This document shows, piece by piece, positions 1 through 64,000 of a DNA stretch of 64,000 nucleotides. Position 1 is the first letter of the stretch, and the number at the start of each line of letters is the position of its first letter. The DNA is from Candidatus Aenigmatarchaeota archaeon (lineage in GTDB: Archaea > Aenigmatarchaeota > Aenigmatarchaeia > GW2011-AR5). The notes under the pieces were generated by a model that saw only the letters and a program-made list of their open reading frames with translations, was not told where the DNA came from and made no database searches. The DNA lies in the NCBI GenBank assembly GCA_043799385.1, contig JAZDNV010000001.1:102250-166249 (forward strand). Direction: 5' to 3'. The position numbers were made by a program, and so were the translations under genes.

Positions 1-1529
1 ATGCTCTTTCCTATGAGATAACCACGATTGTACAAAATCTGCAGGATTTGCGCTCGCGTGGCTTTTGTGCCCAATTCCTTAGCCTCCATTTCCTTAAGAA
101 CCGAGCCCTGCGAGAATCTTGGCGGCGGCTGGGTTTCTTTTGCCGTTTGCGAGACGTTCTTTACCTTCAATTTATCGCCGATTTTGATTTCAGGAAGAAT
201 GACTTCTTCGCGTGCTGCATATTTGCCGTATAGCGATAGCCAACCGGGCTCTATCGTCTTCGTACCGTGCAGGAAGAATACAAAACCGTTGACGTCTAAG
301 ATTACTTTCTGGCTCTCTCTCTTCGCAGGGTCGCCGAAGCATGCCAGAAAGCGATGCACTACTAAATCATAAACCTTTCTCTGACGGTCGTCTAACTTTT
401 TCGGCGCGTCGCCCGTAGGATAGATAGCCGGATGAGCTGGATCGGTTCTGCTGCCTTCTTCTGGTTTTTTATCAACGAGCGTCGATGCTATCTTGAATCG
501 ATCTTGTTTTGCCAGATTGCTCAATATCTTTTTGTAATTTATGTCAGGCGGTAATTTTTCCGATGATGTTCTCGGATAAGATATCAATCCCGCTTGGTAA
601 AGCGATTCAGCAATGGACATGCCGAACTGCGGCGAGAAACCGAAGAATCGATAGACGTCAGCAAGGAATGAAGTTGTATTATACGGTTTAGGCGGTCTCT
701 GTGACATCACTTTCTTTTTTATATCCTTGACCAGAGCTTCTTTTGATTTTGCCTTGCTCGTTATCTCGTCAGCCCTGCTCTTGTCCCAGAGCTTTTCTTT
801 TTCATAGAGAGCCTTGAACGCCTGCTTGCCTATAAGGACTTCAAGCTCTATTTGCCAGAACGGCTCGGGCTTGAATGCAGAAATCTTTTTTTCATGCTTT
901 GTCAGCATGTGCAGTATTGGGCCCTGGACGCGGCCTGTTGACAATACCCTAAAACGTTTTGCGTGGTTCTTTATCGCATTCGTCAATGCGCGCGTCAGCG
1001 AAACGCCCCACATATAATCCAAGTAATGCCGCGTCAATCCCGCCTCGATCTGGCCGAAGTCAAGGCTCTTCGTCATTTTATCATAACTTTCTATGAGCTC
1101 TTCTTTTGTCATTGTTGAGAACTTCATCCGTTTTGCGTCATTCTTTTTACAGAGAAAACGCAGTATATTATAGCCGATGACCGAGCCCTCTTCGTCGTAG
1201 TCGCAGCATACTATATAATCCTTGCCGCCTGGAACGATCTTTTCGACAACGTCAAAATATTTCTTTGTAAAGCTCGCAGGACCCGATGCTTTGTAAGAAG
1301 GAACCCAATCAACGTCGAATATCGGATAGTCCCAGCCCTTTGTAGTTTGTTTTAGCGTGAATAGGTGACCAACTGCTGCGACGATTACGTGCTTTTTGCC
1401 CTTCTTCTTGAATTCGTAATAGTCGACGCCTTCGTCGCTCTTAGTCGCTTTCAAGCTACCCTTGTCGGCCAATGCTATTGCAATCGTTTTAGCGGCCATT
1501 GGTTTTTCTGCTATCATCACAACGGTCAT
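1..1529 (-). CDS. topA: DNA topoisomerase I (type IA), 3' end runs off window
   Basis: Manual translation from ATG 1529: MTVVMIAEKP (TOPRIM), AVGHL, CDYDEEG, STGRVQGP, catalytic LISYPRT. Absent from the ORF track because there is no stop in the window. Confidence 0.95.
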   Translation of the reverse strand, partial: MTVVMIAEKPMAAKTIAIALADKGSLKATKSDEGVDYYEFKKKGKKHVIVAAVGHLFTLKQTTKGWDYPIFDVDWVPSYKASGPASFTKKYFDVVEKIVPGGKDYIVCCDYDEEGSVIGYNILRFLCKKNDAKRMKFSTMTKEELIESYDKMTKSLDFGQIEAGLTRHYLDYMWGVSLTRALTNAIKNHAKRFRVLSTGRVQGPILHMLTKHEKKISAFKPEPFWQIELEVLIGKQAFKALYEKEKLWDKSRADEITSKAKSKEALVKDIKKKVMSQRPPKPYNTTSFLADVYRFFGFSPQFGMSIAESLYQAGLISYPRTSSEKLPPDINYKKILSNLAKQDRFKIASTLVDKKPEEGSRTDPAHPAIYPTGDAPKKLDDRQRKVYDLVVHRFLACFGDPAKRESQKVILDVNGFVFFLHGTKTIEPGWLSLYGKYAAREEVILPEIKIGDKLKVKNVSQTAKETQPPPRFSQGSVLKEMEAKELGTKATRAQILQILYNRGYLIGKS

Positions 1530-1582
1530 AACTATCACAGAACTTCTCTTATAATATAGTGGGAATATTTAAAGCTTGACAG

Positions 1583-1673
1583 ATGCCATAAGCTTAAGGG
1601 CTATTAACTGTGGTTAATAGCCCATCGTTGAGGATTAGACTTGCGATTCTAATCCTAGTTAAGCTTATGGCAT
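1583..1673. repeat. Nested inverted repeats forming a three-way junction
   Basis: 15-bp outer IR ATGCCATAAGCTTAA (1583-1597/1659-1673) encloses an 11-bp hairpin (1598-1623) and a 9-bp hairpin (1631-1656). Confidence 0.9.
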
Positions 1674-1719
1674 TGCTTGGGCTGATAGAAAAGAATAAAA
1701 ATAAGACAAAGAGAAAAAA

Positions 1720-2274
1720 CTAATAAATTCTAGGATTTCTTAGCGTTCTTGGTTGCGGTGTCGATGCTCTCATATTGCTTACGAAACCTCTAGTAAAGTC
1801 GTAAACTCCCGTTTCAACATTACTTGGATTTCTATAGTCTCTTGCAATCATCTGGAGTTCTCTAGGGCCTTTTGGCGTTAGGACCGGTTCGTTGTCTGTT
1901 ACAATGTTGTAATAGAGTGTTGTTATATGCCTTCCGTTTCTGTCGTATAATCTCAAAGAGAAATCCGGAACATCTGGGCAATCCGCGTCGCGAGGTTTTA
2001 GTTCATAACGGCCGTTGAAACCTCTCATTGCGTTCTGAACACCAGTTTCAATTGCACGTCTGCCCTGTGCTTCAGAAAATGCGTTACTATACCTCTCATC
2101 TCTACGTACTGTTGCGTCATCTTTTTTCTGTGTTTTACTATCTTCTGCTGATGGCTGCTGTATCGCTGCAGGTGTTGTGTTATTACTGTTTACTGTAATA
2201 CAACCGATGCTACTGAAAAGGCTAGTTAAAAGAAGTCCTGTAACACCAATCATTGCCTTTGTTTTGTTTTGCAT
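1720..2274 (-). CDS. Hypothetical secreted/lipoprotein
   Basis: 184-aa ORF with basic N-terminus, hydrophobic stretch, lipobox-like SSIGC and a low-complexity linker. Confidence 0.7.
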   Translation of the reverse strand: MQNKTKAMIGVTGLLLTSLFSSIGCITVNSNNTTPAAIQQPSAEDSKTQKKDDATVRRDERYSNAFSEAQGRRAIETGVQNAMRGFNGRYELKPRDADCPDVPDFSLRLYDRNGRHITTLYYNIVTDNEPVLTPKGPRELQMIARDYRNPSNVETGVYDFTRGFVSNMRASTPQPRTLRNPRIY

Positions 2275-2320
2275 TTTTATCTAACCTCATAATTCAACAG
2301 GGGTTAACCTGAGATAATTA

Positions 2321-4306
2321 TCAGTAATAATCATCTGAGTAATAATCACCATAACCACCATCATAACCGCTGTCATAGCAGTTATCGCAATAATAATCAT
2401 TGCCATCATACTGGTAACCGCCATAGTATTGGTAATAATTGTCGTTGTAGTAATCACCGCCAGTGTACTGGTAACCGTCATCATAGCAGTTATCGCAATA
2501 GTAGTCGCCGCCATAGTAAGGATAATTGTAGTCGTAGCAATTGCTGCCATAACATCCACCACCGCAGTTGTAGCAATTCGGGTACGTTCCGCACTGACCC
2601 CAAGATGAACAGCTATAACCGCCGCAGTTGTATCCCTGGCATCCACCGCACGAATAGCAGTTAGGATAAGTTCCGCACTGACCCCAGTCCGAACATCTGT
2701 AATTATTGCATGGCGGGGTGCATGTATTGCAATAACCGTTGCTACAACCGTAGCTGCAAGTCTCTATCAATCTTTTTTCATCACGTTCTATGCATGTCGT
2801 TCCAGAGCATGAATAATCCCTGTACGTTTGATAGACATTGTTATTGAAGCAGTATTTCGAGTCTATGAAACCATCCTTTGCGTTGCAGTCTACGCAGTTA
2901 GGAGAAACCCCGCACGAAGTATCAGTTCCGCTGCATGTCTGGCAGGTTTGGCACTGGCCGTTGCTGCAGGTGCTGCTGCACGTCTCGACTAATTTATCGG
3001 TTTCACTATATGTGCATCCGTTGCCTGAACAGTAATAATCCCGATACTTCTGATAGACGTTGTTACCAGAGCAGAATCGCGAGCCTGTATATCCGTCATT
3101 GTTATTACAGTTGTTGCAGTTCGGATAAACGCCGCACGAATTGTCCGTTCCGCTGCACGACTGACACGTTGTGCACTGGCTATTACAGTAACCGTTGCTA
3201 CAACCATTGCTGCAGTATTCTATGGATTTTTCGCTTTCGCTATAAGTGCAGCTGTTGCCTGAGCAATAGTAGTCCCGGTATTTCTGATAAACATTATTTC
3301 CGCTGCAATATCGCGAACCTACGTATCCGTCACTTCTATCGCAATCAGATGATGAGCATGTCTGGCACTGGCTGCCCGAGCAAGAGCCGCAGCCGCTTCC
3401 ACAACCGCCCGTGCACGATGTGCCTTGGCATCCGCAATTGCTGCCTGTGCATGGATACTGGTAAGGGTAATAGTTGTATAAGCATGAGCCACTGGAGCAA
3501 CTGTATAGACAATCCTCAACTAATTCTTCCTGCGAGGTCCAGCTTGAATAGCATTTGCCATTACTGCATCCGCGGTCGAAATAATTCCTTGAGTGATAAA
3601 CATCATTGTTCTTGCAGTAGTTGCTGCCCCACAGGTCATAGCTGCTTGAGCTGCAGCTCTGCTTGAATTTGTTTATGTCAGTATACGTGCAATACGATGC
3701 AATTGTTCCAGGATTCACACACTTGTATGTCCTGTATTTCTGGTACACGTCGTTGCCGGAGCACTGCGTTTCATCAATCCAGTCACTCTTGCCGCAATCA
3801 GAGTCAGTACTGCAACCAATACATTCGCCGTTGCTGCATCTTGCGCAACTTTTGCAATTATCCTTTAACGTTCTCGTCTGCGTTGTTTTTTCAAAGCAAC
3901 GGCCGTATTCACAAGAATAATCGATAAATTCCTGGTCCCTGCATATGCACCTGTTATTGCCGTCACAGCAAGGATAGCTCTTGACGTCTACCCATTTATC
4001 CTTTGCGTTGCAATCCTCGACAATTTTGTTTGATTCGCTGAAAACGCAGCTTCCGTCTCTGCGTTGGTAATCCCTGTAAAACTGGTAAACATTTTCACCT
4101 GAGCAGAATTTTTCTCCGACAAAACTATCCAATTTGTTGCAATCATCGCATGTGATGGCATTGCAGACGTTGAATATACCTGAAACGCAACTTGCATTTT
4201 CGCACGTCTTCAATACGAATGCAGTTGGCGCCTGCGTATAAATCACATAGGCTATGCCAACGAACAACAGAATAAACACTATTGCGACCTTTGCTGCGTA
4301 TTCCAT
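2321..4306 (-). CDS. Cysteine-rich repeat surface protein with Tyr/Gly/Asp-rich tail
   Basis: N-terminal signal/TM segment, repeated CSGNNVYQKYRDYYC-type modules and C-terminal GGDYYCDNCYD repeats. Confidence 0.85.
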   Translation of the reverse strand: MEYAAKVAIVFILLFVGIAYVIYTQAPTAFVLKTCENASCVSGIFNVCNAITCDDCNKLDSFVGEKFCSGENVYQFYRDYQRRDGSCVFSESNKIVEDCNAKDKWVDVKSYPCCDGNNRCICRDQEFIDYSCEYGRCFEKTTQTRTLKDNCKSCARCSNGECIGCSTDSDCGKSDWIDETQCSGNDVYQKYRTYKCVNPGTIASYCTYTDINKFKQSCSSSSYDLWGSNYCKNNDVYHSRNYFDRGCSNGKCYSSWTSQEELVEDCLYSCSSGSCLYNYYPYQYPCTGSNCGCQGTSCTGGCGSGCGSCSGSQCQTCSSSDCDRSDGYVGSRYCSGNNVYQKYRDYYCSGNSCTYSESEKSIEYCSNGCSNGYCNSQCTTCQSCSGTDNSCGVYPNCNNCNNNDGYTGSRFCSGNNVYQKYRDYYCSGNGCTYSETDKLVETCSSTCSNGQCQTCQTCSGTDTSCGVSPNCVDCNAKDGFIDSKYCFNNNVYQTYRDYSCSGTTCIERDEKRLIETCSYGCSNGYCNTCTPPCNNYRCSDWGQCGTYPNCYSCGGCQGYNCGGYSCSSWGQCGTYPNCYNCGGGCYGSNCYDYNYPYYGGDYYCDNCYDDGYQYTGGDYYNDNYYQYYGGYQYDGNDYYCDNCYDSGYDGGYGDYYSDDYY

Positions 4307-4396
4307 AAAGGAATTAAAACGGAAAACTTTTTATAACTATTTAGAGACAATTTTGTAATGTTCTCGTAATTGAAAAGCATCACGCTGGAAGCACAA

Positions 4397-5677
4397 CTAT
4401 TTTTTCCCTATCTTTTCGAAGCCGCAGTAAGGCTGCAACGCTTTAGGAATAAGAATCGAGCCATCGCTTTGCTGGTGTTGCTCTATTATGGCTATCATCG
4501 TGCGACTTGTGGCCATGGCCGTGTTGTTTAGCGTATGGACAAAACCGATTGGTGCTGTTCCTGCTTTTTCACGATAGCGAATTCCTAGGCGTCTTGCCTG
4601 ATAATCCGTGCAGTTTGAGTTAGAACCGATTTCGCGGTATTTGCCGTCAGCCATCCATACGTCTGTATCGTACTTCTTTGCAGCTATGGTGCCTATGTCG
4701 CCTGTGCAGACGTTTACGACACGATAATGCAAACCAAGAGCCTGATACAAGTCTTCGCAGTTTTTCTGCAACTCCTCGTGCAATTTCCATGACTGCTCTG
4801 GTAGGCAGAATATGAACTGCTCTATCTTGTTGAACTGGTGCATGCGGAAAAGGCCTTTCGTGTATTTTCCATGAGAACCGATTTCCTTTCTGAAGCACGG
4901 AGAAACGCCAATGAGCTTTAATGGCAGACGATCTTTTTCCAAAACATCATTCATGAGCATCGATCCAAGCGGATGCTCGGCCGTTGCAATGAGATACATC
5001 GGCTCCTTCTCTATCTTGTAGGTGACCATCTCGAAGTCACTTGGGTCTATCATGCCCTCATATGCTTTTCGATTTATCATGAAAGGCGGTTCTATTAGTA
5101 CGTAACCGCGTTTTCTAAGCATGTCTATTGCAAACCTTTGTATGGCAAAATCCAGAATCACCAATTCTTCTTTCAGGTAGAAGAAGCCTGTACCAGAAAC
5201 TTTAGCCGCTCGTTCCGAGTCAATTAATCCGAGTTTCTCGAGAATTTCCATATGGTTTTTTGGCTCGAACGAAAACCTAGGAGGGTTGCCCCATTTTCTT
5301 ATTTCGACGTTGTCGTTCTCATCTTTGCCTATAGGCACCGAATCGTGCAGCATGTTCGGCAGGCGCATAAGGATAGAGTTGCATTTTTCATTCATCGATG
5401 CTAGTTCATCGTCCAGTTTTTTTATCTTATCCGGAATCTCCTTTACATCCTTCATCTTTGCAGAAACGGACTTTCCTTTTGCCTTGAGGTCTGCAATCTC
5501 CTTTGTTACCGTATTCCGCAATTGCTTCAGCTTTTCTACCTTCTGAATCACATCTCTTTTCTCTTCATCGTGCTTTATCAGCTCGTTAAGAAGTTTCAAT
5601 TTTTCCGTATCATGCCTTTTCTTCAGGTTCTCTTCCACCAATTTCGGGTTTTCTCTAATCAGCTTTATGTCTAACAT
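4397..5677 (-). CDS. serS: Serine--tRNA ligase
   Basis: N-terminal coiled-coil arm, ATAEHP, FRKE, GLFRMHQFNKIEQF, SNCTDYQARRL, HTLNNTA. Confidence 0.97.
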   Translation of the reverse strand: MLDIKLIRENPKLVEENLKKRHDTEKLKLLNELIKHDEEKRDVIQKVEKLKQLRNTVTKEIADLKAKGKSVSAKMKDVKEIPDKIKKLDDELASMNEKCNSILMRLPNMLHDSVPIGKDENDNVEIRKWGNPPRFSFEPKNHMEILEKLGLIDSERAAKVSGTGFFYLKEELVILDFAIQRFAIDMLRKRGYVLIEPPFMINRKAYEGMIDPSDFEMVTYKIEKEPMYLIATAEHPLGSMLMNDVLEKDRLPLKLIGVSPCFRKEIGSHGKYTKGLFRMHQFNKIEQFIFCLPEQSWKLHEELQKNCEDLYQALGLHYRVVNVCTGDIGTIAAKKYDTDVWMADGKYREIGSNSNCTDYQARRLGIRYREKAGTAPIGFVHTLNNTAMATSRTMIAIIEQHQQSDGSILIPKALQPYCGFEKIGKK

Positions 5678-5681
5678 AAAA

Positions 5682-6761
5682 TCATCTCGTTATCTCCTGC
5701 TTTCTTACGAAATCATATAGATCTTTTGCTTTTCCCATCTCAAAATGCTCCCTCACCGGTTTTATCATCATATCCAAATAGTTTGCAGTCGCTGATTTCA
5801 GGTCAGAAGGGTGTAATTGGCCGTTGGCGAAGGCGTTTTCTAATTCCTTGTAATCGTAAAATTCTATATCACCTCCGAATTTCTCTGCCCGCTCGACTTT
5901 CATGCTTTTGAATTTTCTGAATACAAGCTCTTTGCAATACTCCAGTACAGGATTATCAATATGCTTTGCCGGGCAGAATGCTGACTGTATCTTTTTTGCT
6001 ATTTCATCCTTTGAGTCATGAACAAATATGGCTGTCTGCGGCTTGCTTTTACTCATCTTTGATGAAATTTCTGTATCTATCTTTTTGCTATCTTCAAACC
6101 CTTCAGGCTTTTTTACGCCTTCCAGACCCATGAGCATATGATGTGAGACTACAACAGGCTTCCACAAACCAAGCTTAGGACCGACCTCTCGTGCCAGTAT
6201 ATTTGCTCGTCTCTGGTCGACTCCGAGTTGGCATATATCCGCGCCTAATGCAAAAATATCTGCGGTTTGCATCATTGGATAGAAATATTGTGCAACCTCT
6301 TGCATCTCTCCCTGTGTGCGGCCCATTATAGTGAGCATCCTGTTAGCGCGATTAACCGTAGTGTTCTTGGAGATTAGGATTACTTTTTCCCAGTATGCCC
6401 TATCTGCCATTACATCAGAAGCCCAGACAAATTCAACTCCCTTGCCGACGCCTGCGGCCTTCCAAACCTCAATGAAATATTCACCAACCTTTCTTATCTT
6501 CTCCAGGTCTCCGCCCATCTTGTTGTTCAACCAACCAAACCAGTCTGCTATGTAAAGCTTGAAATGCACGCCTGCTTTCACCAAATCCTGTAGGAGCAAC
6601 GGCCTGTAAACGCCGAACGGTAGGTGCGCCAGTCCTGATGGTTCAAAGCCGTCATAGGCAATCGGATGATTCTTTGTCTGCAACAATTCGCGAAGTTCCT
6701 GCTCTGTTATGACTTCTTCGGCTACGCCTTTCACTAGCCGTAACCTTTCTTCTACGTCCAT
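5682..6761 (-). CDS. tyrS: Tyrosine--tRNA ligase (archaeal/eukaryal type)
   Basis: YDGFEPSG, YPMMQTAD, GVDQR, KMSKS, LHPSDLK. Confidence 0.95.
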   Translation of the reverse strand: MDVEERLRLVKGVAEEVITEQELRELLQTKNHPIAYDGFEPSGLAHLPFGVYRPLLLQDLVKAGVHFKLYIADWFGWLNNKMGGDLEKIRKVGEYFIEVWKAAGVGKGVEFVWASDVMADRAYWEKVILISKNTTVNRANRMLTIMGRTQGEMQEVAQYFYPMMQTADIFALGADICQLGVDQRRANILAREVGPKLGLWKPVVVSHHMLMGLEGVKKPEGFEDSKKIDTEISSKMSKSKPQTAIFVHDSKDEIAKKIQSAFCPAKHIDNPVLEYCKELVFRKFKSMKVERAEKFGGDIEFYDYKELENAFANGQLHPSDLKSATANYLDMMIKPVREHFEMGKAKDLYDFVRKQEITR

Positions 6762-6794
6762 CGAACCACTATTATTTATTTTGCAACACGAAGT

Positions 6795-7163
6795 TTATAA
6801 AAACCCCGCACTGACTTTCTTATGCGGTTCGCGAGAGTAGATGTGCGGCGCCTTTTCTATAAGCTTGTCTGATTCCTCTTGCGTAACTAGCATTGCCGTT
6901 TCCAATTTTTCCACGTCACGTATGCCTTCATACGGTCTTGCTGCCCTGCTAGGAACCAGACAGTATACTATAACCTTATGGGTTTTATCAGGCAATTCAT
7001 TGCCATTGCAGTCGAACGACATTGTATGTTGGCTACCGTCGTTTCTGTAAACAGCCATAACAGTGTTGCCTGTTGGGTATACGTCAATTGGGCATACTGC
7101 TCCAGGATGCCTTTCAAGCACCTTTCTTACAACCTTTTCGCGCACATCAAGTGCCATATTCAT
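6795..7163 (-). CDS. Hypothetical protein
   Basis: ATG at 7163 is preceded by a GAGGTGA RBS. No recognisable motif. Confidence 0.65.
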   Translation of the reverse strand: MNMALDVREKVVRKVLERHPGAVCPIDVYPTGNTVMAVYRNDGSQHTMSFDCNGNELPDKTHKVIVYCLVPSRAARPYEGIRDVEKLETAMLVTQEESDKLIEKAPHIYSREPHKKVSAGFL

Positions 7164-7286
7164 GATATCACCTCGTTTTTTATTGGATGAAATAAAAATC
7201 AATTTCGGAATTAAAGGCAGTTTTTAATGCTTTCGGAGGGAGCAGGTGACTGAAACCGAAGAAAGCGTTTATTTCTGCCTCAACTA

Positions 7287-7349
7287 TCAGGCATAGAAAT
7301 AACTATAGGAAAAGCTAAACCAGGATTTGTTATTTACGTTAGCTTTCAT
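7287..7349 (-). CDS. Putative leader peptide MKANVNNKSWFSFSYSYFYA
   Basis: 20-aa ORF with an AGGAGA RBS upstream. Its 3' end forms one arm of a hairpin. Confidence 0.5.
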   Translation of the reverse strand: MKANVNNKSWFSFSYSYFYA

Positions 7350-7458
7350 TCAAATCTCCTTTCATACCCTTTAACACAAAAATTTAAATATCAATACTTA
7401 AGCGCATCATGAAATAGCAAGCTTTTTTACCTGACAGTTCAATTAATTCAAGATAGTT

Positions 7459-8700
7459 ATGGAGATCAAAATACTCGGTTCTGGCCGCGAAGTAGGCAAG
7501 AGCGCGATACTGGTAAGCGACAAGAAAACTGACATAGTGATGGATTACGGCGTCAAGCTGCAGCCAGAGCCGCCGACCTATCCGATAAGGCCTAATAAAA
7601 TCGATGCAGCAATACTCACTCATGCGCATCTGGACCACTCAGGCGGATTGCCTATTCTTCACAAAAAATGGAGGAAGCCTTTATTCATGAACACGGTTAC
7701 GCTAGAATTGATAGAAATGCTCGTTTCAGATTCGATTAAGATTGCAAGGAAAGAAGGCTATTCAATACCATTTTCAAAGAACGACCTGAGGAGGATGATA
7801 AAGAACACAAAGATCGTGAACTACAATGAACAATTTCGCGTGGGCGATTTTAATTGCTCGCTCTATGACTCAGGCCATATACCAGGTTCATCGTCCATTC
7901 TTCTCGAAAACAAGAAAAGAATTTTCTATACAGGTGATATACAGACGGTTGACTCTAATCTTCTCAGGGCGTGCAGATTACCGGATAAAGCCGATGTATT
8001 GATAACAGAATCAACGTACAGCTACAAGGACCATCCGAAAAAAGAAGGGGAAGAAGAACGATTCTTAGCATCAATAGAAGAGTCGATGGCAAACGAGGAG
8101 TTTGCGCTCGTGCCGGTATTTGCTGTCGGCAGAGCGCAGGAAGTTCTGCTGATTCTTGAAAAATATGCAAACAAAATTGCATTGGACGGAATGGCAAAAG
8201 GCGCGAGCGAATTGATCGCGAGTTACGGCAGCTATCTGAGGGATGCAAAACGTTTCAAAAAAATACTTGGAAAGGTTCATTGGGTAAAAACCAGAGAAGA
8301 ACGTGAAAGGGCGTTGAAGAGATATCCGATAATACTCTCGTCTGCTGGTTTGTTGGGTGGAGGGCCAATCGTGCATTATCTTCGCGAGATAAAACATAAA
8401 CCAGAGAGCAAGGTGATATTCACAGGTTTTCTTATAGAAGACACGCCAGGCGCTAACTTGATACAGACAAAGATATTCGAGAACTCGGAAGAAAAGTTCA
8501 AGGTGCATTGCAAGCTGGAGCAATACGACATGAGCGCGCACACCGACCGCACGGGTTTGTTTGGAATAATAGAAAAACTAAAGCCATCTCAGGTTGTGTG
8601 CGTCCACGGCGAAAAATGTGAAGAGTTCGCATTCGATATTGAGCAGAAATTCGGAATAAGCGCAGTCGCACCGAAGAACGGTGAAACGATTAGAGTATAA
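7459..8700 (+). CDS. MBL-fold beta-CASP ribonuclease (aCPSF2-like, no KH domains)
   Basis: GSGREVG, THAHLDH, GHIPGS, YTGD, TESTY, AVGRAQE, SAH, VHGE. Confidence 0.92.
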   Translation: MEIKILGSGREVGKSAILVSDKKTDIVMDYGVKLQPEPPTYPIRPNKIDAAILTHAHLDHSGGLPILHKKWRKPLFMNTVTLELIEMLVSDSIKIARKEGYSIPFSKNDLRRMIKNTKIVNYNEQFRVGDFNCSLYDSGHIPGSSSILLENKKRIFYTGDIQTVDSNLLRACRLPDKADVLITESTYSYKDHPKKEGEEERFLASIEESMANEEFALVPVFAVGRAQEVLLILEKYANKIALDGMAKGASELIASYGSYLRDAKRFKKILGKVHWVKTREERERALKRYPIILSSAGLLGGGPIVHYLREIKHKPESKVIFTGFLIEDTPGANLIQTKIFENSEEKFKVHCKLEQYDMSAHTDRTGLFGIIEKLKPSQVVCVHGEKCEEFAFDIEQKFGISAVAPKNGETIRV

Positions 8701-8703
8701 CTC

Positions 8704-9549
8704 CTACATTCTCCAGAAATCCATATAAGGTTTTGCCGTATTATTGTCTATTTCTGCAATGATAAAATGTCTAGAAAAATCCAATTCCTTGCGAACTATT
8801 CTTAATTTCGGAAGTATCACTCCTACACCACCATCCGAGCCTTTAATAAAAACCGGTATCGCGCCATTATAGAATACGTATCCAACAACATCTCTATATT
8901 TATCATAACTAGTGCCATGCTCATTTTGTTTGCCGTGATTGACAACGAGAATATTCTCTATCGTATCGTTTCTGACCGTAGTAAATATATGTCTTCCGTT
9001 ATTTGTAAGACAGTCATACTCTCTTATGAAAACCACAGGTTCTAAAATTATACCGCTTTCGCGATCTACACCTAAATGCCTTACGACTATAATATCGTCC
9101 TTTCTGACATTTTCTATAATCTCCCTCTTTTGCCCGGCTAGCCCTCCTGAATAAAACGATGTCAAGTTGCCCGATCTAGTAGTGCCGTCTGAAGATAGAA
9201 AGTCAACCGATTTTTTGTAACCACTGATACCTTTTACAACGCCCCTGAAGATAGAAGGATGACGGTCAAACTCTTCGTATGCAATCTTAGATAGCCATTC
9301 TTCATAAGGATTCAATTTTGTTGCAGCTGTTATATGAACATCATCCGAAATTTCTTCAGTCTTGAGTGAAAAATAATTGCCGGAAGTTTTATGCTCAACC
9401 ATTCCAGGTCCAGTATATGACGAAAGAAATTTTTGCAAGACTTGCTTTGTAGCGGTTTTTAGTTCGGGTATTTTCTGCCTTAGGTTGTCGTATGTTATCT
9501 GTTCGCCACGTTTATAACATTTGGATAAATCAATCACAGGTAATGACAT
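8704..9549 (-). CDS. Hypothetical protein
   Basis: 281-aa ORF filling the gap between flanking genes, with a TATA-like tract upstream. No motif recognised. Confidence 0.7.
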   Translation of the reverse strand: MSLPVIDLSKCYKRGEQITYDNLRQKIPELKTATKQVLQKFLSSYTGPGMVEHKTSGNYFSLKTEEISDDVHITAATKLNPYEEWLSKIAYEEFDRHPSIFRGVVKGISGYKKSVDFLSSDGTTRSGNLTSFYSGGLAGQKREIIENVRKDDIIVVRHLGVDRESGIILEPVVFIREYDCLTNNGRHIFTTVRNDTIENILVVNHGKQNEHGTSYDKYRDVVGYVFYNGAIPVFIKGSDGGVGVILPKLRIVRKELDFSRHFIIAEIDNNTAKPYMDFWRM

Positions 9550-9601
9550 ACAAAATCGATATCTAAAATCTTTTTAAATATACTAATTCCGATATCAAAA
9601 T

Positions 9602-10633
9602 ATGATAGAGATAGACGGCAGCCATGGCGAGGGCGGCGGACAGATTTTGCGGACAGCAATAGCGCTGTCTGCGATTACTGGGAAGCCTTGTAAAGTATAC
9701 GAGATAAGAGCCAATCGTTCTAGACCAGGATTACAGGCGCAGCATCTGGCTGCGCTGAACGCTGTTGGGAAATTATGCAACGCCGAGATTATCGGCAATG
9801 AGCTTGGCTCAACGGAAATCGAATTTATTCCGCATGAGATAAAAGGCGGGTCGCTGTCGATAAACGTTGGCACGGCTGGTTCGACTGCGCTCGTTCTTCA
9901 GGCGTTACTGATTCCGGCTTTTCATTGCAAAAAGCCTTTGGACATAAGCATAACTGGTGGAACGCTGAACAAATGGGCTCCATCTATATATTACCTACAG
10001 AACATCACATTAACACTGTTCAGAAAGCTCGGTTGCAATGCAGAGATAATATTACACAAACACGGTTTCTATCCAAAAGGCGGCGGCATTGTCGAAGCAA
10101 AAATAACGCCTAGTACAGTTCGTGCTATTGAACTTATCAAGAGTGGCAAAGTTCTGGAAATAAGCGGTCTATGCTTGGCTAGTGAAGATTTGCAGAACGA
10201 TAAAGTCGCTGAGCGAATGCAGAAGGTAGCGCGACAGGGCGTATTTCGCGAGTTCCAGCTTAGCCCGAAGATCAAGACAGAGTATGCGCAGAGCGAGAGC
10301 ACAGGATGTGGAATAGATATCATCGCTGTCTGCGAAAACACAATAATTGGTGCTAACGCGATTGGTGAACCGGGCAAACGCGCTGAAAAAGTCGCGACCG
10401 AGGCGTTAGCTGAATTGATTGAATTCCACAGCAGTGATGCGACGTTAGACAAGCACATGGCTGACCAGATAATCCCTTACATGGCATTAGGCACGGCTAA
10501 TGACAAAAAAGAGAGTATGGTAAAAGTCGTTGAGATTACCGAGCACACGAGAACGAACGTCTGGGTTGTTGAGAAATTCCTGTCAGTGAAGTTCGAGATA
10601 AATGAAAAGGAAAAAACAATTAGTTGCAAATGA
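9602..10633 (+). CDS. rtcA: RNA 3'-terminal phosphate cyclase
   Basis: IDGSHGEGGGQILRT, IRANRSRPGLQAQH, GFYPKGGG, catalytic DKHMADQ. Confidence 0.96.
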   Translation: MIEIDGSHGEGGGQILRTAIALSAITGKPCKVYEIRANRSRPGLQAQHLAALNAVGKLCNAEIIGNELGSTEIEFIPHEIKGGSLSINVGTAGSTALVLQALLIPAFHCKKPLDISITGGTLNKWAPSIYYLQNITLTLFRKLGCNAEIILHKHGFYPKGGGIVEAKITPSTVRAIELIKSGKVLEISGLCLASEDLQNDKVAERMQKVARQGVFREFQLSPKIKTEYAQSESTGCGIDIIAVCENTIIGANAIGEPGKRAEKVATEALAELIEFHSSDATLDKHMADQIIPYMALGTANDKKESMVKVVEITEHTRTNVWVVEKFLSVKFEINEKEKTISCK

Positions 10634-11095
10634 TTACTTTATCGGTACCTTCTTTTTCTTCTTCTCTTCCGGATGTAGTTTTGGCAGAGTAACTGTGAGC
10701 AGGCCGTCCTCCAGTTTCGCGTCTGCATTTTCAGGGTCAACGTTTTTCGGCAATGAGAACGCTCGCCTTATCGCTCCGGATGACCGCTCGTGCATGTAGG
10801 ATTTCTCCGTCCTTTCTATTTTTTCCTCCTTCTTTGCCGCAGCTATCTCTATAAAATTTTCTGTGACATTAAGGCTTATCTCATCCTTTTTGAAGCCCGG
10901 CAGCTCTGCCCTTATTACTACCTTCTTGTCAGTTTCACCCATGCTTATCGGTATCGTCTTCTCGAAACTGGCCTCAGGAAATTTTATTCCCGGGAAAGTG
11001 AATCTGAGTTCAAATGGGTCGTTGAAATCCTTTTTTATATTTTCAATTGGCTCCTCCCAGAAGAAACGGAATTCCTTTTCTTTCTTCTTTTTCAT
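10634..11095 (-). CDS. Small heat-shock protein (Hsp20/alpha-crystallin)
   Basis: AELPGFKKDEI, ERSSGAIRRAFSLP, AKLEDGLLTVTLPK, C-terminal VPI. Confidence 0.93.
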   Translation of the reverse strand: MKKKKEKEFRFFWEEPIENIKKDFNDPFELRFTFPGIKFPEASFEKTIPISMGETDKKVVIRAELPGFKKDEISLNVTENFIEIAAAKKEEKIERTEKSYMHERSSGAIRRAFSLPKNVDPENADAKLEDGLLTVTLPKLHPEEKKKKKVPIK

Positions 11096-11145
11096 GCGTT
11101 CACCAATAAATCTAGGACAAGCAAAAATTCTTAAGGCTTGTGTAA

Positions 11146-11799
11146 TCAGAAGAATTCTTTTTCATCGTTTGCGACAATCATCTGCTTTATCAGGAAGTCC
11201 ACACCGCCTACCTTAGGCATACCATGGCCTGGCAGAAGATAGGACACAGGGTATTTTGCCAATTTCTTTAGCGAGTTGCAAAGCTTGTACTTGCTACCGC
11301 CTGGAAAATCGGTTCTGCCGATGCCGTCTTCAAATAACGTGTCTCCGGATATTAATATCTTCTTTTCTTTTTCATAAAGGCATATCGATCCAGGCGTATG
11401 ACCAGGAGTCGATATCACTTCAAACGTGAAGTTTGCCGTCCTTATCATACTGCCGTTCTTCAATACACGGTCAACGGTAGTGACTCTGGCCACTTCGCCG
11501 AACATCTCGGATAAAGTATCTATGCCACTTTCCAGCGATTCTTTGTCGTTTTCATGTATTGCAATTTCCGTCTTGAGCCAATCGCGAAATTTTCTGTTCG
11601 CGCCAGAATGGTCGTAGTGGCAATGTGTATTCACAATATATTTGATATTGCTGACATCGCACAATCTTGATATTTCTTCCTTTATTTCCGAAAAGAACAA
11701 ACCGCTGCCAGAGTCGACGATGAGTTCGCCATCAATCAGATAAATATTAGAATCATACCCTACTCCGCCCATCATTATGATTCCCTTCAAAATCTGCAT
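11146..11799 (-). CDS. MBL-fold metallo-hydrolase (glyoxalase II-like)
   Basis: THCHYDH, TPGHTPGS, SGDTLF, GRTD, PGHG. Confidence 0.92.
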   Translation of the reverse strand: MQILKGIIMMGGVGYDSNIYLIDGELIVDSGSGLFFSEIKEEISRLCDVSNIKYIVNTHCHYDHSGANRKFRDWLKTEIAIHENDKESLESGIDTLSEMFGEVARVTTVDRVLKNGSMIRTANFTFEVISTPGHTPGSICLYEKEKKILISGDTLFEDGIGRTDFPGGSKYKLCNSLKKLAKYPVSYLLPGHGMPKVGGVDFLIKQMIVANDEKEFF

Positions 11800-11821
11800 G
11801 ATAATACTATTCCACTAATTT

Positions 11822-12613
11822 TTAAATGCTTTGAATTTCTCTGCCTATTATGTCATGCGCATTGACGGAAAAGAACGAGCCGTTGTTTCTCAAAACCAGC
11901 AAATTCCCTTTTGCTGCCACAACACGGCCAGAAATGCTTATACCATCGCAGACCGAGATGTTTTCCGGGTCAGACAAAACATTTTGCAGTCGATAGAACC
12001 GTCTCATGTCGTAAATCTCAGGTTTTATGAGGTCAAATTTTTTTTCCTTCAGGCTAACCAGTGCCTTTGTTATATTTTCGGTAGCTACGTTCGGGTTGCC
12101 AAATAATGTTTTGTGTTTTTCGCTGCCAAGTATCCTATCAGCGATTGTCAGGTTATTCTTTATCTTTTGCTCTACGCTCCTCGCTTCTCTACCATCACGG
12201 ATGAACGCTATCTTTGCACCGAAATCCGCGCCCTGTTCGACCAGACGCTCTAATATCCTGTGTTCATAGGATATACCAACCTTCAGCAACGAGTCAAAAG
12301 CCGCCAGATAGATATAGTAATTGTTTTTTTCGCACTCGCTACGTTTTTTTGGGTTTATGCACTCGCCACTGCATCTTATGCACTGGAAGAAGTCGTCATT
12401 CACTCGGCAGTCATCGCAATTCCACCCATGCCTTATCTCCCTGTTGTCCGGGCACGGATGATGCTTGCCATCTTTAAAAAAACCAACGCAGAATTTTTTT
12501 CCAAGATTGATTGAGACATTTTCGTCGAATAATCGCATCCTACCAAAGTCCTTGCCGTCCTTTAAATTAAAGAAAGGTTCCCAGTTTACCCATTTGTAGC
12601 CGGTTATTTGCAT
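11822..12613 (-). CDS. DUF2797-like Cys-containing protein
   Basis: CxG/CP/CxxC clusters, YIYLA..LKVGIS, RLVEQGA, V.AKG pattern. Confidence 0.7.
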   Translation of the reverse strand: MQITGYKWVNWEPFFNLKDGKDFGRMRLFDENVSINLGKKFCVGFFKDGKHHPCPDNREIRHGWNCDDCRVNDDFFQCIRCSGECINPKKRSECEKNNYYIYLAAFDSLLKVGISYEHRILERLVEQGADFGAKIAFIRDGREARSVEQKIKNNLTIADRILGSEKHKTLFGNPNVATENITKALVSLKEKKFDLIKPEIYDMRRFYRLQNVLSDPENISVCDGISISGRVVAAKGNLLVLRNNGSFFSVNAHDIIGREIQSI

Positions 12614-13203
12614 ATTCGGTCAAAAGCCATCGTCACGTTTGCTAAAGTTTTTTCATCCATCAAGTCGTTTTTTAGCATTGAAAAAAGGTTTTTTGTCATC
12701 ATCTCGAATTCCTTTCTGTACCTGAATTTATATAAGGTTTCCCTGAAAAAATCAGAGGAATAGTTATCAATTCCGTGAAAGCTCAACCAAGGAAGACTCA
12801 TACCAATGAAATCATTGAGTTTTTCTATTCCCTTCCCGTGTTCTGAAAAGATTATGTAGTAATAATAGAACAGCTCGTCTGAGAATTTTTTTGCAATCTT
12901 ACGGTTCACGATTATATCTTCAATGAATTCAGGAACATCCATGAATTTTTTCAAGTTTGCTTTGAGCAGCATTCTCAGAATAATTATTTTTATCGCCTTT
13001 TCGTCACAGCTCTGCACGAACGGGTCTTTATAATCTATCGTGATGGCGGCGTCAAAATCCAAGATTTCTATTTTATTCGTATCTCCCACGGAAAAAACAA
13101 GATTTTCATACGGGACATCGATGAATTGTATGATTCTGTCAAATAGTTTGAATACGGTTCTTGTCCTGTCATCGGTCTTTTCGTATTTTTTTACAACGTG
13201 CAT
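12604..13203 (-). CDS. Hypothetical protein
   Basis: 199-aa ORF overlapping the start of the downstream gene. Confidence 0.7.
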   Translation of the reverse strand: MHVVKKYEKTDDRTRTVFKLFDRIIQFIDVPYENLVFSVGDTNKIEILDFDAAITIDYKDPFVQSCDEKAIKIIILRMLLKANLKKFMDVPEFIEDIIVNRKIAKKFSDELFYYYYIIFSEHGKGIEKLNDFIGMSLPWLSFHGIDNYSSDFFRETLYKFRYRKEFEMMTKNLFSMLKNDLMDEKTLANVTMAFDRICK

Positions 13204-13225
13204 ATTCTATATTAATTACCATAAT

Positions 13226-14071
13226 TTAAATTACACCTTTCCACTCCTTTATCGCTTTTTCATAGCGTTCGATATTGCCTATATCGAACCATTGGCCGCT
13301 GAACGGGTAACCAAAAAGCTTATTCCTCTTGGCGATCTTCGGAAAAACGTCTTTTTCCAGAGACGAGAAGCCGTCCGGGATCATTTTTATGACATCCGGC
13401 TCAAGTATGTAAAATCCCGCGTTGATGAGGTTTGATTCGATTTTCTTCGGTTTTTCCATGAATTCCAGTATGTTAGTTCCGTCTAATTTCACGACGCCGT
13501 AATTTCCAGGCTCTTCAACCGTTGTCAGCGCAAGCGTCGCTAAAGCATCATTATTTTTATGTAGGCGGAACATCTCTTCAATGTTTATATTCTTTAATTC
13601 ATCGCCATTCGAAACTATAAACGGTCCATTCAGGTGGTTTTTCGCAAGCTTTATCGGCCCGGCCGTGCCCAATGGTTCGTCTTCTTCAACGTAAGTTATT
13701 TTAACGCCGAACTTCAAGCCATCGCCGAAATGGTTCCTTATCTTTTCTTTCATGTGGCCTACAGAAAGAATAATGTCGGTTATGCCATACTTCTTCAGCA
13801 GGTCGAAGAGATGCTCAAGCATGGCCTTACCCTTTATCGGCATCAACGCCTTTGGTATTTCATATGTTATCGGCCTCAACCTTGTTCCTTTACCACCGCA
13901 GAGTATTAGCGCCTTTCTCGGGCAGTTGTCGCCAAAAGCCCGCAATAGAAGCAGCTCAAGCGCATGACTCCTGTTCTTTATTGTGTGGCCATCGACAATT
14001 CTGTCGATCTTCTCAACAAATTCCTTGTCAACCGTTACGCTTATCCGCTCTTTCATAAAATTATCATACAT
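13226..14071 (-). CDS. Ribbon-helix-helix domain fused to sugar-phosphate nucleotidyltransferase (paralog 2)
   Basis: N-terminal KERISVTVDKEFVEKIDRIV..NRSHALE (CopG/NikR-like), then GGKGTRLRP..PK, EPLGTAG, NGD, WFDIG. The start may instead be ATG 14056. Confidence 0.88.
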   Translation of the reverse strand: MYDNFMKERISVTVDKEFVEKIDRIVDGHTIKNRSHALELLLLRAFGDNCPRKALILCGGKGTRLRPITYEIPKALMPIKGKAMLEHLFDLLKKYGITDIILSVGHMKEKIRNHFGDGLKFGVKITYVEEDEPLGTAGPIKLAKNHLNGPFIVSNGDELKNINIEEMFRLHKNNDALATLALTTVEEPGNYGVVKLDGTNILEFMEKPKKIESNLINAGFYILEPDVIKMIPDGFSSLEKDVFPKIAKRNKLFGYPFSGQWFDIGNIERYEKAIKEWKGVI

Positions 14072-14081
14072 CGTAATACTT

Positions 14082-14906
14082 TTAAATACTCCCCCACTCT
14101 TTTATCGCCTTTTCGTAGCCTTCATTGCTTCCGACGTCGAATATCTTTCCGTCGTGAACGAATCCGGACAACTGGTTTTCTCGTGCCAGCTTCGGGAATA
14201 ACGTTTCTTCTATCAAACCTTTACCGTTGTGGACAAGATTTAAAACATCAGGTTCAAGTATATAGAAGCCCGCGTTTATCAGGCTTGGTCCACTGGTCCT
14301 CGGATTTTCTATGAATTTTGTTATATGATTGCCCTTCATCGCAGCAACGCCACCCCTAGGATTTTCCGTGAGAACAAGCAGAATCGTAGCAAGCGTTGAT
14401 TGTTTTTTATGAAAATTTAGTATTTCGTAAATATCGGGATTCATCAGCGTATCAACGTTCATTGCAATGAAAGTGTCTTTTATATAATCCCTCGCCAGGT
14501 AAAGCGGATAGGCGGTGCCCATTGGTTTTTCCTCAGTGAGATAAGTTATGTTAACGCCAAATTTGCTACCATTACCGAAGTACTCCTTCACCTTTTCGTG
14601 CATGCTTCCCACTGATAGGAGAATATTCCTTATATCATACCTTCTGAGCATGCTTATCTGGTATTCAAGTATCGGCCGACCGTGAATAGTTATCATCGGC
14701 TTCGGTATCTCATAGGTCATAGGTCTTAGCCTTGCACCCGTTCCACCGGCAAGAATAAGTGCAGTGTTGATATCGGTTTTGCTCATCGCCCTCAACAAAA
14801 GGCTTTCGACTGCATGGCTCCTGCTCTTTATGTTCCTCTTGTCTATCATCCTGTCTAGCTTCTTCAGTATATCGTTCTTTATCGTTATCGTCACTCTTTC
14901 GACCAT
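14082..14906 (-). CDS. Ribbon-helix-helix domain fused to sugar-phosphate nucleotidyltransferase (paralog 1)
   Basis: N-terminal ERVTITIKNDILKKLDRMI..SRSHAVE, then GGTGARLRP..PKP, KPMGTA, NVD, IFDVG. Confidence 0.88.
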   Translation of the reverse strand: MVERVTITIKNDILKKLDRMIDKRNIKSRSHAVESLLLRAMSKTDINTALILAGGTGARLRPMTYEIPKPMITIHGRPILEYQISMLRRYDIRNILLSVGSMHEKVKEYFGNGSKFGVNITYLTEEKPMGTAYPLYLARDYIKDTFIAMNVDTLMNPDIYEILNFHKKQSTLATILLVLTENPRGGVAAMKGNHITKFIENPRTSGPSLINAGFYILEPDVLNLVHNGKGLIEETLFPKLARENQLSGFVHDGKIFDVGSNEGYEKAIKEWGSI

Positions 14907-15003
14907 TCATACACCAAACACACTTTATTATACAAAAGTATGAACGAAAAATATTTAAAAAGTATGAATAAGTATGAACATTAATATAAATAGGGTGTAT
15001 CAA
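14906..15003. promoter_or_regulatory. Divergent promoter with repeated AAGTATGAA boxes (candidate RHH operator)
   Basis: AAGTATGAA(C/T) at 14936, 14960 and 14970, inverted TTCATAC at 14906, and GTGTATCAA at 14995. CGAAAA-ATATTTAAA is BRE/TATA-like. Confidence 0.6.
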
Positions 15004-15005
15004 AA

Positions 15006-16079
15006 ATGATAATAAGAAGCCGGGCACCGGTGAGGATATCTTTCGGAGGCGGCGGGACAGACGTGCCGCCGTACTGCGATGAGCATGGCGGCTGCGTTCT
15101 ATCAGCAACTATAAACAAATACTCCTATGCGTCGCTGGAATCCAGGAACGACCAGGAAATCCACATAGAATCAGGCGATTTCCTGAAAAAACTGAGGTTC
15201 GGAAGCATAGACGAGATGGCATACGACAATGAGTTGGATTTATTGAAGGCTGCGATAAAAAACCTAAACACCACACGAATGGGATTGAACATATTTCTGA
15301 GGAGCAGCATCCCGCCGAAGTCCGGCCTAGGCGGCTCTGCATCATGCTTCGTTGCGCTAATCGGGTTGTTCAACCATATAAGGGCTGATAAGATGACAAA
15401 TTACGAAATAGCGGAATTAGCGCACAGGCTGGAGCGCGAGGAATTAAAGATAGCAGGCGGCAAGCAGGACCAGTATGCTGCTGTGTTCGGAGGGATAAAC
15501 TTTATTGAATTCGGTGGCAATTGGGTCAGGGTTAATCCTATAACAATGAAGAAGGACCACCTGCTGGAACTGGAGAAGCATCTGGTTCTTGTTTATGTCG
15601 GCGACCGGCCAAAAGAGGACGTTACCAGAGAATACATAACAGGAAAAACGAAGACAGATGACATAATCGGAGACCAGGTCAAATCGGTTCTAGAAAAGAA
15701 AGAATCGGTTATAGAGGCGCTTGACAGGACCAAAGAAATTGCGTTGGATATGAGGCGTGCGTTCATGATAGGAGATTTGATTGGCTTTGGTGAATTATTG
15801 CACAAGGCCTGGGAGGAGAAGAAGAAGTTTTCAAACATGATATCGAATAGATACATAGATGATCTGTATGCGTTGGCTAGAAAACACGGTGCAATAGGCG
15901 GGAAGATTACCGGTGCAGGTGGCGGCGGTTTCATGTTGTTCTTCTGCGAGCCGAACAAGGAGCAGATCGTTGCAGAGCAGCTTGAAAAGGCCGGCGCAAG
16001 GCCGACAAGTTTCGCGTTTGATTTTGATGGCTTGCAGACATGGGAAGTGGGTTATCTCACCGGTAGGGTGTACAGATGA
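15006..16079 (+). CDS. hddA: D-glycero-alpha-D-manno-heptose-7-phosphate kinase (GHMP family)
   Basis: APVRISFGGGGTD, PPKSGLGGS, GGKQDQY, GGKITGAGGGG; adjacent to gmhA/gmhB. Confidence 0.85.
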   Translation: MIIRSRAPVRISFGGGGTDVPPYCDEHGGCVLSATINKYSYASLESRNDQEIHIESGDFLKKLRFGSIDEMAYDNELDLLKAAIKNLNTTRMGLNIFLRSSIPPKSGLGGSASCFVALIGLFNHIRADKMTNYEIAELAHRLEREELKIAGGKQDQYAAVFGGINFIEFGGNWVRVNPITMKKDHLLELEKHLVLVYVGDRPKEDVTREYITGKTKTDDIIGDQVKSVLEKKESVIEALDRTKEIALDMRRAFMIGDLIGFGELLHKAWEEKKKFSNMISNRYIDDLYALARKHGAIGGKITGAGGGGFMLFFCEPNKEQIVAEQLEKAGARPTSFAFDFDGLQTWEVGYLTGRVYR

Positions 16080-16080
16080 G

Positions 16081-16116
16081 ATGAATGGCGATACAATTCA
16101 AAACAGCGGTGTTTGA
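16081..16116 (+). other. Intercistronic mini-ORF MNGDTIQNSGV overlapping an RBS hairpin
   Basis: Starts 1 nt after the hddA stop and ends TGA-AA-ATG. TTCAAAACA/TGTTTGAA inverted repeat. Confidence 0.4.
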
Positions 16117-16118
16117 AA

Positions 16119-16706
16119 ATGAAAGACAAAATAAAAGAAGCAATCGATGAGCACAGCAAATTAATAGATGAGATTGTAAGCGATTCTGAACTAATGAAAA
16201 AGATAGAAATCATAACAAAAAGAATAATTGAATCTTACAAGATGGGCGGCAAGCTCGTTATTTTCGGCAACGGCGGCTCAGCAAGCGACGCGCAGCATAT
16301 CGTCGCGGAGTTGATAAACAAGTTCAAGCTGGACAGACCGATGCTCAACGCACTGGCGCTGAACGTCAATACGTCTGTCATAACCGCTATTGCAAACGAC
16401 TCTTCATACGATGATGTTTTTTCAAAACAGATAGAATATCTGGTTGATTATAAGGACGTTGTTATCGGTATAAGCACCAGCGGAAAGTCAAGGAGCGTAA
16501 TAAAGGCAATGCAGACGGCGAGAAATAAGGGCGCGCTTACAGTCGGCTTTACAGGAAGGACAGGCGGACCAATGAAGGATTATGTTGACATATTATTGAA
16601 CATGCCATCCGATTCCACGCCGAGAATACAGGAGGCGCACATACTGGCTGGGCACATAATCTGTGAGCTGATAGAGCAGGAATTATTCGGTAAGAAATAT
16701 GAATAG
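16119..16706 (+). CDS. gmhA: Sedoheptulose-7-phosphate isomerase
   Basis: GNGGSASDAQH, TAIAND, STSG, TPRIQEAH. Confidence 0.95.
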   Translation: MKDKIKEAIDEHSKLIDEIVSDSELMKKIEIITKRIIESYKMGGKLVIFGNGGSASDAQHIVAELINKFKLDRPMLNALALNVNTSVITAIANDSSYDDVFSKQIEYLVDYKDVVIGISTSGKSRSVIKAMQTARNKGALTVGFTGRTGGPMKDYVDILLNMPSDSTPRIQEAHILAGHIICELIEQELFGKKYE

Positions 16707-17274
16707 AGCTGTATTCCTAGACAGGGACGGCGTAATTATCCGTCAGATGGAGGTAGTTTGCAAGCCAGAGCAGCTAAAAATACTGAAGGATTCAGGCAAG
16801 GCCATAAAGTTACTGAACAATCTTGGGTTTCGTGTTGTGGTTGTCACGAATCAGCCGCAGGTTGCCAAGAACCAATGCACGGAAAGAGATGTCAGAAAAG
16901 TCAACGAATCGCTAAGGGCGAAGCTAATGAAGAGCGGTGCAAAGGTGGATGCTATATATTTCTGCCCTCATCATCCCGAAAGGCAGCATAGAGACATAAT
17001 AGAAAAATGCAGAAAGTATAGGATAGCGTGTGAGTGCAGGAAACCCGATATCGGGATGCTTTTAAAGGCAAAGAAGAAATTTAACATTGATATACATTCA
17101 TCTTTTATTGTTGGCGACCGCACAGTCGATGTACAGACAGGAAAGAATGCTGGTTGCAAGACAATATTAGTGAAAACAGGCTATGCCGGCAGCGACAAGA
17201 AATATGATGCGAAACCGGATTTCATATGCAGAGATTTGTATCGTGCAGCAAAGCTTATTGAGGGATTCGTATGA
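16699..17274 (+). CDS. gmhB: Heptose-1,7-bisphosphate phosphatase (HAD IIIA)
   Basis: FLDRDG, VTNQ, CPHH, CECRKP, VGDR..D. Confidence 0.92.
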   Translation: MNRAVFLDRDGVIIRQMEVVCKPEQLKILKDSGKAIKLLNNLGFRVVVVTNQPQVAKNQCTERDVRKVNESLRAKLMKSGAKVDAIYFCPHHPERQHRDIIEKCRKYRIACECRKPDIGMLLKAKKKFNIDIHSSFIVGDRTVDVQTGKNAGCKTILVKTGYAGSDKKYDAKPDFICRDLYRAAKLIEGFV

Positions 17275-18755
17275 AGGCAGTTATCATGGCCGGCGGGGTT
17301 GGAGAACGTCTGAGGCCGTTAACAGACGAAATGCCGAAGCCTATGCTGAAAATTGCAGGAAAACCCATACTTCAACACCAGATAGAGCTGCTGAAACGTT
17401 ATGGAATAGATGAAATAGTCATATGTGGTTCGCATCTTTTTGAAAAGATTAAGGAGTACTTTGGCGACGGCTCAGCTTTCGATGTAAGGATAGAATACTT
17501 GAGGGATGAACAACTGGGAACAGGCGGCGCGCTGAAGAATGCCGAGAAATTTTTAGACGAAACATTTATTCTTCTCTATGGCGATACGATGATGAGGATG
17601 AATCTAAAACGATTGATAGATTTCCACAAAAAAAGCAACGCAACGGTAACAATAACGCTGCATGAAACTGACCATCCGCATGACAGCGATTTGGTAAAAA
17701 TAGATGAAAATGGCATGGTCGTCCGCATATTCAACAAGCCGAATACGGGTATGCCTTCAAGACTAGGTAAATCATCGGTCTTTATCGTCGAACCTTCTGT
17801 GCTCAGTGATATACCTGAAACAAGAAACGATTTTGAAAAGGATGTAATATCAAAATTAGTACCGTCAGGAAAGGTTTACGGATACTGCACAAGTGAATTC
17901 ATAAAAGACATCGGAACAACCGATAGGTACAAAAAGGTCAATGAGATATTCAGTAAGGAAAAAGAATTGAAAGTTATTGCTAAGGAGATAAGAAAACACA
18001 TAATTAAAATGACAACTTGTGCCAAATCTGGTCATCCGGGCGGCTCGCTATCAGCAGCTGATATAATAACGGCATTATATTTCTATAAAATGAGATATCG
18101 TCCGGATGAGCCCAACTGGAACGAGCGCGATAGATTCATTCTATCAAAAGGACACGCATGCCCAGTTCTGTATGCGGCTCTTGCAATTGCCGGATTTTTT
18201 CTGGCTGATGAATTGATGACATCAAGAAAAATTAATTCAAGGATACAGGGTCACCCGTCAATGATTCTTCCGGGAATAGATGCATGTTCGGGTTCTCTCG
18301 GCCAGGGATTATCTGTTGCGAACGGCATCGCTTTATCAGCTAGGATTGATAAAAAAGACTACAACGTGTATATTTTACTTGGCGACGGTGAGTTGCAGGA
18401 AGGCCAGATATGGGAGGCTGCGATGACATCGTCCCAATACAAAATTAATAACCTTACCGCTATAGTTGATCGTAATGGATTACAGATTGATGGCAATACT
18501 GAAGACGTAAAGGGGTTGAATCCGTTGGCAGAAAAGTGGAGATCATTTGGTTGGCACGTTATTGAGATAGACGGTCATGACTTTCCACAGCTGTTGTACG
18601 CATTGGATATGAAGAGCGATAGACCAAAGGTAATAATTGCAAACACAATTAAGGGCAAGGGTGTCTGCTCAATGGAAAATAATATAGAATTCCATGGAAA
18701 GGTTTTGTGTGATGAAGAATGCCAAAGAGCGATGAAAGAATTAGAATCGCAATAG
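17271..18755 (+). CDS. Fusion: HddC-like heptose-1-phosphate nucleotidyltransferase + transketolase N-terminal (TPP-binding) subunit
   Basis: aa 1-~228: MAGGVGERLRP..PKP, LGTGG, LYGD, KDIGT. aa ~229-494: SGHPGGSLS, DRFILSKGH, GSLGQG, GDGELQEG. No stop between the two parts. Confidence 0.9.
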   Translation: MKAVIMAGGVGERLRPLTDEMPKPMLKIAGKPILQHQIELLKRYGIDEIVICGSHLFEKIKEYFGDGSAFDVRIEYLRDEQLGTGGALKNAEKFLDETFILLYGDTMMRMNLKRLIDFHKKSNATVTITLHETDHPHDSDLVKIDENGMVVRIFNKPNTGMPSRLGKSSVFIVEPSVLSDIPETRNDFEKDVISKLVPSGKVYGYCTSEFIKDIGTTDRYKKVNEIFSKEKELKVIAKEIRKHIIKMTTCAKSGHPGGSLSAADIITALYFYKMRYRPDEPNWNERDRFILSKGHACPVLYAALAIAGFFLADELMTSRKINSRIQGHPSMILPGIDACSGSLGQGLSVANGIALSARIDKKDYNVYILLGDGELQEGQIWEAAMTSSQYKINNLTAIVDRNGLQIDGNTEDVKGLNPLAEKWRSFGWHVIEIDGHDFPQLLYALDMKSDRPKVIIANTIKGKGVCSMENNIEFHGKVLCDEECQRAMKELESQ

Positions 18756-19180
18756 GATGCGACCATAGGGGATACGACTTGAAGGAGTCGTTAAAGGGTT
18801 ATCTAGCTGGTAATGGCCATGAGGTAAAGGATTTCGGTACACACAGCAAAGATAGCGTTGATTACCCAGTTTTTGCAAAAGAGGTTGCAATGGCCATTGC
18901 AACCGGTGAATACAATCGCGGCATTCTCATATGCGGCAGCGGCATAGGCATGCAAATAGCTGCCGACAAGATAAAGAAGATACGGGCTGCGAACTGCCGT
19001 GATGAAGATGATGCGTACAGGAGCAGGGCGCACAATGATGCGAACGTGCTGACACTAGGCGCAGATAAAATTACTGGTGATTTGGCAAAGAGGATTGTTG
19101 ATAAGTGGCTGACAACTGATTTCGAGGCAGGAAGGCACCAGAGAAGAGTAGACATGATAGAGGAGATGGAAAATGGTTAA
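18719..19180 (+). CDS. rpiB: Ribose-5-phosphate isomerase B
   Basis: IAIGCDHRG, VDYP, CGSGIG, HNDANVL, FEAGRHQRRV. Start position uncertain. Confidence 0.92.
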   Translation: MPKSDERIRIAIGCDHRGYDLKESLKGYLAGNGHEVKDFGTHSKDSVDYPVFAKEVAMAIATGEYNRGILICGSGIGMQIAADKIKKIRAANCRDEDDAYRSRAHNDANVLTLGADKITGDLAKRIVDKWLTTDFEAGRHQRRVDMIEEMENG

Positions 19181-19829
19181 GGTTGGAGCATCGTTGTTGG
19201 CAAAACAAGAGGAGATGGAAAAAGAATCATTAGCCAAGAAAATAACCAAACTGGAAAAGGCAGGAATAGATATGATACACTGGGACGTCATGGACGGTGT
19301 GTATAACCCTATTAATACCATGGCTTTCCAGGGTCCTGATGTGATAAAGGAACTGAGGAAAATAACAGGGTTGCCGTTTGTCGCCCACTTGATGATAGCC
19401 AACCCGATAGAAAAAATACAGGCGTTCCATGAAGCAGGATGCGATATTATCGTTTTTCATTACGAAGCGTGCAAGAAAGACGATGTAAGCAAGACGATAG
19501 ACGAGATAAGGTCATACAAAAGAATACCAGGCATTGCCATAGAGCCTGATACTCCAGTTGGGGTAATCTATCCGTATCTTGATCTATTAGATTACGTGCT
19601 CATAATGACCGTAAAAACGGGTTATGCTGGTCAGAAATTTATTGATGAGACCAATAAGATACGCAATCTTGCGTTAAAAAAAGGCAGTTTCGAGATAGAT
19701 GTAGACGGTGGAATTAACGACATTACAGGGAAATTATGCATAGGGGCAGGCGCAACTGCCCTGTCAGCTGCCAGCTACATATCAGGCAGCGATGATTACA
19801 GCGTTGCAATAAAAAAATTGCGTGGTTAA
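19173..19829 (+). CDS. rpe: Ribulose-phosphate 3-epimerase
   Basis: HWDVMDG, HLMI, MTVKTGYAGQ, VDGGI. Confidence 0.92.
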   Translation: MVKVGASLLAKQEEMEKESLAKKITKLEKAGIDMIHWDVMDGVYNPINTMAFQGPDVIKELRKITGLPFVAHLMIANPIEKIQAFHEAGCDIIVFHYEACKKDDVSKTIDEIRSYKRIPGIAIEPDTPVGVIYPYLDLLDYVLIMTVKTGYAGQKFIDETNKIRNLALKKGSFEIDVDGGINDITGKLCIGAGATALSAASYISGSDDYSVAIKKLRG

Positions 19830-19830
19830 A

Positions 19831-20745
19831 ATGAAATCAACACGTGATGCGTTCGGTGAGGCACTTGCAGAATTTGGCAGCGATGAGCGAATAGTCGTTC
19901 TTGACGCTGACCTATCCAAATCAACTAAGACATGCATGTTTGCAGAAAAATTCCCAGACAGATTTTTTAACGTCGGTGTAGCTGAGCAGGATCTATTCGG
20001 AACTGCAGCAGGATTTGCTCTAACAGGAAAAATACCGTTTGCAAGCACTTTCGCCATCTTTGTTTGCAGGGCATGGGAGCAGATTAGAAACGCAATTGCA
20101 TATCCAAACCTTAACGTGAGAATTGCTGCAACACATAGCGGCATAAGCTGCGGTGAGGACGGGGTTTCACATCATGCTACAGAGGATATTGCATTGATGC
20201 GTGCAATACCGAACATGGCAGTAATCGTTCCAGCGGATGCAATAGAAACAAAAAAAGCAATAAAGGCAACGCTAGATTGGCGTGGCCCTGTCTACATAAG
20301 GATGAACAGGCCGAAGAGCCCGTTAATATTCAATGATGATTATGACTATGAAATCGGCAACGCCAGCGTAATCAAAGACGGCAGCGATGTTTCAATAATA
20401 GCATGTGGCATCATGGTCAGCGAGGCGGTGAAGGCATCAGAGATACTCAATAAAAACGGCATATCAGCAGAGGTTGTAAACATGCACACGATAAAACCGC
20501 TTGACGCAGAAACAATTTTAAAGACAGGAAAAAAGACAGGGAGAATAGTTACGTGCGAAGACCACGGTATCATTGGCGGCCTTGGCTCTGCGGTCGCAGA
20601 AGTCATCGCAGGAAGCAATATCAAACTGGAGAGAATCGGCGTTAAAGGCTTTTGCGAATCCGGGAGCCACGAAGAACTTTTTATGAAATACGGATTGAAT
20701 GCAGAAAGTATTGCAAACGCTATTAAAAATCAGGTGATTAAATGA
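19831..20745 (+). CDS. Transketolase C-terminal subunit
   Basis: TRDAFG, DADLSKST, NVGVAEQ, GEDGVSH, EDH..GGLGSAV. Confidence 0.93.
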   Translation: MKSTRDAFGEALAEFGSDERIVVLDADLSKSTKTCMFAEKFPDRFFNVGVAEQDLFGTAAGFALTGKIPFASTFAIFVCRAWEQIRNAIAYPNLNVRIAATHSGISCGEDGVSHHATEDIALMRAIPNMAVIVPADAIETKKAIKATLDWRGPVYIRMNRPKSPLIFNDDYDYEIGNASVIKDGSDVSIIACGIMVSEAVKASEILNKNGISAEVVNMHTIKPLDAETILKTGKKTGRIVTCEDHGIIGGLGSAVAEVIAGSNIKLERIGVKGFCESGSHEELFMKYGLNAESIANAIKNQVIK

Positions 20746-21512
20746 AGATTTTTATTGACACATCAAAGCTAAACGAGATAAAAAAGATAAACGAACTTGG
20801 GGTATTGGACGGAGTTACGACCAACCCGTCTTTGATAAAACAAGCGGTCGACGATTTGAAGAGCAAAGGAGAAAATATTGATTTAGAGGATTACATAAAG
20901 GAAATCTGCAAAGCCTCAGGAAAGAATAAACCTGTCAGCTTAGAGGTAATAAGCACTGATGTAGCGTCGATGGTAAGCGAGGCAAAACTATTGCACAAGA
21001 AGTTCAATTTTGCAAACAACGTTGTAATAAAAATACCGCTAACTGCAGATGGATTAAAGGCGATTAATGAATTGAATAAATCCGGTATAAAAACGAATGC
21101 AACACTGATAATGACAGTCGAGCAGGCATTGCTCGCAGCAAAGGCCGGAGCAACTTACGTATCACCATTCGCCGGAAGAATAGACGATTATCTACGGAGC
21201 GGTACGGAATACAAAAAATCCGACTACTTTCCAGCGCATGGAACAGGAAAAGATGATAACGGAATAGTCAGCGGTGTTGACCTTGTGAGAAAGATCACAG
21301 ATATATTCGAAATTTTCAAAATAGATACAGAGATAATAGCGGCAAGCATTCGGAATGCAAGACAAGTTCGTGAAGTCGCATTAGCAGGCGCGCATATAGC
21401 GACTATACCGTTTTCTGTAATCAACGAGATGCTAAAACATTCAAAGACAGATGAAGGAATAATAAAATTCTCAGAGGATACGATACCAGAATACAGGAAA
21501 ATATTCGATTAG
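20742..21512 (+). CDS. tal: Transaldolase (TalC/FSA-fold family)
   Basis: TTNP and KIP (Schiff-base Lys). SLEV Glu and SPF Phe are transaldolase-type rather than FSA-type. Confidence 0.88.
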   Translation: MKIFIDTSKLNEIKKINELGVLDGVTTNPSLIKQAVDDLKSKGENIDLEDYIKEICKASGKNKPVSLEVISTDVASMVSEAKLLHKKFNFANNVVIKIPLTADGLKAINELNKSGIKTNATLIMTVEQALLAAKAGATYVSPFAGRIDDYLRSGTEYKKSDYFPAHGTGKDDNGIVSGVDLVRKITDIFEIFKIDTEIIAASIRNARQVREVALAGAHIATIPFSVINEMLKHSKTDEGIIKFSEDTIPEYRKIFD

Positions 21513-22570
21513 CTTTGCACATCGCTTATTATTTTTTTCATTTTTGTTACAAAGGCACCTATGTCAAACCTTTCTGCATTTTTCTGGATTAACTTATTAT
21601 TCCATTTCATTTTTTCAAATTTTCCTATAGAATTGATTAGGGATTCTACGCTCGGCTCGAAGAAGACACCGGTATTCTTATTTACAGTTTCGAGAAGACC
21701 ACCTTCTCTGACAGCAATCACAGGCTTTCCGGCACATTGCGATTCGATTGCTGACAAGCCTAGGTCTTCATCCATCGCAGCGACGACGGTTGCTTTGCAT
21801 CTTGCATACAAATCGATAAGTTCCTCTTCACTGACATTACCAACGAACTCAATGTTATCATGACCTTCTGCTAATTTATTTAGTTTGCTTTCTTCCGGGC
21901 CGGTTGATGCTACGACCAATCTTTTTCCATTTTTCTTGAAAGCTTCTACTACAAGGCCAACGCGCTTTAACGGATCTAGGCGAGACGTGGATAAGTAAAA
22001 ATCTTCTGACGGCTTGCAATAAAATTTTTTCGTTTCTATTCCCGTATATACAACGTCGCATTTTTTGTAGGCGTCTTCGCCGTAAAATTTCCTAACCCTA
22101 TTTTTGACGTTTTCAGAATTCGGGCAGATTCTGTCAAACTGCCTCATATATATCTGGTCCTTTTTCTTCCAGTAATTCATGAACATTTTGAATAGCGGAC
22201 GCTGGATTATGTTAGTTCTTTTTATGAAGTATTCGTTGAGGTCGTATAGGTATCTTGGCGGTGTATGTAGGTAGAGAATGTTCGGATGATTTTTCGCAGC
22301 CGTTATGCACCAGGTTCCTGAAAAGACGAATGCATCATAATTTGGAAATTTGTATTTTTCGAATTTTTTTGCTATCATCAGGTTTCGCAGTATGTGAGGC
22401 AATCTCCTACTGATGCCGAGGCTTGTTATTTTTACACCGTCTGTGTCAAAGGTCTTATTGTAATCAACGAACCCCGTGTAGATATCCGCGCCCAAAGCCC
22501 TGGCTAAATTCAATACCAGACGCTCACCGCCGCCACGTTTGTCAAAATAATCATGCAGTATTGCTATCAT
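21509..22570 (-). CDS. Glycosyltransferase family 4
   Basis: HDY..RGGGER, SRLDPLKR, EDLGLSAIE. Confidence 0.9.
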   Translation of the reverse strand: MIAILHDYFDKRGGGERLVLNLARALGADIYTGFVDYNKTFDTDGVKITSLGISRRLPHILRNLMIAKKFEKYKFPNYDAFVFSGTWCITAAKNHPNILYLHTPPRYLYDLNEYFIKRTNIIQRPLFKMFMNYWKKKDQIYMRQFDRICPNSENVKNRVRKFYGEDAYKKCDVVYTGIETKKFYCKPSEDFYLSTSRLDPLKRVGLVVEAFKKNGKRLVVASTGPEESKLNKLAEGHDNIEFVGNVSEEELIDLYARCKATVVAAMDEDLGLSAIESQCAGKPVIAVREGGLLETVNKNTGVFFEPSVESLINSIGKFEKMKWNNKLIQKNAERFDIGAFVTKMKKIISDVQS

Positions 22571-23634
22571 AACAATTCCTTGTATACCCTTTCTACATTC
22601 TCCGCTGTCCTGTCCCATGAAAACATTTTTGCTGTATCCAACCCATTCTTTCTCAATTTGTTTCTAAAGCCATCGTCCTGCAGGAGTTTGGTTATATTTT
22701 CTGCAAGTTTTTCGCCTAATAACGAATTGTTTTTATTGCAAAAGAAATAGGTTGATAAATCCTTTGCCACAACAGGCGTGCCGCATGCCATTGATTCAGC
22801 GAGAATCAACCCCAGGCCTTCAACAGAAGACGGGTTGATCAGGAACTGAGACGATTTGATTAGCCTTATCTTCTCCCTCTCAGGAACAAACCCGCGAAAT
22901 TCAACGTTTATTTTCAGTTTTTTTGTCATCCTTTTCAGATTCTCCTCTTCCGGGCCAGTTCCAACTATTATTAACTTTGTGTCTGTTTTTACCTTTCCGA
23001 ACGCCTTAAGAAGCATATCAACATTCTTGTATTTTATCAGGCGCCCAACGTATATTATCTGGTCCACCTTTCTCGCCTTCACGCTGTTTATGAAATCCAA
23101 ATCAATGCCTGATACTATGGTTGTTATGTCTGATTTGAAACCCAACTGTCTCAGTTTTTTTTCTGTCGGCGGTGAGTTCGCAATTATCCTATCATATCGT
23201 AATCTAGACCAGAAGAATTCCATCGATTTTCCGAACCACGAATAAGGCTTGGAAAAATAACTGCTCCACTGATCCCAGTATATGTCATGAAAAGTAGCAA
23301 CAATCGGTCTTCTAGTTAAGGGTGCAAAGAACCCCATGAAGGATGCCATTCCCTGATTAGCGTCTATGACATCATATTCGCTTTTCAGAGCCTTCAGGAA
23401 AGGCTTATAACTCAACAACGGAAATAAAGACCTTTTACCCATACCGTGCCTGATGCCGAGCCTTATAATCTCTATGTCTTTATAGATTTCGTGGTCATCG
23501 CATCCGTTTAGCTTCAAAGAATATACGGTTATCTCATGTTTTTTTGACAATCTTTTTGCTATCTCTAGGTATCGTCTTTCTGCTCCGCCAAAAAGATACG
23601 GGTAGAACAACTCACTGAGCATGCATATGTGCAT
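22567..23634 (-). CDS. Glycosyltransferase family 4
   Basis: GGAERR, VGRLIKYK, EGLGLILAESMACG. Confidence 0.92.
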   Translation of the reverse strand: MHICMLSELFYPYLFGGAERRYLEIAKRLSKKHEITVYSLKLNGCDDHEIYKDIEIIRLGIRHGMGKRSLFPLLSYKPFLKALKSEYDVIDANQGMASFMGFFAPLTRRPIVATFHDIYWDQWSSYFSKPYSWFGKSMEFFWSRLRYDRIIANSPPTEKKLRQLGFKSDITTIVSGIDLDFINSVKARKVDQIIYVGRLIKYKNVDMLLKAFGKVKTDTKLIIVGTGPEEENLKRMTKKLKINVEFRGFVPEREKIRLIKSSQFLINPSSVEGLGLILAESMACGTPVVAKDLSTYFFCNKNNSLLGEKLAENITKLLQDDGFRNKLRKNGLDTAKMFSWDRTAENVERVYKELL

Positions 23635-23685
23635 GCTTTCATTTAAAAAGAAAAGTTTTAATTTATGCCATAATAAGGTAGGGAT

Positions 23686-24957
23686 ATGAAGATATCTATA
23701 ATAGGCTCTGGTTATGTCGGCCTGTCCACAGGACTAGGACTTGCGTCACTCGGTTATGAAATCATATGCGTTGATGTAGACAGAGGCAAAGTCGATTCGA
23801 TAAATAACGGAAAACTGCCGATTTATGAGGACGGGATGCAGGAAATACTCAACAAAGCTCTTAAGAAAAAGACATTCAAAGCTACAACAGACTTTGCGTA
23901 TGCTATAGAAAATTCAGAAGTAAGCTTTGTAGCAGTTGGCACGCCATTCAAGGACGGTCTTTATTTGAAATATGTTATGGACGCTGTAACCGATATATCA
24001 AAAGCATTGAAAAGCAAGAAAGGATACCATCTAGTTGTCATGAAGTCAACGGTTCTGCCAGGAACGACAGAGAGCATCATACCAATACTTGAAAAATCCT
24101 CGAAAAAGCGCGTTGGAAAAGATATTGGTCTGTGCATGAATCCTGAATTCCTGAGAGAAGGCAAAGCCCTTGATGATTTCCTGAAGCCAGACAGGATTGT
24201 AATAGGCGAATTTGACAAGAAATCAGGAGATGCTCTGGAAAAACTTTACAAGGGCGTCAATGCGCCTGTTTTCAGAACCAACCTTAAGACGGCGGAGATG
24301 ATAAAATATGCGGCGAATACATTCCTTGCATCTAAAATCTCTCTTATAAATGAAATAGGCAATATCTGCAAAAAGCTAGGTATAGATACGTATGATGTTG
24401 CAAAAGGAATCGGTTATGACAAGAGAATCTCGCCGCAATTTCTGGAATCAGGTATAGGTTTTGGCGGTTCATGCTTCAAAAAGGATTTGTCTGCACTGGC
24501 AAAAAAAGCAAAGAGTCTCGGAGTCGATACGAGAATAATAGATGCCACGCTCTGCGTAAATGAGAACCAGCCGCTAAAAATAACTGAGTTTTTGAAGGAC
24601 GTCAAGAACAAGAAAGTGACGATACTCGGCCTTGCCTTCAAGCCGGGAACAGACGATATACGCGAATCGCCTGCGATAAGGATAATAAGTGAGCTTTTGA
24701 GGAAAGGAGCGTGCGTTTCTGCGTATGACCCGAAGGCAATGGACAACGTTAAGAGGGTATTCCCGAACATAACCTATTGTCGCAGCGCAAAAGAGGCGCT
24801 GGAAAACGCTGATGCCTGCGTAATTTTGACTGAATGGGAGGAGTTTAAAAAACTTTCCGAGAAGGAATTTTCAGTGATGAAAAATAAAGTGATAGTAGAA
24901 GGCAGGAAAACGTTGAATCCTAAAATAGTTAAAAAATTTGATGGTGTCTGCTGGTGA
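23686..24957 (+). CDS. UDP-glucose/GDP-mannose dehydrogenase family protein
   Basis: GSGYVG, KSTV, NPEFLREG, GFGGSCF, GLAFKPGTDDIRESP. Confidence 0.93.
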   Translation: MKISIIGSGYVGLSTGLGLASLGYEIICVDVDRGKVDSINNGKLPIYEDGMQEILNKALKKKTFKATTDFAYAIENSEVSFVAVGTPFKDGLYLKYVMDAVTDISKALKSKKGYHLVVMKSTVLPGTTESIIPILEKSSKKRVGKDIGLCMNPEFLREGKALDDFLKPDRIVIGEFDKKSGDALEKLYKGVNAPVFRTNLKTAEMIKYAANTFLASKISLINEIGNICKKLGIDTYDVAKGIGYDKRISPQFLESGIGFGGSCFKKDLSALAKKAKSLGVDTRIIDATLCVNENQPLKITEFLKDVKNKKVTILGLAFKPGTDDIRESPAIRIISELLRKGACVSAYDPKAMDNVKRVFPNITYCRSAKEALENADACVILTEWEEFKKLSEKEFSVMKNKVIVEGRKTLNPKIVKKFDGVCW

Positions 24958-24961
24958 TGAT

Positions 24962-25780
24962 ATGAAAGCGATAATACTTGCTGCCGGACGCGGAACAAGG
25001 CTGCGCCCATTAACATACGGCATACCTAAACCGCTTCTTCCGGTAAAAGGAACGCCGATGATAGACTGGGTCATACGAAGCATTTCCAGTGAAAAGATAG
25101 AAGAGATAATTGTTGGCACGTCAGGAACAATTGGAGAAAACATGGAAGAGCGGGTGCTATCGCATATTCACGGCATCTGCATCGATTCCTATCTTAAGAA
25201 CCAGACTTATGATTGCAAAATAAGAACGGTCCCTACTTTACAGCGCGAGACAGGCGGTGATTTGAGGTATATTCTTGAAGAAATCAACATGAAGAAAGGA
25301 AAGATAATAGTTGTTTATGGCGACAATCTCACGTCATTCAACATTGACAAACTTCTCGATTATCATGAAAAATGCAAAAACGAGCTTGGCATCGCAGGCA
25401 CAGTAGTCTTGTTCGAATCACCTGAGAGCGATGTGAACCGCTTCGGGATAGCGAAATTAAAAAACGTGAAAGGCTTTGATTTGGTAACATCTTTCATAGA
25501 AAAGCCGTCGTTGCAAGAAGCACCGTCACGATACGCGAGTGCCGGTTATTACATTCTTGAAGTGGACGAGGTATTCGATATGCTTCCGCATGAAAAGGTA
25601 AAGGTTGAGCATTCAGTATTCCCAGTCTTGGCAAGCCAGAACAAACTTGCTGGTTATATAACAAAGCTTCCTTACTGGATTGATATAAGCACCTTGGAGG
25701 CATACATTACGGCGAACAAGATGGCTCATGACGGTCTTATAATCCCACCATCGCTTCCGAATAAAGGAAACAACATATGA
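24962..25780 (+). CDS. Sugar-phosphate nucleotidyltransferase
   Basis: LAAGRGTRLRPLT..PKP, YGD, EKP, WIDI. Confidence 0.9.
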   Translation: MKAIILAAGRGTRLRPLTYGIPKPLLPVKGTPMIDWVIRSISSEKIEEIIVGTSGTIGENMEERVLSHIHGICIDSYLKNQTYDCKIRTVPTLQRETGGDLRYILEEINMKKGKIIVVYGDNLTSFNIDKLLDYHEKCKNELGIAGTVVLFESPESDVNRFGIAKLKNVKGFDLVTSFIEKPSLQEAPSRYASAGYYILEVDEVFDMLPHEKVKVEHSVFPVLASQNKLAGYITKLPYWIDISTLEAYITANKMAHDGLIIPPSLPNKGNNI

Positions 25781-27252
25781 TGATTATGAATATCAAGAAA
25801 ATAGTTTTACTTTTATTGGCTATTAATGCAGTTCTAGTCCTCATCCCTGCAATTGTTTTTAATCTGCCGATTGTTCAGACAGACGGTGCGTCTCATTACG
25901 TTTATGCCAAGGTTTATTCAGAAACATTTTCACTGGATTCTGAAAATCCCGAATACAACCGCATGGGTTCTGTCGAAAAAAAGCTTTCTGACTACCCGCC
26001 ATTTGTTACGATAGTTTTTGGCTCGATTATAAAAATGTTCGGCAATGACATATTCCTTATAAACGGTGGTTTCGGTCTTGCATTCTTTCTGCTTGCATCA
26101 ATATTCATGTATATCTTCATAAAAGATATCACAAAAAACAACACTGTTGCGATTATAGGCCTTGCTTTCTTCATTCTGAATATAAGAGCTTATTACACGC
26201 TCTTCACAGGAATATACCCAGCGTTCGTCTCCTTCTGCCTTTCCATACCGGCGCTGTATTTTTCATATAAATTCTTTTTGTCAGGTAATAATAGGAATCT
26301 TGTGTTGTCGCTGCTTTTCACCTGTATGACTGTCTTTGCTTATACTATACAGGGTCTTTATCTAATATTCCTAGAAATCATGTTATGGTTCGGGATAAAG
26401 CTTGAGGAAAAACTTTCTGTGCACTTCCCGAAAATAAATGCTAGGATAAAAAGAATTTCATTGAGCGACTTCAAGAATGCGATTTATCTGCTAATACCCA
26501 CTGCGTTATTCTTATTTTTTGTTATAATCTCATTCACACTGAAGGGCACCACAAGAGAGACGTGGTTAAGCGGATGGTTTTCAGGACTGATGAGCACCTG
26601 CACCGGTTACCAATGTGTCTGGAAGCACTTCTTTATAGTTGAAGGGTTGATTGCACTATTTGCGATATTCGGTTCAATCTACCTGTTCTACAAAAAAGAC
26701 TGGAAGATAATCACGCTTCTTTTAGGTGGTTTTTTGATAGTGATATCAGGAAGCATTTTTATCGAGGGTGAACCGACAATACTGGTTTACATCTATCGTT
26801 TCTATACAACATTTTCAGCGCTGCTGGTGATACCGGCAAGCGTTTTCATATATAAAATCATTTCAATGAAAGAGGTCAGAAATATAGGAATAGTGTTTCT
26901 GGCTCTATGCATTTTTATTCAGTTGGCGATATTAGGATACTTCTATTTGAATATCGGACCTGCGATAACGCAGGGTGAGTACGATGCGGCTTCATTTCTT
27001 TCTGGTCATACGAAATCGAATATACTTTACGTAAACAATGAGGTTGATGAAGGGACGTTCAGGTCGTTCAAGTGGGTTGTTGTCTTTGCCAAATCAGAAA
27101 AATACAGCGTAAGCGAGAGCGTAGGCAATTTGACCGGATTTGACTACGTCTTCGTTCAGGATAAGGATAAACTGAGTGCTGATGAAAAAAACAAGCTAGG
27201 CAATAACATAGCATTCAATAGCGGCAACGCACAGGTTTACAAAATAGCCTGA
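25777..27252 (+). CDS. Polytopic membrane protein, GT-C-like
   Basis: About 11 hydrophobic segments, first-loop TD..H and YPP pattern, small C-terminal soluble domain. Confidence 0.65.
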   Translation: MMIMNIKKIVLLLLAINAVLVLIPAIVFNLPIVQTDGASHYVYAKVYSETFSLDSENPEYNRMGSVEKKLSDYPPFVTIVFGSIIKMFGNDIFLINGGFGLAFFLLASIFMYIFIKDITKNNTVAIIGLAFFILNIRAYYTLFTGIYPAFVSFCLSIPALYFSYKFFLSGNNRNLVLSLLFTCMTVFAYTIQGLYLIFLEIMLWFGIKLEEKLSVHFPKINARIKRISLSDFKNAIYLLIPTALFLFFVIISFTLKGTTRETWLSGWFSGLMSTCTGYQCVWKHFFIVEGLIALFAIFGSIYLFYKKDWKIITLLLGGFLIVISGSIFIEGEPTILVYIYRFYTTFSALLVIPASVFIYKIISMKEVRNIGIVFLALCIFIQLAILGYFYLNIGPAITQGEYDAASFLSGHTKSNILYVNNEVDEGTFRSFKWVVVFAKSEKYSVSESVGNLTGFDYVFVQDKDKLSADEKNKLGNNIAFNSGNAQVYKIA

Positions 27253-27950
27253 GTTCTCCACCAGGCGATTTTCATCAGGAATTTTATGTTGTTGAATATC
27301 TCCCTCTGTATGTTTATCTTTGTTTTGCCGTATATTCGCGTGGACAACGTAACAGGCACTTCTATTATGCTCTTCTTCCTTTGCAAAAGCCTAAACAGGA
27401 TTTCTGCATTTATCATGAAACCTTTGTCAGTTAGCGTTAGATCTTTTAGGTCTTTTGTTCTGTAAAGCCTGAAGACAGATGTGACAGAACTTATCTTTTT
27501 CCCAAGGACAAGAGAATAAAGGAAGGTCACGACTTTGCTTAGTATGATTCGGAAGAACGGGACATTTTCAGTTTTGCCGCCTTTTGCGAAATGCGATCCA
27601 ATAACGCAGTCGTAATAATCCCTTTGAGCAAGCAATTTAGGTATCTCCCGCGGATGAAAAGTAAAATCAGAATCAAGCGTTATTGTAAAATCGCCTTTCA
27701 CGTTTTCTATACCAGTCATTATTGCGTAGCCAAGGCCCTTGTTTACCCCGTGCATTACCAGCCTGATGTTCTTGTACTTTTTCTGGAGTTTTCTGACTTC
27801 TTTTACCGTGTCGTCCTTGCTGCCGTCATCTATTACGACGATTTCGTATTTACCAAGATTTTTCAGTACCGGTATTAACTCAGGCCCAATCCTCTTTATA
27901 TTATCCTCTTCATTATAGGCAGGTATTATTATCGATAGCATTTTCGACAC
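27237..27950 (-). CDS. Glycosyltransferase family 2 (DPM1-like)
   Basis: IPAYNEE, DDGSKD, NKGLG, LDSDFT. Confidence 0.9.
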   Translation of the reverse strand: MSKMLSIIIPAYNEEDNIKRIGPELIPVLKNLGKYEIVVIDDGSKDDTVKEVRKLQKKYKNIRLVMHGVNKGLGYAIMTGIENVKGDFTITLDSDFTFHPREIPKLLAQRDYYDCVIGSHFAKGGKTENVPFFRIILSKVVTFLYSLVLGKKISSVTSVFRLYRTKDLKDLTLTDKGFMINAEILFRLLQRKKSIIEVPVTLSTRIYGKTKINIQREIFNNIKFLMKIAWWRTQAIL

Positions 27951-28017
27951 CAGTAATTAATAGTATAAGTTATTTTTAAGAACATTGTTCTTAAAAGAGA
28001 CGTCATTTATGGCCATC

Positions 28018-29109
28018 TCATTTTAAGATGTATAATATCTTTGTCGCGGCATGACCGTTCCCAAATGGATTGCTCCATCTTATCCTTTTTTTCAGCATAA
28101 TTTTTGCAGCCTTTAGAATATTGTCAGGTTTCGTCCCAGCAAGTACGTTGCCTATCTTTAGCGTTTCCGGTCGTTCTGTGTTCTCCCTTAGCGTAACGCA
28201 AGGCACGTGCAGAATACAGCTTTCCTCCTGCAGTCCGCCAGCATCCGTTAGTACCAACTTTGCGTTTGCCTCTAGTTTCAGCATTTCAAAGAAACCTACC
28301 GGTTCGATAACCCGTATGTTTTTTGATACGCGTATCTTGAACTTATCCAGCATCTTCTTTGTTCTCGGGTGCATCGGGTATATTATATCAATTTTGAATT
28401 CGTTATACAGTTTTTCTAGGCCATCCATTATTCCTTTCAATTTTTTATTGTCATCGACGTTTTCCTGGCGATGGGCGGTAACCAGGAAGTATTCACCTTT
28501 CCTTAAATTGAGCTTATCCAATATATCTGATTTTTCGAACATTTTCCTGACATCATATACTGCGTCAACTATCGTATTCCCGGTTATGTATATCTTCTTT
28601 TCTTCTATACCTTCTTTCAACGCATTGTCTTTTGACTGCTTTGTCGCAGCGAAGAGGTAATCAGACATATGGTCGCTGAGCACGCGGTTTATCTCCTCGG
28701 TCATGGTCCTGTCATAGCTTCTCAGACCTGCCTCTATGTGACCTAATTTTATGTTCATGTTTATCGGGCTGGTCTTCAACTTGCTTACGCAAACAGAGCC
28801 GGCTAGTACGGTATTCGTATCGCCCTGCACCAAGACAACATCAGGTTTTTCCTTCAGCAGAATCTGTTCTATCCTTATAAGCATCCTTCCCGTGTGCTCG
28901 CTCTGCAGCATCGGTGATTTCGACCTTATGCCTAACGTATAATCAGGCAACGGAAGCGACAGCTGTTTATAGAACAGCTTGTCCATGTTGTAGGAATAGT
29001 GCTGGCCTGTGTGCAGTATGAAGTATTCCAAGCCGCGTTTTTCGCACTCCTTTATAACAGGGCTCATCTTTATTATTTCAGGCCTTGTGCCCATTATTAT
29101 GGCTATCAT
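28018..29109 (-). CDS. wecB: UDP-N-acetylglucosamine 2-epimerase (non-hydrolysing; WecB/WbpI-like)
   Basis: GTRPEIIK, HTGQHY, QGDT, HIEAGLRS, HRQEN, GGLQEE, TERPE. Confidence 0.92.
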   Translation of the reverse strand: MIAIIMGTRPEIIKMSPVIKECEKRGLEYFILHTGQHYSYNMDKLFYKQLSLPLPDYTLGIRSKSPMLQSEHTGRMLIRIEQILLKEKPDVVLVQGDTNTVLAGSVCVSKLKTSPINMNIKLGHIEAGLRSYDRTMTEEINRVLSDHMSDYLFAATKQSKDNALKEGIEEKKIYITGNTIVDAVYDVRKMFEKSDILDKLNLRKGEYFLVTAHRQENVDDNKKLKGIMDGLEKLYNEFKIDIIYPMHPRTKKMLDKFKIRVSKNIRVIEPVGFFEMLKLEANAKLVLTDAGGLQEESCILHVPCVTLRENTERPETLKIGNVLAGTKPDNILKAAKIMLKKRIRWSNPFGNGHAATKILYILK

Positions 29110-29113
29110 ACTA

Positions 29114-30208
29114 TCACACAAACAAATCCAATTCAACGCCTTCCTTTTTCAAGTATTTATCGTAAAATATTAATGCCTGTAACGCAAACATAGATACCCA
29201 TGAGTTTATATGATTAAGTTTCTTTCCATTTTCGAAACCATAAAAGAACCCGCCTTTGTGTTCGGTGGAAAGGTTCTGCGATTCCAGCAAACGTTTTCTA
29301 AGTTTTTCTATCCGCTCCTTTTCGTTGATATCCTTCTGTTGCAGGAATATCGTTCCCAGGCGAAGCGTTTGCGCCAAGACGTCATTGCGTTCGTTCTTGT
29401 CGCTTGGATAAGAAGACGGCATACCGCCATCCTCCTGCTGGTTATTCAATGACCACACGACTGCATTCAGAGCACTTTCAACAAACCTGTTTTTATCAAG
29501 CTTCAATCCGGCGTATAGAAGACCCTCAGCCGAATATGAATGCGGGTGCAGATGAGTTTCGTTGCCCAACGTCAAGAACCTACCGTTCTTCTGAAATTTT
29601 ATCGATTCCTCGCAGACCTTTATTGCAGCTTTCCGATATTTTGCTTCATTTAGAATATCATGAACAGCCAACAGGCCAAGAGATAATTTTGCATGGTAGC
29701 TGCCTGAAACAGTTGACCATTTATCACCGATGTTTAGATTCTTTTTCTCGCCTGTGTCATAAATTGAGTAAAAGAGACCATCGGATTTCTGCATCCCAAG
29801 CAAAAAGTCAGCTATCTTTACAGAAAAATCAAGATACTTTTCCATCTGTGTGAGTCGATACAAGTTCGCTAGTCCGAAAAGAACCATGCCATTATCAAAC
29901 GAATATACGGTATTATCGAACCCATTTTCATAATACCGTGCCCTCGTATAGTTGTTTTCCATAGCGATATTTATCAACCAGTTGGCAGCAAGCATTGCCC
30001 TGTCAAGAAAAATTCCCCTGCCGGTGAGTTTATGCAGTTGCAGAAGCGTTGTGATGCCATACCCTGTTATCTCAGAATAGACATAAGCGTATTCTTTTTT
30101 ATCTAGGTTGTACCAGGCATTGAAGCCGCCATTCCATTCGTTGTCGCTGATATTCTGAATTCCAGAATTCAACAACCAATCTGCAAGCAAAGTTATGCTA
30201 GAATTCAT
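29114..30208 (-). CDS. Putative (alpha/alpha)-toroid protein of unknown function
   Basis: Helical repeats with Q..DG turns, YSEITGY, FDNG, HPHSY, SW..MFALQA. Confidence 0.6.
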   Translation of the reverse strand: MNSSITLLADWLLNSGIQNISDNEWNGGFNAWYNLDKKEYAYVYSEITGYGITTLLQLHKLTGRGIFLDRAMLAANWLINIAMENNYTRARYYENGFDNTVYSFDNGMVLFGLANLYRLTQMEKYLDFSVKIADFLLGMQKSDGLFYSIYDTGEKKNLNIGDKWSTVSGSYHAKLSLGLLAVHDILNEAKYRKAAIKVCEESIKFQKNGRFLTLGNETHLHPHSYSAEGLLYAGLKLDKNRFVESALNAVVWSLNNQQEDGGMPSSYPSDKNERNDVLAQTLRLGTIFLQQKDINEKERIEKLRKRLLESQNLSTEHKGGFFYGFENGKKLNHINSWVSMFALQALIFYDKYLKKEGVELDLFV

Positions 30209-30789
30209 TTGATTTCACTATAAATCTTTTTGGGAATATCAAATTTCTTTTTACACTGCCGGCAAGCCATAACAACTGCAACGCCTTCTTTTATTTTTTC
30301 AAGCTTTTTTCCGCAATTGCATACAAATCCCCTTAGCGTTGCCGGGTTGCCATAGACTAGTGCGTGTGCAGGAATGTCTTTTGTTATGACAGAGCCGGCG
30401 CCTATCAATGCGAAATCACCTATTTTTACATTTGGCAACAGCACAGAATTTGCGCCAATCGACGCGCCTTTGCCGACAATAGTAGAATCCTTTAAATCGA
30501 TTATCAGCTTGCTTCTCGGGTTTTTATCATTTACAAAACAGACATGAGGTCCTATGAAGACATCGTCCCCAATTATCGCGTTTCTGTAGATTGATGCCTT
30601 ATTTTGTATGGCGACGTTATTGCCGATTTTGACGTTTTTGTCAACGTAGACACCATACGCAAGAATACAATTTTTTCCTATAGTTGCGTTCTCTCGCACA
30701 TGAACGAAATTCCATACCTCAGTGCCTTCACCAATCTTTGCTTTTTTGTCTATTATCGCCGTAGGAGCTATCACAGCTTCTTCACCCAT
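30205..30789 (-). CDS. Hexapeptide-repeat N-acetyltransferase (WbpD-like) with C-terminal Zn ribbon
   Basis: LbH repeats, FIGP..FVND, GASIGANS, GNPA, CNCG..CRQC. Confidence 0.88.
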   Translation of the reverse strand: MGEEAVIAPTAIIDKKAKIGEGTEVWNFVHVRENATIGKNCILAYGVYVDKNVKIGNNVAIQNKASIYRNAIIGDDVFIGPHVCFVNDKNPRSKLIIDLKDSTIVGKGASIGANSVLLPNVKIGDFALIGAGSVITKDIPAHALVYGNPATLRGFVCNCGKKLEKIKEGVAVVMACRQCKKKFDIPKKIYSEIK

Positions 30790-31721
30790 TCTATGTTTAG
30801 CTTTATACCTTCGCTGAGCATGACCTTGGGTTCCCAGCCGAAAAGCTTATTGGCTTTTGAGTAATCACAACATAATCTTTGCACTTCAGCGGTCCTGTCT
30901 GGTATGTGTATAATTTTTGATGAACTCCCTGTCATCTCAACAACCTTTTGTGCCAGTTCGTTTATGCTGGTTTCCTTTCCAGTACCAAAATTAACCGCCT
31001 CACCTATGGCTTTTTTATTTGTTCCCATCGTGATGAATGCGTTGACCATGTCGCTGACATACGTGAAATCGCGTGTCTGTTCGCCGTTGCCATGTATTGT
31101 CAAATCCTTCCCCTGCAACGCGAGGCTTATGAATTTTGGTATAACATCATACGTGTGCCTGGGCCCGTAAGTGTTGAAAGGTCTTATTATTGATATAGGC
31201 AGATGATAGGTGTTGCAATAGGAATATGCGTAGCGGTCTGCGGCAACTTTTGACGCTCCGTACGGATGAGCAGGGTTCATCGGATGATCCTCGTCTATTG
31301 GCACATACTTGGGCGTGCCGTATACTTCGCTGGACGATGTGCAGACTATCTGATCTGCGTTCAAATCCATTGCTGCGTGCAGGACGTTCAGCGTACCGAC
31401 AAGATTCGTTTCCATCACATCCATCGGATGCTCGAACGAGTTCGGCACATATGCGTCTGCAGCCAGATGGAATATGATTTCAGGCTCAACCTTTTTTATT
31501 ATACCGATTGAATCGCGATTTGCTATGTTGCCAATTAAAACCTTTATCTTGCCAGCCAGGTGAGGTATGTTTCTCAGCTTGAACTGCGTTGGGTCAGACG
31601 GGCTATATACGAATATCGATACGTCACAACCGAGATCGACTAGCTTTTCTGTCAGATGCGAACCTATGAATCCGTCCGCTCCTGTCACTAGTACTCTTTT
31701 GTTTTGCATATCGCCGACCAT
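30771..31721 (-). CDS. NDP-sugar epimerase/4,6-dehydratase (extended SDR)
   Basis: TGADGFIG, SSSEVYG, YGASK, RPFNTYGP, TRDF. Confidence 0.9.
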   Translation of the reverse strand: MVGDMQNKRVLVTGADGFIGSHLTEKLVDLGCDVSIFVYSPSDPTQFKLRNIPHLAGKIKVLIGNIANRDSIGIIKKVEPEIIFHLAADAYVPNSFEHPMDVMETNLVGTLNVLHAAMDLNADQIVCTSSSEVYGTPKYVPIDEDHPMNPAHPYGASKVAADRYAYSYCNTYHLPISIIRPFNTYGPRHTYDVIPKFISLALQGKDLTIHGNGEQTRDFTYVSDMVNAFITMGTNKKAIGEAVNFGTGKETSINELAQKVVEMTGSSSKIIHIPDRTAEVQRLCCDYSKANKLFGWEPKVMLSEGIKLNIEWVKKL

Positions 31722-31751
31722 ATCATCACTATTAGCAGTAGTTCAAAAAAC

Positions 31752-32330
31752 TTAAGAATCTTTAATGGCGTAAGCCCAGACAACGGTTTTGTAAAGTCCA
31801 ACTGCATTCAGAATCTTTCTAGGAATCAAAAATTTTCTGTCAAACTCCTTAAGATAGAAATATACAGGCGTGTCGAAACATATTTTTTGAACTTTAAACC
31901 GCGACAGCAGCGATTTCAGCGATTTTTTCGAGAACGGTTTCTTATGAGTCTTGTCTGAGTAGAACTTGTACCCAACAGGTGTAATCGCTGAAACCCAGTG
32001 GGGCGTTTCTACCACTAGTTTTCCATTCTTCTTCAAGACTCTATGAAACTCGTCTACCGCTTTTTTCGGTAAGTCCAAATGCTCGATGACGTGAAAGCAG
32101 AATACAGCATCGAAATAGCTGTTTTTGAAAGTTAGCTTCTCAACGTCGCATTTTTTGAATTTTACGAACGACGGCAATTTTGCAGATTTCTTGTCAATGC
32201 CATAAATATTCACGTCATTCCTGATTTTTTTGATGAATTTCGAGATTATGCCTGAGCCACAACCAGCATCCAAAACCTTCGAATTTCTTGGCAATTCCGA
32301 AACGATTTTCTCAAGGTATCCTATGTTCAT
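31752..32330 (-). CDS. Class I SAM-dependent methyltransferase
   Basis: VLDAGCGSG, FDAV, HVIEH, RVLKKNG. Confidence 0.88.
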   Translation of the reverse strand: MNIGYLEKIVSELPRNSKVLDAGCGSGIISKFIKKIRNDVNIYGIDKKSAKLPSFVKFKKCDVEKLTFKNSYFDAVFCFHVIEHLDLPKKAVDEFHRVLKKNGKLVVETPHWVSAITPVGYKFYSDKTHKKPFSKKSLKSLLSRFKVQKICFDTPVYFYLKEFDRKFLIPRKILNAVGLYKTVVWAYAIKDS

Positions 32331-32379
32331 AATTCTATTTTGAAATAAAGCTTTAATTTATTCCCAACTTACTATTTCC

Positions 32380-33300
32380 ATGATAGACGTGTTGGTTTTC
32401 ACCTACAACAACGAGGACATAATTGAACGCTGCCTAAAAAGCATAAAGAATCAAAGCTATAAAAAATTCTCCTGCATGGTCATAGACGATGCATCAACGG
32501 ACGGCACGGTAGAATTAGTGAAAAAAAAGTATCCGTGGGTCAATGTATACAAAAAAGAAAAAAACACAGGCCCGACTGAAGGAAGGAATATCGGAATAGA
32601 AAAGACTAAAAATAAGTATATAGCAATGCTCGATAGCGACGTTGAATTGAGCAAAGATTGGTTAAAGAATCAAGTCGCGCTCATAAAATCAGACAAAGAC
32701 ATAGGGATAGTTGGGTCAAAGCTGCTACTTCCAAACGGAAATATAAATTCAGCAGGCGGTTCTATAACGAGGCTTGGTTTTGGGTTTGACAAGACAACGG
32801 ATTCAAAAAAACAGGAGCAGGTCATTTACGTCTGCAGCGCCGCATGGATGATGAGGCGGTCGATAATAGAAAAGATAGGTTTTTTCGACGAGCGATTCTT
32901 TTATCCGCACGAGGATACCGACTACTGCTGGCGAGCATGCATCGCAGGGTTCAAGGTTGTATACAATCCTTTTACAGTTGCTTACCATCTCAGCGGAGGC
33001 ACGATAAAAAAGATGAGCAAACGGGTTGCTTACAATGCTTCAAAGAACAGGATAAGGTCACTGTTAAAAAATTATGAACCAAAAAACATACTGAAATACA
33101 TGCCGTTGCATATCGCATTAGTAATCTTGGACATACCATTGAAGAACAATCGAATTGCCAAAATTAAAGGGTTGCTATGGAATCTAACAAATATCATGGA
33201 TACGATAAAAAGAAGAAAGGACGTGCAGAAAACAAGAAAGGTTAGCGATAAAGAATTGATGGTTTTGTTTTCCAAAAAATGGATAAATGAGAAGGTGTGA
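32380..33300 (+). CDS. Glycosyltransferase family 2
   Basis: TYN, DDASTDGT, LDSD, GFFDE, EDTDYCWR. Confidence 0.9.
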   Translation: MIDVLVFTYNNEDIIERCLKSIKNQSYKKFSCMVIDDASTDGTVELVKKKYPWVNVYKKEKNTGPTEGRNIGIEKTKNKYIAMLDSDVELSKDWLKNQVALIKSDKDIGIVGSKLLLPNGNINSAGGSITRLGFGFDKTTDSKKQEQVIYVCSAAWMMRRSIIEKIGFFDERFFYPHEDTDYCWRACIAGFKVVYNPFTVAYHLSGGTIKKMSKRVAYNASKNRIRSLLKNYEPKNILKYMPLHIALVILDIPLKNNRIAKIKGLLWNLTNIMDTIKRRKDVQKTRKVSDKELMVLFSKKWINEKV

Positions 33301-34721
33301 AGATGAGAGTTCTGGTAACGGATTTGCCGTGGAAGGGAAAGAAATACGCTGGCCGCGCCGGCATGCGATGGGCGCATACGTCTGACAAACAACCGGTAAT
33401 AAGTTTCAGGCCATTCCCGTTTTATCTGGCGTGCACTTCCGCAGTGCTGGAAAGAGCTGGTCATGATGTATTGGTCGTAGATGCGCTGGCTGAAAATTTA
33501 TCAGAGGATGAATATTTCAAGCGCATCGCAGGGTTTTCTCCTGATTTCATAGTCGCAGAAATACATACGCCGTCATACAATAACGACCGAACTTACATGA
33601 AAAAATTAAAAGAACTCACCGGCGCGAAGATGATATTCGCAGGCCCGCAGCCGACGGCATTGCCAGAGCAGGTCCTGAAAGAGAATAAAGGAGTAGCAGA
33701 CTTTGCCCTTGTTTCTGAGTATGAATTTCTGGCGTTGATGGCAGTAGAAGGCAAAGCAAAAAAAGGCATAGTCAAGTCAAAAAAGCTTGTTGATATCAAT
33801 GACATACCGTGGCCAGCCAGGCACATGTTTAAGATGAATCTTTACAACGAGGTCTTCTGCAGGAACTATCCGAATATACAGATGATGGCTTCACGGGGCT
33901 GCCCGTTGCGTTGCAGCTACTGCAACATATTCACGATGAACAACTTCCAGAGGATTCATAGAAAACGAGACGTTGGTAACGTTGCGGATGAGATGCAGTT
34001 TTGTATTGATGAATACAAGCCGAAGGAGCTCTATCTGGATGACGATAATATTGATATATCGCCGCAATGGCTAAGCGACCTTCTCGATGAGAAAATAAAA
34101 AGAATCGGCGACTTTCCATTCACCTGCATGGGTCATGTGAATGTAAAAGAAGAGCTCTTGGAGAAGATGAAAAAAGCCGGTTGTGTTGGCATAAAGCTTG
34201 GAATAGAATCTTCGAATAATTATGTATTGAAAAGGCTTGGCAAAGGCATGACAAACGAGATGGCTGTGCGTACAATAAAGAAGTGCAAGGAACTTGGCAT
34301 AAAGACGCATCTCACGTTCTGCATAGGCCTGCCGGGTGACACAGAGCAGACGGTAAGTGATACGATAGATTTTGCAATGAAATATGGCGACAGCTTTCAG
34401 ATAAGCACAGCCGCGCCGTTTCCAGCAACACCACTATGGGACGAGGCGGTGAAAAACAATTGGATAAAATTCAAATCCTGGGACAGTTTTGATGGCATGA
34501 AGGACGCGATAATAAACTATCCGAACCTTTCAAATAAATGCCTGCAGAACATCGCAATGAATGCTCAGGCGATGAGTTACAGGAAGGCGGTGAAGAGCGG
34601 TGAATGGAAAAAATACGTTAAAATGATATTCCAGGAAAGAGGGATAACCGGAGTAACAAAGATGGCTTTCATCCGCGGGCCGGGTATGATCTACAATCTT
34701 TTGAAATCTAAACGCCGATGA
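33297..34721 (+). CDS. B12-binding domain radical SAM protein
   Basis: SRGCPLRCSYC, DDDN, GIES; N-terminal AGMRW..PFP..LA and AGPQPT. Confidence 0.9.
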   Translation: MKMRVLVTDLPWKGKKYAGRAGMRWAHTSDKQPVISFRPFPFYLACTSAVLERAGHDVLVVDALAENLSEDEYFKRIAGFSPDFIVAEIHTPSYNNDRTYMKKLKELTGAKMIFAGPQPTALPEQVLKENKGVADFALVSEYEFLALMAVEGKAKKGIVKSKKLVDINDIPWPARHMFKMNLYNEVFCRNYPNIQMMASRGCPLRCSYCNIFTMNNFQRIHRKRDVGNVADEMQFCIDEYKPKELYLDDDNIDISPQWLSDLLDEKIKRIGDFPFTCMGHVNVKEELLEKMKKAGCVGIKLGIESSNNYVLKRLGKGMTNEMAVRTIKKCKELGIKTHLTFCIGLPGDTEQTVSDTIDFAMKYGDSFQISTAAPFPATPLWDEAVKNNWIKFKSWDSFDGMKDAIINYPNLSNKCLQNIAMNAQAMSYRKAVKSGEWKKYVKMIFQERGITGVTKMAFIRGPGMIYNLLKSKRR

Positions 34722-35823
34722 GCTTCTTCAGGAGCTTTAACTGATTATTTTTTGTGAACCGGTTTGCATGTTTTTTTGCGTTCAAAGATAACCTTGAATA
34801 CGACTTTTTTTCATCAAGCTTTAGGATATTTTTAATCCACTCTTCTATGTCGAATATATCTCTTACTACAAGTCCACCATTGCCTATTGCTTCTGGTATG
34901 CCCCCGCGATTGCTGCCAACGCATGGTATGCCGCTCACTCCAGCTTCCAGCGCGACACGACCGAATGGTTCTGGCCATATTGATGGTACTAAAAGCATTT
35001 TTGTTTTGCCATATACATCGCGCATATCACTAACATAAGAAATATAATCTACATTCTGATGTTTCTTGAATTTCGCTGCCCATTTCTTGTTTCCACCGAC
35101 AACCAAGAATCTTTTATCTGGAAGCGAATCTACTATATCCAAGGCGATTGACGCGCCTTTGATTGTAGTCGGGTTTATGAATGTCGTATAACTGCCGGAT
35201 TTTGTTTTGAACATGTCAATATTTAAAATAGGGTAAAAAACCTTCGAGTCAAGTCCATAGAATCTCCTAAGCATCCCTGCCATGTACGTGCTGTTTGATA
35301 ATATCATGTCAGCGTTCCCCAGAGATTTTTCCTGCCATGATATGTATTTTTTGATGAACGGATGCTGTAATTTATACTGTAACGGAGAGCAACTCAGGCA
35401 TTTTCTGTCACATGAATCAGGGCTCACTGTCCTGAAAGAGAACGGGCAGAAATGGTCATAGTTGTGCAGGAATACAACTGATTTTATGCCAGATTTTTTC
35501 GCAACTTCTATTGTTGATGGCGTGTATTCCAATTGGGTAAAAACTAAATCAGGTTTTATTTCTTTTACCTTTTTTTCAAGATGCCTCTTCCAGATGAGGT
35601 TTGCAGAGTATTGCCTAATTATGCTACGGTTGAATATCGGGATATTCTTGAAGACAAAGCTTCTTGGCTTAGGTAGCAGGTTTAGCGATGATTTCTTCAT
35701 CTGCCCTACGTACAATACATATATTTCATGCTCATTGGATAACTCATTCATCAATTCCTCTAAAAAAACCTCAGCGCCGCCTATATGCGGGTAAAAGTTC
35801 TCTGCTGAAAATAGTATCTTCAT
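34708..35823 (-). CDS. Glycosyltransferase family 4
   Basis: GGAE, KG, EPFGRVALEA, GGIPE. Confidence 0.9.
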   Translation of the reverse strand: MKILFSAENFYPHIGGAEVFLEELMNELSNEHEIYVLYVGQMKKSSLNLLPKPRSFVFKNIPIFNRSIIRQYSANLIWKRHLEKKVKEIKPDLVFTQLEYTPSTIEVAKKSGIKSVVFLHNYDHFCPFSFRTVSPDSCDRKCLSCSPLQYKLQHPFIKKYISWQEKSLGNADMILSNSTYMAGMLRRFYGLDSKVFYPILNIDMFKTKSGSYTTFINPTTIKGASIALDIVDSLPDKRFLVVGGNKKWAAKFKKHQNVDYISYVSDMRDVYGKTKMLLVPSIWPEPFGRVALEAGVSGIPCVGSNRGGIPEAIGNGGLVVRDIFDIEEWIKNILKLDEKKSYSRLSLNAKKHANRFTKNNQLKLLKKLIGV

Positions 35824-35824
35824 T

Positions 35825-37234
35825 TCACTCAGCCCTTTCAAGTGTAAAAAATTTCAGGAATCTTAAACCACTTAAAGCTATTTTAGTCACCATAAGTGGA
35901 TTGTTAAAGAAACGCCTTAACCATAACTTCATCTCAAAATACCGAATTTTACTCCTCGCTTCGCTGAAAACCATTTTGAATTCTTCATAATCCACATCAT
36001 CATCAAGAAGAATCGGTTTTCCCAGATGATATTCGGATAGCGTACGCCAGTCCATATGGTTCGATACACGACCCCTCTTCAATGCTATGTCCCACATCTC
36101 CGTGCCAGGCAACGGCGACATTATTGAAAGCCAGGCAATTTCAGCGTCCTGCTTTCTGAGGAAGTTTATGAATTCCACGGTTTTCCTCATGTCATCTATC
36201 GTTTCTGTCGGACTTCCGATTATCAATGCCGCGCCTACGCGTATGCCATATTTTTTACAAAGAATCACAGACTTTTTGTTGTTGTCTAATGTTACCGATT
36301 CTCTTTTTAGATACTTAATCATACGGTCGCTGCCTGACTCAAAGCCGAAGTTGAAGAATATCACACCCAATTCATTCGCGATTCTGCACAGTTCATCGTC
36401 AACTAAATTGGCACGAGCCATTGCATTGAATTTTATCTTTCCTAAAATCCCCCGTTTCTTCAGGTCATTTGCTAATTCCTTCAGTCTTTCCTTATTGACA
36501 AGAAACAGGTCATCCCATATGGAGATGAACTCAACCTTATAATTCCTGTAAAGGTACTCGATTTCGTCTGCTACTCTCCTGACAGAATGCATTCGGTATT
36601 TTTTCCAGAACAGGCTCGTGGAGCAGAATCGGCAGTGGTAAGGGCAGCCGCGACTTGTCATGATATTCGCCATTCTCACAGCTTTTCTTGTTTCCAGTAT
36701 GCATTTGTTTTTGAATCTTTTGCTGAAAAAGCTGCGGTCTATTATCGGTATCCTGTCCAATGACATTATCATTTCCCTCGGCTTTGTTATGACGAGCTTG
36801 TTTTTATCGGAGAATACCAATCCATTTATTTTCTTCAGGTCACTTTTTTTGGTTTTATTGCTTCTGAATGCCTTCATCAGATCAAACATGGTTTCTTCAC
36901 CTTCGCCTATGACCCCGATATCAAAGACAGGATCGAATGATTCAGGCAGGGTAGATATGTGAACGCCACCGATAAGAATCACGACATCCTTGAATTCCTT
37001 TTTTATGTTCTTTGCAAGTTCGCATGCCTTTCCATAATACATGGTCATCGCTGATAAACCGATTATGTTAGGTTTCTCTTTTCTGAGTTCATCTATGATA
37101 TTCTCATATTTTGCATCTATTATTACAGTATTGTCGAAGTTTCCATACTCTTTAAGATACGTTGCTATTGAGCCTAGACCTATAGGCGGGTCTGCACCGC
37201 TGCTTCTGTACATAGGAACAAGTGCTAACTTCAT
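35825..37234 (-). CDS. B12-binding domain radical SAM protein
   Basis: PPIGL, GGVH, GEGE, TSRGCPYHCRFC, GFESGS. Confidence 0.92.
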   Translation of the reverse strand: MKLALVPMYRSSGADPPIGLGSIATYLKEYGNFDNTVIIDAKYENIIDELRKEKPNIIGLSAMTMYYGKACELAKNIKKEFKDVVILIGGVHISTLPESFDPVFDIGVIGEGEETMFDLMKAFRSNKTKKSDLKKINGLVFSDKNKLVITKPREMIMSLDRIPIIDRSFFSKRFKNKCILETRKAVRMANIMTSRGCPYHCRFCSTSLFWKKYRMHSVRRVADEIEYLYRNYKVEFISIWDDLFLVNKERLKELANDLKKRGILGKIKFNAMARANLVDDELCRIANELGVIFFNFGFESGSDRMIKYLKRESVTLDNNKKSVILCKKYGIRVGAALIIGSPTETIDDMRKTVEFINFLRKQDAEIAWLSIMSPLPGTEMWDIALKRGRVSNHMDWRTLSEYHLGKPILLDDDVDYEEFKMVFSEARSKIRYFEMKLWLRRFFNNPLMVTKIALSGLRFLKFFTLERAE

Positions 37235-37866
37235 TTTCTCGCCCTCACAATCAGGCCAGCTGCTATTGTAGGAAACCTTGTTGCCACTCCGGAAACAAAT
37301 TTATAAAATACTGATTTATCGTCCTCGCCCAACCATGGCAGTATGTAAAGATAGCTGCCTGCGATGACATCTACCTTGAACTTATTTTTCTTTAGTAAAA
37401 ATCTCAAATCACCAGATGAAAATATATGGACGTGGCCTAGATTCTCCAAAGATGATATATATGTTGGCGTCTGGCCGAAAAACAATAACCTTAATCTCGT
37501 GTTTATTGACGCAACGTTTGGTGTCGTGAACACAAAATAACCGCCTTTCTTCAATATGCGGTGGCACTCACTCAGGAAAAAATTCACGTCAGCTATATGC
37601 TCAATTACGTCACGTGCAAACAGTATATCAAAGTAATTACTTTTGTATGGAAAACCTTTTGTTATATCATGCTGCCTGACTTTCAATCCATTTTTCTTCG
37701 CGATTTTTACAGAATCTGAGATATCGACTCCGTAATAGTCTGCCTCTGGAAAAAACTTGGCCCAGCGGCCGACATGGCATCCGATATCAAGAACCTTCTT
37801 TCCTTTACTCACCGGCAAGAACTCTTTGATTTTCTTGGCATGCGTCGGAACGAATGTTATTTTCAT
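37231..37866 (-). CDS. Class I SAM-dependent methyltransferase
   Basis: VLDIGC, FD, VIEH, RILKKGG, TTPN. Confidence 0.88.
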   Translation of the reverse strand: MKITFVPTHAKKIKEFLPVSKGKKVLDIGCHVGRWAKFFPEADYYGVDISDSVKIAKKNGLKVRQHDITKGFPYKSNYFDILFARDVIEHIADVNFFLSECHRILKKGGYFVFTTPNVASINTRLRLLFFGQTPTYISSLENLGHVHIFSSGDLRFLLKKNKFKVDVIAGSYLYILPWLGEDDKSVFYKFVSGVATRFPTIAAGLIVRARK

Positions 37867-39713
37867 TTCAACACCTGTTCTACAAGTTTTGCAAACCTTT
37901 CGGCTGATTTTCCATCAGTTTTGTATATACTCTTAGTTATTAAGCGCCTTCTCGCCGATTCCAGCCTTTTTCGCAATGCTTTATTGTTTATAATATTTTT
38001 AATCGATGGCGCTATGTCTTTTTCCATGTAAGCGCCGACGGCTGCTCCGCTTGAAACGAACGGAAATTTATCAGGCTGACCAGATAGATTCACTATCAGA
38101 ACTGGCTTATCGAATAGCATGGCTTCAAGCGCAGTCGTCGAATAATAAGTAATCGCTAAACCGCACGAATTGAACAATTCATATAAGTCAACGCACTTGA
38201 CAATTATAGGCTTGATGTCATATTCGTTTGCGATTTTTTTATGCAACTCGTCATTTTCATCCGGATGCAATTTTACAATAAGCTGTAGATCTGGAAATTC
38301 TTCAATCGCTTTGAAAACCCCATGCAACAACGCCTCGTTCTCCTCCTTTGATACAGGTTGAGTTGTCAGGACGACTATAGTCTTGTCTTTCGGAATGCCG
38401 AACTTTTCATACACGCTGTTCTTGTTGTAATACATTTTCTTTAGGAATAGTTCATCGTATCTCGGGTCGCCGGTAATCTCTATTCTTTTTCTTTCAACAC
38501 CGCGTCTTGCCCAGAAATCCTTTGTCATCTGCCCAAAGGCAGCTATTTTGCTAGCATAAACATTTCCGTCTTTCGGATAACCAACATCTATTACACCGTG
38601 GTCTGAAAGAAGTACAGGAATATGCCTGCTTGATACCATATCATACAGTTTTGCCCACCTGCCGATCTCATCATAATTTATCAGAAGATCTGGTTTTCCC
38701 TCTTCGATGAAATTCTTTAGCGCTTCGATATGCTTTACCAGTTCTGGAAAATCATGCTTTAGATAGAATTCGAACAGCAATATAGATGAGTCATACAAGT
38801 CTGTATTTTTGTACGATAACATATTTCTGAATTTTTCATCCTTTTTTAATTCAGACAGCGACTCCTTGAATGCGCTCTCCATGATTTTTGTTTTTGCAGC
38901 GACATCTTTTGTAATATAACTTGATACATGCTCTGTACGGCCTATGGACGATTTTGATTCGTCTATGCTGAGAAATACAACATCATTCTTTATCTTGTTT
39001 ATCCACGGCGTTATCACAGCGAACCTGAAGTTTGAGCTTATTGGAATTACAATCAGCTTTCCGACTTTATCGAAATGCAACCTCTTACACGGCTTTAGTC
39101 GTTTTGTTCCCCAAGGTTGGACAAATCGCATTGCAAATGGAATCAGCATACGTCTGATTTTGTTAAACCAAGAGGCCTTTCCCGTTACCATGGCACCTCT
39201 AGACTTTGCTATACTATAGGTTATGCTTCCCATCTGGCTGCCTGTGTCGAATATGTGAATATGTTCAGGCTTTTCTCTGTTTATTATCTTTTCAGCAAGC
39301 GATATGTCTGAAAATATCCTTGAGAAGTAGTTCCAGGAATCAGCTCGAACGATTTCCCATAGCGAACAACCGTCGTGTGTCACAGCATTCTTGAATTTAT
39401 CATATTTTTCAATGTTGATGATGAATTTCATCGCATCTTCTTCAGCGATCTTGTAGAAATCAGCGGATATGTAGTCATTATGATTTCTGCACGCTATCCC
39501 AGCTCTGTCCAATTTTTCATTTGTTTCATGATCTAACGCGACTATCACAAGTTCTTTTTTCTTGGACAGTTTTTTGATGGTCGGTATTACTTTTAGGTTG
39601 AATGTCAAGTAAGAGTGCAAACCCGCAATGGAGTTGTAAATGCTTGAAACAAATTTTATTGTTGTCGGGATTCTTCCCCTTCTGGAATCTAAGATTATAA
39701 GCGTCTTTTCCAT
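37863..39713 (-). CDS. GT-B-fold transferase (CDP-glycerol phosphotransferase/sialyltransferase-like)
   Basis: HG, TGDPRYD, KLHP, STTALEAMLFDKP; directly downstream of the dehydratase and cytidylyltransferase genes. Confidence 0.65.
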   Translation of the reverse strand: MEKTLIILDSRRGRIPTTIKFVSSIYNSIAGLHSYLTFNLKVIPTIKKLSKKKELVIVALDHETNEKLDRAGIACRNHNDYISADFYKIAEEDAMKFIINIEKYDKFKNAVTHDGCSLWEIVRADSWNYFSRIFSDISLAEKIINREKPEHIHIFDTGSQMGSITYSIAKSRGAMVTGKASWFNKIRRMLIPFAMRFVQPWGTKRLKPCKRLHFDKVGKLIVIPISSNFRFAVITPWINKIKNDVVFLSIDESKSSIGRTEHVSSYITKDVAAKTKIMESAFKESLSELKKDEKFRNMLSYKNTDLYDSSILLFEFYLKHDFPELVKHIEALKNFIEEGKPDLLINYDEIGRWAKLYDMVSSRHIPVLLSDHGVIDVGYPKDGNVYASKIAAFGQMTKDFWARRGVERKRIEITGDPRYDELFLKKMYYNKNSVYEKFGIPKDKTIVVLTTQPVSKEENEALLHGVFKAIEEFPDLQLIVKLHPDENDELHKKIANEYDIKPIIVKCVDLYELFNSCGLAITYYSTTALEAMLFDKPVLIVNLSGQPDKFPFVSSGAAVGAYMEKDIAPSIKNIINNKALRKRLESARRRLITKSIYKTDGKSAERFAKLVEQVLK

Positions 39714-39735
39714 CGAATCACTTTATTTAAAAGAA

Positions 39736-40770
39736 TTAAATTATTTTCTCTTTATATAAGAACTCTCTTATCTCGTTCTTTGTCATCGGTTTTGCATCCC
39801 TGGAGCAGTATCCGCCTTTTACAGGTTTGCCGCTGTACTTCACATCCTTTTTGAAATGTTCAAGGTGCGGCGTATATATGTGCGGCAATATTATGAACAT
39901 ATCATCGGTTTCCAATGCATTACTGGCTTCTTCAGCAGTCATCAACTCTTCATGGATCTTCTCGCCGTTTCTCATTCCAACGGTTTCGACCTTTATTTTT
40001 TCGGGTTTGAAGCCGTATTTTGGCGCAAGCTCCTCTATCATCACTTCGGCTAAGTCAACGACCCTGAGAACAGGCATCTTAAGTATGAATATCTCACCCT
40101 CCTTCATCTCTGCACATGCTTTTAGTATCAGCTTAACAGCCTGATTGATAGACATAACAAATCGTGTCATCCCAGAATCTGTTATTGTCACGGGACCGCC
40201 CTTTGCAATCTGCTCCCTGAACAGCGGTATAACAGAACCGCTGGAGCCTAAGACGTTGCCGAAACGGACGCATGCGAACTTCGTTTCCCTCCACTTGTAA
40301 TAATAAGTAGCCAGAACAAGCCTTTCAGACAGGAGCTTTGTTGCTCCCAAGGTGCTGACAGGATTAACAGCTTTGTCAGTGCTTATCGCCAAGAAGCGGT
40401 CAACGTCTTCTTCCAACGCCGCTTCGATGAGATTCTGCGTTCCTGCAACGTTTGTTTTGAACGCTTCGAATGGGTTGTATTCGCATAAAGGTATATGCTT
40501 CAGCGCTGCTGCATGAAATATTATGTCAATTCCCTTGACAGCCATTTTTAATCTGCTAATGTCGCGAACATCGCCCAGAAGGAACCGTAGGTTATGGTTA
40601 TTCTTCAATTCCCTATAGACTTCAACCTGCTTGGCTTCGTTTCGGCTAAAAATCCTTATCTGTGCTGGCTTGTATTTCAAAAGTTCTTTGACTATTTCCA
40701 GGCCTATCGAGCCAGTACCGCCTGTCACGAGAATCTTTTTACCTTCAAAGAAATTTTTCATAGATATCAT
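39736..40770 (-). CDS. UDP-GlcNAc 4,6-dehydratase family (CapD/PseB-like)
   Basis: TGGTGSIG, HAAALKH, STDKAVNP, RFGNVLGSSGSV, GEKIHEE. Confidence 0.9.
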   Translation of the reverse strand: MISMKNFFEGKKILVTGGTGSIGLEIVKELLKYKPAQIRIFSRNEAKQVEVYRELKNNHNLRFLLGDVRDISRLKMAVKGIDIIFHAAALKHIPLCEYNPFEAFKTNVAGTQNLIEAALEEDVDRFLAISTDKAVNPVSTLGATKLLSERLVLATYYYKWRETKFACVRFGNVLGSSGSVIPLFREQIAKGGPVTITDSGMTRFVMSINQAVKLILKACAEMKEGEIFILKMPVLRVVDLAEVMIEELAPKYGFKPEKIKVETVGMRNGEKIHEELMTAEEASNALETDDMFIILPHIYTPHLEHFKKDVKYSGKPVKGGYCSRDAKPMTKNEIREFLYKEKII

Positions 40771-40785
40771 CTTTATGAAATCCTT

Positions 40786-41490
40786 TTAAACATTATTTTG
40801 TTTATTTTTCAAAACCGATTCTATGAATTCAAAATCCAATGCCGTATCTATATCCAGCGAGCTCGTGTGGTCCATTATGATAGCGCTGCAGTCTTTGGTT
40901 ATAAGAACCCTCCTTTTCAGCAAAGCACTGGTCTTCGTTATATAAACTGCGCCGTTTGGCTGGTAAACTTTTGGCAGTTGCTGGCGCTCAAGGCAGAAAT
41001 AATCTGTTTTCGATTTAACGAATGGATACAATCGTTTATTCTTGTATTCGACCAGCCAGAAAGGCGGGAATTCCGCTTCCTTAACGCTCATCAGCGACTC
41101 GGATTTAGTCTTTAGTATCGTTTTTATTCCAAGCGAGATGTGTTCTGCCTTTCTCAAAGGCGAGGTAGGCTGCAGCGTAACTACGTAATCTGGATAATAC
41201 CCGTTTTTTTCCAGCTGTTTTACTGCATGTATTATCACAGGCGGCGTGTGCGTCGTATCTTTTGCCAGATGAGACGGTCGCATGAACGGAACTTCTGCGC
41301 CATAGCTTTTTGATACTTCTGCAATCTCCCTGCTGTCTGTAGTGACTATAACGCGGTCAAGCTCTTTGCACTTCAAAGCGCCTTCTATCGAATAGGCTAT
41401 CAACGGTTTGCCGTTTAATGGTCTGATATTCTTGCCCGGTAGCCCTTTCGACCCGCCGCGTGCAAGAATCACGCCGAGAAATTTCTTCAT
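40786..41490 (-). CDS. neuA: Acylneuraminate (nonulosonate) cytidylyltransferase family
   Basis: ARGGSKGLPGKN, LQPTSPLR, RQ, NGAVY, DID..D. Confidence 0.88.
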   Translation of the reverse strand: MKKFLGVILARGGSKGLPGKNIRPLNGKPLIAYSIEGALKCKELDRVIVTTDSREIAEVSKSYGAEVPFMRPSHLAKDTTHTPPVIIHAVKQLEKNGYYPDYVVTLQPTSPLRKAEHISLGIKTILKTKSESLMSVKEAEFPPFWLVEYKNKRLYPFVKSKTDYFCLERQQLPKVYQPNGAVYITKTSALLKRRVLITKDCSAIIMDHTSSLDIDTALDFEFIESVLKNKQNNV

Positions 41491-41528
41491 AATTATCGAT
41501 TACGGGCTAAGCTTAAAAATCTATAGAA

Positions 41529-42542
41529 CTATAACCCTGGGAAAAGACTTGCTTGGTCTATTCTCACCATTGCATGCGGATTGGTATTAGAATAATTCTT
41601 CCCGGTTTTAGTGTCAAGGTCAGGTCTGTAGTCGAATGAAGCCAGATAACCTGCTGATTCTAAAAATCCCATTATATCAGTCATCTTTCTTTTATATCTT
41701 TTGCTCCTATGTTCAGTTTCGGTGAAGTAGCCGTGTGGATAAGCGTACATGGATACATCCTTACCAGTTATTGACTCTAGCTTTATTTTCGGGGCTGTTA
41801 TTTCAGATTCATACCACTTTTTATTAAGGGTTGTGAGCACGAAGTGGCTTGCCGAATGGCATCCTATTCTTACGCCATTTTCTGATAAATTCCTTACTTC
41901 ACCCTCATTTGAAAACAACTGCCTTGCCATTATCTCTTCATCACTATTGGAAAACATGCTGTAAAATATAGAGTCTATTACGCCCTTCTTCAGTTCAGAA
42001 GGCAGGATAAAATGAATGGCGTACTTGAGTGTCCTGGCATCGGGTCTTTCAAGCTGATAGTAGAATTCCGCTTCCTTTGCATGTTTTTCAAAGATGCCAT
42101 TAAGATTGGGATTCAAATCCAGCATTTTTTTCAGAGATGATTTTGCTTCCATCATTATTTTATCAGAACCGAACATGCCTATCAGTGCCTGTAGCTTGTA
42201 TGTTGGCGGTAGTTTTCCCTCCATCATGTCGGTATTTATGAAAAATGTTGCTGGTATGCCATATTTTTGAAGTAGAGGGAGAAGCATATCATGTTCATAT
42301 CCCTCATCAAATGTTATCGACAAAGAATTATCATCTAGTTTTTCATTATCTCTAAGTTTTTTTGAGGCATGTTCCAAATCAATAATGTTATATTTTCTCT
42401 TTCTTGCAATCATCATTTGCGCTTCAAATCTTCTGATATCGCAATGCAATCCCGCAAGCTCGAAACTATCATCACCTATTACGGCTCTTGGTGGTTCTCT
42501 ACCTACATGGTGATATGTGATGACTAAAAGGTTCCCGGTCAT
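41529..42542 (-). CDS. Polysaccharide deacetylase (CE4/NodB) family
   Basis: YH, TFDEG, ATFFI, GCHSASH, AYPHG. Confidence 0.8.
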   Translation of the reverse strand: MTGNLLVITYHHVGREPPRAVIGDDSFELAGLHCDIRRFEAQMMIARKRKYNIIDLEHASKKLRDNEKLDDNSLSITFDEGYEHDMLLPLLQKYGIPATFFINTDMMEGKLPPTYKLQALIGMFGSDKIMMEAKSSLKKMLDLNPNLNGIFEKHAKEAEFYYQLERPDARTLKYAIHFILPSELKKGVIDSIFYSMFSNSDEEIMARQLFSNEGEVRNLSENGVRIGCHSASHFVLTTLNKKWYESEITAPKIKLESITGKDVSMYAYPHGYFTETEHRSKRYKRKMTDIMGFLESAGYLASFDYRPDLDTKTGKNYSNTNPHAMVRIDQASLFPGL

Positions 42543-42575
42543 TTTCCGATATAAGAAGCAAAAATTTAAATATGG

Positions 42576-43592
42576 CTATTTCTTCATCGATGTTAGCCTG
42601 GGTATTACCCTTCTCTTCCTGTTTTTCAAAGGCAATCTTACCCCTTTTCCGGATTTGCTCGATTCGTGTATCGCCATCGCGATTTCGACTGCCTTCATTC
42701 CGTCCACTCCTGTGCAAGAGGGCTTCTCGCCTTTTTCAATGCAATCTATTATCTCTTCTACCGCAAGAACCAGCGGCGACCCTGCAATTACTTTTGGAAA
42801 CTTTGCCGGGTACAGCTTTTTTATTCCCACATCTTTTGGCAGCATAAGTCTGATGTCTTCAATCATCTCATTGCATTTTATCGCTCCGGCAGAGCCGAAT
42901 ACGCTGAAATACCACAAAACATATTCGTTCCAGTCGCTATCGATGATGGCCACTGCGCCGTTTTTAAATTTTAATAAGGCATTACCGCCCGGGTCGTTCT
43001 CATTTACATTTATAGTGCCATAAACAGAAACAAGGTCGCCTGCAAAAAACCGCAACAAATCAAAAAGGTGCGTTCCTGCGTTCATCAGGCCGATTGGGCA
43101 GAACCCCTGCATCATCTTTAGTTCGCCGATGCTATTCTTTTCTATCATTTCCTTGATTTTTCTGTAGTGCGGATACCACCTTCGTGTATGGTCGACAGAA
43201 AGAACAACACCGTTCTTTTTGCAGGATTTTATCATTTTCTCGCATTCATCTATGCTGACTGCCATCGGTTTTTCGCAGAATATCGCTTTTACACCGGATT
43301 CGGCTGCTCTTTCTACAATGCTGCAATGCAGCGGTGCATGTGTACATACGCTGACAATATCTATTTTTTCGTTTTTCAGCATTTTTTCATAATCAGTATA
43401 CGTGTTTCGTATGTTCCATTTCTTTGAGAAGTAATCAAGTCGTGTTTTATCAACATCGCATGCTGCAACTAGCTTCACGTTTTTTACCGCTTTGTAGGCG
43501 CCTGCATGGCCGAACGGTTTTTTTGCCAACGGCTGTGAACCAAGCTCGTCCGCGATTCTACCACAACCGATTATTGCAGCGTTGTATGTCAT
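42576..43592 (-). CDS. Gfo/Idh/MocA family oxidoreductase
   Basis: IIGCGRI, CEKPMA, GTHLFD. ATG 43592 follows a GAGG RBS. Confidence 0.9.
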   Translation of the reverse strand: MTYNAAIIGCGRIADELGSQPLAKKPFGHAGAYKAVKNVKLVAACDVDKTRLDYFSKKWNIRNTYTDYEKMLKNEKIDIVSVCTHAPLHCSIVERAAESGVKAIFCEKPMAVSIDECEKMIKSCKKNGVVLSVDHTRRWYPHYRKIKEMIEKNSIGELKMMQGFCPIGLMNAGTHLFDLLRFFAGDLVSVYGTINVNENDPGGNALLKFKNGAVAIIDSDWNEYVLWYFSVFGSAGAIKCNEMIEDIRLMLPKDVGIKKLYPAKFPKVIAGSPLVLAVEEIIDCIEKGEKPSCTGVDGMKAVEIAMAIHESSKSGKGVRLPLKNRKRRVIPRLTSMKK

Positions 43593-43715
43593 TTTCAAAA
43601 CCTCAGCTAAATTTCATTATCTTGAGTTTTGAAAAGTCATTTACAGATGACATTTTCAAAACACCTCAACTCCATTGTTTTGAATTGGGATGCTCGTGAT
43701 TGCAGAGAATCTCAT
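43592..43715 (-). other. Two chained mini-ORFs, each overlapping an RBS-sequestering hairpin
   Basis: MRFSAITSIPIQNNGVEVF (43715-43656) and MSSVNDFSKLKIMKFS (43653-43603). IRs at 43655-43663/43676-43684 and 43592-43601/43626-43635. Confidence 0.45.
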
Positions 43716-44974
43716 CTGAATTCGCTCTTGTTTTCGATTATTTTCTTGATTGCGTTTACAACATCCTTCATGTCATCTATCGTCGCTGGCGGTCTTGCAA
43801 CAGAGAACCATATAGCTTTCTTGCATAATTCTTCTGCAACCTTGCAATTGCATTTCTTGTAATCCAAGCTGCCTTTATAGAAGCTGCAGTTGAACGGACA
43901 ACCCTGATTGCCGTAGACGATTTTTTCCCGGAACAATGGATTCTTGTATAGCGGATGTGGATAGCCAAAGGCGTTTGGTATGCCTTCGGCCTTCAGCGCT
44001 TCGGAAAAGTCTTTTATTGGTATACCAACCTTATTCTCATCGTATTCTATTGCATACAAATGGTAAACATGCTTTATGTCCTTTGAATCGTGCGGCGTCT
44101 TTACACCATTCATGCGCAGATTTTTGGACAGAAATTTAGCAAGCTTTATCTTACCGTCATTAAGTTTGTTCAATTTCTTTAACTGGACAATGCCTATTGC
44201 TGCTTCCATCTCGGTCATACGGTAGTTCCAGCCAAGAATATTTGAAAGATACTCGCGCTTTTTCCCCTCGACAATGACTTCGCCGTGGTTTCGAATCATT
44301 CTACAACGTTCTGCTAACTGCAGGTCGTTGGTTATTATCATTCCACCCTCGCCTGTCGCCACGTCTTTTTTCTCCTGGAAGCTGAAGCAACCGATATCGC
44401 CAATAGTTCCTACTAATCTGCCCTTATATTTCGCGCCTATCGCCTGGGCAGCGTCTTCGATGATATTTAGCTTGTGCCTTTTTGCAATTTCCATTATACC
44501 ATCCATATCTGCCGGGTGGCCAAGAAGATGGACTGGTATTATCGCCTTTGTTCTAGGTGTTATCGCTTTGCGGATTTCGTTTGGGTCCAGGCAGTACGAA
44601 TCCTTATCAATATCAGCAAAAATCGGTATGGCGTTGTGCATCAAAACGCTCGTTGCAGTAGACGTGAACGTATAAGGAGGAACAATGACCTCGTCTCCCG
44701 GGCCGATGCCACACGCGGCTATTGCGGCGTGCAACGCTGCTGTTCCGGAATTGACAGCTATGGCGTATTTTGAATTGTGATACTCAGCGAATCGCTTTTC
44801 GAATTCCTTTATCGTTTTGCCACCGAGAAAATTGGGTTTTAGCGTTGAGAACGTTGATAGTTCGCCGCTCTTCAATACATTCATAACTGCGTTTATCTCT
44901 TCCCTACTGATTACCAACCATTTTGGCCATTGACTTTTTCTTATCGGTTTTCCGCCATGAATCGCTAAGTTCGT
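43712..44974 (-). CDS. DegT/DnrJ/EryC1/StrS aminotransferase (probable non-canonical start)
   Basis: NSGTAAL, EDAAQA, SFQEKK..TGEGG, GWNYR. The frame continues upstream of the called TTG through the family-typical LAIHGGKP to an ACG at 44974. Confidence 0.88.
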   Translation of the reverse strand, partial: TNLAIHGGKPIRKSQWPKWLVISREEINAVMNVLKSGELSTFSTLKPNFLGGKTIKEFEKRFAEYHNSKYAIAVNSGTAALHAAIAACGIGPGDEVIVPPYTFTSTATSVLMHNAIPIFADIDKDSYCLDPNEIRKAITPRTKAIIPVHLLGHPADMDGIMEIAKRHKLNIIEDAAQAIGAKYKGRLVGTIGDIGCFSFQEKKDVATGEGGMIITNDLQLAERCRMIRNHGEVIVEGKKREYLSNILGWNYRMTEMEAAIGIVQLKKLNKLNDGKIKLAKFLSKNLRMNGVKTPHDSKDIKHVYHLYAIEYDENKVGIPIKDFSEALKAEGIPNAFGYPHPLYKNPLFREKIVYGNQGCPFNCSFYKGSLDYKKCNCKVAEELCKKAIWFSVARPPATIDDMKDVVNAIKKIIENKSEFR

Positions 44975-44976
44975 AA

Positions 44977-46419
44977 CTACACACCCTTTGATAATTTATT
45001 TTGCTGCTTTATATTTAATAGTGTTTTTATCACATGCATGCTCAAATAACCGAACCGCGGTAATCCAACGTCCTTGCATTTCTTCAATGCCATAAAAGGC
45101 AGGAATAGCGCGTTATTTTTCATATAGTTGATAAACATCCTTCTCTGGGCTTCTTCCTTTAACCGTTTCAGTTCATCGTCCGAGAAATCAGTCATGTTCA
45201 GGTATATCCTCTCGCCGAAGCCTGTGCCATCGCCAAATCTTGATAAATATTCATCATCATCTTTAACCAATCCTTTTCTCTTGACCTCCGCCCAGACAGG
45301 CGTTCCTGGGTAAGGGGTGAAATAAAAGAAGTATTCAAGTTCATTAACCTTTTTCATATATCTTACCGTATCCTCTATCGATTCCTTTGTTTCACCTGGT
45401 ATGCCTATCATTATCGAGACGCGTGGATGAACGCCGGCCTTCTTTGCATTCATCACACCTTCATACTGCTGCTCCAGAGTGACGCCTTTTCTTATTGTAT
45501 TGAGATTCTTTTGATTAGCGCTCTCTATGCCGTATAGCAATGCAACGCAGCCGGATTTCTTCATGAGTTTCAAAAGCTCGAGGTCAGAGACATTCACGCG
45601 GCCAGCTGCATCCCATGTTATGTTCATCTTTTTCTCTATCAGCAGGTTGCAGAATTTAACGACACGGTCGCGGTTGACTACGAATGTTTCATCACTGAAA
45701 CTGAATCTTGAAACTTTGTATTTCTCTTTCAGGACTTCCATCTCCTCGATTATATTCTCCGGGCTTCGCAATCGCGATTGATTGTGAAAAGCGTCGTTGC
45801 AGTATATGCATTTGTACGGGCATCCACGACCAGTCAATAGGTTCATGCTGTTGAAATCCCCGTAGCCGTATATATGGTATTTCAGGTATATCTCTATCGG
45901 AAATATGTCCCAGGCAGGGAACGGCACATCATCCAGGTTTTGTATCAGTGGTCGCGGCGCAGTTTTTACTATTTTTCTACCAGTTCTGAAGTAGATGCCT
46001 CTTACTTTATTGAGGTTGCCATTCTTTTCCAGGGTCTTTGCCAGATCGACTGCAGTAAGCTCGCCTTCTCCAACGACGACTACGTCAACCACTGTTTTTT
46101 GAAGAAGCAGCTCAGGAACAATAGTCGCCAACGGCCCGCCAATCACGATTTTCTTTTTTGGGTGCAACTCTTTTATCTTCCCGACAAGCTTCTTTATGTA
46201 GTTGTACTGGGTAACGATCCCAGTCAAGCCGATGACGTCAAAATCATAATCTTTGAGTCTTTTTATCGCATCTTCTATTGTGTATTTGTTCGCATGCATA
46301 TCTAACGCTTGCACGTTATGGCCGGCATCTATCAGGTATCTGGCTACATAACCGAGACCCAACGGAAATGACGTTGGCTCGCGGCCAATCACTCTGGGAT
46401 GAATTAATAGTATCTTCAT
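44977..46419 (-). CDS. B12-binding domain radical SAM protein
   Basis: PLGLGY, GGP, GEGE, GRGCPYKCIYC, GIES, PYPGT. Confidence 0.92.
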   Translation of the reverse strand: MKILLIHPRVIGREPTSFPLGLGYVARYLIDAGHNVQALDMHANKYTIEDAIKRLKDYDFDVIGLTGIVTQYNYIKKLVGKIKELHPKKKIVIGGPLATIVPELLLQKTVVDVVVVGEGELTAVDLAKTLEKNGNLNKVRGIYFRTGRKIVKTAPRPLIQNLDDVPFPAWDIFPIEIYLKYHIYGYGDFNSMNLLTGRGCPYKCIYCNDAFHNQSRLRSPENIIEEMEVLKEKYKVSRFSFSDETFVVNRDRVVKFCNLLIEKKMNITWDAAGRVNVSDLELLKLMKKSGCVALLYGIESANQKNLNTIRKGVTLEQQYEGVMNAKKAGVHPRVSIMIGIPGETKESIEDTVRYMKKVNELEYFFYFTPYPGTPVWAEVKRKGLVKDDDEYLSRFGDGTGFGERIYLNMTDFSDDELKRLKEEAQRRMFINYMKNNALFLPFMALKKCKDVGLPRFGYLSMHVIKTLLNIKQQNKLSKGV

Positions 46420-46449
46420 GCTCTCACTAATAAGACAGAAAATTTAAAT

Positions 46450-47916
46450 TCATTTCTTGCCGCGCAATCGGTTTATTATTTTTATTTCCCTCTTATCGAA
46501 GACTTTGAAAACGAACAGCAGCGCTGCGTAAACCAGAAATCCTAACGCGAAGACGGCTATTTTTTCAACCAGTACCTGTGGATTCAACAGCCACATGACC
46601 AGGCCAGAGACTACGGCCGCGGTCAGCACTTTATGCACGGCAAGGTAACGATAATCGATTGATACATGCTTTTTGCAGTAAAAATACATCATGAGGAACA
46701 TGATGAAATAGCTAACGGTTGTTGCGATAGCTGCGCCGTACATCCCAAACCTTGATATCAATAGTATATTCAATGCTATGTTTATTGCAGCGCTGGTTAT
46801 GTATATGGCCGGTATAATCTTTGTTCTGCCCCTGAGCAGGATGTTCTGGTAAAACAAGAATACCATCGCTGCGAATAGAGGAAATGGTATTAGAAACGGC
46901 ATTATCGCAGCCGCATCAGCGTACGCAGGACCGGATATCATGCCGACAACCTGATAACCAAGGCTCAGCATGAACGCCATGAACGGCAGTATTGTGACGA
47001 TGTTGTATTTCAATGCAATATTAAAAAGCAGGTTATGGTCGCCTTTTCTGTTCCACGCCTCAGCTATGTACGGCTGGAGAACATTCGATACGGTTGCACC
47101 GAGAACGTATATGAGGTTGATGAGCGAATAGCCAAGCGAGAAGATGCCGACTGTTGCCGGATTTGTAAAATAGTTCAATACGTATCTGTTTCCCATCTCT
47201 ATGATTAAGCTGCCGAGAAAAATAAATATTACAGGCATGCTGAAAATCAACGCAGGGACTACTACACTCATTTCAATTCTCCATGATTTTAGCACAGAGA
47301 ACACATCCCTTGATTTAAGCGAGTAGAGGACGATCGCAACAACGCTAGAGAATAGCCATATCACAACCACACGCAGGATTGTCAATTCGCCAAATCCCAC
47401 GACAGCTGATAAAATCGCCACAAGTATTATCTGCTGGATAAAAAGTATTATGCTGTTTAATTCTATCTTCTTGTTTGCCACAAAGTACGCTGAATACAAT
47501 CGTGTGAGCGTCGAGATAAAAATTATAACGAACAAAAACTGCAACCCGAGGCTGAAGTTTTCTATTTTCATTATAGCCGACAGGAAACTCTGCGCAGGCG
47601 GTGTGATAAATATCACAGCAACTGCCAATAGGAATATCAGTTCAAAAAACATTAACGAAAAGAACGTGCTCATTTTCTTTTGATGCGGCAATCCTGGCAG
47701 CTTCGTTATTATGAACTGCGATAAACCCAACTCAAGCAATACTACAAGCGAGCTTACGGTGACCGCGAAGAGCGAGTATACACCATAGTCGTTGACCGTA
47801 AGGTTTCTAGTCAGCAGGAATATCAGCAGCGGGTTGATTATTATTGTAAGTATCAGACTAGCATAAGAAAAACTAATCTGCCTTATCATCCTGATGTATT
47901 CGCTCATATCAATCAA
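46450..47916 (-). CDS. Oligosaccharide flippase (Wzx/MOP superfamily)
   Basis: 12-14 TM segments, LTRNL..DYGVYS, LN..LI..FGMYGAAIAT. Confidence 0.88.
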   Translation of the reverse strand: MIDMSEYIRMIRQISFSYASLILTIIINPLLIFLLTRNLTVNDYGVYSLFAVTVSSLVVLLELGLSQFIITKLPGLPHQKKMSTFFSLMFFELIFLLAVAVIFITPPAQSFLSAIMKIENFSLGLQFLFVIIFISTLTRLYSAYFVANKKIELNSIILFIQQIILVAILSAVVGFGELTILRVVVIWLFSSVVAIVLYSLKSRDVFSVLKSWRIEMSVVVPALIFSMPVIFIFLGSLIIEMGNRYVLNYFTNPATVGIFSLGYSLINLIYVLGATVSNVLQPYIAEAWNRKGDHNLLFNIALKYNIVTILPFMAFMLSLGYQVVGMISGPAYADAAAIMPFLIPFPLFAAMVFLFYQNILLRGRTKIIPAIYITSAAINIALNILLISRFGMYGAAIATTVSYFIMFLMMYFYCKKHVSIDYRYLAVHKVLTAAVVSGLVMWLLNPQVLVEKIAVFALGFLVYAALLFVFKVFDKREIKIINRLRGKK

Positions 47917-49403
47917 GCTATCCTATAGATTTTAATTTTTGTATTTTTATTCTCGTAAACTAGGGTACCGTCTAACGGTACGTCCTTGTCAAACTTGCTG
48001 ATTACCATGTCGCTGTTTTCCGGATAAAAGACATATGATATGTTATAGTCAATAAAGTCCTCTGCAGTCGTTTTGTTAATGAACTCGAAAAAGACTATGC
48101 TATACGCATATCTATCGAATTTATACGAGTTGCACTGGCTGTTCGGTGTTAGGAATACTGCGTCTTTTTCCGTATTGCTCTTTATCCAGTTGAAATCATC
48201 CTCGTATTTATTCCACATGTCATTGGCGACAAAGGCTTTACCGAACTCGCCGGAAACGAAGATTATCGCAGATATCGCTATGAGTGCAACTACAGTCCTT
48301 TTATTTACGAATCTTTCAATTCCGAGTGCCCAGTATACAGCAAAAAATGTCATGGCAGGCAGTATGTACCTGATTATGAAGAGGTTGATTGTGAATGAAA
48401 TAAGGAGATTGAATATGAGAAATGAAATGAGGAGTATGTTTATCACATCAAAACCGAAGCTTCTCTTAACATTTCTCAACCCGACAAGGAAAAAGAAGAA
48501 AAATACCGCTGTCGCTGCTAGCCAGATTAAAGCCATGTATGGATTCAGGATTGTCAGATTATCAATATTTCCGTTTGGAACCCCGAATAAAGATAGGTAG
48601 AACGATGTCGAAAGGCTGGAAATATCAGCATTCAATTGGCCGAAGCCTAACTCAGATGTGGAGAAATCTTGGTAACCGCCAAATAGATTGTTGAAGTACG
48701 GCCAGATGGGATTGCCAAGATACATCCAGTCTCTCAAATACCAGGGCGATGCTATTGCAAATGCGACGATAATGAATATTGCCGATTTCTTTAGGAAATC
48801 TTTCCTTGTTTTTGTGAATATGATATAGAGGATGACCGGCAGCATGAAGAATGCGCTGACCTTTGCCAGAAGCGCCAATCCGGCTAATGCAGATGATAAA
48901 ATCAGGCGATCTTCAAGCATGTAATAGATGCTTGCCAAAACAAAAAACGCAAGCGTTGTATCGACATATCCAATAGAGCTTTCATACATATGCCCTGGTA
49001 TGAACGCCAGGAATACGGTGCTGTAGAATGCAGTTTTTGAGTTGAACAATTTTTTAACCAGCAGGAATGAATACAACAAAAACAAGCTGCCGAAAATAGG
49101 AGAGATGAGTTTTAGCGATATATCGCTAATCAGCCAATTGAAAGACAGGTAGCTTGCTGCTGTGAACAAGTGAAACAACGGCGGTGCCCAGAAGACGCTT
49201 CTTCCCAAAGGCTCGAACAATGGTATTGATAAATCTCTTCCAATGAATCGCGATGCAGAAAGGTGCCAGCACGCATCGCCGCTCACAGCAGAGATAACAG
49301 CCAAGGCGAATCTTATCACTATTGCCGCAAGTATTATCATCAGGGCGTATCTCGTATATTTATCTTTCACAGATTTTCTAATATCAAATCTCATTGAAAT
49401 CAC
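47913..49403 (-). CDS. GT-C glycosyltransferase (family 39/ArnT-like)
   Basis: Polytopic; GD..WH, PPLF, D..LA, K, PWY.R..GNP, RYILP. Confidence 0.8.
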   Translation of the reverse strand: MISMRFDIRKSVKDKYTRYALMIILAAIVIRFALAVISAVSGDACWHLSASRFIGRDLSIPLFEPLGRSVFWAPPLFHLFTAASYLSFNWLISDISLKLISPIFGSLFLLYSFLLVKKLFNSKTAFYSTVFLAFIPGHMYESSIGYVDTTLAFFVLASIYYMLEDRLILSSALAGLALLAKVSAFFMLPVILYIIFTKTRKDFLKKSAIFIIVAFAIASPWYLRDWMYLGNPIWPYFNNLFGGYQDFSTSELGFGQLNADISSLSTSFYLSLFGVPNGNIDNLTILNPYMALIWLAATAVFFFFFLVGLRNVKRSFGFDVINILLISFLIFNLLISFTINLFIIRYILPAMTFFAVYWALGIERFVNKRTVVALIAISAIIFVSGEFGKAFVANDMWNKYEDDFNWIKSNTEKDAVFLTPNSQCNSYKFDRYAYSIVFFEFINKTTAEDFIDYNISYVFYPENSDMVISKFDKDVPLDGTLVYENKNTKIKIYRIA

Positions 49404-49942
49404 TTGTCCGCATATATTATACAGTTCATGAAAAGTTCAAAATATTTTGCACGTATTTTATTTCTGTCAAATCCAGCCTCTGCGAGAATATCCATTATTT
49501 CAGAGCGGTAGTACGTTTTTTTATGCTCTTCTGCACCTTTTTTTGAGACAAGTTGCAAACTACCTAGAAATTGTATGATGAAATTTGCGATAGGCGTTGG
49601 CGTCGTGATTATCAATCGGCCGCCGCTTCTCAAGACCCTGCGGCATTCCTTCATTACATCCACTATGGTGTCTTCTTCTATATGCTCAAAGACTGCAAGC
49701 ATTGTTATGCAGTCAAAATAGTCTTGTTTGAACGGCAACCCCTTTCTTATGTCCCCTTTCATACACCTTGAATCTCTTGGCAGGTCAATGTCGATGCCAT
49801 ACTTGTCTTTGAAATCGACATGCTTCAGCAAATAACCGGAGCCGCAGCCCAAATCTAATATCCTTCCCCTGGATTCTGGCAGATATTTGTTCGTCTGACT
49901 TATTCTCATTGATCTAAGAAACGGTTCTAACAACTCGCTCAT
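49400..49942 (-). CDS. Class I SAM-dependent methyltransferase
   Basis: ILDLGCGSG, FD, AVFEH, RVLRSGG. Confidence 0.88.
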   Translation of the reverse strand: MSELLEPFLRSMRISQTNKYLPESRGRILDLGCGSGYLLKHVDFKDKYGIDIDLPRDSRCMKGDIRKGLPFKQDYFDCITMLAVFEHIEEDTIVDVMKECRRVLRSGGRLIITTPTPIANFIIQFLGSLQLVSKKGAEEHKKTYYRSEIMDILAEAGFDRNKIRAKYFELFMNCIIYADK

Positions 49943-49944
49943 AG

Positions 49945-51045
49945 TTATTCAAATTTTACTCTAAATAACTTCACTTCCCCTCCCCAGTTATTTACGAACT
50001 CAAAGTTTTCGAGCCCCTGGCCGTTAAAGAAGTACATTTTAGTGAACAACGAATTCTCGAGTTCAGGCGGTATGTAAATCAGCAGTTGCCTGTCAGGCGT
50101 CAGCCATAACAGGCCCTTGATTTCAGAGTCAGGGTAAGTCTTTACAGCTCCCATGCCATCCTTTGTGACATAGAATATTTTTTCAACTGACAGGAATTGG
50201 CTGCCCTGCTGAAGATAAGGCTTTATTGTCCCATTTATTTCATATAAGACGAATGACTGCTGTTCTGCCATCGGATACGTGTAAGCTATCGCGTTCTGTG
50301 CAACTATAGGCTTTGCTTGGCTCAGGCCAAGCATGAGATAATAGTATTTCTTACCCTTTTCGGCAGGTTCCCATGTTGTGAAGTACGACCACCATACGCT
50401 CTTGCTTATTAGGTCAGATGAAGCTATGTAGTAAAGCTCATCACAACCCAGTTTCTTATACTCTTTCAAAATATCCAGCGCCAACGTCTCGTTTCCCGTG
50501 AGCAATGTTGCGGCTATGTCCTGTATTCGTGCTGTCGTGACAGTGCCGTTCGAAAACATCATAATACGGTTTATGCCGTTGTCGTATTTCTTTATCACCA
50601 TACCCGATTCGTCGCTGCTGGTGTTTCTTATCAGCAGAGCGTTCTGCGAAGCGCCATCGAAAACGACCGCTCGCTGCGCGATTCCTGTTATGAAATGCCC
50701 TGGGTCCCAGTACGTCGCAATAACTGCGCAATCCTTTGTGTTATTTCTGATCCAGTTCAATGCGTTGAACCAGTTGTCGGATAAAACGGTGCCCTGTGAT
50801 TTTGCTACGTACAACCCCGGTGAAAAGTAAAATGAGTATGTAATGGAAAATATCATGAACATCAATAAAGTAAGGTATATCTCCCTCTTTTCGATGAATT
50901 TTGTCGCGTACAATGCCCATGAAATAATTGCAATCACGAACATTACTGCAAACCACTCAAGAATTAAGACGGATGCGTTAAGCACAAAGATGAGTATCAA
51001 TGACAGCAGCGACAACCCGACCAATGAAAGTATTCTTTTATCCAT
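49945..51045 (-). CDS. aglB: Oligosaccharyltransferase AglB/STT3, C-terminal half
   Basis: W..AL.WI..NT, WWDYG-equivalent YWDPGH, DK motif DLISK, SLFTKMY. Confidence 0.85.
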   Translation of the reverse strand: MDKRILSLVGLSLLSLILIFVLNASVLILEWFAVMFVIAIISWALYATKFIEKREIYLTLLMFMIFSITYSFYFSPGLYVAKSQGTVLSDNWFNALNWIRNNTKDCAVIATYWDPGHFITGIAQRAVVFDGASQNALLIRNTSSDESGMVIKKYDNGINRIMMFSNGTVTTARIQDIAATLLTGNETLALDILKEYKKLGCDELYYIASSDLISKSVWWSYFTTWEPAEKGKKYYYLMLGLSQAKPIVAQNAIAYTYPMAEQQSFVLYEINGTIKPYLQQGSQFLSVEKIFYVTKDGMGAVKTYPDSEIKGLLWLTPDRQLLIYIPPELENSLFTKMYFFNGQGLENFEFVNNWGGEVKLFRVKFE

Positions 51046-51046
51046 A

Positions 51047-52243
51047 TCAATCCTCAAGTTTTTCATTTTCAGTAATAACCCTCAGCAGTTTTGATAGCAA
51101 TATTGCTGAACCAATCGCCATTGGCGCTGAGAACAGAATCGAAAATCTTACCGCGATTATGGTCGCCAGCAACGGGCCTATGAACCATATCGAAAGTAGA
51201 ATAATCGTGTCCAAGTGCTGTTTTTTCCTGTAGTAAGAGTAGAACAAATATATCAGACAATAGAGCATGAGGAAGAATGGTGATATAATAATCGCTATCC
51301 CGCCGATGGCGCTCGTTCTTTGTATTATATTTCTTATGTCGCCGGATTCCTGCATCTCTGCGACCGAAACGTAAACGTTAGGGAATTCGCCGGCTTCGCT
51401 TTTGATGTCACCGAACGTGAACGGTCCCTGCACGGTTGAAACGATGTGACTCACCCCCAATATAGGTACGGTCATGCAGAAATACGTGATAGCCATTATG
51501 ACGAACATCAATAAAATACATTTTGAATTGTGAATGAATTCTTTCCTTGACTGCAAATAATTCGTTATTAACTTCAGAACTAAGAAGCCTGTTATCAGCC
51601 ATACTACGTACCACCAACCTGCCCATGAATATGCCCAGATCCCCAGGAATATTCCGGTAAGAACAGAATACATAACTGCTTTTTTATCAAGAACTTTTTT
51701 CAGGTCTATGTATTTGTATGTAATCAGGAATAACGCGATTACGATTAATGGCAGTAAAAGTGTGAAAGCATCCGAGTCTGGATCGCCGCCCAGCGTTCGG
51801 CTCATTACGGCAACGTCAAAGACGATGAAGAAAGCGGCTATGATGCCTGCTCGCTTGTCGTAGAGAATCTTTCCGATAAAATACATTGGTATTGCCATCA
51901 GCGAAGCCAGCAATGCCGGAAGATATATCAGGTACTGCCACAGCTCAAGGTTAGGCATGAAAGATTTGAACAACATGTAGCCCCATGCGCCAAGGTATTG
52001 GTAGAAGAACGGATAATTGGTTGGAACTGGATGGCCGTATGGTGCCTGGTCAAGATAGTCGTAATTTGGCATCAAGCCGTTGTTGTCGATTATCATGTTC
52101 ATCTGCTTCATAAACGCGTATGAATCTATGTTGCGCAGGTACGGCCATCGGTAATCTATCGTCCTCACGTACATGCCCAGGAATATTATGAGCACTACAA
52201 TGATTATTGCCCAATACCTTACCAAGAAATTTTTCAAATCCAC
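51047..52243 (-). CDS. aglB: Oligosaccharyltransferase AglB/STT3, N-terminal membrane half
   Basis: IDSY, APYG, SRTLGGDPDSD, W.G..Y, SVAE (TIxE/SVSE), AVRF. Confidence 0.85.
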   Translation of the reverse strand: MDLKNFLVRYWAIIIVVLIIFLGMYVRTIDYRWPYLRNIDSYAFMKQMNMIIDNNGLMPNYDYLDQAPYGHPVPTNYPFFYQYLGAWGYMLFKSFMPNLELWQYLIYLPALLASLMAIPMYFIGKILYDKRAGIIAAFFIVFDVAVMSRTLGGDPDSDAFTLLLPLIVIALFLITYKYIDLKKVLDKKAVMYSVLTGIFLGIWAYSWAGWWYVVWLITGFLVLKLITNYLQSRKEFIHNSKCILLMFVIMAITYFCMTVPILGVSHIVSTVQGPFTFGDIKSEAGEFPNVYVSVAEMQESGDIRNIIQRTSAIGGIAIIISPFFLMLYCLIYLFYSYYRKKQHLDTIILLSIWFIGPLLATIIAVRFSILFSAPMAIGSAILLSKLLRVITENEKLED

Positions 52244-52247
52244 AGCA

Positions 52248-53399
52248 TCACTTCGGATTCAGATTGAATGTATTTATGTAAAGGTCTTCATTGCCATGCC
52301 TTACTGTAAATAGAATGAACAAAACTATAAAAACTGTATAAATCAGATTTATGTGCATTTTGTACTTACCTTCACTAAGCTTTGCTACCATCATGAATGC
52401 AGGAAACAGGACTAAAACGAATCTTGGTATGCCGAACAGCAGAGACGTAGATATGGGAAGAATAAGACTCAGCACAGAATAAATACCGTACTCTTTTTTG
52501 ATGTGCCTTAATGACAGCAAGGACAGTGCGATGAATGCTGCAGCTACGGCTATGTCAAAAAAGTAATAGATTGTCCCGCCAAAAGTCTTTGATGTTATTC
52601 CCATGTAGAACGTGTTTATGAATGCTACCCATGGCAATGCAAGCTCCCGTGCAAACCCCTGCTGGGCCTTGAACATCATGAACGCATCGCCTATGGAAAA
52701 ATAATGGTATGCCATTATCGTAAGTATGCCTAAAGGTATCAGTAATATGAAAAGAACGTTCGGACTTATCCTGAATTTCTTCTCGCGAAGGTAGATGTAC
52801 AATATCGGTAAAAGCAGGATTACGCCTTGCGATCTCGTCAGTGATGCAAAAAACCCGGCGATTCCCGAATGCATGTATTTCCCCTCTTGTGCAAACCAGA
52901 AGCAGGCCAATGACAAGAACAGAAACAACGACTCTGTGTACGCTGCCGTGAAGAAATAGGCAGTCGGGAATAGCAAAAGATAGAAAACGGTCTTATACGC
53001 CATTTTACCATTCATCTCCTTCTTGACTAGCAGATAAAGCATTGTCACCGCAAGGAATGAGAATATGTTTGATATGAGAAAGGCGGCAATATCATAACCA
53101 AGAAAACCGATTGCCTTTATCATCAGCGGATAGAGAGGATACCAAGCGTAGTTGCCCATACCTTCATTGAAGTTGGGATTATAGCCGTTTTTTGCTATAT
53201 CCAGGTACGCTCCTGCGTCTGACTGCATCCACGGATTAAGGAACAGACTATCACTGCGGATCTGACGGTGCGTGAGTTCGATTGGTATAAGCTGGCTGAA
53301 AATACCGACAACAAGCAAAACAATCTTGATGAGCAGAAAGATTGCCACCACTCTTTTATAGAACCCATCTTTCCACAATGTTCTGAATTTATTCATCAT
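52248..53399 (-). CDS. GT-C mannosyltransferase (PIG-V-like)
   Basis: W..SDA..YL.IA..GY, AWYPLYP, YTESLFL, TRSQG, PRF. Confidence 0.82.
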   Translation of the reverse strand: MMNKFRTLWKDGFYKRVVAIFLLIKIVLLVVGIFSQLIPIELTHRQIRSDSLFLNPWMQSDAGAYLDIAKNGYNPNFNEGMGNYAWYPLYPLMIKAIGFLGYDIAAFLISNIFSFLAVTMLYLLVKKEMNGKMAYKTVFYLLLFPTAYFFTAAYTESLFLFLSLACFWFAQEGKYMHSGIAGFFASLTRSQGVILLLPILYIYLREKKFRISPNVLFILLIPLGILTIMAYHYFSIGDAFMMFKAQQGFARELALPWVAFINTFYMGITSKTFGGTIYYFFDIAVAAAFIALSLLSLRHIKKEYGIYSVLSLILPISTSLLFGIPRFVLVLFPAFMMVAKLSEGKYKMHINLIYTVFIVLFILFTVRHGNEDLYINTFNLNPK

Positions 53400-53452
53400 A
53401 ACTAAATCTATTTTTTTGTTAAGCTTTTATTCATTGTGTTTAAAATGATTCT

Positions 53453-54106
53453 ATGAAGTACAGGGAGCAATGGGATGACCATTGGAAAAAGCTTGACAAG
53501 TCATTCTTTGGAAGACTAACGGAATTCCATAGAAAGATTATAATATCCAAGGCAGTCAGCTACTACATGGACAGGTATTTTCCAGACAAAGGCACATTCG
53601 TTGAGTGCGGTTCTGGAACTTCGCAGACATCCATAAAAATAAACAAAAGAAAAAGAAGACTAATTGCATTGGACATATCGTCTCAGGCGCTCAACGAAGC
53701 CAGAAACGTCAAAAAGATAGACCACTTCATCAAGGCTGATATATTTCGCCTGCCGTTCAAAGACGATTGCATAGACGGCATATGGAACCTTGGCGTTATG
53801 GAACACTTTAGCAAATCTGAAATAAGCCATGTACTCAGCGAGTTCTACCGAGTAATGAAAGACGGTTCGCATATAATCCTTTTCTGGCCGCCCATGCACG
53901 GCTCGTCGCAGATAGCGCTGAGGCCGGTTGAAAAATTCTTCAACATGCTCAAAAAGGAAAAGTTTCAGTTCTTTCCAGGCGAGATAAGCAAACCGAAATC
54001 AAGGAGCCATGCAAAGAGCTTGTTGGGTTCAAAGTTCAAGGTGGTTGACATACACTTTGACCGCAGAGACATGTTCACTCATTATGTTGTTGTTTGCAGA
54101 AAATAG
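53453..54106 (+). CDS. Class I SAM-dependent methyltransferase
   Basis: ECGSG, ADIFRLPF, LGVMEHF, RVMK. Confidence 0.85.
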   Translation: MKYREQWDDHWKKLDKSFFGRLTEFHRKIIISKAVSYYMDRYFPDKGTFVECGSGTSQTSIKINKRKRRLIALDISSQALNEARNVKKIDHFIKADIFRLPFKDDCIDGIWNLGVMEHFSKSEISHVLSEFYRVMKDGSHIILFWPPMHGSSQIALRPVEKFFNMLKKEKFQFFPGEISKPKSRSHAKSLLGSKFKVVDIHFDRRDMFTHYVVVCRK

Positions 54107-54790
54107 CTAGAATTTCTTTCTTATGCTGTGAACGTACAGGTTCATGACATGCCTTATATATCTTGAAATTTCTTTTGGTGTCATTATCTTGCTTTTGCCT
54201 GCTTTTCTGTTTATGAAGATGAAAGGGACTTCTATGAAATTTTTGTACTTGCCCTTGACCATTATTTCCAGGCATATCTTGCAACTATCAGGATTGATGC
54301 TCACGCCATCTATAACGCTTTTTTTAACAAGGAAGAAACCTGACATCGGATCTTTTATTTTTGCTATAGGCTTTACCAGAAGTATCGCTGATTTTGATAT
54401 CAATCTCCTGAGCTTTGTCCACTTCTCATCCGCTCCTCCGCCTGGTATATACCTGCTGGCTACAACAACATCATAATCCTTTATCTTTTCAATCATTCTT
54501 CTCAACGTTTCCGGTGGGTGGCTCAGGTCCGCGTCCATCACGCCGACTATATCGGTTTCTGCTGCCTTGAAGCCATCGAGAATCGCCGAGCCAAGACCGG
54601 ATTTGTTCTTGCGGTGAAGCACGTTTACACGTCTGCATGTCTTCTTTAATTTTTCTGCAATTTCACCAGTTCCGTCCGGAGAATTGTCATCTACTACCAA
54701 TATTCTGATGGCTTTTATCTTCAGCAAATCTTTGACAAGTATTGGAAGGTTCTTGCTCTCATTGTACGTTGGCACGATTATCGTTATCAT
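54107..54790 (-). CDS. Polyprenol monophosphomannose synthase (DPM1-like GT2)
   Basis: PTYNE, DDNSPDGT, GLGSA, MDADLSHPP, SRY..GG, DPMSGFF. Confidence 0.9.
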   Translation of the reverse strand: MITIIVPTYNESKNLPILVKDLLKIKAIRILVVDDNSPDGTGEIAEKLKKTCRRVNVLHRKNKSGLGSAILDGFKAAETDIVGVMDADLSHPPETLRRMIEKIKDYDVVVASRYIPGGGADEKWTKLRRLISKSAILLVKPIAKIKDPMSGFFLVKKSVIDGVSINPDSCKICLEIMVKGKYKNFIEVPFIFINRKAGKSKIMTPKEISRYIRHVMNLYVHSIRKKF

Positions 54791-54791
54791 T

Positions 54792-55487
54792 TCAATCAAC
54801 AAACCTGTATTTTATTATTGCATACAACGCCTTCACGCCGTCCTTCCAGTTTATCTTTTTTCCCTCGCTGAAATTTCTAGGATTAAAGGATATCGGAACC
54901 TCGTATATCCTGTACCCGCGTTTAAGAATCTTTGCTGTAATCTCAGGCTCTATTTCAAATCTGTTGGATTTGAGCGTTATATTCTTTACAACGTCTTTTT
55001 TGAAGACCTTGTAGCACGTCTCCATGTCTGTTATGTTTTTTCCGTACACAAGATTCATCGCCAAGTTCAAAAGCTTATTTCCCATGTAGTGCGAAGGGAT
55101 ACTTGTTTTACCCTTTCCAAAGAGTTTCAGCTTCTTGCCAACCAGCCTTGAGCCATAGACCACGTCTTTGCCGTTCATTATAGGATCGAGCAATTTCTTG
55201 TAGTCTTGCGGGTCGTATTCAAGGTCGGCATCCTGTATCAATATTACATCGCCCGTGGCTTTTGCCAGGCCCGTGCGCACGGCACGGCCCTTGCCCATGT
55301 TTTTTTCATGGTAGAACACCTTACACCCTTTCAGCTTTTTCAGGACGTTCCTAGTTCCGTCCGTGGAGAAATCATCGACGATTATAATCTCTTTACCAAT
55401 CTTCAGCTCGACCCTTTTTATCCTATCCACTATTTCCGCTATGGTTCTGTATTCGTTGTAGACCGGTATGATAATTGATAATTTCAT
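54792..55487 (-). CDS. Glycosyltransferase family 2 (DPM1-like)
   Basis: [36 protein letters not shown]. Confidence 0.9.
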
Positions 55488-55490
55488 AAC

Positions 55491-56873
55491 TTATGCCAAC
55501 CATCTGTATATCCTTAAGAGCACGAATTTTAAATTCTCAAGGTTCTTTATCTCGGAGAGCATTTTCAGCATTATGTGCGGCCGCAGATAGAAGCGCAGGA
55601 ACGCCTTTCTCCTCAGGTTCTTTAATTGCCTTTCACTTATTCCGTCAGGCGTCCACACTATCTTGTCAAGCGAGAATTTATCCCAGTCAAGTTTTTTTAT
55701 CTTGCCCTGCCTGACAAGGTCGTTGTACGCTTCTGTCCCTGGGAACGGCTTATACGCAGAAAAGCCCGCTCTTTTTAGCGGAAGTTTGCAGGCAAAATCT
55801 ATTGTTGCATTGATGTCAGCGATTGTCTCTCCGGGGTAGCCGAGAATGAAGAATCCAATTATCTCCAATCCTTGGTCGTGAATCATGTTGGCCTTTTTTT
55901 CTATGGTTTCGGACATAAGATTTTTTTTCATAAGTTTCCTTATCCTGTCGACTCCGGACTCGACGCCAACTGAAATGGAATAAAGGCCTGATTTCTTCAT
56001 CAGTTTCAGCAGTTTCGGGTCCAGCGTGTCTATTCTCACCCCGTTCGGGCAGGCCCAGCTTACGCCAAGATTTTTCTTGATTAACTTTTTGCAGAACTCT
56101 TCGACGAATCTTCTGTTCATGGTGAAATTGTCGTCTTCTATATGAATCTCGCGAATGCCGTAATTCTTGACAAGGAACTCTATCTGGCTTATCGCGTAAT
56201 CGACGCTGTGGCTGCGTATCTTCCTGCCGCTTATCACAGAGCCGCCGCAGTAGGTGCACTGAAACGGACAGCCGCGCGTTATGATTAGCGGCGCGGTAGG
56301 GTATTGCTTGCAGAACGCGCCGTGCGGAGCGAGCGGGTAGCTCTTGAGGTCATATAAATCCCAACTAGGATCGAAGTCGTCGAGATTTTCTGGAAAGACC
56401 CTATCTGTCTTATGTATCTTATTTCCAGCGCGATATGCAATTCCAGGCACGCTCTTTATACGCTTCTCCATCGAATTTGCAATCATGCTGACGAATTTAG
56501 GAAAACTAATTTCAGCTTCTCCGATAAAAACATAATCAACATCTTTCAAGTAGTTCAGCGTTCCAGTTGGATCCAACGTTGCCTGAGGACCGCCAACGAC
56601 AACGATTGCATTCGGCATCAATTCTTTTACGATTCTGGAGAATTCTTTTACAGTGTTCAGGTCAACTGTGTAACACTGCAGACCGATTATATCGAATCTC
56701 TTGCCAACAAGATAATCCTTGAACTTATCCGCCTTCCATCCATTCTTTATGCAGTCCAGTATTGTAACGTTATGCTCCCTCACCGTGCTTGAGATATAAC
56801 CAAGGCCCAGTGGTGGCTGGACCTCATTCGTTATCTGGAAAGGCTTTACAAGCAGTATGTTTAGCTTTTTCAT
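55491..56873 (-). CDS. B12-binding domain radical SAM protein
   Basis: PPLGLGY, GGP, GEAE, TRGCPFQCTYC, EDDNF, GVESG, PFPGT. Confidence 0.92.
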   Translation of the reverse strand: MKKLNILLVKPFQITNEVQPPLGLGYISSTVREHNVTILDCIKNGWKADKFKDYLVGKRFDIIGLQCYTVDLNTVKEFSRIVKELMPNAIVVVGGPQATLDPTGTLNYLKDVDYVFIGEAEISFPKFVSMIANSMEKRIKSVPGIAYRAGNKIHKTDRVFPENLDDFDPSWDLYDLKSYPLAPHGAFCKQYPTAPLIITRGCPFQCTYCGGSVISGRKIRSHSVDYAISQIEFLVKNYGIREIHIEDDNFTMNRRFVEEFCKKLIKKNLGVSWACPNGVRIDTLDPKLLKLMKKSGLYSISVGVESGVDRIRKLMKKNLMSETIEKKANMIHDQGLEIIGFFILGYPGETIADINATIDFACKLPLKRAGFSAYKPFPGTEAYNDLVRQGKIKKLDWDKFSLDKIVWTPDGISERQLKNLRRKAFLRFYLRPHIMLKMLSEIKNLENLKFVLLRIYRWLA

Positions 56874-56926
56874 ATTTTTAAAATATGAACGAATTATTTA
56901 TATAAATAGCATCGATTATTGATATT

Positions 56927-57874
56927 ATGCTGAAAAGATACAGGTTTCTGTTGCTGGGTATAAGCATTGCAATCCTTGCAGCGATAGTATGGTATTCGAA
57001 CCCCGCTGCTTTGGTATCGCTGCTCTACACGGCTGATATGAAATGGATAGTAATTGCTTTTATCATCTCGAACATATCGATATGCCTGAGGGTATTGAAA
57101 TGGAAGGTCTTACTGAAAAATGTCGGCTTCCGTGAACTTTACCCCGTTCAGATTCTAGGCATGACCATAAGCAACTTCACGCCCGGTAAGCTCGGCGAGC
57201 CGATAAAAGCCATTATACTAAAGATGCGAAAAGGCTTGGCAGTATCCGAGACGTTGCCATCGATCATGTGGGAGAGGATAATGGATATAGCAATACTTAT
57301 AATTTTTTCAATAGTAGCGTTACAGTTTATCAGTCTTGATTCAAGGTTCTTTCTGATAAGCTTAATAAGCGTTGGAATTTTTTCATCTGTAATATTAACG
57401 CTTTCAATAATTATATACAGCAGAAAAATTGGCGTCAGGTTTTTCGCATTTTTCAAGAAATTTCCATTTTTGAATAAAGTATCTGATAATTTCATAGAAA
57501 CTTTCTATAGTAGCAAGATAAAAAAAAGAGGAATATTCAAGTGCCTGATTCTGACGATATTTCCATGGCTTTTTGAGGGCGTTATACTCTATCTTTCTTT
57601 TCTTGCTTTTGGCATAACAACTAATCCGCTGGTGCTGGCCGGCATAGTTGCCCTGTCGGTATTGATAGGCGTAGCGAGCTTCCTGCCCGGCGGAATGGGC
57701 TCTGCCGACGTGGCGATGATATTTATTCTCGGCATGACCGGACTAGGAAATACCGTTACAGTTGCCGCCGTGCTGCTTTATCGATTTCTCTCGCTTTGGT
57801 ACGGAATCTTAATAGGCGGTCTATCGTTCGTCTATCTCAGCAGAAAGATGGACTTGAAAAAAATTCTAGATTAG
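56927..57874 (+). CDS. Lysylphosphatidylglycerol-synthase TM / flippase-like membrane protein (UPF0104)
   Basis: R..KW, N.TPGKLGE, ERIMD, PGGMG, YR. Confidence 0.85.
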   Translation: MLKRYRFLLLGISIAILAAIVWYSNPAALVSLLYTADMKWIVIAFIISNISICLRVLKWKVLLKNVGFRELYPVQILGMTISNFTPGKLGEPIKAIILKMRKGLAVSETLPSIMWERIMDIAILIIFSIVALQFISLDSRFFLISLISVGIFSSVILTLSIIIYSRKIGVRFFAFFKKFPFLNKVSDNFIETFYSSKIKKRGIFKCLILTIFPWLFEGVILYLSFLAFGITTNPLVLAGIVALSVLIGVASFLPGGMGSADVAMIFILGMTGLGNTVTVAAVLLYRFLSLWYGILIGGLSFVYLSRKMDLKKILD

Positions 57875-58947
57875 AAAGCCAGCGGGAATTTTGTTATTGC
57901 AAACTTCAGTAATTTAAGCCGCGGCAGTTTTGTCCAGATTTTTGTGAATTTATCATAATCGAACTCTTCTATTCTTTCTATATGCGGGCCAAAATCCCTG
58001 AATATACTGTCAACGTCCTTGTTGGTGAGATTTCTGTATATCTTCCTCAAAAATAACTGCAAACGTATTTCGTGGCCGAAGTCTTTCTTCCACATGCCCT
58101 CATACTGCTTCAGAAAATTCTCGTCATAGCGCTTTGTTTTCAACGCAGCTTTTATCACTATTGCAGCGTGTCTTGCAGCGGACATGGAAAAGATTATACC
58201 GCCGCCTGTCAGCGGCTTGACGTGGCCGCACGCGTCGCCAACGAGCAAAGCGCGTTTGGCATAAGATTTCGTGTAGCCGATTGGTATCGGGCTTGCGGTC
58301 ACATCGCCTTCTGGCAAACAAAGATTCTTCTTGAAGTATTCGAAGTATTCTGCAGGACGGATTGCCGTGACGAGTCCGTACTCGTTGTTCTTCACCCATG
58401 AAAAGAAATCAGGCGAGAAATATTTGTTGAAATAGATTTTTACGTTGGATTGGATTTCTGCTTTGCACATGATTCCGGCAGAAATTTTCGGTGACGGAAT
58501 GTTAAGGCTTTTCCTTACAGTTGACAGCGCGCCATCACAGCCGATTACCATCCTGCCATCGTAGCTTCCTTGCTCTGTCTGGACATTAACGCAGTTCTGG
58601 AAATAATTTATTTTTTTCACAGTTTCGTATTGGTACTTCGCATTCTCCCGTGCCTTTCTCCTCAGCGCTTCCAGAAGACTCCCATTGTCCAGAACGTATG
58701 CGAACGGCTTTTCAGACTTGAGCGAGAATTGCAAACCAGATGGCGATATCGCATTCATCTCTCTTATCTCTTCCTTGACGAAATCGTCAAATGATTTGAA
58801 AAAATCATAGAGCTTATTTGAAACGATACCCGAATCCTTCGGCAGTGCTTTTTTATCTTTTTCGATAATCAATACATCCAGGTTCTTCAGCAGGCCTGCT
58901 AGATACGCTCCTGCAAAGCCAGAACCAACGATAATACAGTCAAACAT
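57871..58947 (-). CDS. Geranylgeranyl reductase family FAD oxidoreductase
   Basis: IVGSGFAG, IGCDG..S.VR, LVGDACG.VKPLTGGGI. Confidence 0.8.
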   Translation of the reverse strand: MFDCIIVGSGFAGAYLAGLLKNLDVLIIEKDKKALPKDSGIVSNKLYDFFKSFDDFVKEEIREMNAISPSGLQFSLKSEKPFAYVLDNGSLLEALRRKARENAKYQYETVKKINYFQNCVNVQTEQGSYDGRMVIGCDGALSTVRKSLNIPSPKISAGIMCKAEIQSNVKIYFNKYFSPDFFSWVKNNEYGLVTAIRPAEYFEYFKKNLCLPEGDVTASPIPIGYTKSYAKRALLVGDACGHVKPLTGGGIIFSMSAARHAAIVIKAALKTKRYDENFLKQYEGMWKKDFGHEIRLQLFLRKIYRNLTNKDVDSIFRDFGPHIERIEEFDYDKFTKIWTKLPRLKLLKFAITKFPLAF

Positions 58948-58984
58948 TTTTAAAGTATGACGAAAAGATTAATAAGGTTATAGC

Positions 58985-59821
58985 ATGTTGCAGTTTTTCG
59001 ACAAGTATTATAAGGTATGGATATTCATACCGATTTCTTTACTTGTTGTATCGATTTTGATACTTGGTAGCAACATCATAACGAAAGGCTCGTTCATGGA
59101 GCGAGATATCGAGTTAACTGGCGGAAAGATGATTACGGCTGAGGTCGAAAACGCTGATATAGCGAAGATACAGGCAGCACTGCCGTATGCTGTAATCCAT
59201 TTAACCGGAACAAAAAATCTTCTGGTTGAAATACCGTTTGAAAAGGATGAAAAAATCGTATTAAACGAATTGAGTAAGTTAGTAACGGTAAGAGGCGAGC
59301 CTACCATAAGGACGGTCGGTCCTGCGCTAGGGGGAATATTCTGGCAACAGGCTCAGAGTGCCATAGTTTTTGCATTTCTTGCAATGGCTACACTTGTTTT
59401 CATACTATTCAGAAAAGTAGTTCCTTCACTCATAGTTATACTCGCCGCAATTACCGACATAGTCGTGACAATAGCTGTAATAGATATGATTGGTGTCAAA
59501 CTATCAATGCCGGTACTCGCCGCATTGCTAATGCTAATCGGTTATTCTGTTGATACGGACATCGTTCTGACAAGCAACCTGCTGAAGATAAGAGGCGGAG
59601 CAAAGGAAAGGAGCGAGATAAGGGAAAGAATACGATCTGCAATGAAAACAGGGTTGATGATGAGCATAACAGCCCTGGCTGCGCTCGTTTCTCTATATCT
59701 TCTGACAGGCTCATATGTTCTGGAGCAGATAGCAACTGTTCTAATCATTGGAATAGTGGCAGACCTTCCTGCAACGTGGTTTGCGAATGCTGGAATTCTC
59801 AGATGGTGGTTGGAGAAATGA
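58985..59821 (+). CDS. secF: Protein translocase subunit SecF
   Basis: IELTGG, VGPALG, LFRK.VPS, IGYSVDTDI, W..NAGILRW. Confidence 0.92.
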   Translation: MLQFFDKYYKVWIFIPISLLVVSILILGSNIITKGSFMERDIELTGGKMITAEVENADIAKIQAALPYAVIHLTGTKNLLVEIPFEKDEKIVLNELSKLVTVRGEPTIRTVGPALGGIFWQQAQSAIVFAFLAMATLVFILFRKVVPSLIVILAAITDIVVTIAVIDMIGVKLSMPVLAALLMLIGYSVDTDIVLTSNLLKIRGGAKERSEIRERIRSAMKTGLMMSITALAALVSLYLLTGSYVLEQIATVLIIGIVADLPATWFANAGILRWWLEK

Positions 59822-61413
59822 TCCTAAAGAACTACAAGATACTGATATGGCTGTTTTTCATACTGATATCTTTTGTTGTGCTTGTGAATATCAACCCAGG
59901 CGGTTTTAAGGTAGATTACATAGGAAAAAATTCTACCGTTACTGGAATAGCGGTCGGCGACGTTATTTATTCAATAAATGACAAAACAGCAGCTAAAGAC
60001 GATTTTACAAAGGAATATTATGGAAATTTGAAATTGAATACAGATAAGGGAATAAAATTCGTAAAATCGAATGGTACTCTTAGTATGTCAGTTTCTAAGG
60101 TAGAGCTGACTAAGCTTAATTTCGGTCTTGACCTTAAGGGCGGTGTCCGTGCACTGATACAGCCGAACATTTCTACTAACGACACGATAGAACAGACGCT
60201 AACAACGCTGCAAAACAGGATAAATCTCTATGGTCTGCGCGAATCGTCGTTCAGGCCGATATGGTATGGCAAGCAGGGTTTCATCGAGATATCTATGGCT
60301 GGCGGAAGCCAGGAAGAGCTAAGAGAGCTTTTAGAGCATCAGGGAAAATTCGATGCAAAGATACCGATTATTGTTAAAATATCTAATGGCACCGGTGAGA
60401 TAACGTTGGACAAGAAGTATCAGTTCATCGTCGGTAATAACTATTCTATAACAGTTGACGGCAAAATTGTCAGGCAAGGCGAGGAATTCACCCTTGCAGG
60501 AATACCCCTTGTAATTGAAAATGTAAATGATGGTATAAACATTACATCAAAGGTTTTCACTGGAAAAGACATCGTCACGGTCTTCTTTGATCCTCAGAAA
60601 AGCAGGGTCGAGCGCTTGGAAAGCGGCTACAGATGGTCGTTTTCAATACAGCTGTCAAGTGATGGCGCCCAGAGATTCGCATGGATAACGCAGAACATAC
60701 CTAGAAGGCTTGATTATCTTGAGTCGCAGATATACTTCTACCTTGACGATAAACTCATAGATTCGCTTAATATCGCATCCGGGTTGAAAGGCAAGATTGA
60801 AACAGAAATTCTTATAACAGGAGGCGCAAACACTCTGGATAGTGCGAAAACAGAACGATCGAAACTGCAATCGATTCTGCGTTCCGGTGCGTTACCAACC
60901 ACGATACAAGTCGTTCAGATGGATACCATATCGCCTAACCTTGGCGAGGATTTCATCAAGAACGCAATGCTTGCAGGTATTGGCGCCATACTTGGGGTTT
61001 CATTAGTTATCCTAGTCAGGTACAGGAAGATGTTGCTGGTTGTGCCGATGCTTGTGATATCACTGACAGAGATATTCATAATACTCGGCATGTCAGTTCT
61101 GATTAATTGGACGATTGACCTGTCTGCGATAGCAGGTATAATCATAGCAGTCGGTACTGGTATAAACGACCAGATAATCATAATAGACCAGGCACTGCGA
61201 AAAGAGGTAAAGATAGAAACGCTGCGCGAGAAATTACGCGACGCGTTCTTCATGGTTTACGGAGCAGGCGGAACAATCATAGCCGCGATGATACCATTGT
61301 TTAGCGTCCTGAGCCTGCGCGGTTTTGCAATAACAACGATAATAGGCGTTTTAGTTGGCCTGATTATAACAAGACCCGCATTCAGCGTTCTTGTCGAGAA
61401 GACAATCAAGTAG
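59818..61413 (+). CDS. secD: Protein translocase subunit SecD
   Basis: FGLDLKGG, RINLYGL, LRSGALP, ISPNLG, IAGII.AVGTG, GFA.TT.IG..ITRPAF; ATGA overlap with secF. Confidence 0.92.
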   Translation: MILKNYKILIWLFFILISFVVLVNINPGGFKVDYIGKNSTVTGIAVGDVIYSINDKTAAKDDFTKEYYGNLKLNTDKGIKFVKSNGTLSMSVSKVELTKLNFGLDLKGGVRALIQPNISTNDTIEQTLTTLQNRINLYGLRESSFRPIWYGKQGFIEISMAGGSQEELRELLEHQGKFDAKIPIIVKISNGTGEITLDKKYQFIVGNNYSITVDGKIVRQGEEFTLAGIPLVIENVNDGINITSKVFTGKDIVTVFFDPQKSRVERLESGYRWSFSIQLSSDGAQRFAWITQNIPRRLDYLESQIYFYLDDKLIDSLNIASGLKGKIETEILITGGANTLDSAKTERSKLQSILRSGALPTTIQVVQMDTISPNLGEDFIKNAMLAGIGAILGVSLVILVRYRKMLLVVPMLVISLTEIFIILGMSVLINWTIDLSAIAGIIIAVGTGINDQIIIIDQALRKEVKIETLREKLRDAFFMVYGAGGTIIAAMIPLFSVLSLRGFAITTIIGVLVGLIITRPAFSVLVEKTIK

Positions 61414-61467
61414 TAATGCAATCGTAATTCTTACGTAATTGGTTAAAGCATGAATGTAATGTTTAAA
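61413..61467 (+). promoter_or_regulatory. Phased GTAAT repeats upstream of a TTTAAA box
   Basis: GTAAT at 61413, 61424, 61435 and 61456. Confidence 0.45.
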
Positions 61468-61490
61468 ATGATTCTGGTTACTATTTATCC

Positions 61491-63263
61491 ATGACAACAG
61501 AAAAGATTAAGGAAGTGACAGTTATTCTTGATAATGAAGAGCTGCCTACGGACGAAAATAAGAACTATCTATCTGTAAAGTTTTTTTCTGAGGAGGAGAG
61601 GGAAAAGATAAGGCAGCTGCAGGATAAGGTAGAGCAGTTGATTGCCAAGGGAAACGTTTCTCCTGAAATTCTTGAGAGGATTGACAACATCACGACATCG
61701 CTAGATGTTCTTTCGCAGAGGATGTCGGCAAGGAAGCCGTATGATTACAACATAATAGCAGACGAGGTAAGGCAGATAGTCGATGAATTGACGGATGAGC
61801 TTGACAGGTTTTCAGTAGTTGTTTCAAAAAAGCTTGATTCGACGACACAGAAATTTGATTCAAAGACCGATGTCATCATTGATGAGCTGACAAGCAAAAT
61901 AAACTCGATAAGAAAGCCTTACGACATCGACATAATTACTGACGAAGCCAGGCAGGCGGTAAGCGAATCTGTTTCTGAGCTGAGAAGGTCGTCACAAACG
62001 ATATCCAACAAGCTCGAGTCCGCTGCAGAGCGATTCGACGAGCGGACTGAAGACATCGCAGGCGCCATGTCATCGGTCGTGAGCATGAAAAACAGCATGC
62101 AGGACCTCGTATCCGAAATGGAAACGAGCAGCAGGCTGATGGATAACCGTCTGGATGAGACGGATGAAAAACTGAAGACGATTGCAATGATGCTTGACAA
62201 TAAGTTAGAAGAACTGGAGCGCGTCTCTGCGTCGCTCGAAGTATTGAAAGAGGAAGTCGAGATAAGGATAGGAAGCATAGTCGACCGCGCTCAGAATCAA
62301 AACGAAACTCTGGAGGCAAACGTTACCGAACTGAGCAACACGAAAAACGAGATGCTGGACATACAGAACAACATAAAGGAGACAAACATAAAGCTTGCAA
62401 TACTCATGGATTCGGTCGAGCAAAAGCTGAATGAATTAAGCGCTTCTTTTGAAAGAGTGGAAGGAACGAGCCAGAACATTGAAGCTCAGACAGAATCGCT
62501 CAAAAACATGACAATGATAATCAATGAATTTGTTGACCGCGCAGAAGAGCGGGCGTCGCGACTAGACGAGGTCAGCGAAAACGCGAACAACACGATGAAC
62601 GCGATGAAATCAGTAGAAGATGAATTACTCGATACGTCAAAGAACGTTGACAGAAAGACGGATGACATGATAAACGTGGTCCTGAGCAAGGTTCGAGAAC
62701 TAGAAAATACAAACCTGGCGATGGAGAAGAACGCCATAATACTTGATGAGAGCGCTGACACGCTGGAAAAAATTATTGAAAGAATATCAGCGATGCCGAT
62801 AGCAAAAGCGAAAAGAAAAAAGAGAAAGGCAAAAAAGAAAGTTGTCAAAAAGCGCGTTGTAAGGAAACGCGCAGTAAAAAAAATAGTCAAAAGGCGTGTA
62901 GTCAAAAAGCGCGTTATCAAAAGAAGAATCGTTAGAAGAAAACCAAAAGTCGTAATAAGATACATCACAAGAAGGGCGCGAAGAAAGGCAAGAAGGCCAA
63001 GAAAGTACAGAACGATAAGAAAAAAGACAACGAAGTCTTTAAAGAGATTGGAAAACGAGGCGGTTGATATACTGATATTGAATTCGCTAAAGAATACAAG
63101 AATGACGATGAAGACGCTCAAGGAAGCGACAGAAGTCGACGAGGCGCGATTGAGAAAGCGTTTGCTCGTATTAATGACCCAGGACAAAGTGAAAAGAGAA
63201 AGGCAGGGTCGCTACATATTCTATTCTTCGAAAGTGGAGCTAGTGCAGGGAACGCCAATATAG
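61491..63263 (+). CDS. Acidic coiled-coil protein with Lys/Arg-rich tract and C-terminal winged-helix domain
   Basis: About 430 aa of heptad-rich acidic sequence, then KKRVV-type repeats, then ILNSL..MTMKTLKE..RLRKRL..L..KV..GRY.FY. Confidence 0.8.
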   Translation: MTTEKIKEVTVILDNEELPTDENKNYLSVKFFSEEEREKIRQLQDKVEQLIAKGNVSPEILERIDNITTSLDVLSQRMSARKPYDYNIIADEVRQIVDELTDELDRFSVVVSKKLDSTTQKFDSKTDVIIDELTSKINSIRKPYDIDIITDEARQAVSESVSELRRSSQTISNKLESAAERFDERTEDIAGAMSSVVSMKNSMQDLVSEMETSSRLMDNRLDETDEKLKTIAMMLDNKLEELERVSASLEVLKEEVEIRIGSIVDRAQNQNETLEANVTELSNTKNEMLDIQNNIKETNIKLAILMDSVEQKLNELSASFERVEGTSQNIEAQTESLKNMTMIINEFVDRAEERASRLDEVSENANNTMNAMKSVEDELLDTSKNVDRKTDDMINVVLSKVRELENTNLAMEKNAIILDESADTLEKIIERISAMPIAKAKRKKRKAKKKVVKKRVVRKRAVKKIVKRRVVKKRVIKRRIVRRKPKVVIRYITRRARRKARRPRKYRTIRKKTTKSLKRLENEAVDILILNSLKNTRMTMKTLKEATEVDEARLRKRLLVLMTQDKVKRERQGRYIFYSSKVELVQGTPI

Positions 63264-63283
63264 AATATCAATAGGGTTATTTT

Positions 63284-63556
63284 ATGTCTAAAGATTCTTA
63301 CATTGAAAAACTTTTTCCGGTAGATTGTTTCGGCCGCAATGAAAATGGAGCGCATGCATTGAAAAAACCAGAAGAGGTTAAAGTAAGGATATATCAGGAC
63401 CGTGGCGACCAGACAAGCATAATGAGTTTAGTTGATTGCCGTTATAATCCAAGTGGAAGTGAATATGTATGCAATGCTGGAAATGGCATATGCCCTTACA
63501 GATTTGATATCCCACAGTTTGATGTTCCAAAACAAATTGCAAAGAAGAAAGGCTAA
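63284..63556 (+). CDS. Small Cys-containing hypothetical protein
   Basis: 90-aa ORF with four Cys (DC, CRY, C..CPY). Confidence 0.55.
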   Translation: MSKDSYIEKLFPVDCFGRNENGAHALKKPEEVKVRIYQDRGDQTSIMSLVDCRYNPSGSEYVCNAGNGICPYRFDIPQFDVPKQIAKKKG

Positions 63557-63751
63557 AACAGTTCTCGCAAACCAAGCAAGTTTTTCCATTTCGCGAGATG
63601 GATTGATAACGGAAATCTTATAATATTCTAATAAATGTATATAAGTATTAAATATGGTTAAATTGTCTATTTATGCTTAAAACAACATAAAAACAAAGTT
63701 TTATAAGTGTATCTGATATACATTTATAGATAAAAATACTTGGGTAGTGGT

Positions 63752-64000
63752 ATGGACAAAGAACTTGAAGAATTAGAAAAACAGTTTATTTTAAATGAGG
63801 ATATGGCGCATGAAGATATCAAAGATTTAATAAAGCGTATATTAAAATTCTGTAAAATAGACAACAAAGGATTTGTTATAATTCAAAAAAAGAAGTTGAG
63901 AATTATAGATAAAATGATTCTTGTATTAAGTGCTAGATATCTCGCAAACAAACTTCAAATTAAACAAGCAAGAGATGTTACTATTCAAGAAATTGTAAGT
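63752..64000 (+). CDS. Hypothetical protein, partial
   Basis: MDKELEELEKQF...SARYLANKL... is open to the window end; AT-rich. Confidence 0.65.
   Translation, partial: MDKELEELEKQFILNEDMAHEDIKDLIKRILKFCKIDNKGFVIIQKKKLRIIDKMILVLSARYLANKLQIKQARDVTIQEIVS

Follow-up and report, generated by a model that had tools for sequence, protein, structure and literature searches.

Candidate one-component regulators joining a NikR-type ribbon-helix-helix domain to a sugar nucleotidyltransferase fold beside a putative archaeal heptose operon

Introduction

Ribbon-helix-helix (RHH) domains are obligate dimers that insert a two-stranded antiparallel sheet into the major groove of DNA. In small RHH repressors such as CopG, MetJ, Arc and the omega protein of pSM19035, several such dimers occupy adjacent short repeats within a promoter region. 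DNA-binding domains are also found on pathway enzymes, as in PutA (RHH with proline dehydrogenase), BirA (HTH with biotin ligase) and NadR (HTH with NMN adenylyltransferase). For sugar nucleotidyltransferases (NTases), work on RmlA and GlmU has defined a catalytic set that comprises the G-x-G-T-R loop, the lysine of the PK motif, the aspartates of xGD and D-x-G, and the lysine of EKP. Assembly of GMPPA and GMPPB, two members of this fold, is mediated by an LbH domain. The genomes of DPANN archaea and CPR bacteria are tiny, their cell surfaces are thought to be important for life on host cells, and to our knowledge few regulators are known in these groups.

According to the account of NikR in PMC7055735, this protein is a tetramer that carries two RHH dimers, and its operator in E. 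coli is GTATGA-N16-TCATAC. PMC11228364 describes GMPPA as a paralogue without catalytic activity, which binds GDP-mannose and exerts control over GMPPB.

Here we analyse two adjacent genes, P0001 and P0002, in a 64,000-nucleotide stretch of DNA (hereafter the window) from a tiny, symbiotic member of the Aenigmatarchaeota. A literature search for fusions of RHH domains with nucleotidyltransferases or pyrophosphorylases, and for DPANN archaea together with GDP-heptose, found no paper on this architecture. The DPANN paper that shares related terms describes minimal nucleotidyltransferase toxin-antitoxin genes, which are a different family (PMC6393860). Conserved TCATAC repeats that precede both genes and a heptose operon suggest a role for these proteins as hitherto undescribed switches that control the synthesis of cell-surface sugars.

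Results

Domain architecture of P0001 and P0002

P0002 (14082..14906, minus strand, 274 amino acids) is classed here as a 'type B' RHH plus nucleotidyltransferase-like protein on the basis of its open reading frame, translation, Pfam matches, clade and active-site residues. P0001 (13226..14071, minus strand, 281 amino acids as called) is classed from its motifs and Pfam matches as a 'type A' RHH plus sugar-1-phosphate nucleotidyltransferase, and correction of the called start at 14071 to a probable start at 14056 (MKER...) gives a protein of 276 amino acids. The genes lie on the same strand with a 10-bp gap, and the proteins are 47% identical across 275 residues. A recent tandem duplication is ruled out by this level of identity and by the separate clades that the proteins occupy in the tree.

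Pfam assigns PF00483 (NTP_transferase) to residues 53-275 of P0001 (161 bits, E=4e-47, profile positions 1-240 of 245) and to residues 49-269 of P0002 (125 bits, E=5e-36, profile positions 2-240 of 245). Both proteins stop with PF00483, and no LbH tail was found in either by Pfam. A fold search with the C-terminal part returned nucleotidyltransferases and nothing else, and the nearest solved relatives of both NTase domains are the GDP-mannose pyrophosphorylases VTC1 (Arabidopsis), GMPPB and the GMPPA/GMPPB complex. On the NCBIfam HddC model (NF049965) P0001 scores 126 bits and P0002 97 bits, below the equivalog cut-off of 300, and on the man1P_GTase model they score 184 and 133 bits, below the cut-off of 440.

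The N-terminal domains (14769..14906 in P0002, residues 1-46; 13919..14056 in P0001; both on the minus strand) have the sequence features of RHH proteins, with a strand ERVTITI and a helix-2 start SRSHAVE in P0002, and MKERISVTV...NRSHALE in P0001. On single sequences the Pfam RHH_1 matches are marginal (20.4 bits for P0002 with a cut-off of 20.5, and 14.8 bits for P0001), and in a six-frame scan they reach 23.6 and 17.9 bits, respectively. A phmmer search with the 46 residues of P0002 recovers E. coli NikR (E=4.8e-4), with RVTITI aligned to RVTITL. The matches of a profile built from 60 aligned N-termini, P0001 among them, are all RHH proteins, with E. coli NikR (E=4.2e-8) followed by CopG (1.9e-3) and P. 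horikoshii NikR (2.2e-3). An AlphaFold2 monomer model of P0002 (pLDDT 90.7; 82-92 in the RHH part) has residues 1-10 extended, followed by helices at 11-20 and 29-42, where DSSP could not assign the RHH strand in a monomer from which the partner chain is absent. At the profile level the assignment of both N-termini to the NikR type of RHH domain is firm. Thus, open reading frames, Pfam and profile searches, together with the strand-helix-helix layout of the model, bear out the architecture proposed by a sequence-only reading of this DNA, namely two adjacent paralogs in which an RHH domain of about 45 residues precedes a full NTase domain with no LbH. These two proteins are the only RHH_1 matches in a six-frame scan of the genome, which is 91% complete. 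An interpretation of the RHH domain as part of an antitoxin was rejected, as a toxin partner is absent and the fused domain is PF00483 rather than a minimal nucleotidyltransferase.

On the plus strand, an operon at 15006..21512 runs divergently from P0002 and comprises hddA-gmhA-gmhB, an NTase fused to the N-terminal half of a transketolase, rpiB, rpe, the transketolase C-terminal half and transaldolase (Pfam and NCBIfam). The first three products are GHMP kinase, SIS and HAD proteins by Pfam, and their best NCBIfam models are HddA, GmhA and GmhB, all with scores below the cut-offs. The divergent arrangement claimed earlier is therefore present, as are the two other nucleotidyltransferases that had been placed at 17271 and 24962. 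One is the transketolase fusion within the operon (17271-18755, plus strand), whose NTase domain scores 108 bits on the HddC model, and the other lies at 24938-25780 (Pfam). Each type B locus with enough flanking sequence also contains a separate canonical NTase.

Distribution of the family

P0001 and P0002 are members of an extensive family, as yet uncharacterised, that is found in DPANN archaea and CPR bacteria. Species-representative genomes contain at least 590 loci with RHH-NTase genes, and 1094 sequence clusters carry this RHH domain. A search for longer fused forms (481-2000 amino acids) with this RHH found none, although this search provides weak evidence. The tree places the two proteins in anciently separated clades, with 99% SH-aLRT support for the type B clade, which is specific to Aenigmatarchaeota.

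The notion of a pair as a general unit did not survive this survey. Two adjacent full-length copies occur in one of 41 related genomes, which is the genome of the window itself, and in one of 80 homologous loci (L044), where a degenerate and a canonical RHH-NTase have been paired independently. None of the 10 other type B loci has a type A neighbour. In each of the nine homologous loci with sufficient upstream sequence, the type B gene and hddA are transcribed divergently. A phosphoglucomutase gene follows directly on the same strand at 23 of 70 type A loci and at 0 of 10 type B loci.

TCATAC repeats as predicted operators

An exact TCATAC-N4-TCATAC repeat, which we designate O1, is located at 14962..14977 (minus strand; GTATGAataaGTATGA on the plus strand), 29 nucleotides from the hddA ATG. 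It is the single exact copy in the 786-kb genome. All 10 type B loci have this exact repeat upstream of the type B gene. Among 68 type A loci, 8 have the exact repeat and 16 show a relaxed tandem motif. Across these loci, the upstream DNA (12.1 kb) holds 19 copies and the remaining 874 kb holds 2, which corresponds to an enrichment of about 690-fold. The motif travels with the gene in archaea and CPR bacteria alike. These findings support the presence of a conserved predicted operator, unique in this genome, within the spacer at 14907-15005.

Other sites of this kind lie close to the two genes. O2 (14928..14943, minus strand; TCATAC-tttt-GTATAA) has one perfect hexamer and a degenerate second one, and lies 8 nucleotides downstream of the TATA-like box on the P0002 side, which by our reading fits the TATA-N(8-11)-TCATAC layout of other type B loci. 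A single GTATGA hexamer in gene sense (14907..14912, minus strand) abuts the P0002 start codon, and GTATGA is also found beside the ATG in L007, L010, L011 and L012. The operator-like site O4 (14064..14079, listed on the plus strand; GTATTAcgatGTATGA in gene sense) lies where P0002 stops and P0001 starts, and resembles GTATTACgatGTATTAC before the type A gene of L059 and GTAATActtcGTAATA in L021 and L036. A matrix built from 10 sites of nine other loci, from which the site of L013 at a contig end was dropped, ranks 14959-14980 first in a scan of the genome (30.0 bits) and 14061-14082, which contains O4, second (18.7 bits). There is no further matrix match above 16.1 bits, and we claim no additional targets in this genome. 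The six other copies of AGTATGAA in the window are all single and intragenic.

TATA boxes and transcription starts were assigned by eye throughout. A central TATA-like box (14952..14959; tatttaaa / tttaaata) lies between O1 and O2 and possibly serves both divergent promoters, and a comparable central TATA with an operator pair on each side occurs in L012. Another TATA-like box (14081..14088, minus strand; tatttaaa in gene sense) overlaps the P0002 stop codon and would yield a near-leaderless P0001 mRNA that starts at about 14058. The same TATA-operator-ATG order is seen in L059. The operator is 110-502 nucleotides from the hddA ATG in four of the nine type B loci that have hddA, and control of the heptose operon, as distinct from autoregulation, would therefore not be universal.

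Active-site residues in the two clades

P0001 carries the motifs GGKGTRL, PK, LGTAGP, NGD, EKP and GQWFDIG, and thus the full catalytic set is present. In P0002 the corresponding motifs are GARL, PK, GTAY, NVD, ENP and FDVG, which represent changes of Thr to Ala, Gly to Tyr, Gly to Val and EKP to ENP. The deviations GARL, NVD and GTAY that had been ascribed to one paralog are all found in this protein, with ENP in addition. P0002 retains R59 (the G-loop Arg), K69 (the PK Lys), D152 and D257, and may on this account still be an enzyme. The putative HddC domain in the same window has GVGERL, which also departs from the textbook loop, and hence single motif deviations are weak evidence for inactivity.

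The G-loop Thr is present in 74 of 96 type A and 18 of 105 type B sequences, and an Arg or Lys in this loop in 90 of 96 and 56 of 105, respectively. At the G-loop position of the 10 type B loci, Arg or Lys occurs in three and Thr in none, and some type B sequences have no G-loop at all. Position 56 is Lys in type A and Asp or Glu in 85 of 105 type B sequences. NGD is replaced by NVD in 103 of 105 type B sequences, and QW is missing from this clade. Pocket residues are nonetheless conserved within type B (K69, D152 and D257 in 105/105, V151 in 103/105), and mean column conservation across the NTase domain is 0.68 for type B and 0.67 for type A.

Among 58 full-length cluster representatives, in which fast-evolving and degenerate forms are over-represented, only 6 retain the complete set of five catalytic residues, and the RHH residues R4 (R or K), T6 (T or S), T8, R29 and S30 are present in all 58. 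The residues that we take to make the DNA contacts in NikR are Arg3, Thr5 and Thr7. Family-wide, the DNA-contact residues of the RHH domain are invariant and catalytic residues are widely lost.

Discussion

Our preferred interpretation, in which we have reasonable but by no means complete confidence, is that each of the two genes specifies a one-component regulator with a NikR-type RHH domain fused to a sugar-1-phosphate NTase fold, P0002 acting as a sensor and P0001 as an enzyme-repressor. RHH dimers joined through oligomers of the enzyme-like domain would bind TCATAC hexamers that are phased 10 bp apart. Bound hexamers would sit between TATA box and transcription start, from which we infer repression rather than activation. 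In the spacer between P0002 and hddA the sites would flank the central TATA, with O1 towards hddA and O2 towards P0002, and another site would act at the start of P0001.

The NTP-binding loop and other pocket residues of type B proteins are remodelled, yet conservation of the NTase domain overall is maintained. The divergence of this clade from hddA, together with its remodelled active site, suggests that P0002 is a sensor-repressor through which a pathway metabolite would govern expression of both the P0002 gene and the heptose operon. P0002 would then be a largely non-catalytic sensor, and GDP-heptose as its co-repressor is the ligand that we consider most likely. The type A clade usually travels with a phosphoglucomutase or phosphomannomutase, which can be read as the company of an active pyrophosphorylase. 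The retention of all catalytic motifs, and the position of this clade before phosphoglucomutase in 23 of 70 loci, indicate that P0001 probably has a biosynthetic role in addition to a regulatory one. They suggest an autoregulated enzyme, and P0001 would thus be an active NDP-sugar pyrophosphorylase that represses its own promoter. The sequence-only reading had proposed a pair of sensors, neither of which need be biosynthetic. As a regulator this proposal is upheld in part, through the RHH domains, the operator and, for P0002, the remodelled loop and the hddA divergence in nine of nine loci; the catalytic motifs and gene neighbours of P0001 suggest that this protein, besides being a regulator, also takes part in biosynthesis, and adjacent pairs are not a general arrangement.

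Both proteins might instead be active nucleotidyltransferases that autoregulate in the manner of BirA and PutA, where the type B motifs reflect another substrate such as heptose-1-phosphate or another NTP. This would fit the retention of R59, K69, D152 and D257 in P0002, the equal conservation of type A and type B NTase domains, the non-canonical loop of the HddC-like domain in the same window, and HddC-model scores (126 and 97 bits) that are similar to that of the operon's own NTase (108 bits). However, the G-loop Arg or Lys is missing in 49 of 105 type B sequences, some of which have no loop, and Lys at position 56 has given way to Asp or Glu in 85 of 105. A separate canonical NTase accompanies every type B gene for which the locus extends far enough, and the family as a whole retains its RHH residues but not its catalytic positions. 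We regard this explanation as unlikely.

We give still less credence to a model in which P0001 and P0002 function mainly as a hetero-oligomer like GMPPA-GMPPB, with the degenerate P0002 sensing product and throttling P0001 allosterically while DNA binding is secondary. The absence of a type A neighbour from all 10 other type B loci, the restriction of adjacent full-length copies to one genome among 41, and the lack of an LbH domain all argue against it, and the conserved predicted operators point to DNA binding as the core function. In its favour are the 10-bp spacing of the genes on one strand, the GDP-mannose pyrophosphorylases (including the GMPPA/GMPPB complex) as nearest solved relatives, the second pairing of degenerate and canonical proteins in L044, and the precedent of GMPPA as a non-catalytic regulator of GMPPB, as described in PMC11228364. 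Finally, the N-terminal domain could serve ordinary enzymes purely for dimerisation or stabilisation, with TCATAC as a promoter element or the site of an unrelated factor, a view favoured by the single-sequence RHH_1 scores at or below the cut-off. This is highly improbable given that the hexamer is the NikR half-site and the recognition strand is that of NikR, that the repeat is enriched about 690-fold upstream of family genes and follows the gene over archaeal and bacterial promoter types, that no other RHH_1 protein was detected in the genome, and that RHH contact residues are invariant while enzyme residues decay.

Returning to the regulators that we favour, a broader proposal can be made only tentatively, as we judge it somewhat less probable than its negation. 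Among DPANN archaea and CPR bacteria, RHH-NTase fusions may form a major unrecognised family of metabolite-sensing transcription factors, in which the NikR head and its hexamer have been kept and the NDP-sugar pyrophosphorylase fold has repeatedly been turned into a pseudoenzyme sensor. As part of the same proposal, a pseudoenzyme P0002 and an active P0001 would share an operator code and jointly set the synthesis of GDP-heptose and other surface-glycan precursors, possibly as mixed oligomers. If true, the DNA-reading module of NikR has been re-used with a different sensor, and an enzyme fold has decayed into a sensor many times in the same chain as a DNA-binding domain. A predicted operator for a family of at least 590 loci makes regulons of sugar-nucleotide supply directly testable, and in the window the proposal gives a specific scheme for how an unusual heptose operon, with its own pentose-phosphate enzymes, could be placed under feedback control.

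Comparison with known systems

NikR (E. coli; PDB 1q5v, 2hzv) and the N-terminal RHH domain of this family have in common the R-V-T-I-T recognition strand (R-x-T-x-T) and the (N/S)RS start of helix 2, and the hexamer GTATGA/TCATAC is common to the NikR operator and the RHH-NTase repeats. The one-component design of an RHH domain with a C-terminal domain that binds ligand and oligomerises is also shared, and is presumed for P0001 and P0002. However, NikR carries an ACT-like nickel-binding tetramerisation domain, whereas the C-terminal 230 residues of P0001 and P0002 are PF00483. The NikR half-sites are inverted and separated by N16, whereas the RHH-NTase hexamers are direct repeats separated by N4 (a 10-bp phase), and the presumed ligand is a sugar metabolite rather than nickel. 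CopG, MetJ, Arc and omega are stand-alone proteins of 45-100 amino acids or use small co-repressors, whereas the effector domain of RHH-NTases is an enzyme fold of 230 amino acids in the same chain.

PutA, BirA and NadR resemble RHH-NTases in that a DNA-binding domain is carried by a pathway enzyme whose occupancy by substrate or product can set transcription, and P0001 fits this description best. Their enzyme folds are other than PF00483, and among RHH-NTases the type B proteins appear to have given up catalysis. Relative to HddC and the GDP-mannose pyrophosphorylases, P0001 has the same full PF00483 domain and keeps their motifs. Both P0001 and P0002 differ from these enzymes by the added N-terminal RHH domain and by scores below the equivalog cut-offs, and P0002 also departs from them at four motifs. 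The NTase domains of P0001 and P0002 are near those of GMPPA-GMPPB (PDB 7d72-7d74), a complex that, as presented in PMC11228364, offers a precedent for a degenerate feedback sensor. Unlike the role proposed for P0002, GMPPA acts on an enzyme rather than on DNA, and it has an LbH tail, which P0001 and P0002 lack.

The two proteins and their family

The sequence-only reading proposed two adjacent paralogs, each joining an N-terminal ribbon-helix-helix (RHH) domain to a full nucleotidyltransferase (NTase) domain without an LbH tail, and ORF, Pfam and profile analyses confirm this architecture. The two ORFs, P0002 (14082-14906, minus strand, 274 aa) and P0001 (13226-14071, minus strand, 281 aa), are 47% identical, and in both a full PF00483 NTP_transferase domain extends to the C-terminus, leaving no LbH tail. 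Pfam RHH_1 matches only these two proteins in this genome (786 kb, 91% complete), with marginal single-sequence scores (20.4 bits for P0002 against a cut-off of 20.5; 14.8 bits for P0001). The first 46 residues of P0002 match E. coli NikR (1q5v, 2hzv; E=4.8e-4), placing ERVTITI opposite QRVTITL. A 60-sequence N-terminal profile matches NikR best (4.2e-8), then CopG, P. horikoshii NikR and RHH antitoxins, with no non-RHH protein among its matches. In an AlphaFold2 model (pLDDT 90.7), the N-terminus is predicted to be extended and followed by helices 11-20 and 29-42, and then by an NTase fold whose nearest solved relatives are GDP-mannose pyrophosphorylases (VTC1, GMPPB/GMPPA), MurU, HddC and RmlA. 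The RHH assignment, although marginal on single sequences, is firm with the profile, the NikR match and the model.

The 120 best homologues of P0002 are all ~275 aa and show the same N-terminal domain in their printed sequences, a few of which are clipped at the start; their source annotation is sugar phosphate nucleotidyltransferase and nothing more. A scan of species-representative genomes yields at least 590 loci of the family, 80 of which were kept for comparison. These derive from archaea (Aenigmatarchaeota, Altiarchaeota, Woesearchaeota, Nanoarchaeota, Parvarchaeota including ARMAN-4, a Nanohalarchaeota bin and one Asgard genome) and from many CPR/Patescibacteria. An RHH-only profile gathers 1094 clusters (50% identity) at E<=1e-3, and a search for longer fused forms with an RHH of this type found none. 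Five other proteins found with the RHH profile (P0168, P0169, P0178, P0210 and P0211; 263-353 aa) combine this NikR-like RHH with a remainder that has no Pfam match, and may represent another RHH fusion partner. A literature search, largely outside subscription journals, found no paper on the RHH-NTase architecture.

A quick IQ-TREE analysis (88 rows, LG+G4, SH-aLRT support only) splits RHH-NTases from their RHH-less neighbours (SH-aLRT 99). P0002 falls in an 11-row Aenigmatarchaeota clade, here called type B (SH-aLRT 99), and P0001 in a 32-row clade, type A, that is mainly Woese-/Nanoarchaeota (SH-aLRT 99); P0001 is 69% identical to the homologue at locus L040 and closest to those at L021, L036 and L079. 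Because the two proteins lie in separate clades, a recent duplication is ruled out. Among 41 related genomes, two adjacent full-length copies occur in this genome only, and among the 80 loci a second RHH copy is found only in L044, from an uncultured archaeon. The RHH-NTases of L044 lie at 5894-6664 and 6983-7840, and one of them lacks the G-loop and PK motif entirely; this degenerate copy is 319 bp upstream of the canonical type A gene, with 31% identity between them. L044 is an independent degenerate-plus-canonical pair.

A predicted operator for the RHH domain

The 99-bp spacer between P0002 and hddA carries AAGTATGAAY three times in direct orientation and once inverted at the P0002 start. 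Its core hexamer, GTATGA/TCATAC, equals the published E. coli NikR half-site, the full operator being GTATGA-N16-TCATAC (PMC7055735). In gene sense, the P0002 orthologue is preceded by TCATAC-N4-TCATAC in 10/10 type B loci; the spacers are otherwise dissimilar, and the motif usually sits 8-11 nt past a TATA-like box as read by eye from the printed sequences. Across 78 loci (L073 and L079, whose matches stop short of the N-terminus, were left out), the 12.1 kb of upstream DNA contain 19 exact copies of the motif on either strand (from 18 loci), versus two in the other 874 kb. In CPR bacteria and ARMAN-4 the motif has the opposite orientation, GTATGA-N4-GTATGA; other type A loci have variants (TCATAT, GTAWTAC), and a relaxed pattern is present in 16 of 68 type A loci.

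This genome holds the exact motif once, at 14962-14977. A weight matrix made solely from the sites of other type B loci ranks 14959-14980 highest here (30.0 bits) and 14061-14082 next (18.7 bits), with the rest at or below 16.1 bits; beyond these sites at P0002 and P0001, the scan found no further operator targets in the genome. The second site, at the P0002 stop and P0001 start, reads GTATTAcgatGTATGA in gene sense and resembles GTATTACgatGTATTAC before the type A gene of L059. Since the TCATAC element accompanies a single gene family at both archaeal and bacterial types of promoter, and equals the site of a solved protein that shares the recognition strand, it is best explained as the predicted binding site of the encoded RHH.

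Predicted site O1 (14962-14977) is on the hddA side, 29 nt from the hddA ATG, and O2 (14928-14943), with one perfect hexamer, on the P0002 side; a putative TATA-like box (14952-14959) lies between them, and an extra hexamer (14907-12) touches the P0002 ATG. Locus L012 has an equivalent two-sided arrangement with both pairs perfect. A further putative TATA-like box (14081-14088) overlaps the P0002 stop and is followed by site O4, so that the P0001 mRNA would be near-leaderless, beginning at the MKER codon (14056). In the window the operator is at most 62 nt from the hddA ATG; of the nine homologous loci that have hddA, five keep within the same limit and four place it 110-502 nt away. These varying distances suggest that autoregulation is general across type B loci, and that direct control of hddA is likely in the window but not universal.

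Other spacers hold further repeats. The 561-bp type B-hddA spacer of L015 (4176-4718) contains several repeated hairpin-like blocks (e.g. cccacgactttagtcgtggg), and in L010 (6849-6994) an inverted repeat (gtggttgtgg...ccacagaaaccacaac), distinct from the type B operator and lying between it and hddA, might be a candidate site for another factor.

Gene neighbourhood

The divergent genes, previously read as hddA-gmhA-gmhB, indeed encode a GHMP kinase, an SIS protein and a HAD phosphatase with HddA, GmhA and GmhB as best NCBIfam matches, full length yet under curated cut-offs. Type B genes are divergent from hddA in 9/9 homologous loci that reach upstream (L013 ends 17 bp upstream). Every type B locus extending far enough has a separate canonical NTase: in some it is fused to gmhB, in others it is a free hddC or an RHH-less NTase gene immediately downstream. 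The gmhB::NTase fusions are 416-441 aa (L010:3956-5224 and L014:869-2194, with Pfam shown; also L011, L015 and L016), and L016:5289-6881 encodes a 530-aa GHMP-kinase::SIS (hddA::gmhA) fusion.

A 494-aa ORF in the window (17271-18755, plus strand) joins an NTP_transferase domain (residues 2-226) to the N-terminal half of a transketolase (236-489), and the operon goes on with rpiB, rpe, the transketolase C-half and transaldolase (18719-21512). With these genes, the heptose operon seems to have its own route to sedoheptulose-7-phosphate. After P0001, on the same strand (11146-13203, minus), lie a 199-aa ORF without a Pfam match (12604-13203), a DUF2797 protein and a metallo-beta-lactamase-fold protein. 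All three adjoin the type B gene in L008, L012, L014, L015 and L016, and also in L007, where the 199-aa match is weak; contig-truncated L013 has two of the three.

A phosphoglucomutase/phosphomannomutase gene is next on the same strand in 23 of 70 type A loci, is at most three genes away in 25 of 70, and follows the type B gene in 0/10 loci. L055 has an additional 704-aa PGM-like protein, detected by Pfam alone. Elsewhere in this genome (contig C29:45406-47403), such a mutase gene adjoins another NTase match, a 433-aa open frame with one in-frame TAG. The CPR copies adjoin GAPDH, ROK and PfkB kinases and 6-phosphogluconolactonase-like genes; loci beside central sugar-metabolism genes, phosphoglycerate mutase included, are L067, L070, L072, L081, L083, L084 and L058. 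In the DPANN loci L051 and L055, the RHH-NTase adjoins GlpX fructose-1,6-bisphosphatase.

Residue patterns and proposed mechanism

The motif deviations reported earlier for one paralog (GARL for GTRL, NVD for NGD, GTAY for GTAG) are indeed located in P0002, which additionally has ENP in place of EKP. Residues were tabulated for 201 family members, 96 nearer P0001 (type A) and 105 nearer P0002 (type B), a sample skewed to P0002 relatives. The G-loop Thr is present in 74/96 type A and 18/105 type B members, and the G-loop Arg/Lys in 90/96 and 56/105; in the 10 type B loci, this position is Arg/Lys in three and Thr in none. Position 56 is Lys in 62/96 type A members and Asp/Glu in 85/105 of type B. 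The NGD/NVD position is Gly or Ala in 92/96 and Val in 103/105, respectively. The Trp of G(Q)W occurs in 95/96 type A members and is not among the five commonest residues listed for type B; the EKP Lys is kept in 96/96 of type A, type B having 81 K, 17 R and 3 N (N in P0002). K69, D152 and D257 do not vary within type B, and the NTase domain has the same mean column conservation in both clades (0.67 vs 0.68).

We consider it fairly probable that RHH oligomers act in repression, with P0002 a mostly non-catalytic sensor and P0001 an active, autoregulating pyrophosphorylase. The oligomers would offer RHH dimers to hexamers phased by 10 bp between the TATA box and the transcription start, where their binding would repress, and P0002 would sense a heptose-pathway metabolite. 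That P0002 is an active enzyme too is unlikely. A GMPPA/GMPPB-like pair, with the enzyme under allosteric control, is less probable again, and is compatible with the repressor-sensor reading. That the RHH is merely a dimerisation module is very improbable.

Among 58 full-length PF00483-bearing representatives, taken from the best 150 RHH-profile matches of the 1094 clusters, R4 (R or K), T/S6, T8, R29 and S30 are retained in 58/58. All five catalytic positions are retained in 6/58, a count from cluster representatives, which over-represent fast-evolving forms. This pattern points to a DNA-binding family whose enzyme-like domain may often no longer be an enzyme.

Comparison with known systems

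The RHH-NTase family shares with NikR the DNA-reading head, the hexamer and the one-component logic, and falls outside NikR membership on its sensor domain and operator geometry. PutA, BirA and NadR are enzyme-repressors, and type A proteins would resemble them in that capacity. Type B proteins would resemble GMPPA, as a degenerate product sensor (PMC11228364).
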